A stretch of 32,000 nt of DNA from Alkalilimnicola ehrlichii MLHE-1 (GTDB lineage Bacteria; Pseudomonadota; Gammaproteobacteria; Nitrococcales; Halorhodospiraceae): contig NC_008340.1 of assembly GCF_000014785.1 (NCBI RefSeq), positions 1,890,001 to 1,922,000 on the forward strand. The letters run 5' to 3'. The position numbers were made by a program, and so were the translations under genes. The notes below the pieces were generated by a model. It was given only the letters and a program-made list of their open reading frames with translations. It did no database searches and had not been told where the DNA came from. Positions 1 to 32,000 of this stretch are shown here, piece by piece; the stretch's first letter is position 1, and each line of letters opens with the position of its first letter.

Positions 1-519
1 TACTTCGCCCTGCGCCACTTCGGCCATGACTCGGTAGCCTTGCTCGACGGCGGGGTCGCCGGCTGGATCGACGCCGGCCACGATTTCGCCACCCGGCAGC
101 TCCCCTTCGAGCCCGGTGATTTTCAGGCAGGCCCCGGCGACGCAACGTTGCTGGCCACCCGCGGACAGATCGAGGCGGGTGAGGCCGGGGCCCTGGTGGA
201 CGGCCGCTCTGGTGGCGAGTTCAGGGGGCTCCTGGACAGCAGCTCGGTGGCGGGCCGTGGGCACCTGCCCGGCGCGCTGCATATCCCCATGGGGGACCTG
301 GGGAGCAGTGGCCGCCCGGCCTACCTGCACGACACCGAGCGGCAGCAGGCCACCTTTTCCGCCGTGCCCGACGGCCCGCTGACGGTCTATTGCGACACCG
401 GTCGACGCGCCACGCTGCACTGGTTCGTGCTCAACGAACTGCTCGGGAAGCCGGCCCGGCTCTACGACGGCTCCCTGCACGAGTGGACCCACCAGGGCGG
501 CGACCTGGCCCGGCCCTGA
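1..519 (+). CDS. Rhodanese-domain sulfurtransferase (thiosulfate/3-mercaptopyruvate sulfurtransferase-like); 5' end lies outside the window
   Basis: The frame is open from base 1 (YFALRHFGHDSVALLDGG...), so track ORF 40..519 is only the tail starting at an internal TTG. A catalytic rhodanese loop YCDTGRRAT (CxxGxR) is followed by LYDGSLHEW near the C-terminus. Confidence 0.8.
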   Translation, partial: YFALRHFGHDSVALLDGGVAGWIDAGHDFATRQLPFEPGDFQAGPGDATLLATRGQIEAGEAGALVDGRSGGEFRGLLDSSSVAGRGHLPGALHIPMGDLGSSGRPAYLHDTERQQATFSAVPDGPLTVYCDTGRRATLHWFVLNELLGKPARLYDGSLHEWTHQGGDLARP

Positions 520-531
520 CCGACACTTCGG

Positions 532-569
532 CCCCTCATCCGGACCGGGGCGCTCATCCGGATGAGGGG
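532..569. terminator. Hairpin between convergent genes; candidate bidirectional terminator
   Basis: Perfect 13-bp stem, CCCCTCATCCGGA (532-544) pairing with TCCGGATGAGGGG (557-569), with a 12-nt loop. It lies in the 66-nt gap between the rhodanese stop (519) and the minus-strand DUF3050 stop (586). There is no clean U-tract. Confidence 0.45.
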
Positions 570-585
570 TCGCTACTTGTGCGCG

Positions 586-1374
586 TTATGCCTCGGCGGT
601 TCCCGCCGCGAGTGCCGCCTGCACCCCGTCCCAGAACCGGATGCGGGCATCCACCGCCTGCTGTGCCGCCGCCTCGGCCTCGGCATATCGATCCGGGTCC
701 CCCTCGCACAGGGCATCGAGTAGCTGCAGCGAGAGCGGACCGTGGAAGTCCGCGTCCAGATGGATGTGCCGGTTGAGGTAGTAGTGAAAGGTGGGCGCCT
801 GAGCCTCCGTCACACCCATGCGGGCGAGGAAGGCCCGAAACATACCGGGTATGATGTGCTCGCGGCCCAGCGCCAGGGCCGCTGCCACGCAGTGGGGGCG
901 ATCCTCACGGATAAAGCCGAAGGTGGTCTGCATAAACGTCCGCGCAGGCGCCGGCACCTCCGGCAGCGTCAGGGCCCGGTCGATGCCCGCCTCCGCGACC
1001 CGCTCCACAAAGGCCAGTGGGACACGGGTGTCCGCCCCCATCTCCCGCATGGCGTGGCAGTAAAGCTCGAAGTGGCTGGCGTGGCCCTGGGCACTGCCGG
1101 GGGGCGCCTCGTCCGACTCCTCCTCCTGCACCAGGCTGTTGATGAAATAGCGCAGGGGGCCCTGTCCTGGCACGGGCACCCAGGGATAGCTCGCAGGCGC
1201 CACCTGGTTCTGGAGGTATTTCACCAGGGACATGAAATCCCAGACCGAATAGATATGGTGCTCCATGAACCGGCAGAGCTGCTCGCGGGTCTCAATGGCG
1301 CCATAGACCGGATGGGCCTCCAGTCGGGTCTGGGCGGCCTCGATCACTTCGGGGCTGAAGGCGGTACGGGTCAT
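586..1374 (-). CDS. DUF3050 family protein (heme-oxygenase-like helical fold)
   Basis: 262 aa. Blocks FMEHHIYSVWDFMSLVKYLQ, SHFELY, GREHIIPGMF, YYLNRHIHLDADFHG and RIRFWDG match my recollection of DUF3050 (PF11251). The start ATG overlaps the upstream gene's stop (ATGA at 1374). Confidence 0.7.
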   Translation of the reverse strand: MTRTAFSPEVIEAAQTRLEAHPVYGAIETREQLCRFMEHHIYSVWDFMSLVKYLQNQVAPASYPWVPVPGQGPLRYFINSLVQEEESDEAPPGSAQGHASHFELYCHAMREMGADTRVPLAFVERVAEAGIDRALTLPEVPAPARTFMQTTFGFIREDRPHCVAAALALGREHIIPGMFRAFLARMGVTEAQAPTFHYYLNRHIHLDADFHGPLSLQLLDALCEGDPDRYAEAEAAAQQAVDARIRFWDGVQAALAAGTAEA

Positions 1375-1982
1375 CAGCGGTTCTCCTCACGGTTCACTTG
1401 GGGGTCCGATTCGGCGGCTGCCGGCGCCCCGGAAATCAGCGGCTCCAGCAGTTCACCGATGGCCTTGTGCAGGCGCTCGGCCATGGCCGGCCCCTCCACC
1501 TCGGTCAACTGAGCGTGGAGCCAGACATCGTCCTCGTGGCCGGCCGCGCGCCCGCCCAGGGCCCCGAGGCAATTGAAGGCGGCGTAACCCGGCATCTCAC
1601 CGTCATAGCCGGCACGCGCATAGGTGGCCAGCCGTTCGTGGGCCCGGCGCACCAGGGCCACCCCGGCCTCCGGGTCGGCCACGCTCTCGGCGGCGCCGCT
1701 GCTCATGCGCTCGACCATGGCGGCCACCAGCCGGCGGCGGTGGTCGTCGTCCACACCGCGCAGCCAGGCGAGCCGGTCCACCATCTGCACGGCGAACAGG
1801 GCCAGCTCCTCCACCAGCGCCAGATGCCCACCGGCACGATCAGTCACCGGCCCATGCTCCGAGATATCGCGCACGGTTTGCGTTGCCATGCGCCAAGCCA
1901 GCATGGCGGCGGCCCCTCCCACCTGCTCCGGGTCGCGCGTTTGGCCGTGGCGGAACCAACGGGTCTTCATCCTCATCGCCAT
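1374..1982 (-). CDS. Hypothetical protein (202 aa, predicted all-helical); no family recognised
   Basis: ORF with high third-position GC. It is translationally coupled on both sides: it starts 3 nt after the Cas6-like stop, and its stop overlaps the DUF3050 start. Confidence 0.55.
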   Translation of the reverse strand: MAMRMKTRWFRHGQTRDPEQVGGAAAMLAWRMATQTVRDISEHGPVTDRAGGHLALVEELALFAVQMVDRLAWLRGVDDDHRRRLVAAMVERMSSGAAESVADPEAGVALVRRAHERLATYARAGYDGEMPGYAAFNCLGALGGRAAGHEDDVWLHAQLTEVEGPAMAERLHKAIGELLEPLISGAPAAAESDPQVNREENR

Positions 1983-1985
1983 GCG

Positions 1986-2654
1986 CTATTCCACCTCCGT
2001 CACCGACTTGTGTGGCATGAACAGGCCACAGCCCCAAAGGCCGCCGTCCCCCAGACCGCGGGACTGCAAACGATAGCTCCCTTCAGGCCCCATCTCGGCG
2101 ACCATCAGGCTGCGCAATGTCACCGGCCCCCACCGGGTCTGCAGGGTCTGCCGGCGGCCGCACAGCATCTTGCGCGGTTTGACCCCCATCGCCGCCAGTC
2201 GGCGCGCCACCGCCTCCATGAACTCGGCCTCGTCCTCTTCCGGGTGAACCAGCGGCACCACCCGGCTGGCGTAGAGCGTCTCCACTTGCTGCAGCTCCCG
2301 CACCCGTCCCCGAGCCAGCCGACAGGCCTCGCCGTCCACCTCAAAGGCGGTGCCCGAAAGGGCCAGCGCCGCCCGGGCGCGGTCCCGTGGCACCCGCAGC
2401 AGCAATTGCACCCGGCGCGAGAGGTAGATGGGCTGGCCCTCGCCCCGGTGCCAGCCATTGCCGCTGACCGGCAAATGCAACACCTTGACGCCGAAACCGG
2501 GCAGGCGGCTGAAATCGGCGAGCGGGTCGGCCAGCGCCTCGGCCAGGGCCGGGGCGTAATCCGCGGGCAGACTGTGCCCCTCCAGCCGAAAGGTGACGTC
2601 CACGGCCTCCGCAGGACCGGGCGCGGGGGTGGACTCATCGGTCTCCCAGTACAT
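1986..2654 (-). CDS. Cas6/Cmx6-like RAMP protein (type I-MYXAN Cas6 family-like), orphan
   Basis: The N-terminus VDVTFRLEGHSLPADYAPALAEAL resembles Cmx6-type Cas6. The C-terminal glycine-rich loop GLGDGGLWGCG fits the Cas6 GhGxxxxxGhG signature and is followed by LFMPHK. The preferred start is ATG 2654 (MYWETDE): GGGAGGG lies upstream and the ATG is 2 nt after the upstream stop. The track start 2693 is an upstream alternative. Confidence 0.6.
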   Translation of the reverse strand: MYWETDESTPAPGPAEAVDVTFRLEGHSLPADYAPALAEALADPLADFSRLPGFGVKVLHLPVSGNGWHRGEGQPIYLSRRVQLLLRVPRDRARAALALSGTAFEVDGEACRLARGRVRELQQVETLYASRVVPLVHPEEDEAEFMEAVARRLAAMGVKPRKMLCGRRQTLQTRWGPVTLRSLMVAEMGPEGSYRLQSRGLGDGGLWGCGLFMPHKSVTEVE

Positions 2655-2656
2655 GC

Positions 2657-2899
2657 TCACCCTCCCTTCGCCCGGGCCCAGGCCTGCAGCCACTGAGCCA
2701 TCTCCAGGGCCATCTCCTCGGTCAACTCCACATCGGTGAAGCGCCTTCCCTGGCGCAAACGTATGCGCAGCATCGGCAACCCACCGGGGTGGGTGACCGC
2801 CTGCAACTCGCAGTCGGCACCCCAGGCCAGGGATAACTCATGCAGGGTCTTTACACCCCCCTCCTCCGGAAGGTCGTGCTCCTTACCATTAAGCATCAT
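2657..2899 (-). CDS. Small hypothetical protein (80 aa)
   Basis: The ATG at 2899 overlaps the TauD-like stop codon (ATGATG/TGA overlap). It ends KGG-TGA 2 nt before the Cas6-like ATG. No family recognised. The track's longer start (2941) would overlap the TauD-like gene by 46 nt. Confidence 0.5.
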   Translation of the reverse strand: MMLNGKEHDLPEEGGVKTLHELSLAWGADCELQAVTHPGGLPMLRIRLRQGRRFTDVELTEEMALEMAQWLQAWARAKGG

Positions 2900-3765
2900 G
2901 TCGCCATCACCCTCTCGTGATACCGCGCCCGGAACAGGCAACGGCCCGGGCCATCCGTGGGGTCAACGAAGCCGGTACGGGTGTGCAGCACGTTATTGCA
3001 GATCAGCCCCTCACCCGGCGCCAGCCGGTGCTCCAGGACCCACGGGGACAGGTGGTCCAACATCTCGCGGAGCACCACGGAGGCCTCGGCAGGCCCATCC
3101 GGCGCCCAGCGTATGCTGCGGGTGCGCGCGGTATAACGCATATGCAGCCCGGTGGGCTCGAGCAGGAAAACGGGCCCACTGCGGTCGCCCTGCTCGGGGG
3201 CACGCGGGTCCGGCGGGATGGTCATGGCCCGGGGGTGCTGCAGGGCCTTCAGGGCATCGGGCCGGGAGACGGCGAGGGCCTGCCAGACCAGCCGGTGATC
3301 CAGCAGGCGGTTGACACCGCCCTCCCGGGCCGGGCGCACGCAATGCAGGATCAGTCCGCGCACCCGGCGCTCTGGCGGATTGTAGTAGCCATCGGTGTGC
3401 CAGTTGATCGGGCGGTCGGTGTAGGGGATGTACTCCGCACGCCGCTCGCCCGCGGGCGCCTGCATCAAAGTGCTGACCCCATCCTCCCGGACCAGCGGAT
3501 GGCGATCCAGGGTCCGCAGCCCCAGTTGCTCGCCCAGTGCGACCACCTGCGCCGGCGTCTGCAGCCGCCCCGGACCGGTCCGGTATAACGCCATACCGGC
3601 CTGCCGGCAGCGCGCCTGCAGCGCCCGACGCTCTCCCGTGCTGAGCCGGGAGGGGTCGCGAATCTCCACAAAGGGTGAATCCAGAAACCGCTGGTAACCG
3701 TCGAGGTAATCGTCCAGCAGGGCGGAGCGGCCGGCGAGCGGCGGCTTGTCGGCGATGGTGGCCAT
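2896..3765 (-). CDS. TauD/TfdA-family Fe(II)/2-oxoglutarate-dependent dioxygenase
   Basis: INWHTDGYY carries the HxD facial-triad motif, and ICNNVLHTRTGF carries the distal His, as in TauD-type enzymes. The preferred start is ATG 3765 (MATIADKPP), preceded by GGAGG. The track start at 3798 is a GTG inside a palindrome. Confidence 0.8.
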   Translation of the reverse strand: MATIADKPPLAGRSALLDDYLDGYQRFLDSPFVEIRDPSRLSTGERRALQARCRQAGMALYRTGPGRLQTPAQVVALGEQLGLRTLDRHPLVREDGVSTLMQAPAGERRAEYIPYTDRPINWHTDGYYNPPERRVRGLILHCVRPAREGGVNRLLDHRLVWQALAVSRPDALKALQHPRAMTIPPDPRAPEQGDRSGPVFLLEPTGLHMRYTARTRSIRWAPDGPAEASVVLREMLDHLSPWVLEHRLAPGEGLICNNVLHTRTGFVDPTDGPGRCLFRARYHERVMAT

Positions 3766-3827
3766 CGGGCACCTCCGGGCTGTGAGCCTTAAGGTCACAC
3801 CTTAATCAAGGGCACGAGGCCACTGCA

Positions 3828-3843
3828 TATCCCCTTTGGGATA
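3828..3843. promoter_or_regulatory. Palindromic operator candidate TATCCC-CTTT-GGGATA in the divergent TauD-operon/dsrA control region
   Basis: Perfect 6-nt inverted arms with a 4-nt spacer. The identical 16-mer recurs at 22755-22770. It lies 62 nt upstream of the TauD-like ATG and 144 nt upstream of the dsrA ATG. Confidence 0.45.
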
Positions 3844-3987
3844 CAGCCCCGATCAGCCGCATCCATCAATGGATATTTTACCGCCGGGTAGGGCTGCGTA
3901 GGTTAAGCATTGTTGAATACATCGACAGCGACCGTGCGCCAGCTCGCCTGCTGGCCGCAAAAACGGTGACGGAGGAGAGGCAGCGCC

Positions 3988-5259
3988 ATGGCCACTAAGA
4001 AGTCTCACGACACACCGAATCTCGATCAACTGGAAAGCGGCCCCTGGCCCAGTTTTGTCACCGGCCTGAAGCACCTGGCCGAGGACAAACCCATGATCAA
4101 CGACCTCCTGGGTCAGCTGGAGACCAGCTACCAGGACCGCAAGGGTTACTGGAAGGGCGGCACCGTCAGTGTCTATGGCTACGGGGGCGGGATCATCCCC
4201 CGCTTCACCGAGCTAAAGGACGAGAACGGCAAGGCGAAGTTCCCTGACGCCGCCGAGTTCCACACCATGCGCGTGATGCCGCCGGCCGGCATGCACTACA
4301 ACACCGAGATCGTCCGCAAGCTCTGTGACATCTGGGAGAAGTACGGCTCCGGCCTGATCGCCATGCACGGTCAGAGTGGCGACATCATGTTCCAGGGTAT
4401 CGACACCGAGAACATCCAGGCCTGCTTCGACGAGATGAACGAGCTGGGCTTCGACCTCGGTGGCGCCGGCCCGGCGGTCCGTACCGGCATGTCCTGCGCC
4501 GGTGCCGCCCGCTGCGAGCAGTCCTGCTTCAACGAGCAGCACCTGCACCGCAAGCTGGTCAACAACTTCCTCGACGACATGCACCGCCCGGCCCTGCCCT
4601 ACAAGTTCAAATTCAAGGTCTCGGGCTGCCCCAACGACTGCATGAACTCCATCGAGCGCGCCGACTTTGCCGCCATCGGCACCTGGCGGGACGACATGCA
4701 GGTGGACCAGGAGGAGGTCAAGGCCTTCGTCGCCCGCAAGGGCCGCAAGTATGTGGTGGACAACGTCATCAGCCGCTGCCCCACCAACGCCCTGAGCCTC
4801 AACGACGACGACACCCTGGATGTGGACAACGGTAGCTGCGTGCGCTGCATGCACTGCCTCAACGTCATGAACAAGGCGCTCAGCCCGGGCAAGGACCGGG
4901 GCATGACCCTGCTCATCGGCGGCAAACGCACCCTCAAGATCGGCGACCTTTTCGGCACCGTGGTGGCGCCCTTCCTGCCCCTGAACACCGAAGAGGACTA
5001 CGACCGGGTGGTGGAGATCGCCGAGGAGATCATCGACTTCTTCGCCGAGAACGCCCTGGAGCACGAGCGTACCGGCGAGATGATCGAGCGCATCGGCCTG
5101 GTCAACTTCCTGGAAGGCGTCGGCCTGGAGGTGGACCCGAACATGGTCCGCCACCCGCGCACCGTCTCCTACGTCCGCATGGACGACTGGGATGAGGAAG
5201 CCGAGAAGTGGTTCCGGCGCAAGCAGATGGAATCCGAGACCGGCAAGGCCGCCGAGTAA
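3988..5259 (+). CDS. dsrA: Reverse dissimilatory sulfite reductase alpha subunit
   Basis: The N-terminus LDQLESGPWPSFVTG...RKGYWKGGTVSVYGYGGGIIPRFTE is near-identical in pattern to Allochromatium vinosum DsrA. It has a ferredoxin-like Cys cluster (CPTNA...CVRCMHC). An RBS GGAGGAGAGG lies upstream. Confidence 0.95.
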   Translation: MATKKSHDTPNLDQLESGPWPSFVTGLKHLAEDKPMINDLLGQLETSYQDRKGYWKGGTVSVYGYGGGIIPRFTELKDENGKAKFPDAAEFHTMRVMPPAGMHYNTEIVRKLCDIWEKYGSGLIAMHGQSGDIMFQGIDTENIQACFDEMNELGFDLGGAGPAVRTGMSCAGAARCEQSCFNEQHLHRKLVNNFLDDMHRPALPYKFKFKVSGCPNDCMNSIERADFAAIGTWRDDMQVDQEEVKAFVARKGRKYVVDNVISRCPTNALSLNDDDTLDVDNGSCVRCMHCLNVMNKALSPGKDRGMTLLIGGKRTLKIGDLFGTVVAPFLPLNTEEDYDRVVEIAEEIIDFFAENALEHERTGEMIERIGLVNFLEGVGLEVDPNMVRHPRTVSYVRMDDWDEEAEKWFRRKQMESETGKAAE

Positions 5260-5292
5260 GCCCCGAGCGACAGGTTAGCGAGGACGAGAGAA

Positions 5293-6375
5293 ATGGCTGA
5301 ACCCGCAGCAAAACCGCGTACCCCTATCGAGAGCGGGGTACCCGATCCGTTCCAGTACATGCACCCGACCACGATCCGCAACTTTGGCCAGTGGAAATAC
5401 CACGAGCGGCCGCAGCCCGGGGTGCTCAAGCACGTGGCCGAGTCCGGCGAGGCCCTCTACACGGTGCGCGCCGGCACCCAGCGCCAGATGGATCTGGCCA
5501 CCGTGCGCAAGCTCTGCGATATCGCCGACGAGTTCGCGGAGGGCCACTTCCGCTTCACCATCCGCTCCAACATCGAGTACCTGGTGGCGGACGAGGCCAA
5601 GGTGCAGCCGTTGATCGACAAGCTGCGCGCCGAGGGCTTCCCGGTGGGCGGGACCGGCCCCTCCGTGGCCATGATCAGCCACACCCAGGGCTGGCTGCAC
5701 TGTGACATCCCAGGCACCGACGCCTCCGGTGTTGTCAAGGCCCTGATGGACGAGTTGCACGACGAGTTCGTCCGCGAGGACATGCCCAACCGGGTGCACA
5801 TCACCACCTCCTGCTGCCAGATCAACTGCGGCGGCCAGGGCGACATCGCGATCAACATCCAGCACACCAAGCCGCCGAAGATCAACCACGATCTGGTGGC
5901 CAACGTCTGCGAGCGCCCCTCGGTGGTGGCCCGCTGCCCGGTGGCGGCCATTCGCCCGGCGCTGGTCAACGGTAAGCCGTCGCTGGAGGTGGACGAGCAG
6001 AAGTGCATCTGCTGCGGCGCCTGCTATCCGCCCTGTCCCCCCATGGAGATCAACGACCCGGAGCACTCCAAACTGGCGATCTGGATCGGGGGCAACCACT
6101 CCAACGCCCGTGGCGCGCCCACCTTCCACAAGCTGGTCTGTTCCGGGCTGCCCAACAACCCGCCGCGTTGGCCGGAGGTGGCCGAGGTGGTCAAGAAGAT
6201 CCTCCACGTCTACCGCGAGGACGCCCGCGACTATGAGCGGGTGGGCGAGTGGGTGGAGCGCATCGGCTGGCCGCGCTTCTTCGAGCTCACCAACCTGCCG
6301 TTCACCAAGTTCCACATCGAGAACTGGCGCGGCTCCCGGCAAACCCTCAATGCCTCTGCGCATGTGCGCTTCTAA
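5293..6375 (+). CDS. dsrB: Reverse dissimilatory sulfite reductase beta subunit
   Basis: 360 aa immediately after dsrA. It has siroheme/FeS Cys motifs (TTSCCQINCGG, CPVAAI, CICCGACYPPCP). Confidence 0.95.
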   Translation: MAEPAAKPRTPIESGVPDPFQYMHPTTIRNFGQWKYHERPQPGVLKHVAESGEALYTVRAGTQRQMDLATVRKLCDIADEFAEGHFRFTIRSNIEYLVADEAKVQPLIDKLRAEGFPVGGTGPSVAMISHTQGWLHCDIPGTDASGVVKALMDELHDEFVREDMPNRVHITTSCCQINCGGQGDIAINIQHTKPPKINHDLVANVCERPSVVARCPVAAIRPALVNGKPSLEVDEQKCICCGACYPPCPPMEINDPEHSKLAIWIGGNHSNARGAPTFHKLVCSGLPNNPPRWPEVAEVVKKILHVYREDARDYERVGEWVERIGWPRFFELTNLPFTKFHIENWRGSRQTLNASAHVRF

Positions 6376-6387
6376 GCGGGAGGTGGC

Positions 6388-6747
6388 ATGAAATTCGGAA
6401 TCCTGGTCAATGAAGGGCCCTACCAGCACCAGGCCGCGGACAGCGCCTACCTGTTCGCCAAGGCGGCCTTGGAGATGGGGCACGAAGTGCCGCGGGTGTT
6501 CTTCTACATGGACGGCGTGAACAACGCCAACAAGCTGCAGGAGCCGCAGCAGGACGACCGCAACGTGGTGCAGCGCTGGTCGGAGCTGGCCGAGAGCCAC
6601 GAGGTGGACCTGGTGGTCTGTGTCGCGGCCGCCCTGCGCCGCGGCATCAAGGACGAGATCCTCGCCCCGGGGTTTCGCATCTCCGGGCTGGGCCAGCTGG
6701 TGGAAATCGGGGTCGAGGCGGACCGCCTGGTGACCTTCGGCGACTGA
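6388..6747 (+). CDS. dsrE: Sulfurtransferase DsrE (TusD-like)
   Basis: MKFGILVNEGPYQHQAADSAY... DsrE/TusD fold, with the conserved active-site Cys in DLVVCVAAALRRGI. Gene order is dsrEFH. Confidence 0.9.
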   Translation: MKFGILVNEGPYQHQAADSAYLFAKAALEMGHEVPRVFFYMDGVNNANKLQEPQQDDRNVVQRWSELAESHEVDLVVCVAAALRRGIKDEILAPGFRISGLGQLVEIGVEADRLVTFGD

Positions 6748-6763
6748 ACGGGAGGACAACCCA

Positions 6764-7150
6764 ATGGATGAATTTGAGGACGATGCCGGCGTGATCAAGC
6801 GCTTCATGTTCGTCAACCGCAAGGCGCCGCACGGCACCATCTACGCCCTGGAATCCCTGGAGGTGGTGCTGATCAGCGCCGCCTTCGACCAGGACGTCAG
6901 CCTCGCCTTCCTGGACGACGGCGTCTACCAGCTGCGCAAGGACCAGGACCCGGCCGCGGTGGACATGAAGAACTTCTCGCGCACCTACCGCGCCCTGGAG
7001 GGCTACGACATCGAGAAGCTCTACGTCTGCAAGGACTCGCTGGCGGAACGCGGCCTGACGGAAGAGGACCTGGTGGTGGACGTGGAGGTGCTGGATCGCG
7101 CCGCCATGGCCAGAACAATGGCCGAGCAGGACGTGGTCCTGTCTTTCTAA
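6764..7150 (+). CDS. dsrF: DsrF (TusC-like)
   Basis: 128 aa, KRFMFVNRKAPHGT... TusC-like, in the position between dsrE and dsrH. Confidence 0.88.
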   Translation: MDEFEDDAGVIKRFMFVNRKAPHGTIYALESLEVVLISAAFDQDVSLAFLDDGVYQLRKDQDPAAVDMKNFSRTYRALEGYDIEKLYVCKDSLAERGLTEEDLVVDVEVLDRAAMARTMAEQDVVLSF

Positions 7151-7163
7151 GGGAGTGGGAAAG

Positions 7164-7463
7164 ATGCTGCACACCGTCAACAAATCCCCGTTTCGGACCA
7201 ACGACCTGCAGAGCTGCCTGCGGCACCTCGGCGACGGCGCCCTGCTGCTCATTGAGGATGCCGTATACGCGGCCACGCCGGGCACCCGGGTGGCGGACCA
7301 AGTGGAACAGGTCGCCTCCCAGAACGCGGTTTACGTATTGGCCAACGACCTGCAGGCCCGCGGGGTCTCCCAGGACCAACTGATCCCGGGCGTCAAGCCG
7401 GTGGACTACCAGGGTTTCGTCGAACTCGTGGTCGAGCACGGTACCCCGCAGGCCTGGCTGTAA
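7164..7463 (+). CDS. dsrH: DsrH (TusB-like)
   Basis: MLHTVNKSPF...LQSCLRHL...VQAWL-type ends match A. vinosum DsrH. ATG 7164 with GGGAG 7 nt upstream is preferred over the track's GTG at 7155. Confidence 0.88.
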   Translation: MLHTVNKSPFRTNDLQSCLRHLGDGALLLIEDAVYAATPGTRVADQVEQVASQNAVYVLANDLQARGVSQDQLIPGVKPVDYQGFVELVVEHGTPQAWL

Positions 7464-7519
7464 CGGAAACCCATCGATCAATCACATCACGCGCTGAACG
7501 ACAGCCAACGGAGGAAACC

Positions 7520-7852
7520 ATGGCGATTGAAGTCAACGGCACCACCATCGAGACCGACGAGGAAGGCTACCTCACCAATCTGGAGGAATGGAGCCCGGAG
7601 CTGGCCGAGCTCATGGCCCAGGAGGACGACCTGGAGCTGACCGAGAACCACTGGGAGGTCATCAACTTCCTGCGTGAGTACTACGAGGAATACCAGATCG
7701 CACCGGCGATCCGGGTGCTGACCAAGCAGATCGGCAAGCGTTTCGGCAAGGAGAAGGGCAACAGCAAGTACCTCTACGAGCTGTTCCCCTACGGCCCGGC
7801 CAAGCAGGCCTGCCGCTACGCCGGCCTGCCCAAGCCCACGGGCTGTGTGTAA
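7520..7852 (+). CDS. dsrC: DsrC sulfur-carrier protein
   Basis: 110 aa. The C-terminal arm AKQACRYAGLPKPTGCV carries both conserved cysteines (penultimate Cys and Cys 10 residues upstream), which are diagnostic for bona fide DsrC. Confidence 0.95.
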   Translation: MAIEVNGTTIETDEEGYLTNLEEWSPELAELMAQEDDLELTENHWEVINFLREYYEEYQIAPAIRVLTKQIGKRFGKEKGNSKYLYELFPYGPAKQACRYAGLPKPTGCV

Positions 7853-7897
7853 CCCGTTTCTCAATAGCCATTGACCCACGGCGGGGAGGAAAGCGCA

Positions 7898-8665
7898 GTG
7901 TCGGCACTGATTGCCCTACTCTTCTATCTGGCCACAGCGGTATTGCTGGCGGGGTTGGCCTGGCGCATCTATTTATACGCCCGGACGCCCGCGCCGCTGC
8001 GCATTCCCACCACCCCCGCCCCCACCACCCGCGGCGGCGCGGCGTTGCGTGTCGCCCGCGAGGTGGTCCTTTTTCAAAGCCTGTTCCGCGCCAACAAGTG
8101 GATCTGGCTGCTCGGCTGGGCCTTCCATGTGGCCCTGCTGCTCGTCTTGCTGCGTCACTTGCGGTATTTCATCGAGCCGGTTTGGGGCTGGGTGGTGCTG
8201 ATCCAGCCCTTCGGGCTCTACGCCGGCTTCGTCATGGTGGCCGCCCTGATCGGGCTCTGGATCCGCCGGATCGGCGTGGCCCGGATCAAGGCCATCACGG
8301 GGCCCTCGGATCACCTCATGCTCGCCCTGCTGGTGGCCATCGGGCTCTCCGGCCTGGGCATGAAGTACCTGCAGCCCACCGACATCACCGGCGTCAAGGC
8401 CTACATGCTGGGGCTGATGCGCTTCGACTGGCAGCCGCTGCCCGGCGACCCGCTGCTCATCCTCCACCTGCTGTTGGTCGCTGCGCTGATGATCGTCTTC
8501 CCGTTCAGTAAGTTGCTGCACGCCCCCGGGGTGTTTTTCAGCCCCACCCGCAACCAACCCGACAACCCACGTGAGCGTCGCCACCTGGCGCCCTGGGCCG
8601 CGGCCCTGGAGCGCGGGACGGCCTCTGCCCATCCGAACCCGGCCCGCGAAGAGGTGCAGTCGTGA
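7898..8665 (+). CDS. dsrM: DsrM, NarI-like dihaem b membrane subunit of DsrMKJOP
   Basis: Multi-helix hydrophobic protein with the PLRIPTTPAP motif. GTG 7898 with GGAGGAA 8 nt upstream is preferred over the track's TTG at 7871. Confidence 0.85.
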   Translation: MSALIALLFYLATAVLLAGLAWRIYLYARTPAPLRIPTTPAPTTRGGAALRVAREVVLFQSLFRANKWIWLLGWAFHVALLLVLLRHLRYFIEPVWGWVVLIQPFGLYAGFVMVAALIGLWIRRIGVARIKAITGPSDHLMLALLVAIGLSGLGMKYLQPTDITGVKAYMLGLMRFDWQPLPGDPLLILHLLLVAALMIVFPFSKLLHAPGVFFSPTRNQPDNPRERRHLAPWAAALERGTASAHPNPAREEVQS

Positions 8666-10209
8666 AGAAACCCAGCTTCGAGACCCCGAGCCTGCCGGAG
8701 TACGTGGACACCCCGGAGCTTCAGCCAGGCGCCACCGCAGAGGTCAAGCCCTATGTGGCCGCGGAGAAGCACCAGACCCCCCTGGGCTTCCCGGGGGAGC
8801 TGCCGGACGACTGGCAGGACCGTGCCCTGACCCGTTTCGAGGAACTGCTGGAGCGCAACCGCGGGCTGCGGGTCTATATGGACGCCTGCGTCCGCTGCGG
8901 TGCCTGCACCGACAAGTGTCACTACTTCCTCGGCACCGGTGATCCGAGCAACATGCCGGTGGCGCGTCAGAACCTGATGCGCGACGTCTATCGGCGCTAC
9001 TTCACCCCGGCCGGCCGCACCTTCCCCAAGCTGGTAGGCGCCCGCGATCTCACCCGCGACGTCCTGGATGAGTGGTTCACCTACTTCCACCAGTGCTCCC
9101 AGTGCCGGCGCTGCTCGGTCTTCTGCCCCTATGGTATCGATACCGCCGAGATCTCCATGGCCGCCCGCGAGATCCTGGACGCCGCCGGCTACGGCCAGAA
9201 ATACAGCAACGAGATCATCGGCAAGGTCCACACCATCGGCAACAACCTGGGCCTGCCCGGCCCGGCCCTGGAGGACACCCTCGAGGACCTGGAGGAGGAC
9301 CTGGAGGACGAGACCGGTCAGCCGGTGAAGCTCCCCCTCGATCAGGAGGGCGCCGATGTCCTCCTGGTCACCCCCTCGGCGGACTTCTTCGCGGAGCCTC
9401 ACATCGACGGGCTGATGGGTTACGCCAAGGTCTTTCACCAGGCCGGCCTGTCCTGGACGCTCAGCACCCACGCCTCGGAGGCCGCCAACTTCGCCATGTT
9501 CATCGGCAGCTACGAGAACATGCGCAAGGTTGCCCTGCGTATCCGCGAGGCGGCGGTAAAGCTGGGGGTTAAGCGCATCGTGGTGGGCGAGTGCGGTCAC
9601 GCCTGGCGCGTCGCCTACAGCTTTTGGAACACCCTGGCGGGGATCGGCCACGGCGCCGAGCCCGACGATGAGTACGCGCGGATCCTGCAGGACCAGCTCG
9701 ATCCCAACTACCCGGTGCCACAGCACATCGTGGAACTCACCAACGACCTGGTGGACCGTGGCGTCGTCAAGCTCGACCCCGACGCCAATGCCGATATGCG
9801 CTTGACCTTCCACGACTCCTGCAACGTGGCCCGGGCCTCGCGCATGGGCAGCGCCCCCGGCGGCCAATTTCAACTTCCGCGCCGCCTGCTCCGCGCCAGC
9901 CTGCCCCGGGACAACTTCCACGACATGGCGGCAGAGACCATCGGCGACCGCACCTTTTGTTGCGGCGGTGGCGGCGGCCTGCTCACCGACGAGCTGATGG
10001 AGATCCGGGTCAAGGGGGCCATGCCCCGCATGCAGGCGCTGCGCGAGGCCATGGACCAACACGGCACCACGCATATGGCCGCCATCTGCGCCATCTGCAA
10101 GACCCAGTTCAGCAAGGTGCTGCCCTATTACGACATGCCCCCGGACATGATCGTGAGCCTGCACCAAGTCGTGGGCAACGCCATCCGTATGGACGCCTCG
10201 GACGTCTAG
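8662..10209 (+). CDS. dsrK: DsrK, HdrD-like Fe-S/CCG-domain subunit
   Basis: Fe-S motifs CVRCGACTDKC and CSQCRRCSVFCP, plus CCG-domain motifs (HDSCNVAR, FCCGGGGG). The GTG start overlaps the dsrM stop (GTGA). Confidence 0.92.
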   Translation: MKKPSFETPSLPEYVDTPELQPGATAEVKPYVAAEKHQTPLGFPGELPDDWQDRALTRFEELLERNRGLRVYMDACVRCGACTDKCHYFLGTGDPSNMPVARQNLMRDVYRRYFTPAGRTFPKLVGARDLTRDVLDEWFTYFHQCSQCRRCSVFCPYGIDTAEISMAAREILDAAGYGQKYSNEIIGKVHTIGNNLGLPGPALEDTLEDLEEDLEDETGQPVKLPLDQEGADVLLVTPSADFFAEPHIDGLMGYAKVFHQAGLSWTLSTHASEAANFAMFIGSYENMRKVALRIREAAVKLGVKRIVVGECGHAWRVAYSFWNTLAGIGHGAEPDDEYARILQDQLDPNYPVPQHIVELTNDLVDRGVVKLDPDANADMRLTFHDSCNVARASRMGSAPGGQFQLPRRLLRASLPRDNFHDMAAETIGDRTFCCGGGGGLLTDELMEIRVKGAMPRMQALREAMDQHGTTHMAAICAICKTQFSKVLPYYDMPPDMIVSLHQVVGNAIRMDASDV

Positions 10210-10256
10210 CCAGATACCGGGCCCCCGGGCCCGCACAAGATTGGGGAGCAAGCCAA

Positions 10257-12203
10257 ATGAGCACCACCACCAACGAGATGCAGTCGCTGACCCTGCGCCG
10301 ATTCAAGGAGGGCGACCATCAGCCCAAGGACTGGCAGGAGCAGATCTTCCAGGCCGGCTGGTCGCACAAGTGCCCCACCTATGTGCACCGGACACCGCCG
10401 TGCCAGGGCAGTTGCCCGGCGGGCGAGGATATCCGGGGCTGGTTGCAGATTGCCCGCGGACTGGACAAGCCGACGGCGGACGAACCCTGGCAGGCCTATG
10501 CCTTCCGTCGCCTCACCGAGGCGAACCCCTTTCCTGCGGTAATGGGCCGGGTCTGCCCCGCCCCCTGCGAACAGGGGTGCAACCGTAACGCGGTGGAGGA
10601 TCACGTTGGCATCAACGCCGTGGAACATAAGATTGGCGACTGGGCGCGGGAAAATGATCTGAAATTCGATGCCCCGGGCGAGCCCACCGGCCGCCACGTG
10701 GCGATCATCGGCAGCGGCCCGGCCGGTATGGCCGCGGCTTACCAACTGCGCAAACGGGGCCATGCCTGCACCCTGTTCGAGGCCCAGGAGGAACTGGGCG
10801 GCATGATGCGCTACGGCATCCCGGGCTACCGCGTCCCGCGGCAGGTTCTCGATGCCGAGATCCAGCGCATCCTCGACCTGGGCGTGGAGGTCCGCACCGG
10901 GGTCTGGGTCGGCCGGGACATCACCATCGAACAGCTCGACAACGACTACGACGCCGTTCTCTGGGCGGTCGGCACCCACAAAGGGCGCGACCTGCCGGTG
11001 GAGGGCTTCGAGGCGGCGCCCAACTGCCTCACCGGTGTGGACTTCCTGCGGGCCTTCAACGAGGGCCGGCTGCACGCGGTGAGCGACCGGGTCATCGTGA
11101 TCGGCGGCGGTGACACCTCCATCGACGTGGCCTCGGTCGCCCGCCGGCTTGGCTACAGCTCGGAGCTCGGCGACAACCAGGGCGTGGAGCACGTGGTGAT
11201 GGGCTATACCGCCCACGATGCCGCCAGCCTGGCGGTGCGGGAAGGGGCCAAGGTCACCCTCACCTCCCTGTTCCCGCGCGAGGAGATGACTGCCACCGAC
11301 CAAGAGGTGGAGGACGCCCTGCGCGAGGGGGTGGACATCAAGGCCGGCGTCATGCCGGTGGCCGTAATCACCGATGACGAGGGCAGGGCCACCGCCGTGC
11401 GCTTCGCCGAATGCCGGATGGAGAAAAACCGCCCCGTCCCCCTGGAAGGCACGGAGTTCGAGGTCGAGACCGACCTGGTGATCTCGGCCATCGGCCAGAT
11501 GGGCAACCTGGAGGGGCTGGAGGCGCTGGACAACGGCAACGGCTTCATGGACTGCGACCCCCACTTCCAGGTCAAGGGTCGACCGGGGCACTTCGTGGCC
11601 GGGGACATCATCCGCCCGCACCTGCTGACCACCGCCATCGGCCAGGCCCGCAGCGCGGTCGCCAGCATGGATCACTACTTCCAGACCGGCGAACCCGCCA
11701 AGTTCCCCAAGATCAACGTCCTGCACTTCAACCTGCTGCAGGCGATGCGCAAGGCGGGCCAGGAGCCGACGCCCTACGAGCCGCAGCCGGTGCGCGGCAC
11801 CGCCGACTCGGCTTTCGCCGTCCACAACTACGAGGACCGCTCCAAGGTCGAGATCATCAAACACGACCAGCTCTTCCTCGGCCATTTCAAGCCGACACCA
11901 CGCCACCAGCGCCAGCATCGCGAGATCAGTGAAGACTCGGTGATCGGTGATTTCGATGAGCGGCTCCATCCGTTGTCCGATGAGGAGGCCGTCGCTGAGG
12001 CCGAGCGCTGCATGAGTTGCGGCCTCTGCTTCGAGTGCGACAACTGCCTGATCTACTGCCCCCAGGACGCGGTCGAGCGGGTGCCGAAAAAGGAACGCGC
12101 GACCGGTCGCTACGTGCAGACCGATTACACCCGCTGCATCGGCTGTCATATCTGCCGCGATGTCTGCCCCACCGGTTACATCGAGATGGGGCTGGGGGAA
12201 TAA
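10257..12203 (+). CDS. dsrL: DsrL, NAD(P)H:acceptor oxidoreductase (GltD-like flavoprotein with C-terminal ferredoxin domain)
   Basis: Internal ATG at 10257 (MSTTTNEMQSL). The upstream 100 codons of track ORF 9957.. overlap dsrK and are Arg/Gly/His/Pro-rich junk. It has the dinucleotide folds VAIIGSGPAGMAAA and VIVIGGGDTSIDVA, and a C-terminal 2x[4Fe-4S] region CMSCGLCFECDNCLIYCP / CIGCHICRDVCP. Confidence 0.92.
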   Translation: MSTTTNEMQSLTLRRFKEGDHQPKDWQEQIFQAGWSHKCPTYVHRTPPCQGSCPAGEDIRGWLQIARGLDKPTADEPWQAYAFRRLTEANPFPAVMGRVCPAPCEQGCNRNAVEDHVGINAVEHKIGDWARENDLKFDAPGEPTGRHVAIIGSGPAGMAAAYQLRKRGHACTLFEAQEELGGMMRYGIPGYRVPRQVLDAEIQRILDLGVEVRTGVWVGRDITIEQLDNDYDAVLWAVGTHKGRDLPVEGFEAAPNCLTGVDFLRAFNEGRLHAVSDRVIVIGGGDTSIDVASVARRLGYSSELGDNQGVEHVVMGYTAHDAASLAVREGAKVTLTSLFPREEMTATDQEVEDALREGVDIKAGVMPVAVITDDEGRATAVRFAECRMEKNRPVPLEGTEFEVETDLVISAIGQMGNLEGLEALDNGNGFMDCDPHFQVKGRPGHFVAGDIIRPHLLTTAIGQARSAVASMDHYFQTGEPAKFPKINVLHFNLLQAMRKAGQEPTPYEPQPVRGTADSAFAVHNYEDRSKVEIIKHDQLFLGHFKPTPRHQRQHREISEDSVIGDFDERLHPLSDEEAVAEAERCMSCGLCFECDNCLIYCPQDAVERVPKKERATGRYVQTDYTRCIGCHICRDVCPTGYIEMGLGE

Positions 12204-12221
12204 GCCCCGGAGGAGCCGTCT

Positions 12222-12788
12222 ATGCGACACCGTTACCTGCTGGGCGCGGCCGTGCTGCTGGTGATACTGGCCGGTGCCACCTATGCCCTCACCCCCACGG
12301 CGCCGGACCGGGATCAGGCCGGGCGCGTGCCGGTGCCGCTGCTGCCGGAGGCGGCGGGTGAGGCCTGCATCGCTGACCCGGAGACCATGCGCCGCGAGCA
12401 CATGCACCTGCTGGCGAAACAGAAGCGCGACGGCGTGCGGCACGGGATCCGCCGCGACGACCAAAGCCTACAGGCCTGTGTGGACTGCCACGCGGTGCGC
12501 CCGGAGCAGTCCCTGGCCGAGCAGAGCCGCCTGGGCAGCCGTGAGCCCATGGCCTTCTGTATCAACTGCCACAGCTACAACGCCGTGCGCTTGGACTGCT
12601 TTGAGTGCCACTCGTCGACACCGAGCGATCCGGACCACAGGCACACGCTGGAGGGGACCGGGGTGCCCACCGGCCATTACCGCAAGCCACGGCTCGAGGG
12701 GTTGGACCTGGGCGCGCTGTCCCGGGCCTACGCCGCGGACACCCCCAGCACCAGCCGCGAACAGGGAGGGGCCAACGATGAGCAGTGA
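12222..12788 (+). CDS. dsrJ: DsrJ, trihaem cytochrome c
   Basis: Three CxxCH motifs (CVDCH, CINCH, CFECH) and an N-terminal signal anchor LLGAAVLLVILAGATYA. Confidence 0.9.
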   Translation: MRHRYLLGAAVLLVILAGATYALTPTAPDRDQAGRVPVPLLPEAAGEACIADPETMRREHMHLLAKQKRDGVRHGIRRDDQSLQACVDCHAVRPEQSLAEQSRLGSREPMAFCINCHSYNAVRLDCFECHSSTPSDPDHRHTLEGTGVPTGHYRKPRLEGLDLGALSRAYAADTPSTSREQGGANDEQ

Positions 12789-13563
12789 TCCGCGCGAACA
12801 GGGCTGCGCCCGCAACGGGGGAGACACCCCGTGCAACCCGACGCGCCGCCGTATGCTCGCTGCCGGCGCCGGGCTGCTGGGCCTGTCGGTGGCACCGGGG
12901 GTATTCCTGATGCAGGCCGGCGCCACATCGGACGCCGGCACCGCCACCGGGGCCTCCCCCCGGGTCCGCTGGGGACTGCTGATCGACACCACCCGCTGCG
13001 CCGAGGGCTGTGACGCCTGCGTGCGCGCCTGCCGGGAGGAAAACGGCTGGGCCCATCTGGGCCAGGCACCGACCGATGCCCAGTGGATCCGCAAGGTGAC
13101 GGTCAGCGATCCGGACACCGGCCACAGCCAGAGCCTGCCGGTGATGTGCCAGCACTGCGCCCATCCGCCCTGCGTCCAGGTCTGCCCCACCGGCGCGTCC
13201 ATGCAGCGGGCCGACGGCATCGTCCAGGTGGACAAGCACCTCTGCATCGGTTGCCGCTATTGCATGATGGCCTGCCCCTATAAGGCGCGCTCCTTCGTTC
13301 ATGAGCCGGTCACCGAGTTCTCCCCCAACAGCCCCCGGGGCAAGGGCACGGTGGAGTCCTGCCACCTGTGCGTGCACCGGATCGACCGGGGCCAGTTGCC
13401 CGCCTGCGTGACCCGCTGCGCCTCAGAAGGGGGCGGGGCTATGGTCTTCGGCGATCTCAACGATCCGGACAGCGACATCTCGCAGGCCCTGAGCCGCCAC
13501 GGCGGCCGGGCCATCCGCCAGGACCTGGGGCTGAACCCCGGCGTGCGGTACCAGGGCATCTGA
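12778..13563 (+). CDS. dsrO: DsrO, periplasmic 4x[4Fe-4S] ferredoxin-like subunit
   Basis: The start at ATG 12778 overlaps dsrJ by 11 nt. It has a twin-arginine signal (TRRRMLAAGAG) and several Fe-S cysteine clusters (CAEGCDACVRAC, CQHCAHPPCVQVCP, CIGCRYCMMACP, CHLC...C). The track ORF start at 12274 is a spurious extension across dsrJ. Confidence 0.9.
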   Translation: MSSDPREQGCARNGGDTPCNPTRRRMLAAGAGLLGLSVAPGVFLMQAGATSDAGTATGASPRVRWGLLIDTTRCAEGCDACVRACREENGWAHLGQAPTDAQWIRKVTVSDPDTGHSQSLPVMCQHCAHPPCVQVCPTGASMQRADGIVQVDKHLCIGCRYCMMACPYKARSFVHEPVTEFSPNSPRGKGTVESCHLCVHRIDRGQLPACVTRCASEGGGAMVFGDLNDPDSDISQALSRHGGRAIRQDLGLNPGVRYQGI

Positions 13564-13575
13564 GGGGATTCGGCA

Positions 13576-14853
13576 ATGAGTCAACGCATCCAATACCGCG
13601 AATTGACCGACAACGGGACGGGCTATCTGGCCGTGCAGGCCGGCCTGGCACTGCTGGTCCTGCTGGGCGCCGGCGTGGCGCTGTGGATGATGAATGTCGG
13701 GCACTACGTGACCGGCATGGACAACCAGGTGGTCTGGGGCACGCCCCACGTCTTCGCCGTGCTGCTGATCCTGGCCGCCTCGGGGGCGCTCAACGTCGCC
13801 TCACTGGCCTCGGTGTTCGGCCGCAGCGAGTACAAACCGCTCTCGCGCCTTTCCGGCGTGCTGGCCATGGCCCTGCTGGCCGGGGGGCTGGCGGTGCTGG
13901 TCCTGGACCTCGGCCGACCGGACCGGCTGATCGTGGCCATGACCCACTACAACCTGCAGTCCATCTTCGCCTGGAACATCTTCCTGTACACCGGCTTCTT
14001 TGTCGTGGTGGCGGTGTACCTGTGGTTCCAGATGGAGCGGCGGATGAACCGCCATGCCAACGCCGCGGGCACTGTGGCCTTCGCCTGGCGCATCGTGCTC
14101 ACCACCGGCACCGGCTCGATCTTCGGCTTCCTGGTGGCCCGCAGCGCCTTCGACACCGCCCTACTCGCCCCGCTGTTCATCGCCGCATCCCTGAGTTACG
14201 GCACCGCCGCCTTCATCCTGGTGGCCAGCGGCCTCCTTCGGGTACAGAACCGCCGGCTGCCGCAAGAGCTGCTCAGGGGATTGGGCCGCCTGCAGGTGCT
14301 GTTTATTCTCGCTACCGTCTACCTGCTGGCCATCTACCTGGTCACCCACGCCTACATGCCGGACCGCCACGGCGTCCTGCGTTTCCTGTTGTTGGAGGGC
14401 GGGGTCTACCCGGCCCTCTTCTGGGGCGTCCAGATCCTGCTGGGGGCGGTGCTACCACTCTTCCTGCTGCTGACCGGCCCGGGCGCCGGCGCCCCGATGC
14501 GGTTGGTGGCCGCCGCTGGCCTGGTGTTGCTGGGCGGGCTGGCACACCTGTACGTCACCATCATCGGCGCCCAGGCCTATCCCTTGGCGCTGTTCCCCGG
14601 CATGACGGTGTCCAGCACCTTCTTCGACGGCCAGGTCACCCACTACGCCCCCACCCTGCCGGAGGTCGTGCTCGGCATAGGGGGCATCGCCCTGGCGACG
14701 CTGCTGGTCTGTCTCGCCACCCGGGTCCTGCCCATCGTCCCCGACGCACTGCCCGGCGAGGCCGAAGAGCGCCGCGAGGCCGAGGCCGCCACCCGCGAGC
14801 CGGACAGTGAAGCTGCGCCACAGACGGCCATCACCCAACAGGACACCGCCTGA
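13576..14853 (+). CDS. dsrP: DsrP, NrfD/PsrC-like integral membrane subunit
   Basis: 425-aa polytopic membrane protein in the canonical position after dsrO. Confidence 0.9.
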   Translation: MSQRIQYRELTDNGTGYLAVQAGLALLVLLGAGVALWMMNVGHYVTGMDNQVVWGTPHVFAVLLILAASGALNVASLASVFGRSEYKPLSRLSGVLAMALLAGGLAVLVLDLGRPDRLIVAMTHYNLQSIFAWNIFLYTGFFVVVAVYLWFQMERRMNRHANAAGTVAFAWRIVLTTGTGSIFGFLVARSAFDTALLAPLFIAASLSYGTAAFILVASGLLRVQNRRLPQELLRGLGRLQVLFILATVYLLAIYLVTHAYMPDRHGVLRFLLLEGGVYPALFWGVQILLGAVLPLFLLLTGPGAGAPMRLVAAAGLVLLGGLAHLYVTIIGAQAYPLALFPGMTVSSTFFDGQVTHYAPTLPEVVLGIGGIALATLLVCLATRVLPIVPDALPGEAEERREAEAATREPDSEAAPQTAITQQDTA

Positions 14854-14868
14854 AACGAGGGTTGCATC

Positions 14869-15867
14869 ATGACCAAGTCCCTGCCACCGGAACACCCCTT
14901 TGCCACCGTCATCCGCACCCTGGGCAAGGGTCCCCAGAGCAGCCGCTCGCTCAGCCAGGAGGAGGCCGAGGCGGCCATGGGGGCGATCCTGGACGACGCC
15001 GTCCAGCCCATGCAACTGGGCGCCTTTCTCATGCTGTTGCGGGTCAAGGGGGAGACGGGTGAGGAGATGGCGGGCTTTGCCCGCGCCGCCCGGGCACGGC
15101 TGCAACGCCCTCATCAACCGCTGGCGGTGGACCTGGACTGGCCCAGCTATGCCGGCAAAAAGCGCCGCCTGCCCTGGTACCTGCTGGCGGCGAAGCTCCT
15201 GTCGCAGCAGGGCTACCGGATCCTGATGCACGGCTCCTCGGTCCATACCCCGGGACGGCTCTATGCCGAGACCGTGCTCGACCTGCTGGACCTGCCCCGC
15301 TGCAACAGTTGGGAGGAGGCCGGACGGGCCCTCGATCAGCACCACTTCGCCTACCTCCCGCTCGAAGTGCTCTCCCCCCGTATGGAGGCGTTGATCAACC
15401 TGCGCCCGGTGCTGGGCCTGCGCTCGCCCATCCATACCCTGGCCCGCCTGCTCAACCCGGCGAACGCCCCGGCCAGCCTGCACGGCATCTTCCACCCCGG
15501 CTATCTGCAGGTGCACCTGGCGGCTGCCGAGACCCTGGGCGAGCAGATGCTGGTGGTCAAGGGTGACGGCGGGGAGGCGGAGTTCATGCCGGACACCGTC
15601 TGCAAACTCCGCACGTCGGGGCTCCCCCTCCCCTCGGAGATCACCCTGGGGCCGTGGATGGAGCGCCAGGGCCGCAAGGGACTGGTGATGCCGGAAGCCG
15701 AGCAACTGATGCGCGTTTGGGAGGGGGACCTGGAGGACCGCTACGCCGAGTCGGCAGTGATCGGGACCACGGGTCTCGCTCTGCTGGCCATGAACCAACA
15801 CGACAAACCCCAGGCCGCCTTCGACGAGGCGGCACGGCTCTGGGCCCGCCGGCCGGTGCCGGCCTGA
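14869..15867 (+). CDS. TrpD2/YbiB-family protein (anthranilate phosphoribosyltransferase-like fold, non-catalytic paralogue)
   Basis: Blocks IRTLGKGPQSSRSL, LGAFLMLLRVKGETGEEMAGF, WPSYAGKKRRLPW..ILMHG, LRSPIHTLARLLNP and HPGYL...VVKGDGGEAE align with my recollection of E. coli YbiB. The TrpD GTGGD PRPP motif is not seen. The gene is 15 nt after dsrP and 16 nt before dsrN. Confidence 0.75.
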   Translation: MTKSLPPEHPFATVIRTLGKGPQSSRSLSQEEAEAAMGAILDDAVQPMQLGAFLMLLRVKGETGEEMAGFARAARARLQRPHQPLAVDLDWPSYAGKKRRLPWYLLAAKLLSQQGYRILMHGSSVHTPGRLYAETVLDLLDLPRCNSWEEAGRALDQHHFAYLPLEVLSPRMEALINLRPVLGLRSPIHTLARLLNPANAPASLHGIFHPGYLQVHLAAAETLGEQMLVVKGDGGEAEFMPDTVCKLRTSGLPLPSEITLGPWMERQGRKGLVMPEAEQLMRVWEGDLEDRYAESAVIGTTGLALLAMNQHDKPQAAFDEAARLWARRPVPA

Positions 15868-15883
15868 ACGGGAGGACGCTGCC

Positions 15884-17302
15884 ATGGTCCGGCTACTGCT
15901 GAGTGCCACCCACAAGTCATCGGGCAAGACGGCCGTGGCCATCGGTCTGGCGGCGGCCCTGCGCCGGCGTGGCTGCCGGGTGCAGCCGTTCAAGAAAGGG
16001 CCGGACTACATCGATCCAGGGTGGCTGAGCCTGGCGGCCGGACGGCCCTGCCACGGCCTCGACTTCCACACCATGACCCGGGAGGAGATTCTCAGCACGC
16101 TGCACCGGCGTGCCGCGAACAGCGATGTGGTGCTGGTGGAGGGGACCAAAGGGCTGCACGACGGCGTCGATCCCGCCGGCAGCGACAGCAATGCCGCGCT
16201 GGCCCGGCTGCTGGACCTGCCGGTGGTACTGGTACTGGACACCCGGGGGATGACCCGGGGCGTCGCCCCGCTGGTGCTGGGCCAGCAGCAAATGCCCGGC
16301 TGCCCGCGGATCGCCGGTGTCATCCTCAACCGCACCGGCGGCAGCCGCCACGAGGCCAAGCTGCACCAGGCCATGGCCCGGCACACCGACATTCCGGTGC
16401 TGGGGGCGGTGGGCGAGGACCGCAGCCTGGCGATCGAAGAACCCTATCTCGGCCTGGTGCCGGCCCATGAGAGCGCCGACGCGCTGCCCGCCGTCAACCG
16501 CTTGGCGGAGGCCGTCGCTCAGAACTGCGACCTGCCGGCACTGGCCCAGGCCTGCGGCACCGAACCCCTGCCGCTGGCCGGCTTCCCCACCACCGAACCG
16601 CCTGCCGCCCGGGTCCGCATCGGCGTCCCCAGGGACGCCGCCTTCGGCTTCTACTACCCGGGGGACCTGGAGGCCCTGCAACAGGCGGGGGCCGAACTGG
16701 TGTTCTTTAACGCCCTGCGTGACCGGGATCTGCCGGCGGTGGACGGGCTGTTTATCGGCGGCGGCTTCCCTGAGCGCCACGCCCCGACCCTGTCCGCCAA
16801 CCGCGGGATGCGGGAAGCGATCCGCCAGGCCAGTGAACGGGGCATGCCGATCTACGCCGAATGCGGCGGCCTCATGTACCTCTCGCGCAGCCTGAGCGTC
16901 GGCTGCGCACGGTACGCCATGTGTAACGCCCTCCCGGTGGACCTGGTGATGGAGCGACGACCCCAGGGACGCGGTTATATGCAGATCCAGGCCACCGGCG
17001 AGGGCCCCTTCAATCCACTGGCCGACGCCCAGCCGGCCCCGGCCCATGAGTTTCATTACTCGCGGTTGCTCACGGCCCCGGACGGGCTGCGCTATGCCTA
17101 CCGGGTGCTGCGCGGCAACGGGTTGGGCAATGGCCATGACGGGATCGTCCATCGCAACACCCTGGCGGCCTACGCGCACCTGCGCCACGGCCAGCGCACC
17201 CCCTGGGCGACCCGCTTTGTCGAGTTCGTCGTCGCCCATAGCCGGGGCCAGGCCCCGGGGCCATACACCACCGCCGCCCGACAGGCCGGCGGACAATCCT
17301 GA
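15884..17302 (+). CDS. dsrN: DsrN, cobyrinic acid a,c-diamide synthase-like sirohaem amidase
   Basis: CbiA/CobB-like N-terminus LLLSATHKSSGKTAVAIGLAAAL..FKKGPDYIDP, and a C-terminal glutamine amidotransferase domain with IYAECGGLMYL. Confidence 0.9.
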   Translation: MVRLLLSATHKSSGKTAVAIGLAAALRRRGCRVQPFKKGPDYIDPGWLSLAAGRPCHGLDFHTMTREEILSTLHRRAANSDVVLVEGTKGLHDGVDPAGSDSNAALARLLDLPVVLVLDTRGMTRGVAPLVLGQQQMPGCPRIAGVILNRTGGSRHEAKLHQAMARHTDIPVLGAVGEDRSLAIEEPYLGLVPAHESADALPAVNRLAEAVAQNCDLPALAQACGTEPLPLAGFPTTEPPAARVRIGVPRDAAFGFYYPGDLEALQQAGAELVFFNALRDRDLPAVDGLFIGGGFPERHAPTLSANRGMREAIRQASERGMPIYAECGGLMYLSRSLSVGCARYAMCNALPVDLVMERRPQGRGYMQIQATGEGPFNPLADAQPAPAHEFHYSRLLTAPDGLRYAYRVLRGNGLGNGHDGIVHRNTLAAYAHLRHGQRTPWATRFVEFVVAHSRGQAPGPYTTAARQAGGQS

Positions 17303-17332
17303 CCGGGAACAAAAACCACGCGGAGGAGTTCG

Positions 17333-18604
17333 ATGATCTTCGAAAGCTTCAACACGGCGTTGACGGCCTATTTCGCCGCCGTGTTCGTCCTTGCAGTGAT
17401 ACTCGGTGCGGTGGTTAATAAGACCAACTTCTGCACCATGGGGGCGGTCTCCGACGTGGTCAACATGCAGGACTGGGGCCGGATGCGGGCCTGGTTCCTG
17501 GCCATCCTGGTGGCCATGTTGGGGGTCATTCTCTTCGAGGCCGCCGGCCTGATCGACCTGAGCAGCACCCAACCCCCCTACCGCCGGGCGCAGTTTCCCG
17601 TGGTGGAGTACATCCTCGGGGGGCTGATCTTCGGTATCGGCATGACCCTGGCCAGCGGCTGTGGCAACAAGACGCTCATCCGCGTTGGTGGCGGCAACAT
17701 CAAATCCATTCTGGTCATGGTGGTGCTGGGGATCGTCGCCTACTACACCATCAACCCCATCCCCGGCACCGAGCACAACCTGCGCGGCCTGCTGGTCTGG
17801 TGGTGGAGCTCGCCGTTGGCGATCGAGTTTTCCGTAGCCCAGGACGTTGGGCACGTGCTCGCCGGGCCGGACAACGCCACCGGCGTCCGGTTGATGATCG
17901 GCCTCGCCCTGGTGGCCGGCGTCGGCTGGTGGATATTCCGCTCCGCGGAGTTCCGAAGCAACCGCGACAACATCGTGGCCGGCGTCGTGATCGGCCTTTG
18001 CATTGCCCTGGCCTGGCTGGTTACCGACAACATTCGACTGCAGGATAGCTGGGGCGACGAGCATTCGCTGCCCGGCTACGTCCAGGAGTGGGATTTCGTC
18101 ACCGACGGGGAGGAGGCCTTCCGCCCTGCCAGCGCCGGCGGGGTGAACACCCAGTCCTTCACCTTCATTGGCCCCATCGCGCAGACGATCAATTATTTGG
18201 CCCGTGGCGCCGACAATGCCTATCTGACCTTCGGCGTGGTCTCCGTCAGCGGGGTGATACTCGGCTCCCTGCTCTGGGCGCTGCTCAGCCGGAGCTTCCG
18301 GGTCGAGTGGTTCGTCAATGGCCGCGACGTGCTCAACCATTTGGTCGGCGCGGCCTTGATGGGTTTCGGCGGCGTGATGGCCATGGGCTGCACCATCGGC
18401 CAGGGTGTCACCGGGCTGTCGACCCTCGCCCTCAGTGGCTTCTTTACCCTGGGCTCGATCATACTGGGCAGTGCACTGACCATGAAAATCCAGTACTACA
18501 AGATGCTATACGATGAGGAGGCGACCTTTGCCAAGGCGCTGATCACCGGCCTGGTGGACATGAAGCTGTTGCCCGGCTCCCTGCGCAAGCTCGAAGCGCT
18601 CTGA
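17333..18604 (+). CDS. YeeE/YedE-family sulfur-compound (thiosulfate-type) permease, two-repeat form
   Basis: 423-aa polytopic protein with the family's conserved Cys-containing loops (NFCTMGAV, LASGCGNKTLIR, AMGCTIGQG). It starts 30 nt after dsrN and has a GGAGGAG RBS. Confidence 0.8.
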   Translation: MIFESFNTALTAYFAAVFVLAVILGAVVNKTNFCTMGAVSDVVNMQDWGRMRAWFLAILVAMLGVILFEAAGLIDLSSTQPPYRRAQFPVVEYILGGLIFGIGMTLASGCGNKTLIRVGGGNIKSILVMVVLGIVAYYTINPIPGTEHNLRGLLVWWWSSPLAIEFSVAQDVGHVLAGPDNATGVRLMIGLALVAGVGWWIFRSAEFRSNRDNIVAGVVIGLCIALAWLVTDNIRLQDSWGDEHSLPGYVQEWDFVTDGEEAFRPASAGGVNTQSFTFIGPIAQTINYLARGADNAYLTFGVVSVSGVILGSLLWALLSRSFRVEWFVNGRDVLNHLVGAALMGFGGVMAMGCTIGQGVTGLSTLALSGFFTLGSIILGSALTMKIQYYKMLYDEEATFAKALITGLVDMKLLPGSLRKLEAL

Positions 18605-18623
18605 TCGGCGCCAAGGCAGAGGC

Positions 18624-20378
18624 ATGCTGAAACGGCTCCTACCCTTCCTGGCCTGGCCCCGGCCCACCGCCGACACGCTCAAGGCCGACCTGTTGGCCGG
18701 CGTCACGGTGGCGCTGGTCCTGGTACCACAGTCCATGGCCTACGCCACCCTGGCCGGCATGCCGCCCTACTACGGGCTGTATGCCGCCTTCCTGCCGGTG
18801 ATCGTGGCCGCCCTCTGGGGCTCGTCACCGCAACTGGCCACCGGGCCGGTGGCCGTGGTGGCGCTGCTGACGGCCGCGGCGCTGGCCCCGTTGGCGGAAG
18901 CGGGCAGCGGCGAGTTCATCACCCTGGCCATCGCCCTGGCCTTCATGGTCGGGGTGATCCAACTCCTGCTCGGCGCCTTCCGACTCGGCACCCTGGTGAA
19001 CTTCATCTCCCACCCGGTCATCATCGGGTTCACCAACGCCGCCGCCATCGTGATTGTGCTCTCCCAACTGGGTAGCCTGCTGGGGCTGTCGATGGACCGC
19101 AGCGGCAGTTTCCTGCTGGGGGTGCTCGACCTGTTGCAACGGGTGCCCCAGGCCCACGGGCCAACCGTACTGATGGGACTGGCGGCCATCGCCATGATGG
19201 TGGGGTGCAAGCGCTGGCTGCCGCGGATCCCCGGGGTGTTGCTGGCCGTCGCCGTACTCACGCCGGTCAGCCTATGGCTGGATTTCGAGGGCATGGGCGG
19301 CGCGGTGGTGGGCGGCATCCCGGAGGGCTTACCCACCCTGGGGATCCCGGAACTCGGCGTCACCACGGTCACCACGCTGATGACCACGGCACTGGTCATC
19401 GCCCTGGTCGCCTTCATGGAGGCGATCTCCATCGCCAAGGCCATCGCCACCCGGACCCGCGACCGTATCGATCCCAACCAGGAGTTGATCGGGCAGGGGC
19501 TGGGCAATCTGGTGGGCAGCTTCTCCAGCGCCTTTCCGGTCAGCGGTTCCTTCTCCCGCTCAGCCGTCAACTACAACGCCGGTGCCCGGACCGGGCTGTC
19601 CTCGGTCATCACCGGGTTGCTGGTGGCGCTCACCCTGCTCTTCCTCACCCCCCTGCTCTACCACCTGCCGCTGGCGGTGCTCGCGGCCATCATCATGATG
19701 GCGGTACTGGGCCTGGTGAACGTGAAGGCGGTGCGCCACGCCTGGCAGGCCAAACGCGACGATGGGATCGCGGCCGTGGTCACCTTCAGCGCCACCCTGA
19801 TCTTTGCCCCCCACCTGGATTACGGCATCCTGCTCGGCGCGGGGCTGGCCATCGTGCTCTATCTGTTACGGACCATGAAGCCACGGGTGGTGCTGCTCGC
19901 ACGCCACCCCGACGGCACCCTGCGCGATGCCGAGTACTTCGACCTGCCCCGCAGCCCCTACATCGCCGCCGTACGCTTCGACGGGGATCTCTATTTCGCC
20001 AACGTGGGCTACTTCGAGGACGCCATCCTCGATGCCCGGGCCCGACACCCGGAAGCGCGCTTCGTCCTCGTGGTGGCCAACGGCATCAACCAGATCGACG
20101 CCTCGGGCGAGGAGACCCTGCACAAACTGGCGGAGAACCTCCACGCCAGCGGCAGCACCCTGGTCCTGGCCGGTCTGAAGCTGCCTCTCCAGGAACTGCT
20201 GGAACGGACGGGGCTGAAGGAGGTAATTGGCGACGAGAATATCTACCGCAACGAACGCCACGCCCTGGCGGCGATTTATCAACGGATGGATGTACCCGGG
20301 TTTGATCCCGCGCGCTGCCCCCTGAACCCGGAGCCCGCGGGTGAAGCCGGCATCGCGGACAGCGCCGCCGAACGCTGA
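18624..20378 (+). CDS. SulP-family inorganic anion transporter with C-terminal STAS domain
   Basis: N-terminal motif LLAGVTVALVLVPQSMAYATLAGMPP, about 10-12 TM segments, and a STAS-like tail (FVLVVANGINQIDASGEETL...LVLAGLK). It starts 19 nt after the YeeE-like gene. Confidence 0.88.
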   Translation: MLKRLLPFLAWPRPTADTLKADLLAGVTVALVLVPQSMAYATLAGMPPYYGLYAAFLPVIVAALWGSSPQLATGPVAVVALLTAAALAPLAEAGSGEFITLAIALAFMVGVIQLLLGAFRLGTLVNFISHPVIIGFTNAAAIVIVLSQLGSLLGLSMDRSGSFLLGVLDLLQRVPQAHGPTVLMGLAAIAMMVGCKRWLPRIPGVLLAVAVLTPVSLWLDFEGMGGAVVGGIPEGLPTLGIPELGVTTVTTLMTTALVIALVAFMEAISIAKAIATRTRDRIDPNQELIGQGLGNLVGSFSSAFPVSGSFSRSAVNYNAGARTGLSSVITGLLVALTLLFLTPLLYHLPLAVLAAIIMMAVLGLVNVKAVRHAWQAKRDDGIAAVVTFSATLIFAPHLDYGILLGAGLAIVLYLLRTMKPRVVLLARHPDGTLRDAEYFDLPRSPYIAAVRFDGDLYFANVGYFEDAILDARARHPEARFVLVVANGINQIDASGEETLHKLAENLHASGSTLVLAGLKLPLQELLERTGLKEVIGDENIYRNERHALAAIYQRMDVPGFDPARCPLNPEPAGEAGIADSAAER

Positions 20379-20414
20379 CACGGGTCATGGCATGCGCCTG
20401 CGGGCGGCGTGACA

Positions 20415-20440
20415 GGGCCGTCCTGAGGGCCCCAGCTTTT
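20415..20440 (+). terminator. Weak candidate terminator after the SulP gene
   Basis: 5-bp GC stem, GGGCC (20415-20419) pairing with GGCCC (20428-20432), with an 8-nt loop, then CAGCTTTT. It lies in the 71-nt convergent gap. The stem is short. Confidence 0.25.
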
Positions 20441-20449
20441 GGAAGATGA

Positions 20450-21115
20450 CTAACCCTTTTCGCGGCGGGTCAGCCCCAGGTCCACCGCCTTGACCGCCGC
20501 TTCGACCCGCGATTTCACGCCCAGCTTGCGCAGAATGGACTTGATGTGAAGCTTGACCGTGCCATCCGAAACCCCGAGTTCACGCGCAATGACCTTGTTG
20601 CTCTCGGCCCGGGCCACGTGCATGAGAATCTCCCGCTCGCGGGGCGTCAGTGCAGCGAAGGGGTCCGGCGGACGGGACGCCTCGGCACCCTCCCGCTGGC
20701 TGCGACCGCCTGCCATCATCTGGACCAGGGTATCGGTCAGACGGCTGGCGACGGCGGTCTGACCGGCCAGGACCTTTTCCAGCCCCTGGATCAGTTCCGC
20801 CGGTTCCGCGTCCTTGACCAGGTAGCCGTTGGCGCCGGCCTGCAGGGCCTGCAGCAGATCACGCTCCTCGTCGCTCGAGGTGAGCATCACCACCGGCAAT
20901 TCCGAATCCCGGCTGCGAATGCGCTTGAGCACCTCCAGCCCGCCGGAGCCCGGCATACGCAGATCCAGCAGCACCACGTCGGGAGGGCTCTTGGCCAGCG
21001 CACTGAGGGCCTCGATCTCGGTGCCTGCGTGTTCCACCTGATACCCATGCTGGCTGAGCATGTCGCCCAGCGCCACCCGCAAAAGGGTGTGATCATCCAC
21101 CAGCAGGAGCCGCAT
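20450..21115 (-). CDS. NarL/FixJ-family response regulator (REC + LuxR-type HTH)
   Basis: MRLLLVDDH...VVLLDLRMPG receiver domain and a C-terminal LTPREREIL...SDGTVKLHIKSILRKLGV HTH. ATG 21115 overlaps the kinase stop by 1 nt (TGATG), so it is preferred over the track start at 21142. Confidence 0.9.
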   Translation of the reverse strand: MRLLLVDDHTLLRVALGDMLSQHGYQVEHAGTEIEALSALAKSPPDVVLLDLRMPGSGGLEVLKRIRSRDSELPVVMLTSSDEERDLLQALQAGANGYLVKDAEPAELIQGLEKVLAGQTAVASRLTDTLVQMMAGGRSQREGAEASRPPDPFAALTPREREILMHVARAESNKVIARELGVSDGTVKLHIKSILRKLGVKSRVEAAVKAVDLGLTRREKG

Positions 21116-22455
21116 CAGCCCCGTTCCTCCCGACCGGGGCAACGGCCGCAGGAAGGCAGATAGACGGCGATCCGGGTCCCCTCCCCCAGTTCGCTTTGGA
21201 TCTCCAGATGGCCGCCGATGGCGTCGGCGCGGTCGCGCATCACGCCCAGGCCCAAGTGGTGGCCGTCGTCACCGTCACGGTGATCCGGCGGCGAATCGGC
21301 GAAACCGCGCCCGTCGTCCTCCACCACCAGCTCCATGTCGCAGCCAATCCGGTGCAAGGCCACCTGAACATGGCGGGCGCCGCTGTGGTTCCTGACATTG
21401 TTCAGCGCCTCCTGCACGATACGCAGGACCTGGAACTCTTGGTCGGGACTGAGCCGTCCCCGCGGCCAGTCATGGCTGAGCAGCACCCGGATGCCGCTAT
21501 CGCGCTGGAAACGGTGCACCAGCCGTTTGAGCGCGGGCTCCAGGCCACCCCCCTCCAGGGCGATACGGAATTGCCCCATGAGTTGACGCAGTTCGCCATA
21601 GGCCTGGTCCAGGCCGCGCCGCACATGGCGCAGGCCGGCACGCAGCCCGCCCGGCGCCCGTCCACCGCCGTGGCTGGCCTCCAGGTTGCGCACCTCCAGG
21701 CCCAACGCCGCCAACCGCTGGGCGAGGCAATCGTGGAGTTCGTGGGTGATCTGGCTGCGCTCCTGCTCCAGCGATTGCAGGCGGGCCTCGCTCTCGCGCC
21801 GGATGCGCTCCATCGCCAGCCCGAGGTGCTCGCCGGCCATCTGCAGCATGCGGTGCAGATTGAGCTGCTGCCACTGCTGCAGCATGACCGGCTCGAGGAA
21901 CAGGCTGAACACGCCCAGGCGGCGGTCGTCAGCGGTCAACGGCACCGCCAGCAGGTGCAGGTCCTCGTGCCCGATGGGGCGCTGGTAGCGCTTATGGCGG
22001 CAACCCTTCATACCGGGGTTGGAGATCAGACATCCGCGGAGGGCGGCCTCACCACAGGCGCAGTCCTCCGGCCGGACCCCACAGTCGTTTTCGGGGTAGT
22101 CGTCGCCGACGCCACGGGCGGCCACCAGGCGCAGCGTGCCCTCTGCGTCCATACGGCGGACCACGCCGGCAGTGGCCCCGGTGGCGCGCATCAATTGCTC
22201 CAGCGCTCCACTGAGCAGGGTTTCCAGATCATCACAGCGTTCGCTGGAGGTGCTCAGCGTATACAGCACTTCCATGGCCCGCGCACGCTCGCGCAGGGCC
22301 ACGATCTCGTCGTTCTCAGGGCCCGCCCGGTCATGCGGCGGAACCGCGTTGCTCTCCGCCGGCACCTCCACGAGCGAGACGGGCAGGCGTTTTCCCATAG
22401 GCACCATCGACCGAGCCGCGGAATGGAACCATGCGGGCGCATTCACGTTACCCAT
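21115..22455 (-). CDS. Soluble GAF-domain sensor histidine kinase (HisKA_3 / HATPase_c)
   Basis: HisKA_3 H-box ITHELHDCLAQRLAAL and ATPase N/G boxes (QEALNNVRNH, DDGRGF, GLGVMRDRA). I see no TM segments. The N-terminal GAF-like region carries a Cys cluster (DCGVRPEDCACGEAALRGC...GCRH). RBS GGAGGA lies 5 nt upstream of the ATG. Confidence 0.85.
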   Translation of the reverse strand: MGNVNAPAWFHSAARSMVPMGKRLPVSLVEVPAESNAVPPHDRAGPENDEIVALRERARAMEVLYTLSTSSERCDDLETLLSGALEQLMRATGATAGVVRRMDAEGTLRLVAARGVGDDYPENDCGVRPEDCACGEAALRGCLISNPGMKGCRHKRYQRPIGHEDLHLLAVPLTADDRRLGVFSLFLEPVMLQQWQQLNLHRMLQMAGEHLGLAMERIRRESEARLQSLEQERSQITHELHDCLAQRLAALGLEVRNLEASHGGGRAPGGLRAGLRHVRRGLDQAYGELRQLMGQFRIALEGGGLEPALKRLVHRFQRDSGIRVLLSHDWPRGRLSPDQEFQVLRIVQEALNNVRNHSGARHVQVALHRIGCDMELVVEDDGRGFADSPPDHRDGDDGHHLGLGVMRDRADAIGGHLEIQSELGEGTRIAVYLPSCGRCPGREERG

Positions 22456-22613
22456 TGCACTCCTCCAGTCAGGGCCTTGTTACCGAGGGGCCTGACGCTT
22501 CCTCAACCGCCCGGGGGCGTTGTCGTTATAGTGGTGAACCGCGTCGTCCTGATGCCGGGGCATCGCAGCCGCGATTCACTGCTGTGAGCCCTCTTCGGGG
22601 CTTCTTACATTCA

Positions 22614-22642
22614 AAAATACAATAAGGTTATTCCATTGGCAA
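22614..22642 (-). promoter_or_regulatory. Candidate sigma70 promoter for the kinase/regulator operon
   Basis: On the minus strand: TTGCCA (22642-22637), a 17-nt spacer, then TATTTT (22619-22614). It lies in an AT-rich island about 160 nt upstream of the kinase ATG. Pattern match only. Confidence 0.3.
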
Positions 22643-22753
22643 AGGTCTGGCCAAGCGAATCCTTGGTTCGCAACCGTTTCTTGCGTCATATCTCATTTCT
22701 CTGATTTTTTCGCTTGGTATTCCGACCGCGCGCCCGGGCGGATCGATCGTGCC

Positions 22754-22771
22754 CTATCCCCTTTGGGATAG
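22754..22771. promoter_or_regulatory. Palindromic operator candidate CTATCCC-CTTT-GGGATAG upstream of the small ORF/tusA unit
   Basis: Perfect 7-nt inverted arms with a 4-nt spacer. The core 16-mer is identical to 3828-3843. It lies 98 nt upstream of ATG 22869, in the divergent region shared with the two-component operon. Confidence 0.45.
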
Positions 22772-22868
22772 GCCCCACCCCACCCCCCTCCCATCAGACG
22801 GATTGTCGCTCTGGCGCAGACTGGCGATGCTCCCACCTGAGCATCAATCCGCATGACTGGGAGGGCCC

Positions 22869-23066
22869 ATGGATCAGACCTACTACAAGACCATCACCCA
22901 GCTCGAGGAGCGCGGCGTGGACCCGGAATACCTCCAGGGCTGGGTCGGGGGGTATCTCCACAATCCCCCGCGGGAGGAGCAACGCGTCACCGCGGCCTAC
23001 GAGGCCGGGTACCAGGACGGCCGGGCCGGGAGCACCGATAGCGCCCAGCAATGGCAGCGCCATTGA
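22869..23066 (+). CDS. Small conserved-looking hypothetical protein (65 aa)
   Basis: Strong G/C bias at third codon positions, GGAGG 4 nt upstream of the ATG, a non-repetitive sequence (MDQTYYKTITQLEERGVDPEYLQGWVGGYLHNPP...), and it ends 34 nt before tusA. No family recognised. Confidence 0.5.
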   Translation: MDQTYYKTITQLEERGVDPEYLQGWVGGYLHNPPREEQRVTAAYEAGYQDGRAGSTDSAQQWQRH

Positions 23067-23100
23067 CCCCACAACCCGTCATCATCACAGCGAGAGAGGC

Positions 23101-23340
23101 ATGGAAACCATGAGTATTGATCAGGAACTCGACGCTAGCGGTCTCAACTGCCCCCTGCCCATTCTGCAGGCCAAGAAACAACTGGCCAAAATGGAGGGCG
23201 GCCAGACCCTGCGCATCATCGCCACGGACCCCGGTTCAGTGAAAGACTTCGATTCCTTCGCCAAACAAACCGGCCACGAACTGCTGGAGAACGGCGAGGA
23301 AGGCGGCAAATTCACGTTCCTAATAAAGAAAAAGGGCTAA
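23101..23340 (+). CDS. tusA: TusA/SirA-family sulfur carrier protein
   Basis: DASGLNCPLPILQAKK carries the CPxP active-site motif. About 79 aa, with RBS GAGAGAGG upstream of ATG 23101 (alternative ATG at 23110). Track ORF 22714..23340 is an implausible Pro/Arg/Ser-rich N-terminal extension. Confidence 0.85.
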   Translation: METMSIDQELDASGLNCPLPILQAKKQLAKMEGGQTLRIIATDPGSVKDFDSFAKQTGHELLENGEEGGKFTFLIKKKG

Positions 23341-23433
23341 TACTTCGCCCTGCCACAAAGAACGATATAACGATTTAAAAAGCCGAAGTTCGGGCCCGCA
23401 TCGCCACCATGCCGGGCTTGGAGGAGAGTGAAG

Positions 23434-24072
23434 ATGCAACACAAAGGCTTAAGGGCCACTCTGGCCACCCTGGCGCTCGCCGGCGGGCTGCTTGCCACCG
23501 GCTGGGCGGTCGCGGAGGTCACCACGCCCTCCGGAAAAATGCTGGCCAACACCTGCAGCGGCTGTCACGGCACCGACGGCGTCAGCCATGGCCCCACCAT
23601 CCCCACCATCGCCGGCCAGCCCGAAGAATACTTCATCTACGTGATGCGCAAGTACCACACGGGCGATGCGCCCGGCTCGGTCATGAACCGGGTGGGGGAG
23701 GGCTATACCGACGCTGAGATCCGCGCGATGGCGGAGTACTACGCCGCCGTTGATTATGTCCCCGCCCAACAGGACTACGACACCGATCTGGCCCGCCGCG
23801 GCGCGGAGCTGCACGAGCAGAGCTGTGCCAGCTGCCACACCGCCAACGGCACCGTTGGCGAGGACGACCTGCCCATCATTGCCGGCCAATGGGCCCCCCA
23901 CCTGCGCTACACACTGGTCGATTACCTCCAGTTCGGACGCCCCTTCACCGAGGGCAAGCGTTCGCAGTTCATGGAGATCGCCCAGGGCTACTCCACCGAG
24001 GAGATTTTGGAGAACATCGACGCCCTGGTGCATTTCTATGTCAGTCAGCAGGATCCGGAGCTCTTCGAGTAA
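23434..24072 (+). CDS. fccA: Flavocytochrome c sulfide dehydrogenase, dihaem cytochrome c subunit
   Basis: Sec signal LATLALAGGLLATGWAVA and two CxxCH motifs (CSGCHG, CASCHT), directly upstream of fccB. ATG 23434 with GGAGGAG 7 nt upstream is preferred over the GTG at 23428. Confidence 0.85.
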   Translation: MQHKGLRATLATLALAGGLLATGWAVAEVTTPSGKMLANTCSGCHGTDGVSHGPTIPTIAGQPEEYFIYVMRKYHTGDAPGSVMNRVGEGYTDAEIRAMAEYYAAVDYVPAQQDYDTDLARRGAELHEQSCASCHTANGTVGEDDLPIIAGQWAPHLRYTLVDYLQFGRPFTEGKRSQFMEIAQGYSTEEILENIDALVHFYVSQQDPELFE

Positions 24073-24099
24073 CCCGGCGGGATCGACCAAGGAGGCACC

Positions 24100-25413
24100 A
24101 TGTCACAGCTTAATCGTAGGGATTTTCTGAAACTCGCCGGCTCCTCCGGGCTGGTCGCCGGTCTCCCGGCTACCGGCCTGCTGACCAGCGGCGGCGCCCG
24201 GGCCAGCAGCAACGGACGGGTGGTGATCATCGGCGGCGGCACCGGTGGCGCCACCGCCGCCCGTTACATCAAGCGCGCCTCACCCGGCACCGAGGTCACC
24301 CTCATCGAGGCCAAGCCGGTCCACCACACCTGCTACGTTAGCAACACGGTGATCGCCAGCCTGCGCGACCTGGATGACATCGCCCACGGCTACGACGGCC
24401 TGCGAGCGCTCGGCATCAACGTAGTCATCGACAAGGCCACCGCCATCGACGGCGAGGCGCAGACCGTCCGCACCGAGGGTGGCGAAACCTTCGAATACGA
24501 CCGCCTGGTGGTCTCGCCGGGCATCGAGCTGAAGTACGACGCCATCGAGGGTTATAGCGAGGCAGCCGCTGAGACCATGCCCCACGCCTGGATCGCCGGC
24601 GACCAGACCACTCGGCTGCGCGATCAGATCCGCGCCATGCCCGAGGGCGGGCTGGTGGTGCTGGCGCCGCCGCCGAACCCCTACCGCTGCCCACCCGGGC
24701 CCTATGAGCGGGCCTCGCTGATCGCCCACTACCTCAAGGCGCACAAGCCCGGCTCCAAACTGCTCATCCTCGACAGCAAGAACGCCTTCTCCAAGCAGGG
24801 TCTGTTCGAGCAGGGCTGGGAGATGTACTACTCGGACATCATTGAATGGGTGCCGGAGTCCGACTCCGCCGGCGGTGTCACCCGGGTCGATGCGGACAAC
24901 ATGACCGTCCACACCCCCTTCGACGACTTCGAACCGGACGTGGCCAATATCATTCCCGCCCAGAGGGCAGGCCGTATCGCGATTGAGGCGGGGCTCACCG
25001 ACGGCGGTGACTGGTGTCCGGTGGACCGGCGCACCTTCGAGTCCACGGTCATTCCGAACATCCACGTCATTGGTGATGCCTCCATCGCGGCGGCCATGCC
25101 GAAGTCCGGCTACTCGGCCAACTCCCAGGCCAAGGTCACCGCCCTGGCCATCGCGGCCTACCTGAACGGCATGGAGCCGGAGGCCGACCCGCGGTTCGCC
25201 AATGCCTGCTACAGCCTGGTCACGCCGGACCACTCGGTGTCGGTCAACGCCGTCTACAAGCTCAAGGAGGATCCCGACGCACCGGCCGGGGTCGCCCTCG
25301 ACAACATCGCCGGGGGCGTCTCGCCCATCGATGCGTCACAGACGTATCGGCGGCGCGAAGCCGCCTTCACCGAGAGTTGGTATCGCAATTTCCCCAAGGA
25401 TATCTGGGGTTAG
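24100..25413 (+). CDS. fccB: Flavocytochrome c sulfide dehydrogenase, FAD-binding subunit
   Basis: Tat signal [10 protein letters not shown] and the FAD fold [16 protein letters not shown]. Its length and pairing with a dihaem cytochrome are typical of FccB/SoxF. Confidence 0.88.
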
Positions 25414-25419
25414 ACCGCG

Positions 25420-25443
25420 GCGGGGCCGGCCCGCCGGCCCCGC
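25420..25443 (+). terminator. GC-rich perfect hairpin immediately after fccB (terminator or mRNA-stabilising stem-loop)
   Basis: GCGGGGCCGG (25420-25429) pairs perfectly with CCGGCCCCGC (25434-25443) around a 4-nt loop CCCG. It starts 7 nt after the fccB stop. No U-tract follows. Confidence 0.45.
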
Positions 25444-25501
25444 TGCCCGCCACCCGCGCGACGAACCGATCCCGTAACACCATTCCCGTCAGGAGTTGTC
25501 C

Positions 25502-28426
25502 ATGAGCACCACCGCGGCATCGCAGGCGGCCGGTCCCCGGCTGCCCGAGTTCGAGCCCCATGACCGCCAGGAGGTCAAGACCACCACCTGCTACATGTGC
25601 GCCTGCCGCTGCGGCATCAAGGTGACGCTGGAGGAGGGCCAGGTCCGCTTCATCCAGGGCAACCCCGACCACCCGGTCAACCGGGGTGCCCTTTGCGCCA
25701 AGGGCAATGCCGGCATCATGAAGCAGTACTCCCCGGCCAAGCTCAGCAAGCCGCTGATGCGCAAGCCGGGCAGCGAACGCGGCAAGGGCGATTTCGAAGA
25801 GGTCTCCTGGGACAAGGCGCTGGACGTGCTCGCACAGCGGCTCGCCGAGATCCGGCGCACGGACCCGAAGAAGCTCGCCTACTTCACCGGCCGCGACCAG
25901 ATGCAGGCATTGACCGGCCTCTGGGCAGCCCAATTCGGCACGGTCAACTGGGCCGCCCACGGCGGGTTCTGCTCGGTCAACATGGCCGCCGCCGGGCTCT
26001 ACACCATGGGCCATGCCTTCTGGGAGTTCGGCGATCCGGACTGGGAGCGCACCAAGTACCTGATGCTTTGGGGGGTGGCCGAGGACCACGGCTCCAATCC
26101 CTTCAAGATCGGCATCGGCAAGCTCAAGGGCCGCGGCGGCCGCTTCGTCGCCATCAATCCGGTCCGCACCGGCTACCAGGCGGTCGCGGATGAATGGGTG
26201 CCCATCCGCCCCGGCACCGATGGCATGCTCGCCATGGCGATGATCCACGTGCTGTTGCGCGAGGAGCAGTTCGACTGGGAATACCTGATCCGCTACACCA
26301 ACGCCCACCACCTGGTGGTGCAGACCCCCGGCGAGCCGGGCCACGGGCTGCTGCTGCGCGACGAGAACGACAAGCCACTGAGCTGGGACCTGGAGCGCGA
26401 GGCGTTCGTCGACGCCACCCAACCCGACATCGCCCCCGCCCTGTTCGGCGACTACCAGGCGCCCGATGGCCGCCCGGTGAAGACCGTGATGAGCCTGATG
26501 GCGGAACGCTACCTGAGCGAGGACTACAGCCCGGAGCGCGCCGCCGAGGTCTGCGGGGTGAGCGCCGACACCATCGAGCGCCTGGCGCTGGAACTGGCCC
26601 ACGTGGCCTTCAAAGAGAGCATCGAGATCGAATGCGAATGGACCGACTGGGCGGGTCGTAAGCACGACCGCATCATCGGGCGCCCGGTCTCCATGCACGC
26701 GATGCGCGGGATCTCCGCGCACTCCAACGGTTTTCAGGCCTGCCGGGCCATCCACCTGCTGCAGATCCTGCTCGGCTCGGTGGATGTACCCGGGGGGCAT
26801 CGGGCCAAACCGCCCTACCCCAAGCCGGTGCCACCGCCCATCAAACCCGCGCGACCGACGGCGCCGGGGGAACCGCTGGCCGGCCCGCCGCTGGGCTTCC
26901 CCAAGGCCCCGGAGGATCTACTGATCGACGACCAGGGCAACCCGCTGCGCCTGGACAAGGCCTACTCCTGGGAGGCGCCCCTGGCCAACCACGGCATGAT
27001 GCACATGGTGATCACCAATGCCGTGAAGGGCGACCCCTACCCCATCGACACGCTGATGCTGTTCATGGCCAACATGGCCTGGAACTCCACCATGAACACC
27101 TCCGGCGTGCTGAAGATGCTGCGCGAGAAGAACGGCAACGGGGAGTACAAGATCCCCTTCCTGGTGGTGGTGGACGCCTTCCACTCGGAGACCGTGCAGT
27201 ACGCCGACCTGGTCCTGCCTGACACCACCTATCTGGAGCGCCACGACGTAATCTCCATGCTCGACCGGCCCATCTCCGAGCCGGACGGGCCCGCGGACGC
27301 GATCCGCCAGCCGGTGGTGGAGCCGGACCGCGACGTGCGCCCCTGGCAGGAGGTGATGATCGACCTGGCCGGCCGGCTCGGGCTGCCGGCGTTCACCAAC
27401 GAGGACGGCAGCCCCAAGTACAGCGGCTATCTCGACTTCATCACCCGCTTCGAGAAGGCACCCGGCGTGGGCTTTCTCGCCGGCTGGCGCGGCAAGGAGG
27501 GGGACCAGGACCTGCGCGGTGAACCCAATCCGGACCAGTGGACGCGCTACAAGGAGAATGGCTGCTTCTACAAGTACGAGCTGCCGCTCTCCCACCAGTT
27601 CTACAAGTTCGCCAACAAGGGCTACCTGGAGTGGGCCCGCGATGCCGGCCTCAACGGCAGCGCCGATCCCATCGTCTTCGAACTCTACTCCGAGACCCTG
27701 CAGCGGTTCCGGCTCGCGGGCCAGGGGCTCTACGACGGCCCTTGTCCCACTGACCCGGAGGACCGTCAGCGCCTGAGCAGCTACTTCGATCCGCTGCCCT
27801 TCCACTACACCCCGCTGGAGGAGACCCGTTGCGACGGCGAGGCCTACCCCTTCCACGCGGTCAACCAGCGCCCCATGTTCATGTACCACTCCTGGGACAG
27901 CCAGAACGCCTGGCTTCGTCAACTGCAGGCCTATAACCGGCTGCACATCAACCGGGCCCAGGGTGAGCGCATGGGCCTGGCCGATGACGACTGGGTCTGG
28001 GTGGAGTCGCACCTGGGCCGCATCCGGGTCCAGATCCGGCTCATGGAAGGCGTGCAGGAGAACACCGTCTGGACCTGGAATGCCATTGCCAAGCAATCCG
28101 GCGCCTGGGGACTGGATCCCGAGGCCCCGGAGGCGCGCCAGGGGTTTCTCATGAACCACCTGATCTCCGAGCTGCTGCCCAAGCGCAACGGCGGACGGGA
28201 CATCACTAACTCCGATCCCATCACCGGCCAGGCCGCCTGGTACGACCTGCGGGTCCGCATCCGCAAGGCCGAGCCGGGCGAGACCGGCAGCTGGCCGCAG
28301 TTCGAGACCTTGCAACTCATCCCCGGCGTGCAACGCGCGCCCGCCGATGAGCTGCGCTACGCCGTACACGAACCGGTGCGCCTGCACCGTTCCATGCACG
28401 ACATACTCAACCGGAGAGGGGCATGA
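25502..28426 (+). CDS. soeA: Cytoplasmic sulfite-oxidising molybdoenzyme, catalytic Mo-bisPGD subunit (SoeA-type)
   Basis: 974-aa DMSO-reductase-family protein with an N-terminal Fe-S motif CYMCACRCGIKV...C and no twin-arginine signal. It is followed by a 230-aa ferredoxin subunit and a 315-aa membrane anchor, matching the subunit sizes I recall for SoeABC in A. vinosum. ATG 25502 with AGGAG 6 nt upstream is preferred over the TTG at 25496. Confidence 0.8.
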   Translation: MSTTAASQAAGPRLPEFEPHDRQEVKTTTCYMCACRCGIKVTLEEGQVRFIQGNPDHPVNRGALCAKGNAGIMKQYSPAKLSKPLMRKPGSERGKGDFEEVSWDKALDVLAQRLAEIRRTDPKKLAYFTGRDQMQALTGLWAAQFGTVNWAAHGGFCSVNMAAAGLYTMGHAFWEFGDPDWERTKYLMLWGVAEDHGSNPFKIGIGKLKGRGGRFVAINPVRTGYQAVADEWVPIRPGTDGMLAMAMIHVLLREEQFDWEYLIRYTNAHHLVVQTPGEPGHGLLLRDENDKPLSWDLEREAFVDATQPDIAPALFGDYQAPDGRPVKTVMSLMAERYLSEDYSPERAAEVCGVSADTIERLALELAHVAFKESIEIECEWTDWAGRKHDRIIGRPVSMHAMRGISAHSNGFQACRAIHLLQILLGSVDVPGGHRAKPPYPKPVPPPIKPARPTAPGEPLAGPPLGFPKAPEDLLIDDQGNPLRLDKAYSWEAPLANHGMMHMVITNAVKGDPYPIDTLMLFMANMAWNSTMNTSGVLKMLREKNGNGEYKIPFLVVVDAFHSETVQYADLVLPDTTYLERHDVISMLDRPISEPDGPADAIRQPVVEPDRDVRPWQEVMIDLAGRLGLPAFTNEDGSPKYSGYLDFITRFEKAPGVGFLAGWRGKEGDQDLRGEPNPDQWTRYKENGCFYKYELPLSHQFYKFANKGYLEWARDAGLNGSADPIVFELYSETLQRFRLAGQGLYDGPCPTDPEDRQRLSSYFDPLPFHYTPLEETRCDGEAYPFHAVNQRPMFMYHSWDSQNAWLRQLQAYNRLHINRAQGERMGLADDDWVWVESHLGRIRVQIRLMEGVQENTVWTWNAIAKQSGAWGLDPEAPEARQGFLMNHLISELLPKRNGGRDITNSDPITGQAAWYDLRVRIRKAEPGETGSWPQFETLQLIPGVQRAPADELRYAVHEPVRLHRSMHDILNRRGA

Positions 28427-29115
28427 AGCTGGGACTGGTCATCGACACGGACACCTGCGTGGGCTGTCACGCCTGCGCGGTGGCCTGCAAGCAGTGGAAC
28501 ACCTCGGGCACGCTCGGGCCGCTGACCGACTATCAGCCATGGGGCGAGGCGCCCTCCGGGGTCTGGTTCAACCGGGTGCGTACCTACGAGGAGGGCGACT
28601 ACCCCCATTGCAAGACGGTGAACCTACCCATGTCCTGCATGCACTGCGAGGACCCGGTCTGCGTCACCGTCTGCCCCACCGGGGCCTCCTACAAGCGGGA
28701 GGAGGACGGCATTGTCCTAATCGATCAGGACAAATGCATGGGCTGCAACTACTGCGCCTGGGCCTGCCCTTACGGCGCCCGGGAGCTGGATCGCGCCACC
28801 GGGACGATGAAGAAGTGCACCCTGTGCGTGGACCGGATCTACGACGAGTCCCTGCCGGAGGCGGAACGCCAGCCCGCCTGCGTATTGGCCTGCCCGGCCC
28901 GGGCGCGCCACTTTGGCGATCTGAACGATCCCGACTCCGATGTCAGCCGCCTGGTCCGCGAGCGCCGCGGCCAGGGCCTGATGAATGAGTTGGGCTACCG
29001 GCCGGTGAACCGCTATCTGCCGCCCCGGAACCCGCAAGCCACCCCCACCGTCGAGCCCAAGCCCGGTCTGGGCGACCGGCTGCGGAACTGGGTCAACCGC
29101 GTCGTCCACCGCTGA
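28423..29115 (+). CDS. soeB: SoeB-type 4x[Fe-S] electron-transfer subunit
   Basis: CVGCHACAVACK, CMHCEDPVCVTVCP, CMGCNYCAWACP and CTLC...C clusters. The start overlaps the soeA stop (ATGA). Confidence 0.8.
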   Translation: MKLGLVIDTDTCVGCHACAVACKQWNTSGTLGPLTDYQPWGEAPSGVWFNRVRTYEEGDYPHCKTVNLPMSCMHCEDPVCVTVCPTGASYKREEDGIVLIDQDKCMGCNYCAWACPYGARELDRATGTMKKCTLCVDRIYDESLPEAERQPACVLACPARARHFGDLNDPDSDVSRLVRERRGQGLMNELGYRPVNRYLPPRNPQATPTVEPKPGLGDRLRNWVNRVVHR

Positions 29116-29129
29116 CAGGAGGAGCCTCA

Positions 29130-30077
29130 ATGCATCCACCACTTTCCGTCGTGGGCTTCACCGTCCTCTCCGGCGCAGGCTACGGTTTCATCGCGCTGTT
29201 CGTCATCGCCGCCATGCTTCAGCTCGGCGGACCGGTGGCTGGCGGGGAACTGACTGCTGCCGCGATTATCGGTTTCCTGCTCATCACCGTCGGCCTGCTG
29301 CTCTCCACCGGGCACTTGGCCAACCCGCGCAACGCCTGGCGCGCCTTCAGTCGCTTCCGCAGCTCCTGGCTGTCCCGCGAAGCGGTGCTGGCCGTGCTTT
29401 TCTACCCCGTCGCCGCGCTCTACCTGCTCGGACTGCTTCTGGGCGACGGGGTGAGCCACGGGCCGGTCACCGGCCTGCTGGGCGTGCTCACCGTCATCCT
29501 GGCCCTGGGCACGGTGCTGGCCACCGGCATGATTTATGCTTGTCTGCCCACCATCCGGGCCTGGCACTCCAGCCTGACCCCGATCAACTACCTGTTGATG
29601 GGGCTGGCCCTGGGCGGGTTACTGCTGGTGCTGGTCCGCGGAACCGGCGGGGCCGACCTCACCCCTGTCACCGCCCTGGCCCTGCTCCTTTTGGTCCTGG
29701 CCGGACTGGGCAAATTGCTGCATTACGACTGGCAACGCCGCCAGGCCCACCGCGGCCCGGACGCCGGCAGCGCCACCGGCCTGACCGGAGGCCGCGTCCG
29801 CCTGTTGGATCCGGGGCATACCAGCGGCACCTTCCTCACGGAGGAGTTCATCCACGGCGCCGATGAGGACGGCATCCGGGTCCTGCGCCGCCTGGTACTG
29901 ATGGCGGGGTTCGTGATACCGGCCTTGATGCTGCTGGCCATGGCCACCTCCCCCGCCCTTTGGCCGGTGGCGCTGGCGCTGCCCATCGCCTTTGCCGGGG
30001 TCCTGCTGGAGCGCTGGCTGTTCTTCGTCGAGGCCCGGCACGTGGTCCGTCACTACAACGTCCGTACCGCCGTCTGA
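29130..30077 (+). CDS. soeC: SoeC-type (DmsC/NrfD-like) membrane anchor
   Basis: 315-aa polytopic hydrophobic protein, 14 nt after soeB. Confidence 0.75.
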   Translation: MHPPLSVVGFTVLSGAGYGFIALFVIAAMLQLGGPVAGGELTAAAIIGFLLITVGLLLSTGHLANPRNAWRAFSRFRSSWLSREAVLAVLFYPVAALYLLGLLLGDGVSHGPVTGLLGVLTVILALGTVLATGMIYACLPTIRAWHSSLTPINYLLMGLALGGLLLVLVRGTGGADLTPVTALALLLLVLAGLGKLLHYDWQRRQAHRGPDAGSATGLTGGRVRLLDPGHTSGTFLTEEFIHGADEDGIRVLRRLVLMAGFVIPALMLLAMATSPALWPVALALPIAFAGVLLERWLFFVEARHVVRHYNVRTAV

Positions 30078-30167
30078 CTTAAGGGGCACTACGCCCCCGT
30101 CGCGGTCACCCCAAACGGGCCGCGGCGGGTCGCACGGCCGGTTCGATCGATTGCGGAGGTAAACACC

Positions 30168-30758
30168 GTGGGCAAGATCAAACGTGGCATCCGCTATATA
30201 CTGCGGCCGCCCACCAAGCTGGCCACCTGTGCGGTCATCTCGGCCGTGGCCATTGTCGTCCTCGGCTTTTTCGCGTCGGTGAACGCCTTTGTCGCCTTCA
30301 CCAACACCTCGGAGTTCTGCGCCTCCTGCCACAGCATCGCCCCCGCGGTGGAGGAGTGGCGGGAGAGCAGCCACTACGCCAACGCCCACGGGGTGCGCGC
30401 GGAGTGCGCCGACTGTCATGTCCCGGACACCCTGGGCGCGACCCTGGCGGCCAAGGTTCGGGCGATCAATGACATCTACCACCACTTCGCCGGCACCATT
30501 GACACCCCTGAAAAGTTCGAGGAACGCCGGCCGGTGCTGGCGCAACGGGTCTGGGACGCCATGGAGGCGGACGATTCACTGGCCTGCCGTAGTTGCCACA
30601 GCTGGGACAGCATGGACCTGGCCCAACAGTCCGGTCGCGGCGGCCGCAACCACCGCGAGGCCATGGAAGAGGGCAAGACCTGCATCAGCTGCCACCAGGG
30701 CGTGGTGCACAAGCTCCCGGGCGAGGACGAGGACCCGGGCTTCGACCTCGGTCTTTGA
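30168..30758 (+). CDS. NapC/NirT-family membrane-anchored tetrahaem cytochrome c (quinol dehydrogenase type)
   Basis: N-terminal TM helix (CAVISAVAIVVLGFFASV) and four CxxCH motifs (CASCH, CADCH, CRSCH, CISCH) in 196 aa. GTG start with GGAGG 7 nt upstream. Confidence 0.85.
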   Translation: MGKIKRGIRYILRPPTKLATCAVISAVAIVVLGFFASVNAFVAFTNTSEFCASCHSIAPAVEEWRESSHYANAHGVRAECADCHVPDTLGATLAAKVRAINDIYHHFAGTIDTPEKFEERRPVLAQRVWDAMEADDSLACRSCHSWDSMDLAQQSGRGGRNHREAMEEGKTCISCHQGVVHKLPGEDEDPGFDLGL

Positions 30759-30804
30759 CCTCCCCGATCCACCGGGCCCGGGTCGCCGGAACGCGGCCCG
30801 ACCC

Positions 30805-30820
30805 CCTCCCAAAAGGGATA
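30805..30820. promoter_or_regulatory. Degenerate copy of the TATCCC-N4-GGGATA palindrome upstream of cysG
   Basis: CCTCCC-AAAA-GGGATA: the right arm is perfect, the left arm matches 4 of 6, and the inner TCCC/GGGA arms are symmetric. It lies 97 nt upstream of the cysG ATG, similar to the spacing at the tusA-unit site. Confidence 0.25.
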
Positions 30821-30821
30821 G

Positions 30822-32000
<1,179 letters not shown>

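Follow-up and report, generated by a model that had tools for sequence, protein, structure and literature searches.

Which function is served by five genes that lie directly opposite dsrA in Alkalilimnicola ehrlichii MLHE-1? In the 32,000-nucleotide stretch analysed here (the window), these genes are tightly packed on the minus strand (586-3765), and, with dsrA beginning on the plus strand at 3988, the operon diverges from it across a shared 222-bp intergenic region, as the initial annotation had claimed. All five open reading frames were confirmed in the sequence, their boundaries are identical in public gene calls (Table 1), and a GGAGG-like Shine-Dalgarno motif precedes every start codon; for the TauD-like gene, the longest open reading frame begins at GTG 3798. 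The tight coupling proposed initially is borne out by the gene calls and by the junctions: the ATGA overlap of the DUF6967 start and the TauD-like stop codon (2899-2896) and the gaps of 2 nt (2656-2655) between the DUF6967 and Cas6-like genes and of 3 nt (1985-1983) between the Cas6-like and 202-aa genes were found as described, and the supposed ATGA at 1374 is a 1-nt TGATG overlap between the 202-aa and HamA-like genes. A hairpin is indeed present at the operon end, with a predicted stem one base pair longer than the 13 bp reported; the stretch 515-590 (76 nt) folds with -35.3 kcal/mol (z = -3.06), no U tract follows the hairpin, and it was not called by a terminator scan.

Table 1. Features of the operon opposite dsrA and of its control region (positions in the window)
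Feature	Position	Strand	Remarks
GC-rich hairpin, 14-bp stem	532..569	-	RNA fold; between operon end and convergent rhodanese gene
HamA-type heme-oxygenase-like oxidase	586..1374	-	262 aa; PF11251, formerly DUF3050
Acidic helical protein	1374..1982	-	202 aa; no family match
Cas6/Cmx6-family RAMP protein without CRISPR context	1986..2654	-	222 aa; PF09559
DUF6967 small protein	2657..2899	-	80 aa; Pfam PF22295
TauD/TfdA-family Fe(II)/2-oxoglutarate dioxygenase	2896..3765	-	289 aa from ATG 3765
Shared divergent control region, TauD-like gene/dsrA	3766..3987		read from sequence
Perfect palindrome TATCCCCTTTGGGATA, candidate operator	3828..3843		conserved in dsrA intergenic regions
Second conserved element ATCCATCAATGGAT	3861-3874	+	alignment of ~50 regions
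-10-like box TAGGTT, presumed dsrA promoter	3899-3904	+	alignment of ~50 regions; transcription start inferred
Second exact palindrome copy	22755..22770		~100 nt before a 65-aa ORF and then tusA

Pfam searches agreed with the initial assignment of three products to the TauD-like, DUF3050 (heme-oxygenase fold) and Cas6-like families. The TauD-like protein (PF02668, 2.4e-20, 74 bits) contains the WHTDG...H motif of an Fe/2OG oxygenase noted at the outset, which is near-invariant in 74 relatives; 67-73 of these retain the HxD...H triad and the Arg residues. It thus has its Pfam family and an intact HxD...H/Arg catalytic set in common with TauD, the gamma-butyrobetaine/trimethyllysine hydroxylases and AsnO, an amino-acid hydroxylase that is its nearest solved relative (PDB 2og5, a weak match). 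Unlike the named TauD/TfdA enzymes, however, it matches no NCBIfam equivalog; its best NCBIfam matches (TmpA, TMLH, BBOX) have E values of 5e-6 to 4e-4 and scores 10-20 times below the cut-offs, and it represents a subfamily of its own tied to a module adjacent to dsr genes. The HamA-like protein matches the Pfam family DUF3050/HamA_HO-like (2.3e-86) and, over its full length, the DUF3050 protein PDB 9vwb_A (6e-50). The motifs quoted initially for it are present, but their interpretation as di-iron ligands is not supported, as HamA, the characterised DUF3050 member, was reported to be mononuclear and Fe/2OG-dependent (PMC12522199). HamA residues H40, E84, H96, R167 and H199 align to H40, E85, H101, R171 and H203 in the operon protein, in which the metal and 2OG-contact residues of the PF11251 oxidases HamA (Burkholderia fragin pathway), PvfA and MgoB are conserved. 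The 80-aa protein, previously regarded as an unrecognised orphan, belongs to DUF6967 (3.4e-24). For the 202-aa protein the impression that it resembles no known family holds, with no match in Pfam, NCBIfam or PADLOC; its AF2 model is a six-helix bundle (pLDDT 83.7) without a PDB fold match better than E = 0.6.

The Cas6-like protein is the sole member of the operon found in every locus examined. It matches PF09559 with 4.8e-59, TIGR02807 with 97.2 bits (cut-off 98.85) and the PADLOC Cas6 profiles with 232 bits; its NCBI name is 'type I-MYXAN CRISPR-associated protein Cas6/Cmx6'. The profile of its family matches PDB 8fcj_B, a type I-B Cas6 (4e-26), and the top Foldseek matches of its AF2 model (pLDDT 88.3) are Cas6 structures (TM 0.72). 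The closest known system for this protein is the type I-B/MYXAN Cas6 (Cmx6; PDB 8fcj/8fcu chain B, type I-B CAST Cascade), with which it has the two RRM-like-domain fold (24% identity to 8fcj_B), the C-terminal glycine-rich loop and the Arg pair of the SRRxRLxLR strand in common. In contrast to that system, there is no CRISPR array and no cas5, cas7, cas8, cas3 or cas1-2 nearby in about 90 loci; no array was detected in 92 loci (1.4 Mb), and no cas genes were found among the Pfam-annotated neighbours. In addition, the Cas6-like proteins are slightly acidic (median pI 6.2, net charge -2.9) and their partners strongly so, whereas the crRNA-binding 8fcj_B is basic (pI 9.2, net +5). R81, R87, H215 and K216 are invariant in 92 Cas6-like sequences, and D19, D32, E142 and S182 are conserved in 89-91 of them. 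In the Cas6-like family helix 1 begins with a conserved H or Y, a place at which many Cas6 enzymes have catalytic residues. The PHK motif after the glycine-rich loop is invariant and family-specific, with PAT at this position in 8fcj_B; since at least H215/K216 differ in this genuine Cas6, the family may have acquired a new ligand or a new catalytic site.

Relatives of the Cas6-like protein with 35-45% identity are encoded in at least 591 species genomes, and we checked their linkage to dsr genes for the 80 loci with the greatest similarity to our query. In these 80 best loci the Cas6-like gene has a fixed place adjoining dsrAB, without a CRISPR array or other cas genes, and the hosts are almost all sulfur-oxidising Gamma- or Betaproteobacteria. 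Including follow-up loci, phmmer detected DsrA beside the Cas6-like protein in 73 of 83 loci, and 68 of the 83 had the TauD-like gene; with profile searches, about 79 of 90 loci have DsrA there and about 75 have a TauD-like gene upstream of the Cas6-like one. A recurrent order (dsrB<dsrA< / TauD> small> [239-aa]> Cas6-like> DsrC-paralogue>) is seen across Chromatiales, Ectothiorhodospiraceae, Acidiferrobacterales, Thiotrichales and Arenicellales. In Denitratisoma the order is DUF6967>Cas6-like>TusA>DsrC>DsrC>202-aa>TauD, and a Halorhodospira sp. locus and a metagenome contig have only Cas6-like>202-aa beside dsrA. The linkage of the Cas6-like gene to dsr genes thus survives gene rearrangement. 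All these dsr clusters carry dsrEFH, a marker of oxidative-type Dsr.

The partners are more variable. No TauD-like gene is present in the Lamprocystis, Halochromatium, Lamprobacter, Thiohalocapsa and Halorhodospira loci; the gap there between dsrA and the next gene is too short for it. Among the loci examined, DUF6967 recurs only in Denitratisoma, directly upstream of and overlapping the Cas6-like gene; in most other genomes an unrelated acidic protein of 64-65 aa occupies its position. Halorhodospira-type loci have a homologue of the 202-aa protein directly behind the Cas6-like gene, and 35 loci have one within 10 kb of it. A DsrC paralogue without both cysteines accompanies the module in most genomes, and in 77 of 77 cases it is located downstream of the Cas6-like gene and has a conserved ...AGLPxxxRKGGY tail; two PF13640 oxygenases and DUF6866 recur close to the module elsewhere, and rhodanese genes occur near the module in loci other than Denitratisoma. 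The HamA-like gene is joined to the other operon genes only in Alkalilimnicola; none of 80 metagenomic DUF3050 loci contained a Cas6-like, TauD-like or dsrAB gene, and most environmental homologues are solitary genes without a conserved partner. Co-occurrence across genomes, suggested initially as a check, is therefore found for the Cas6-like and TauD-like genes and fails for DUF3050. The link to sulfur metabolism, which had been called merely conceivable, is the strongest result, with both genes beside dsrAB in about 80 genomes of several orders and a conserved palindrome in the shared intergenic region.

This palindrome has the consensus TATCCC-N4-GGGATA. Copies with at most one mismatch are present in the dsrA intergenic region of 42 out of 74 loci, at a density of 1.08 per kb compared to 0.009 per kb elsewhere (about 117-fold), and a palindrome-anchored alignment of about 50 intergenic regions places it at a fixed distance upstream of the -10-like box, its centre preceding the inferred start of dsrA transcription by about 77 bp. 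Lying upstream of the dsrA promoter, it is outside the dsrA mRNA. It resembles NarL/LuxR-type 7-2-7 sites. The occurrence of the palindrome before both dsrA and tusA suggests co-regulation, and the module is thus probably switched on and expressed together with sulfur oxidation; tusA would join the dsr regulon if the second copy functions as an operator. A NarL-type two-component system adjoins this second copy.

Taken together, gene order and sequence conservation make it rather probable that the operon is the Alkalilimnicola version of a widespread module located head-to-head with dsrAB in sulfur oxidisers with reverse (oxidative) Dsr; no description of it was found in the searchable literature. 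As its core is found at this place in about 80 sulfur oxidisers, the module probably assists sulfur oxidation in an accessory or regulatory role not described before, rather than being a small-molecule cassette. It would consist of a constant Cas6/Cmx6-fold protein recruited away from CRISPR and of partners varying between lineages: the TauD-family dioxygenase (which anaerobic purple sulfur bacteria lack), a small protein (DUF6967 or the unrelated 64-aa family), acidic helical proteins (202-aa or 239-aa family) and, further, the DsrC paralogue in most genomes, TusA in Denitratisoma and the HamA-type oxidase in Alkalilimnicola only. It speaks against this reading that the DsrC paralogue is missing from the operon described here. 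Accessory oxidative dsr genes listed for Allochromatium vinosum are dsrEFH, dsrC, dsrL, dsrN, dsrR and dsrS (PMC3368242). Like these, the module is physically linked to dsrAB, probably co-regulated with it and associated with DsrC-family, TusA and rhodanese proteins; in contrast, none of the five operon proteins belongs to a named Dsr family, and the operon is transcribed divergently, not inside dsrABEFHC....

How such a helper would act is a more tentative matter. The Cas6-like protein might bind, and perhaps cut, structured RNA of sulfur-oxidation genes and thereby tune their expression after transcription, while the O2-dependent oxygenases would be add-ons in aerobes modifying a shared protein-bound or small substrate. 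We infer RNA binding, as one possible mechanism, from features common to crRNA-binding Cas6, namely its fold, R81/R87 and the glycine-rich loop. The H or Y that begins helix 1 is in line with it, whereas H215 and K216, which differ in 8fcj_B, speak against it. A target RNA did not emerge from Rfam, and no conserved hairpin was found downstream of the Cas6-like gene. A role purely as a protein scaffold is conceivable with somewhat lower probability, and the acidity of the family and its partners fits protein binding at least as well as RNA binding.

Less likely, protein modification itself might be the purpose of the module: the TauD-like enzyme, with the HamA-like oxidase here and prolyl-hydroxylase-like PF13640 oxygenases elsewhere, would hydroxylate the flexible C-terminal arm of a DsrC-type or another Dsr/sulfur-relay protein and couple rDsr activity to O2, with the Cas6-like, DUF6967 and 202-aa proteins as adaptors. 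The invariably placed cysteine-less DsrC paralogue with its conserved tail, the recurrent PF13640 and DUF6866 neighbours, the relationship to AsnO and the acidity of the Cas6-like protein and its partners agree with this, as does the activity of HamA on a carrier-protein-tethered residue (PMC12522199). The O2-dependent genes are also absent as a group from anaerobic purple sulfur bacteria: the available flanks of the Lamprocystis, Halochromatium, Lamprobacter and Thiohalocapsa loci lack PF13640 genes as well. However, the DsrC paralogue and PF13640 genes are both absent from the window, and the Cas6-like core is kept in anaerobes without any oxygenase; hydroxylation can thus not be its core function.

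The same anaerobic versions argue against the initial proposal of a small-molecule tailoring or biosynthesis cassette, in which the TauD-like and HamA-like enzymes would act on a metabolite that might be a sulfur carrier or a signal. One operon does combine two oxygenase families known from natural-product pathways, and HamA, PvfA and MgoB homologues sit in ham, pvf and mgo clusters (PMC12522199, PMC5878181, PMC3298696). But whereas the HamA/PvfA systems include an NRPS carrier (HamD/PvfC) and an N-oxygenase (HamC/PvfB), the operon and its surroundings contain neither of these, nor a ligase or any other core enzyme of biosynthesis, and with the failing DUF3050 co-occurrence this explanation is improbable. 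Slightly less likely still is organosulfonate desulfonation, with the TauD-like enzyme freeing sulfite that feeds the Soe and Dsr pathways. TauD family membership, the position beside dsr, a TauE-type exporter gene near the module in 11 loci and a soeABC-like cluster within the same window would be in line with it. Sulfonate cleavage is not indicated, however, by the NCBIfam matches, the operon lacks a sulfonate transporter, and neither the Cas6-like core nor the module versions without TauD would be explained.

It is very unlikely that the Cas6-like or another module protein is itself the DNA-binding regulator of the palindrome. In favour of this, the module includes no conserved transcription factor, other loci do not retain the window's NarL-type regulator nearby, and the palindrome co-occurs with the Cas6-like gene in nearly every locus, though partly by construction, since the loci were chosen via this protein; against this stand the acidity of the family and the NarL-type system beside the second copy, and we know of no precedent for a RAMP fold binding duplex DNA. 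Finally, despite its NCBI name and PADLOC score, the Cas6-like protein can hardly be the functionless orphan of a decayed type I-B/MYXAN CRISPR-Cas system, because its gene is translationally coupled to its neighbours, lacks arrays and cas genes around it and is retained in the same place beside dsrA across orders, and the family-specific residues invariant at such moderate identity suggest purifying selection on a working gene.

A module of co-located genes beside the oxidative dsr genes has persisted in evolution; its one constant member is a Cas6 homologue that does not belong to a CRISPR system. A profile scan that took one genome per GTDB species found this Cas6-like protein encoded in at least 591 genomes, and sulfur-oxidising Gammaproteobacteria make up nearly all of the best 80 (Chromatiaceae, Ectothiorhodospiraceae, Acidiferrobacterales, Thiotrichales, Sedimenticola, Arenicellales and relatives of Beggiatoa). 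Of 83 loci, 73 have dsrA as a neighbour of the Cas6-like gene and 68 have the TauD-like gene there, and in annotated loci the dsr clusters next to the module include dsrEFH. Iterated profile searches and Pfam-annotated contigs revealed the recurrent order dsrB<dsrA< / TauD-like> 64-aa> [239-aa]> Cas6-like> DsrC paralogue>, with PF13640 oxygenases, DUF6866 and several unknowns located farther from dsrA; the 202-aa family was found in 35 loci. The linkage of the module with dsr survives rearrangement: the betaproteobacterium Denitratisoma shows DUF6967>Cas6-like>TusA>DsrC>DsrC>202-aa>TauD-like beside dsrA, and a Halorhodospira sp. locus (L090) and a metagenome contig (L091) have just Cas6-like>202-aa at this position. 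The co-occurrence analysis proposed in the initial annotation of the Alkalilimnicola operon thus had a split outcome. The five-gene set is lineage-specific (among the loci compared, DUF6967 recurs in Denitratisoma alone, and the HamA-like gene, formerly DUF3050, is linked to the other genes solely in Alkalilimnicola), whereas a core of Cas6-like, TauD-like and 202-aa genes stays linked to dsr across a wide range of lineages, which substantiates the link to sulfur metabolism that had been called conceivable.

Not all members of the module are equally persistent. In Lamprocystis, Halochromatium, Lamprobacter and Thiohalocapsa the Cas6-like gene is still accompanied by those for the small protein, the 239-aa protein and the DsrC paralogue; neither TauD-like nor PF13640 genes were found in the loci of these four purple sulfur genera, and their intergenic gap is too short to conceal a TauD gene. 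This suggests that the O2-dependent enzymes are additions made in aerobic lineages. Near the module there is also a second recurrent gene group (L086:13910-18976 and L084:11572-15122 in two comparison loci), which comprises two PF13640 (prolyl-hydroxylase-like) 2OG oxygenases, DUF6866 and several acidic proteins without family assignment, sometimes together with a TauE exporter or a GNAT protein; the gene of the 202-aa family is divergent from DUF6866.

In Alkalilimnicola, all five closely packed minus-strand genes described in the initial annotation agree with the public gene calls on identical contigs, and a GGAGG-like ribosome-binding motif can be read before each of the five start codons. 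The nearest match among database proteins is 99% identical and comes from Alkalilimnicola ehrlichii. The junctions are an ATGA overlap (2899-2896), a 2-nt gap, a 3-nt gap and, instead of the second ATGA overlap initially described, a 1-nt TGATG overlap. As had been noted, the operon is divergent from dsrA and has a common control region with it, a 222-bp intergenic region bounded by the dsrA start at 3988 on the opposite strand. The terminal hairpin is real and GC-rich and follows the last stop codon, with a stem of 14 bp rather than 13 bp; a 76-nt stretch across it has a folding energy of -35.3 kcal/mol (z = -3.06). No U tract was found after this hairpin, and a terminator scan made no call there. 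The hairpin is common to the operon and a convergent rhodanese-domain gene, which is cut by the window edge and encodes 323 aa in the contig carrying the operon (L001).

Coordinates of features in the window
Feature	Position	Strand	Remark
Rhodanese-domain gene	1-519	+	
Hairpin	532-569		
DUF3050/HamA-like	586-1374	-	ORF; public calls agree
202-aa ORF	1374-1982	-	ORF; public calls agree
Cas6-like	1986-2654	-	ORF; public calls agree
80-aa ORF (DUF6967)	2657-2899	-	ORF; public calls agree
TauD-like	2896-3765	-	ORF; public calls agree
Palindrome TATCCCCTTTGGGATA	3828-3843		exact, 16 bp; dsrA/TauD-like intergenic region
Second conserved element ATCCATCAATGGAT	3861-3874		~17 nt downstream of palindrome, dsrA side; CACCCCAtGGGTAGGAT-like in other families
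-10-like box	3899-3904		downstream of palindrome, dsrA side; TAnAAT-like in the aligned regions
NarL/LuxR-type response regulator	20450-21142	-	
GAF-HisKA_3 sensor kinase	21115-22455	-	
Palindrome TATCCCCTTTGGGATA	22755-22770		second exact copy; ~100 nt upstream of 65-aa ORF, then tusA
65-aa ORF	22869-23066		
tusA	about 23101-23340		normal-sized, about 79 aa; follows 65-aa ORF
Dihaem cytochrome c	23428-24072		
FccB	24100-25413		flavocytochrome c sulfide dehydrogenase
Molybdopterin / 4Fe-4S / DmsC-type trio	25496-30077		soeABC-like
Weaker palindrome copies	30805-30820, 30836-30851		

Profile searches and structure prediction indicate that the Cas6-like protein has a genuine Cas6 fold. It matches PF09559 at 4.8e-59, its family profile matches the type I-B Cas6 structure 8fcj_B at 4e-26, and its AlphaFold model (pLDDT 88.3) aligns to Cas6 structures with a Foldseek TM of 0.72; both the RAMP fold and the C-terminal glycine-rich loop of Cas6 are present. 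Against the NCBI Cmx6 equivalog TIGR02807 it scores 97.2 bits, just under the cut-off of 98.85 bits. R81, R87, H215 and K216 are invariant among 92 sequences of the family, and D19, D32, E142 and S182 are kept in 89 to 91 of them. In contrast to 8fcj_B, which has PAT after the glycine-rich loop and, as a crRNA-binding protein, a pI of 9.2, the family carries a specific PHK motif at this position and is mildly acidic (median pI 6.2); its partner proteins are strongly acidic. For the wider family, a full HMMER scan yielded 1,757 clusters at 50% identity, 378 of them with an E-value of 1e-30 or better. No informative fusions are available for this family, because the best 150 clusters are all single-domain proteins of about 200-290 aa.

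The genomic context of this protein is not that of CRISPR immunity. The 32-kb window contains no CRISPR array, and none was detected in 1.4 Mb of sequence from 92 loci; cas5, cas7, cas8, cas3, cas1 and cas2 were all missing among the Pfam-annotated neighbours of the Cas6-like gene, which are solely dsr, sulfur-relay, oxygenase and unknown genes. PADLOC gave no indication of membership in a defence system; its Cas6 profiles alone matched, and for the Cas6-like protein alone (232 bits). As a functional annotation, the CRISPR Cas6 label that PADLOC and NCBI ('type I-MYXAN CRISPR-associated protein Cas6/Cmx6') give this protein is misleading. In hundreds of genomes pipelines have tagged a gene as 'CRISPR-associated Cas6/Cmx6' that has no CRISPR context, and CRISPR surveys of sulfur oxidisers may tally it as an orphan cas gene.

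We infer that the module has an accessory or regulatory function in Dsr-dependent sulfur oxidation, and it is probably co-regulated with dsr. Tentatively, we prefer the possibility that the Cas6-like protein acts on a structured RNA from sulfur-oxidation genes, by binding and perhaps also by cleaving it, because the RNA-binding hallmarks of Cas6, the glycine-rich loop and R81/R87, are retained. The search for a target RNA was empty, as no Rfam family was found in the window at gathering thresholds and no hairpin downstream of the Cas6-like gene was common across families, and the acidic charge of the Cas6-like protein speaks for a protein partner instead. A role as a protein scaffold is somewhat less likely in our estimation. 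An attractive rival, though a less likely one, is that the oxygenases modify a DsrC-type arm in an O2-dependent way. In its favour, hydroxylase-type oxygenases are encoded nearby, and a DsrC paralogue directly follows the Cas6-like gene (e.g. L084:10809-11147, L086:10776-11114) which lacks both functional cysteines and has a conserved C-terminal tail ...AGLPxxxRKGGY in 77 of 77 cases; the canonical DsrC of these loci retains both cysteines in 57 of 58 cases, with the tail ...PKPTGCV. However, there is no DsrC paralogue in the Alkalilimnicola window. Returning to RNA binding by the Cas6-like protein, the broadest version of this reading would be that a Cas6 endoribonuclease homologue was permanently recruited from CRISPR immunity to core energy metabolism, where it would serve the reverse-Dsr pathway of Gamma- and Betaproteobacteria either as a regulator dedicated to binding or processing RNA or as an adaptor that binds RNA mimics, with the oxygenases providing an O2 input in aerobes. 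Stated in full, this proposal is somewhat unlikely; if true, the reverse-Dsr pathway would gain an unrecognised component, and it would be a rare case of a RAMP protein co-opted into a different role. No further example of a RAMP protein that works in housekeeping rather than in defence is known to us.

The control region between dsrA and the TauD-like gene contains an exact palindrome (TATCCC-N4-GGGATA). When up to one mismatch is allowed, 42 of 74 loci, from many families, have a copy between dsrA and its divergent neighbour; its density in this region is 1.08 per kb compared with 0.009 per kb elsewhere, an enrichment of about 117-fold. When the intergenic regions were aligned on the palindrome, a second conserved element and a -10-like box became apparent at fixed distances from it; the two together would outline the presumed dsrA promoter. 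As the -10-like box is located about 57 nt downstream, the palindrome lies near -77 of this presumed promoter and outside the dsrA mRNA, and for the same reason the idea that the Cas6-like protein targets it as an RNA hairpin was rejected. The palindrome is a candidate DNA operator common to two divergent promoters, and it probably controls a sulfur-oxidation regulon; the 4 nt at its centre are AT-rich whichever way they are read, as expected of a DNA operator, and we take it to resemble NarL-type 7-2-7 sites. It offers a direct experimental handle on the switching-on of sulfur-oxidation genes. Beside the second exact copy, genes for a two-component system are located, with a response regulator of the NarL/LuxR type and a sensor kinase of the GAF-HisKA_3 type; this response regulator is not conserved as a neighbour in other dsr loci. 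On the other side of this copy, the window carries an island of sulfur-oxidation genes that runs from the 65-aa ORF and tusA through the dihaem cytochrome c and FccB to the soeABC-like trio.

Reverse-Dsr is the main cytoplasmic sulfur-oxidation route in free-living and symbiotic sulfur bacteria. With its place beside dsrAB fixed across several orders, yet missing from published dsr lists, the gene set is an evident candidate for an accessory or control function that accounts of the regulation and of several steps of this pathway still lack. The searchable literature lists the canonical dsr genes, and we found no paper in it that ties Cas6, TauD-like, DUF6967 or DUF3050 genes to dsr; TauD homologues and cysteine-less dsrC copies are mentioned, unconnected, in the genome paper of a Solemya symbiont. 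What is new is the conserved combination of a Cas6-family protein with dsr accessory genes, the kinds themselves being known; a more novel reading would be possible if the exaptation of the Cas6-like protein proves functional.

The families initially given for the TauD-like, DUF3050 and Cas6-like proteins were all confirmed by Pfam. The TauD-like protein matches PF02668 (TauD) at 2.4e-20 (74 bits, cut-off 27), and the HxD...H triad and Arg residues are kept in 67 to 73 of 74 relatives. Its only PDB sequence match is AsnO. The suggestion that it might release sulfite from sulfonates found no support, as no characterised equivalog was matched and the best NCBIfam models (TmpA, TMLH, BBOX) scored far under their cut-offs. 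Of the two proteins initially considered unrecognisable, the 80-aa protein belongs to DUF6967 (3.4e-24); the 202-aa protein indeed has no Pfam match, is confidently modelled as a six-helix bundle (pLDDT 83.7) and showed no match to this fold in the PDB (best E = 0.6). A word-indexed search retrieved seven relatives of the 202-aa protein and three of DUF6967. Hidden homology among the variable partners (202-aa versus 239-aa, DUF6967 versus the 64-aa family, and others) was rejected with hhalign probabilities of at most 1.5%.

The HamA-like protein matches DUF3050 (now HamA_HO-like, PF11251) over its full length (2.3e-86, 289.7 bits) and the solved DUF3050 protein structure 9vwb_A at 6e-50. Its residues H40, E85, H101, R171 and H203 align to identical HamA residues for which binding of iron and 2-oxoglutarate has been reported (H40, E84, H96, R167, H199; PMC12522199). 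HamA itself was reported to be a Fe/2OG enzyme with a mononuclear rather than a di-iron centre, and its substrate to be carrier-tethered valine (PMC12522199), which speaks against the initial suggestion that the H/E/D-rich helices could provide di-iron ligands. The searchable literature places DUF3050/HamA in ham, pvf and mgo clusters. Their NRPS carrier enzyme and AurF-like N-oxygenase are missing from the operon and from its annotated flanks in L001, which extend for about 5.3 kb towards dsr and for 10 kb away from it, and are not conserved around 80 metagenomic homologues (L092-L171); the small-molecule cassette suggested initially is poorly supported. These 80 loci, whose HamA-like proteins are 50-64% identical, contain no Cas6-like, TauD-like or dsrAB genes and no broadly conserved neighbour. 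The HamA-like gene was thus ruled out as a stable module member, its linkage being found in Alkalilimnicola alone and in 0 of 80 metagenomic loci. At this level of identity, such genes are common as solitary genes in marine and sediment metagenomes; small subsets are located after hscBA (hscAB) in 7 to 9 of the 80 loci and before a two-cysteine DsrC/TusE gene in 8 of 80.

Follow-up and report, generated by a model that had tools for sequence, protein, structure and literature searches.

The locus described here raises the question of what a Cas6-type gene does when it stands beside an oxidative dsr operon and not beside a CRISPR array. The window, which is the whole stretch of DNA that was analysed, covers 32 kb of Alkalilimnicola ehrlichii MLHE-1 (contig NC_008340.1). 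The minus-strand ORF was checked and encodes a protein of 222 aa (MYWETDES...KSVTEVE), exactly the product that the earlier note had placed there. A longer ORF with a GTG start at 2693 is also present; since all homologues open with M[YFL]W, the ATG at 2654 was taken as the true start. The features of the locus are as follows.

586-1374, minus strand: DUF3050/HamA haem-oxygenase-like protein, 262 aa, last operon gene, overlapping the U202 stop
1374-1982, minus strand: U202, an all-alpha protein of 202 aa with no assigned family, starting 3 nt past the Cas6-like stop
1986-2654, minus strand: Cas6-like protein, 222 aa, PF09559/Cmx6 family, dsr-linked clade, with the glycine-rich loop at residues 200-210 and PHK at 214-216
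2657-2899, minus strand: DUF6967 small partner, 80 aa, its stop 2 nt ahead of the Cas6-like ATG
2896-3765, minus strand: TauD/TfdA-family Fe(II)/2-oxoglutarate dioxygenase-like protein, 289 aa, first operon gene, its stop overlapping the DUF6967 start
3828-3843, no strand: perfect 16-bp palindrome TATCCCCTTTGGGATA, operator-like, in the intergenic region between the divergent TauD-like and dsrA genes
3988-6375, plus strand: dsrA (3988-5259) and dsrB (5293-6375), first genes of the oxidative dsr operon
22755-22770, no strand: second exact copy of TATCCCCTTTGGGATA, 100 nt upstream of a small ORF

The Cas6-like gene is the third of five genes in the order TauD-like, DUF6967, Cas6-like, U202 and DUF3050. 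Their junctions, in the same order, are ATGA, TGA-GC-ATG, TAG-CGC-ATG and TGATG, Shine-Dalgarno-like sequences precede the Cas6-like and U202 starts, and the five genes form a translationally coupled operon. The spacing of 2 nt upstream (TGA-GC-ATG) and 3 nt downstream (TAG-CGC-ATG) had been noticed before, together with the statement that the flanking genes are unrelated. The latter does not hold: they are translationally coupled operon partners, and in other genomes, too, Cas6-like genes are accompanied by the small upstream partner, TauD and the 202-aa protein. Immediately upstream, and overlooked in the earlier note, the dsrABEFHCMKLJOP operon runs divergently from this operon and extends to about 14853.

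The 222-aa protein matched the Pfam family Cas6/PF09559 over profile positions 1-191 of 191 (E 4e-59; 200.3 bits, cutoff 26.7), and its sole match in a PDB profile search was 8fcj_B Cas6 (E 2e-27). The AlphaFold (AF2) model, with pLDDT 88 and pTM 0.84, has beta-alpha-beta-beta-alpha-beta in both halves, that is, two tandem ferredoxin-like (RRM) domains. At E<=1e-3 the top 38 Foldseek matches of the model comprised Cas6-type or RAMP proteins only, led by the Cas6 of type I-B CAST (8fcu_B/8fcj_B, E 5e-15, TM 0.72-0.75). By profile and predicted structure the product is a genuine Cas6-fold protein. The N-terminal block VDVTFRLEGHSLPADYAPAL named in the earlier note is present at residues 18-37. 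The glycine-rich loop, GLGDGGLWGCG, fits GhGxxxxxGhG exactly as claimed, although it does not end the protein, 12 residues lying beyond the motif; its G200, G202 and G210 are kept in both the dsr-linked and the CRISPR-linked clade. The protein narrowly missed the NCBIfam equivalog TIGR02807 (97.5 bits; cutoff 98.85), and a protein with 99% identity to it carries the NCBI name 'type I-MYXAN CRISPR-associated protein Cas6/Cmx6'.

True CRISPR-linked Cmx6 relatives adjoin DevT/Cas8-Cas7-Cas5 and a mini-array. A cyanobacterial Cmx6 locus used as the control adjoins DevT, two further genes taken as cas7/cas5 although they have no Pfam match, TniQ, and a mini-array of three repeats, detected once the minimum of the repeat finder was lowered to two copies. 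With DevTRS from this control as tblastn queries, no Cas8/Cas7/Cas5 homologue was found in the window and no DevT/Cas7/Cas5 homologue in 90 related loci. The repeat search of the 32 kb revealed no direct-repeat array, and the tables of flanking genes held no cas partner, so that the earlier claims of a missing array and missing cas partners in the window were both correct. For A. ehrlichii the search covered the window and 10 kb beyond its near end. The latter was read from a same-species contig on which these genes are 100% identical; it encodes a rhodanese, malate synthase, a PAS sensor and ABC transporters, and no cas genes. Neither an array nor a cas gene was found across 1.36 Mb of flanks of the related loci. 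CRISPR-like repeats in two of these loci (L045 and L059) were rejected as coding repeats, Met/Pro-rich and Gly/Tyr/Pro-rich.

Relatives of the Cas6-like protein occur in at least 592 species-level genomes, mostly of sulfur-oxidising Gammaproteobacteria; at 50% identity the family comprises 1,778 clusters. For closer study 80 loci were seeded by a peptide pattern (GCG..PHK), and the counts that follow are therefore biased to one sub-family. Divergent dsrAB lies within 5 kb in 59 of the 80, or in 59 of the 65 that could be assessed, the contigs of the other 15 being too short; at two further loci dsrEFHC is adjacent instead. The usual order is a TauD-like dioxygenase, a small acidic partner, often a 239-aa protein (U239), the Cas6-like protein and a Cys-less DsrC paralogue that ends in RKGGY. 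The small acidic partner, found upstream at 65 of the 80 loci, is in most genomes a 65-aa family (s65), and in A. ehrlichii its slot is filled by the unrelated DUF6967. TauD is upstream at 54 loci, the Cys-less DsrC paralogue is downstream at 57, and U202 homologues lie on the same strand at 30. Five loci have no dsr gene nearby, and four of them (L015, L019, L069 and L086) still keep the small partner with the Cas6-like gene, while L080 has neither. L048 also keeps the pair, its upstream sequence being too short to judge dsr. The non-CRISPR setting is conserved; the exact five-gene set is not the conserved unit: DUF3050 is found at such loci only in Alkalilimnicola, and most genomes use s65, add the 239-aa protein and have the Cys-less DsrC paralogue. 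A tblastn search of 72,556 plasmids with the Cas6-like protein gave no match. We found no description of the dsr-linked gene in the literature searched, to which subscription papers and supplements did not belong.

Together these observations bear out the suggestion that a Cas6/Cmx6-fold protein works outside CRISPR here, in a context kept across hundreds of genomes. Very probably it is an exapted Cas6, a CRISPR-independent Cmx6-family paralogue, now fixed as an accessory gene at the oxidative (reverse) Dsr locus of Gammaproteobacteria and some Betaproteobacteria.

The dsr clade was compared with a CRISPR clade that consisted of the cyanobacterial relatives of 8FCJ only. With the Cas6/Cmx6 of I-B CAST and I-MYXAN (8FCJ/8FCU chain B) the A. 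ehrlichii protein has in common a length of about 220 aa, the full-length PF09559 match, the double ferredoxin/RRM fold (TM 0.72-0.75) and the loop GxG...GxG-F-x-P, and the two clades share D19, R87, R130, R181, C209, F212 and P214 besides the three loop glycines. H57 does not vary in the CRISPR clade and is also kept in most of the dsr clade (78 of 84 members). However, sequence identity is only 21-26%, and the dsr clade lies beside dsrAB and not beside cas8/cas7/cas5, TniQ or an array. Missing from it are the basic hairpin insert of 10 residues, which includes an invariant Arg, as well as His49, the glycine-rich-loop lysines K204 and K206, and R43, K135 and R151. Its median pI is 6.1 and its net charge -4, where the CRISPR clade has 9.2 and +6. 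In turn it has a SGNGWxRP loop, an LSRRxRLxLRVPR motif, C165-G166 and an H/x-K after the loop, all of its own, with extra conserved basic residues at R70, R80, R81, R92, K162 and K216. Clade-specific conserved Cys and His were listed as C26, H33, H57, H60, C165, C209 and H215. Strict invariance of H215-K216 was rejected; it stems in part from the pattern used for retrieval, and H215 is not universal among unbiased representatives. The insert, K204/K206, R43, K135 and R151 and a basic pI would be expected of a crRNA binder, and their loss speaks against an RNA mechanism.

Where CRISPR-linked relatives have invariant H49, H57, K204 and K206, the A. ehrlichii protein has S49, K57, G204 and L206, with the insert absent; where most of the dsr clade has C26, H33 and H57, it has G26, Y33 and K57. 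These three residues are swapped jointly (to G, Y and K/R) exactly where the partner switches from s65 to DUF6967. Because S49 and K57 stand in place of H49 and H57, and Tyr in place of the clade-typical H33, the A. ehrlichii protein probably binds RNA without cleaving it. To our knowledge the catalytic residues of Cmx6 have not been mapped experimentally, and this reading draws on conservation. Among the Foldseek matches is the Cas6-related protein 3UFC of Pyrococcus furiosus, a non-catalytic paralogue that shares the Cas6 fold and has lost the usual catalytic histidine while keeping the general architecture for RNA binding. The genomes of such paralogues do contain CRISPR-Cas, and CRISPR repeat RNA is still their substrate, whereas the dsr clade has a fixed non-CRISPR neighbourhood.

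As to the mechanism, the protein retains the double-RRM architecture of Cas6, the glycine-rich loop and three basic residues of its crRNA-binding relatives. The ten residues shared with the CRISPR clade (the three loop glycines among them) and the basic residues that the dsr clade adds count in favour of RNA binding. We infer that it may bind a structured RNA outside CRISPR, in a complex with the small partner (DUF6967 here, s65 elsewhere), and so serve the Dsr system, a reading to which we give slightly less than an even chance. Its role would likely be post-transcriptional control or support of assembly. The fuller proposal, that a Cas6-derived, CRISPR-independent factor binds or processes RNA and with its dedicated small partner controls the expression or assembly of oxidative Dsr, is more tentative. 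In Allochromatium vinosum, DsrR and DsrS reportedly affect dsr expression post-transcriptionally, which leaves room for an RNA-binding factor at dsr, and DsrC is said to bind DNA upstream of dsrA. The Cas6-like gene resembles dsrR, dsrS and the DsrC/RspA-type paralogues of that species as a small gene attached to dsrAB with ill-defined biochemistry. It has no sequence relationship to any of them, however, and lies upstream of and divergent from the dsr operon instead of inside it.

A different use of the fold, without RNA, is somewhat unlikely. The protein might have turned into a part of the cytoplasmic sulfur-trafficking machinery that binds proteins or small ligands. It would dock s65/DUF6967, U239/U202 and the Cys-less DsrC paralogue, and might in addition bind a metal or a sulfur species through the new Cys/His cluster. 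The charge shift of about 10 units to acidic, the loss of the basic hairpin and loop lysines and the clade-specific Cys and His argue for it, as does the joint swap at the change of partner, which suggests a partner-linked functional unit. So do its strongly acidic partners, of which U239 (net charge -20) could fill the former RNA cleft, the neighbourhood of DsrC-like, TusA, rhodanese and DsrEFH proteins, and a search for an RNA target in which none was found. However, the A. ehrlichii subclade does without the putative Cys/His site and yet retains the gene, and H215 is not universal; the glycine-rich loop and R87/R130/R181 of the RNA-binding relatives are strongly conserved; and no Cas6 fold that functions without nucleic acid is known to us.

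An active endoribonuclease, cutting a specific transcript such as the long dsr mRNA and thereby setting the stability of its segments, seems improbable. Its catalytic residue would be the clade-typical His33, which by model and alignment lies at the N-terminus of helix 1, and the catalytic His or Tyr of Cas6e and other Cas6 enzymes is at the start of helix 1. The intact fold and glycine-rich loop and the retention of H57 in most of the clade would also suit an enzyme. But with Y33, K57 and S49, the A. ehrlichii protein has H60 as the only candidate His left in the N-terminal domain, no conserved cleavable hairpin was found, and the proposal is a sub-case of RNA binding with one extra claim. 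That the gene is an ordinary cas6 maturing crRNAs in trans for a distant CRISPR-Cas, its place at dsr being incidental, agrees with the NCBI name and with an array search that covered 32 kb plus 10 kb of the A. ehrlichii genome, yet this is close to refuted by the dsrAB-adjacent position at 59 of 65 assessable loci in many families, by 1.36 Mb of flanks free of cas genes and arrays, by the TIGR02807 score under the equivalog cutoff, and by the absence of the insert and of the residues that CRISPR-linked relatives keep without exception.

For the favoured reading, an exapted Cas6 that may bind RNA at the Dsr locus, the partner proteins offer a weak lead. The DUF6967 model (pLDDT 72), built on four sequences after a homologue search that returned three, has the topology alpha-beta3-alpha and a hairpin rich in Arg; the neighbours that Foldseek ranks highest are dsRNA-binding domains at E 0.16-1.3, which is not significant. 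For s65, U239 and U202 no Pfam, NCBIfam or significant PDB profile match was found, the best PDB matches being a hemerythrin-like protein (E 0.14) and PAP12 (E 0.039). Comparison by hhalign showed no relation between s65 and DUF6967, between U202 and U239, or between s65/DUF6967 and DsrC. The conserved neighbours are all acidic or sulfur-trafficking proteins, and as such fit a protein-binding role equally well, which tells against an RNA mechanism.

Exaptation of whole CRISPR effector modules is known from CAST and type IV. A single Cas6 kept beside metabolic genes in hundreds of species would be domestication of another kind and, if the RNA-factor reading is true, the first housekeeping, metabolism-linked role of a Cas6; the protein could then be the missing agent of the reported post-transcriptional control of dsr. 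The database label 'type I-MYXAN Cas6/Cmx6' is a mis-annotation of this gene and inflates CRISPR counts in sulfur oxidisers. The locus also brings to light a conserved, unstudied set upstream of dsrAB (TauD-like, 65-aa/DUF6967, 239-aa, Cas6-like, Cys-less DsrC paralogue and 202-aa proteins) with a candidate operator. In Allochromatium palmeri (L085) the set lies upstream of dsrA; if it is present likewise in A. vinosum, for which genetic tools exist, its role is probably directly testable there.

The search for an RNA partner of the Cas6-like protein covered Rfam, spacer hairpins and the stem upstream of dsrA, and found none. At gathering thresholds Rfam gave no match in the window, and the spacers between the Cas6-like gene and the DsrC paralogue at 63 loci have no hairpin in common; in Chromatiaceae only a promoter-like motif is shared there. 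The palindrome TATCCC-nWWn-GGGATA occurs in 45 of 63 dsrA-upstream regions, with two exact copies in the window. As an RNA it would form a 6-bp stem with a tetraloop, a candidate that was rejected, there being no compensatory changes and a symmetric W-W centre. Its covariation was 0.124, that of the shuffles 0.128, and 399 of the 500 shuffles scored at least as high. Because it shows no covariation and has a symmetric A/T centre, the palindrome was read as a DNA operator. The small ORF past the second copy (22870-23067) is followed by tusA and fccBA, and the shared motif hints that the Cas6-like operon may have its operator in common with dsrAB and tusA-fccBA.

On the minus strand five translationally coupled genes form an operon, and the Cas6-like gene is the third of them. 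A longer, GTG-initiated reading of its ORF from 2693 exists; from the homologues we place the start at the ATG at 2654, because every one of them opens with M[YFL]W at that ATG. The operon consists of:

2896-3765, minus strand, TauD-like dioxygenase
2657-2899, minus strand, DUF6967 protein
1986-2654, minus strand, Cas6-like gene, 222-aa product MYWETDES...KSVTEVE
1374-1982, minus strand, U202, a 202-aa protein without known family
586-1374, minus strand, DUF3050/HamA haem-oxygenase-like protein

The junctions are ATGA, TGA-GC-ATG, TAG-CGC-ATG and TGATG. The 2-3 nt junctions described in the earlier note are the second and third of these, but the genes it called unrelated form a translationally coupled operon. 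The flanking proteins have identical counterparts in Alkalilimnicola ehrlichii MLHE-1, ABI56995 and ABI56997. A 222-bp spacer separates the operon from the divergent dsrA (3988), and the remaining window sequence forms a sulfur-oxidation island with dsrABEFHCMKLJOP, dsrN, a YeeE-type transporter, SulP, a two-component system, tusA, fccBA and a soeABC-like trio.

Both motifs previously quoted for the protein are there, VDVTFRLEGHSLPADYAPAL at residues 18-37 and GLGDGGLWGCG at residues 200-210; the latter had been taken for the end of the protein, but 12 further residues follow it. The protein, which databases label as a CRISPR protein, matched Pfam PF09559 'Cas6' over the full model (200 bits, E 4e-59) and scored 97.5 bits with TIGR02807, the NCBIfam equivalog model for Cmx6, slightly under the 98.85 cutoff. 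A profile from 23 relatives had a single match among PDB sequences (E 2e-27), 8fcj_B, the Cas6 subunit of a type I-B CAST Cascade. Judged by these scores, the similarity to Cas6 is far above chance. The structural comparison proposed earlier also returned Cas6: the AlphaFold2 model (pLDDT 88, pTM 0.84) matched the same CAST chain at TM 0.72-0.75 (E 5e-15), and all remaining structural matches at E<=1e-3 were Cas6, Cas6e or other RAMP proteins. The product is a true Cas6-fold protein of the PF09559 family.

Tandem-repeat and direct-repeat scans found no CRISPR array in the 32-kb window. As a control we used the cyanobacterial Cmx6 of Rippkaea PCC 8801, which adjoins DevT/Cas8, TniQ and a three-repeat mini-array, together with two genes without Pfam hit that were taken as cas7 and cas5. 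With the three Cas proteins of this locus, tblastn detected nothing in the window and nothing among 90 related loci, and the Cmx6 control query gave 90 matches on the same sequences. A same-species contig, on which these genes are 100% identical, reaches 10 kb past the near end of the window and there encodes a rhodanese, malate synthase G, a PAS sensor and ABC transporters. The Cas6-like gene is without CRISPR-Cas context, and the lack of array and cas partners noticed earlier in the window was borne out by the empty repeat and tblastn scans.

The peptide pattern GCG[LI]F[VMI]PHK served to collect loci of relatives. Applied to a single genome for each species, it gave at least 600 matches, and at least 592 of these genomes encode a relative. 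When 1.8 billion representative proteins were searched exhaustively with a profile, 1,778 clusters matched at E<=1e-3 (377 at E<=1e-30). Nearly all named organisms among the 80 best loci are sulfur oxidisers. The hosts are Halorhodospira, Chromatiaceae (Lamprocystis, Thiorhodococcus, Thiocapsa, Allochromatium), Thiothrix, Beggiatoaceae, Acidiferrobacterales, Sulfuricaulis, Thiogranum, Thiohalobacter, Arenicellales and Sedimenticolaceae, to which metagenome and genome look-ups added the betaproteobacterium Denitratisoma. Neighbours were mapped by tblastn and iterated profiles made from the loci themselves.

Neighbours of the Cas6-like gene among the 80 best genome loci
dsrAB divergent, <=5 kb upstream: 59/80
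dsrAB not assessable, upstream sequence <4 kb: 15/80
dsrAB absent but dsrEFHC adjacent: 2/80
dsr genes absent nearby: 4/80
small protein directly upstream, same strand: 65/80
TauD-like gene upstream: 54/80
U239 (239-aa protein without known family) immediately upstream: 39/80
DsrC paralogue just downstream: 57/80

The canonical gene order runs dsrC<E<B<A< followed by TauD> s65> (U239>) Cas6-like> DsrC-like> (rhodanese> or U202>), s65 being a 65-aa protein without known family. What is conserved is that the gene is linked to a small partner and to the oxidative Dsr locus; the window, for whose five-gene neighbourhood the earlier note had wished to see a conservation check, has a minority architecture, with DUF6967 in place of s65 and U202 directly after Cas6-like. 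This arrangement recurs in full in L088 and one Halorhodospira locus (L011); Denitratisoma (U202 further downstream) and L012/L013 (small partner not detected) share part of it. The proposal of a Cas6 fold outside CRISPR is upheld by fold, family, missing CRISPR context and Dsr linkage. A full-text literature search found no description of the Cas6-like gene or of DUF6967; we regard the gene as an exapted Cas6 whose non-CRISPR neighbourhood is defined and conserved.

The TauD-like gene is missing from the module in L011-L013, L017, L022, L070, L078 and L085, which belong to anaerobic phototrophs (Halorhodospira, Lamprocystis, Thiohalocapsa, Allochromatium palmeri). Such a distribution would be compatible with a step that depends on oxygen, but Thiorhodococcus and Thiocapsa retain the gene. 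The Denitratisoma module (L006, 8631-12582) holds a tandem TusA-TusA fusion, two Cys-less DsrC paralogues, U202, TauD and a 387-aa protein without family, which from its size we take to be possibly DsrS.

The small protein and Cas6-like remain paired in L015, L019, L069 and L086, with no dsr gene nearby, and in L048, where the upstream contig sequence is too short to judge dsr. This persistence identifies the two genes as the core unit. The small protein s65 (e.g. L008 7020-7217), which stays beside Cas6-like even without dsr genes nearby, is acidic, with MLxLSE...DTPxNWEDRLE, and U239 (e.g. L008 7280-7999) has a net charge of about -20; both precede Cas6-like, and neither matched Pfam, NCBIfam or PDB. 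With mean column identities of 60% (s65) and 65% (U239), set against pairwise identities of about 35-45% between Cas6-like relatives and the window protein, the partners are, on these figures, more conserved than Cas6-like. A model of DUF6967 from four sequences (pLDDT 72) has an alpha-beta3-alpha fold with an Arg-rich hairpin, and its closest structures, dsRNA-binding domains and Pur-alpha repeats, were not significant (E 0.16-1.3).

We aligned 84 dsr-linked with 113 cyanobacterial CRISPR-linked sequences, the latter drawn only from around the 8FCJ protein. Common to both clades are D19, R87, R130, R181 and C209, and in the loop G200, G202 and G210-x-F212-x-P214; H57 is present in 113/113 CRISPR and 78/84 dsr members. 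In this 8FCJ-centred sample only the CRISPR clade has an invariant H49, the residues R43, K135 and R151, the lysines K204 and K206 within the G-rich loop, and in the C-terminal beta-hairpin a 10-residue insert that bears an invariant Arg. Only the dsr clade has an SGNGWxRP loop with R70, the residues C26, H33, H60, R80, R81, R92, E142, K162, C165-G166, S182 and G208 and, in a set retrieved by a PHK-containing pattern, H215-K216. Invariance of the GCG[LI]F[VMI]PHK stretch is built into the genome set because the pattern was its retrieval seed. Among 149 unbiased representatives, 93 carry G.G.F.PH[KR] and the remainder HHK, GHK, AHK, PYK, PQK or PCK, so the lysine is general and the histidine is not. 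The dsr-clade residue pattern is distinct from that of the CRISPR-linked relatives.

G26, Y33 and K/R57 occur together in the window protein and in its subclade (Halorhodospira, L088). This joint replacement of the clade-typical C26, H33 and H57 (window, L011-L013, L088) coincides with the partner swap to DUF6967 and U202 from s65 and U239. As to the Cas6 His/Tyr/Lys raised earlier, R87, R130, R181 and the G-rich loop are kept, but H57 and the clade-typical H33 are not (K57, Y33).

The reading we tentatively favour is that Cas6-like has retained RNA binding, with a ligand that we infer, since the G-rich loop and three basic residues common to crRNA-binding relatives stay under selection, six more basic residues are clade-conserved, and dsr expression is reportedly under unexplained post-transcriptional control (Grimm et al. 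2010-2011). In A. ehrlichii the protein would bind RNA, probably without cleaving it. The main rival reading, rather less likely, is that the protein has become an adaptor within the sulfur relay, for a protein or a ligand. Four things speak for it: median pI falls from 9.2 (net charge +6) in the CRISPR clade to 6.1 (-4) in the dsr clade, basic elements have been lost, the partners are acidic, and the clade has a Cys/His set of its own. An ordinary cas6 working in trans is highly improbable.

An RNA partner was sought by an Rfam scan of the window, which gave no match, and in the spacer after Cas6-like, where no shared hairpin was found. The dsrA-upstream spacer contains a perfect 16-bp palindrome with an identical second copy in the window:

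3828-3843, palindrome TATCCCCTTTGGGATA, copy 1, upstream of dsrA/TauD
22755-22770, palindrome TATCCCCTTTGGGATA, copy 2, 100 nt upstream of a small ORF, then tusA and fccBA
22870-23067, 65-aa ORF MDQTYYKTITQLEERGVD..., no Pfam match, between the second palindrome and tusA
23102-23340, tusA

For the window, about 0.66 matches with <=2 mismatches are expected by chance. Among related loci (L011-L090), TATCCC-nWWn-GGGATA occurs with <=2 mismatches in the dsrA-upstream spacer of 45 of 63; a relaxed form is ~14-fold enriched in these spacers. As an RNA stem the palindrome had no covariation (0.124 vs 0.128 in shuffles, one compensatory cell in 264), and its spacer centre is symmetric A/T; on both grounds it was rejected as a Cas6 substrate RNA. 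The same two features argue that it is probably a candidate operator for a dimeric DNA-binding factor of a sulfur-oxidation regulon. This putative operator probably joins the Cas6-like operon, dsr and tusA-fccBA in one regulon.

In 60 of 61 cases the DsrC paralogue downstream of Cas6-like has neither of the functional cysteines. It typically ends RKGGY, as in most of the C-termini listed; operon DsrC ends PTGCV. Examples of this DsrC/TusE paralogue, which is missing from the window operon, are L008 8776-9114, L004 8809-9147 and L030 10839-11177. In Chromatiaceae-type loci (L017, L022, L023, L029, L030, L036, L058, L060, L082) the spacer between Cas6-like and the paralogue carries CATAAAATT-N5-8-GGGCTTTGAT, a shared upstream motif which suggests that the paralogue may have its own promoter or operator.

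Within the window's dsr operon, a 332-aa protein (14869-15867) between dsrP and dsrN had a Glycos_trans_3N helical bundle as its only match. The SoeABC-like set at 25496-30077 encodes a 976-aa protein that looks from its sequence like a molybdopterin oxidoreductase, a 4Fe-4S protein of 230 aa and a DmsC/NrfD-type anchor of 315 aa. Protein sizes and gene order agree with SoeABC sulfite dehydrogenase, the putative identity of the set.

Follow-up and report, generated by a model that had tools for sequence, protein, structure and literature searches.

A conserved 16-bp palindrome as a probable operator of sulfur-oxidation genes in Alkalilimnicola ehrlichii and other sulfur oxidisers

Purple sulfur bacteria, free-living chemolithotrophs and animal symbionts (that of Riftia among them) oxidise stored sulfur mainly through the reverse-dsr pathway. 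No dsr operator was found to be described in the literature searched, in line with an initial annotation of the DNA studied here (a 32,000-nucleotide stretch of the Alkalilimnicola ehrlichii MLHE-1 genome, hereafter the window), which had stated that no operator consensus was established for dsr control. The closest described sites are the 7-2-7 operators of E. coli NarL and NarP, which, like the window site, span 16 bp and consist of inverted heptamers around a 2-bp A/T centre; their heptamer consensus is TACYYMT, and the engineered narG −89/−89 site, TACCCCTAAAGGGGTA, served as the reference. The window site differs from NarL sites in its half-site, which is TATCCC and not TACCCC, and in its targets, which are sulfur-oxidation genes rather than the nitrate-respiration genes controlled by NarL; the window kinase is likewise of an apparently cytoplasmic GAF type, whereas NarX is a periplasmic nitrate sensor. 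In the nirB and nrfA promoters, which depend on NarL/NarP together with FNR, an upstream 7-2-7 site is located near −70 to −75 and a second site near −41.5, an arrangement that the layout of the window promoter resembles.

Regulators of sulfide and persulfide metabolism offer further comparisons. In Bacillus licheniformis, the NreBC system (a HisKA_3 kinase with a NarL-family regulator) activates sqr-pdo on sulfide, and sqr-pdo is also under a second sulfur-sensing regulator, the CstR-like YrkD; the system offers a precedent for control of sulfur oxidation by a NarL-family regulator. The window promoter resembles this double control in having two elements, but NreBC differs in its Gram-positive host, its PAS/NreB-type kinase and the SQR-PDO pathway that it serves, with no orthology to the window system. 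NreC boxes, of the type TAGGG-N4-CCCTA, have an arm polarity opposite to that of the window site. The operators of the CsoR/CstR family are pseudo-palindromes, in which C/G tracts are flanked by TA(C)/(G)TA, and members such as TTHA1953 and CstR regulate sulfur oxidation genes; unlike the window palindrome, these sites usually overlap the −35/−10 region, mediate repression, frequently measure at least 20 bp and bind tetramers or octamers. Lucinid symbionts carry pairs of a LuxR-type regulator and a histidine kinase beside their sox genes, comparable to the dsr-linked pair of the window as a genomic association, but described with no operator; according to a 2024 symbiont study, LuxR-type regulators next to sulfur genes are of unknown role. 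The kind of element reported here is a familiar one (NarL-type operator, two-component regulon), and its novelty lies in how widely it is conserved, in the fixed design of the promoter and in the association with dsr.

The palindrome and its copies in the window

The gene map of the window was obtained from GC3-guided calling of open reading frames and from Pfam and NCBIfam scans, and the features discussed are collected in Table 1. The initial annotation had described the 16-mer TATCCCCTTTGGGATA as a perfect palindrome with an exact second copy, and both copies were confirmed, at 3828-3843 and 22755-22770, on the + strand in each case and 18,927 bp apart. The arms, TATCCC and GGGATA, are fully complementary, and the 4-nt spacer between them is non-palindromic. 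The description of both copies as non-coding and located upstream of sulfur-oxidation genes also held, since each was found in a divergent intergenic region. Site 1 is flanked by a TauD-like gene (2896-3765, −) and by dsrA (3988-5259, +), its centre being about 70 nt from the divergent TauD-like start codon. Site 2 lies between a GAF-HisKA_3 histidine kinase gene (21115-22455, −), 300 nt from the start of that gene, and a TusA-domain gene (22870-23340, +) that is the first of a cytochrome c / FccB / Mo-oxidoreductase operon, the Mo-oxidoreductase of which is PhsA/Psr/Soe-like and is accompanied by FeS and membrane subunits. The accessory operon that diverges from dsrA is probably co-regulated from the TauD-like/dsrA intergenic region.

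When the arms were searched with up to two mismatches, four sites were found in 32 kb, namely the two exact copies and two sites upstream of cysG; with up to three mismatches to the 16-mer, 3 matches were counted in the window against 0.05 expected. A position weight matrix was also derived from an independent set of metagenomic dsrA promoters; its five best matches in the window, at 22755, 3828, 30805, 30836 and 3860, belong to three promoter regions, those of dsrA, tusA-fcc and cysG. The highest score was that of 22755 (27.4 bits), and the third-best match, 30805, reached 14.0, compared with a mean of 8.7 for the maxima of shuffled sequences. The copies upstream of cysG (30805 and 30836) and the weak copy in the dsrA promoter (3860-3875) were lacking from the initial annotation. 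A pairing of sites at 31-32 bp is common to 30805/30836, to 3828/3860 (32 bp from centre to centre) and to positions 10646/10677 of locus L211. The cysG site keeps this paired layout, with an atypical architecture downstream. The sirohaem supplied by cysG is the cofactor of DsrAB.

Table 1. Features of the window, with position, strand and the comparison or evidence used for each.
Feature	Position	Strand	Basis
Operator I, dsrA promoter	3828..3843		Exact sequence; conserved in orthologous dsrA promoters; gap to −10
Operator I, promoter of the tusA-like / fccAB / Mo-oxidoreductase operon	22755..22770		Same sequence as site 1
Degenerate operator upstream of cysG, CCTCCCAAAAGGGATA, right arm intact	30805..30820		
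Further degenerate copy, TAGCCTGTCGGGGATA, also upstream of cysG, at 31 bp from the preceding one	30836..30851		
Element II, dsrA promoter, CATCCATCAATGGATA, weak palindrome ATCC-N6-GGAT, overlaps a weak −35	3860..3875		Fifth-best matrix match
Putative −10 TAGGTT, dsrA promoter, no good −35	3899..3904	+	Position compared with 51/52 promoters
Element II at site 2, CTCCCATCAGACGGATTGTC, same offset as in dsrA promoters	22788..22807	+	Compared with the consensus and with caccccatcagtgaggtgttc of locus L176
Possible −10 GATGCT, 55 nt after the site 2 palindrome, weak call	22826..22831	+	Position only
Divergent accessory operon: TauD-like, DUF6967, stand-alone Cas6/Cmx6 homolog, 202-aa protein, DUF3050	586..3765	−	
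Target operon 1: dsrABEFHCMKLJOP, YbiB-like, dsrN, YeeE/TsuA-like, SulP	3988..20378	+	
Target operon 2: TusA-like, dihaem cytochrome c, FccB, Mo-oxidoreductase, NapC/NirT	22870..30758	+	
Possible target 3: cysG (sirohaem synthase), runs past the window end	30929..32000	+	
Candidate binder: NarL/FixJ-family response regulator, REC + GerE helix-turn-helix, 221 aa	20450..21115	−	Pfam, NarL structure match
Cognate sensor kinase, GAF-HisKA_3-HATPase	21115..22455	−	Domain scans

Conservation and promoter layout among sulfur oxidisers

The exact 16-mer was searched in the genomes of 185,579 species (596 Gb), where about 280 chance matches were expected, and matches were returned from at least 120 stretches. 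Among the 120 matches listed, which are mostly due to chance, the 16-mer was found directly upstream of dsrA in at least nine other gammaproteobacterial species: Chromatiales STE_6, Thiohalobacter, Thiohalophilus, Sedimenticolaceae, Ca. Endoriftia persephone and four further Gammaproteobacteria. In seven of these nine stretches, among the matches listed, a TauD-like gene lies on the far side of the 16-mer. The DsrA proteins of the nine are 58-78% identical to that of the window and the TauD proteins, where detected, 41-48%, and the flanking DNA of the loci could not be aligned. A metagenomic sample of 80 dsrA loci, 67 of them with at least 350 nt upstream, was also searched over the region from −450 to −60, and TATCCC-N4-GGGATA was present with up to two mismatches in 45 of the 67 loci, against 0.6 expected from shuffles; the arms were exact in 11 of the 45. 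Similarly, Halorhodospira halophila carries TATCCCGAAAGGGATA with the same layout, and Denitratisoma, a betaproteobacterium, carries a 15-bp variant, TACCCCTTTCGGGTA. By sequence comparison, the arms, but not the flanks or the spacer, are conserved across many sulfur oxidisers of the Gammaproteobacteria and, as a variant, of the Betaproteobacteria; a lack of conservation upstream of dsrA, which the initial annotation had named as evidence against its own reading, was contradicted by both the species with the exact site and the metagenomic loci. In the loci without the palindrome, an alternative motif was sought and none was found; their upstream regions are unrelated and many are AT-rich. Matches with three mismatches in H. 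halophila and in the loci around the regulator occurred at about chance frequency and were left out of the evidence. A related sequence, TCCCCCGTTTGGGATA, lies between the regulator gene and a YeeE-like gene of H. halophila and is kept in three Halorhodospira-type contigs; it is devoid of element II and was counted as a possible half-site only.

An alignment of 52 non-redundant promoters, anchored on the palindrome, revealed three conserved blocks: the palindrome itself, a second element (element II) and a TAnnnT hexamer. The gap between palindrome and hexamer was 55 nt in 3 promoters, 56 nt in 30, 57 nt in 12 and 58 nt in 6, which together account for 51 of the 52, and the hexamers at that gap include TAGACT, TAGAAT, TAAACT and TAAAAT. 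If the hexamer is the −10 element, the centre of the palindrome would be near −76.5, and element II, at about −42, would cover a poor −35; for site 1, the centre would be at about −75.5 from the inferred dsrA transcription start. Element II, with the consensus cACCCCATnGGTAGGGTgTTc, begins about 18 nt downstream of the palindrome at a fixed offset in the 52 promoters, and at the corresponding position H. halophila has CTCCTTGAATGGATATTCC. It is also inverted (CACCCC...GGGTG), with an arm spacing of about 7-4-7, unlike that of the palindrome, and because of this difference a second protein may act at element II. At site 2, CAGACT (22817-22822) is another candidate for the hexamer. A scan of the dsrA promoter with the sigma-70 consensus found no full promoter, which is consistent with a dependence on an activator. 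On the other side, no leftward promoter at a fixed distance was detected in the 40 nt to the left of the palindrome in the 52 promoters, nor do element II and the −10 resemble a sigma-70 promoter facing leftward.

The variation among the 52 sites is informative about the nature of the element. The spacer occurs in 25 different forms, the central 2 bp are A/T in 50 of the 52 sites, an asymmetric spacer is found in both orientations relative to dsrA, and the outer positions TAT.C are the most conserved. Because the two half-sites degenerate independently, the spacer is variable, the centre is A/T and the spacing to the −10 is rigid, the palindrome is very probably a DNA operator of a sulfur-oxidation regulon, bound by a dimeric protein. 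The same reading had been offered by the initial annotation, which spoke of a dimeric transcription-factor operator, and it is supported by these features and by the conservation of the site.

Candidate regulators of the operator

The regulator gene next to the dsr operon (Table 1) encodes a protein whose best match among solved structures is E. coli NarL. Its recognition helix reads TVKLHIKS, compared with TVKVHVKH in NarL, so that the base-contacting lysines (K188 and K192) are kept and V189 is replaced by L. The helix-turn-helix, including the recognition helix SDGTVKLH, does not vary among 11 orthologs, which range from Alkalilimnicola to Chromatiaceae and an Olavius symbiont, in agreement with an operator that scarcely changes. 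The site itself can be written as two inverted heptamers in a 16-bp dyad of 7-2-7 type (TATCCCC-TT-TGGGATA). Of its 16 positions, 12 are shared with the engineered NarL site, and TACCCCAAAGGGGGTA, a natural variant from locus L157, shares 14 of 16. Each heptamer agrees with 5 of the 7 positions of TACYYMT; about 90% of the sites have T at position 3, and the TACCCC variant was seen in 6 of 104 half-sites.

The kinase-regulator pair abuts the dsr operon in the window and was dsr-linked in six of the eight contexts looked up. It directly follows dsrN or dsrR in H. halophila, L210, L211, L212 and L215; in L126/127 and L216, which are contexts of Chromatiaceae type, it precedes a rhodanese gene, and no palindrome was found near the regulator pair. 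In L211, two palindromes 32 bp apart are located directly after the regulator gene and before a rhodanese gene. In the metagenomic dsrA loci, whose sequence stops short of the 3' end of the operon, no such pair was within reach of dsrA. The kinase is apparently cytoplasmic, and its GAF domain contains a conserved CxC...C, which makes it a candidate cytoplasmic sensor of sulfide or sulfane sulfur; its gene has a sigma-70-like promoter of its own at 22642-22614. Orthology with NarX-NarL was rejected, as the regulator scored 182.8 bits against an NCBIfam cut-off of 250 and the kinase 119.6 against 578, and the sensor of the kinase is a GAF domain, with no periplasmic domain of the NarX kind. Taken on its genomic context, its helix sequence and the form of the site, the NarL/FixJ-family regulator is moderately favoured as the binder, and no more firmly than that, since all the evidence for it is circumstantial.

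The 16-mer would accordingly be modelled as the upstream, high-affinity operator of a conserved, bipartite and activator-dependent promoter. This promoter would serve the reverse-dsr operon, and A. ehrlichii would use it for the tusA-fccAB-Mo-oxidoreductase operon as well and probably for cysG. A phosphorylated dimer of the regulator would bind the 7-2-7 site and, more weakly, element II, and its binding would recruit RNA polymerase. The cytoplasmic GAF kinase, with its CxC...C, would sense sulfide or sulfane sulfur, and positive feedback would be expected where the dsr operon itself contains the pair, as it does in Halorhodospira and L215. A leftward promoter is also possible in A. ehrlichii and H. 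halophila; the site would be at about −43 relative to it and could contribute to activating the divergent accessory operon.

A DNA operator bound by a different regulator, such as a persulfide-sensing repressor of CsoR/CstR type, DsrC or a DsrC-like protein, or a further factor, is possible but considered rather unlikely. The operators of the CsoR family are pseudo-palindromes with G/C tracts flanked by TAC/GTA and govern sulfur oxidation genes in Thermus, Staphylococcus and Bacillus; they too show similarity to NarL sites, and their pattern includes a G/C run of at least 4 that overlaps the core promoter. The C run of operator I is of 3-4 nt and lies at about −76, and it is element II that fits the CsoR/CstR pattern better. 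Element II also overlaps the −35, as would be expected for a repressor site, whereas the palindrome is placed far upstream of the core promoter, in a position typical of an activator. In a mixed version of this explanation, two regulators would act, an activator at the palindrome (−76.5) and, at element II, a repressor of CstR type that covers the −35. No gene of the CsoR family, and no other helix-turn-helix gene, was seen in the scanned genes of the window. DsrC reportedly binds the dsr promoter of A. vinosum, and DsrC-like genes are present in the divergent module of many loci, but the modules of A. ehrlichii and H. halophila are devoid of them. The 16-bp 7-2-7 geometry and the dsr-linked pair of NarL type fit the NarL/FixJ-family regulator better.

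With the NarL/FixJ-family regulator as candidate, the conserved 16-bp operator, the fixed layout and the dsr-linked kinase-regulator pair define a specific and testable regulator-operator pair and give a handle on the switching of dsr. The operator motif could also be used for predicting sulfur-oxidation regulons in genomes and metagenomes, and in A. ehrlichii it links dsr, the tusA-fccAB-Mo-oxidoreductase operon, sirohaem synthesis and the accessory operon that contains the Cas6-like gene.

RNA hairpin and chance recurrence as alternatives

In another reading, the palindrome would fold as RNA into a hairpin (stem of 6 bp, tetraloop) to which the stand-alone Cas6/Cmx6 homolog of the divergent accessory operon binds, with a role in processing or in autoregulation, for instance in the leader of that operon; this was judged improbable. 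The stem and loop sizes resemble those of Cas6 substrates. A Cas6-like gene was present in 29 of 33 loci with the palindrome and in none of 11 without it (at least 2.5 kb upstream; Fisher p = 1.8e-7), whereas a TauD-like gene is present in loci of both kinds, and yet L201 and L204 show the full promoter architecture with no Cas6-like gene within 10 kb, and sites 2 and 3 of the window have no Cas6-like gene nearby. Pairing appears to be poorly maintained: among 40 variant arm pair-cells, only 4 were compensated and 12 were mismatched on both strands, while the remaining cells would tolerate a wobble pair on one of the two strands (9 and 15 cells). The predicted hairpin stability, a modest −6.1 kcal/mol in the window, is lost in common natural variants, with −0.2 kcal/mol for TATCAC..GGGATA, and the arm sequence itself is conserved beyond what pairing would require. 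The site is located upstream of the rightward −10, with no fixed leftward promoter element, and its rigid phasing to that −10 is a property of promoter DNA, which favours a DNA operator. No Rfam family matched the palindrome. Intrinsic terminators were likewise rejected, as none was found at 3700-4050 and the sole candidate in 22400-22900 lies elsewhere, at 22500-22517.

The Cas6/Cmx6 homolog is confidently assigned a Cas6 fold by its structural model (pLDDT 89.9; TM 0.71-0.74 to the Cas6 of type I-B CAST), and its glycine-rich loop and histidine are invariant. Recognition of the palindrome by this protein, whether as a hairpin in RNA or as DNA, the latter without precedent, is nevertheless seriously doubted; if true, dissimilatory sulfur oxidation would have recruited a CRISPR RNA-binding protein by domestication, for its control or its biogenesis. 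The association between the Cas6-like gene and the palindrome may reflect lineage, given the unrelated upstream regions of the loci that lack the palindrome, or else co-regulation of the accessory module, another factor or a direct role. A conserved Cas6 outside any CRISPR context is found in a dsr accessory module together with TusA, DsrC-like, TauD-like and DUF6967 genes, the TusA and DsrC-like genes being part of the module in loci other than that of the window.

A chance recurrence or a REP-like dispersed repeat with no specific regulatory role, the latter named by the initial annotation as a finding that would count against it, is hardly credible and already essentially refuted, given that orthologous promoters across genera keep the site while their flanks diverge, that the copies in 32 kb are all promoter-located, with the arm matches of up to two mismatches confined to three sulfur-gene promoters, that no stretch fetched in the genome-collection scan held more than one copy among the matches listed, and that no terminator-like or REP-like surroundings were found. 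The initial annotation had put the chance of recurrence at about 1e-5, a value that stands for a 16-mer specified beforehand but not for one chosen post hoc, as exact repeats are not rare in this GC-rich window: it holds 4 repeated 16-mers, compared with a mean of 1.4 and a maximum of 6 in shuffles. For this reason, the exact recurrence by itself is weak evidence, and it is the conservation that is decisive. The other three repeated 16-mers are GC-rich and lie inside gene coordinates, whereas TATCCCCTTTGGGATA is palindromic, AT-flanked and intergenic in both of its copies.

Accessory module divergent from dsrA

The operon transcribed divergently from dsrA (586-3765, minus strand) encodes a Cas6/Cmx6 homolog together with TauD-like, DUF6967 and DUF3050 proteins and a 202-aa unknown protein. 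The Cas6/Cmx6 homolog stands alone, no CRISPR context being seen; its AlphaFold model has a pLDDT of 89.9, and its top structural match was the Cas6 of a type I-B CAST (TM 0.71-0.74). In most metagenomic loci bearing the palindrome TATCCC-N4-GGGATA, the proposed operator, the Cas6-containing module adjoins dsrA, with TusA and DsrC-like genes added, and the same arrangement was found in Denitratisoma (L213). Relatives of the window TusA-domain protein sit within the dsrA-divergent module of L213 and of three further compared loci (L156, L179 and L196), and the accessory module of A. ehrlichii therefore seems to be divided over two palindrome-controlled loci.

Features of the window and of the compared contigs
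Feature	Sequence	Position	Strand	Remark
Stand-alone Cas6/Cmx6 homolog	window	1986-2654	-	PF09559, E = 4e-59
YbiB/TrpD2-like gene	window	14869-15867	+	between dsrP and dsrN
YeeE/TsuA-like transporter	window	17333-18604	+	closes dsr operon with SulP permease
SulP permease	window	18624-20378	+	closes dsr operon with YeeE/TsuA-like transporter
Histidine kinase	window	21115-22455	-	
TusA-domain protein	window	22870-23340	+	N-terminal extension of ~80 aa
Exact 16-mer repeats	window	69/17972, 4446/30737, 9250/28887		
dsrN-to-kinase intergenic region	L124	8411-8596		Halorhodospira-type
dsrN-to-kinase intergenic region	L210	5109-5285		Halorhodospira-type
dsrN-to-kinase intergenic region	L212	6138-6316		Halorhodospira-type

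Histidine kinase and its surroundings

The histidine kinase, paired with a NarL-family response regulator, appears to be cytoplasmic. A conserved CxC...C in its GAF domain, C134 and C152 being invariant in 7 orthologs, makes this a candidate site for sensing sulfide or sulfane-sulfur. In the three Halorhodospira-type contigs the kinase-regulator pair is followed by the YeeE/TsuA-like and SulP transporter pair, and the dsrN-to-kinase intergenic region contains conserved blocks (CCCCTTTATT..., GATGAATATAGTCTGAAT... and AACAAGGA...GGGGCCCCCGGT) that could represent an internal promoter or an RNA element. Directly 3' of the regulator gene of L211, upstream of a rhodanese gene, the stretch 10646-10694 contains the palindrome TATCACTAAAGAGATA and, at a distance of 32 bp, a differing one, ATACCCTGTCAAGGGTAT; the second is nearer than the first to the NarL/CsoR-type TACCC...GGGTA form. 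A rhodanese gene also comes after the kinase-regulator pair in L215, and 3' of it a unit of ~115 nt is present in 3-4 tandem copies (10434-10932).

Other exact repeats

The three further exact 16-mer repeats of the window are all GC-rich and, on the window gene map, all lie inside gene coordinates; they are consistent with chance recurrence in a genome at 67% GC.
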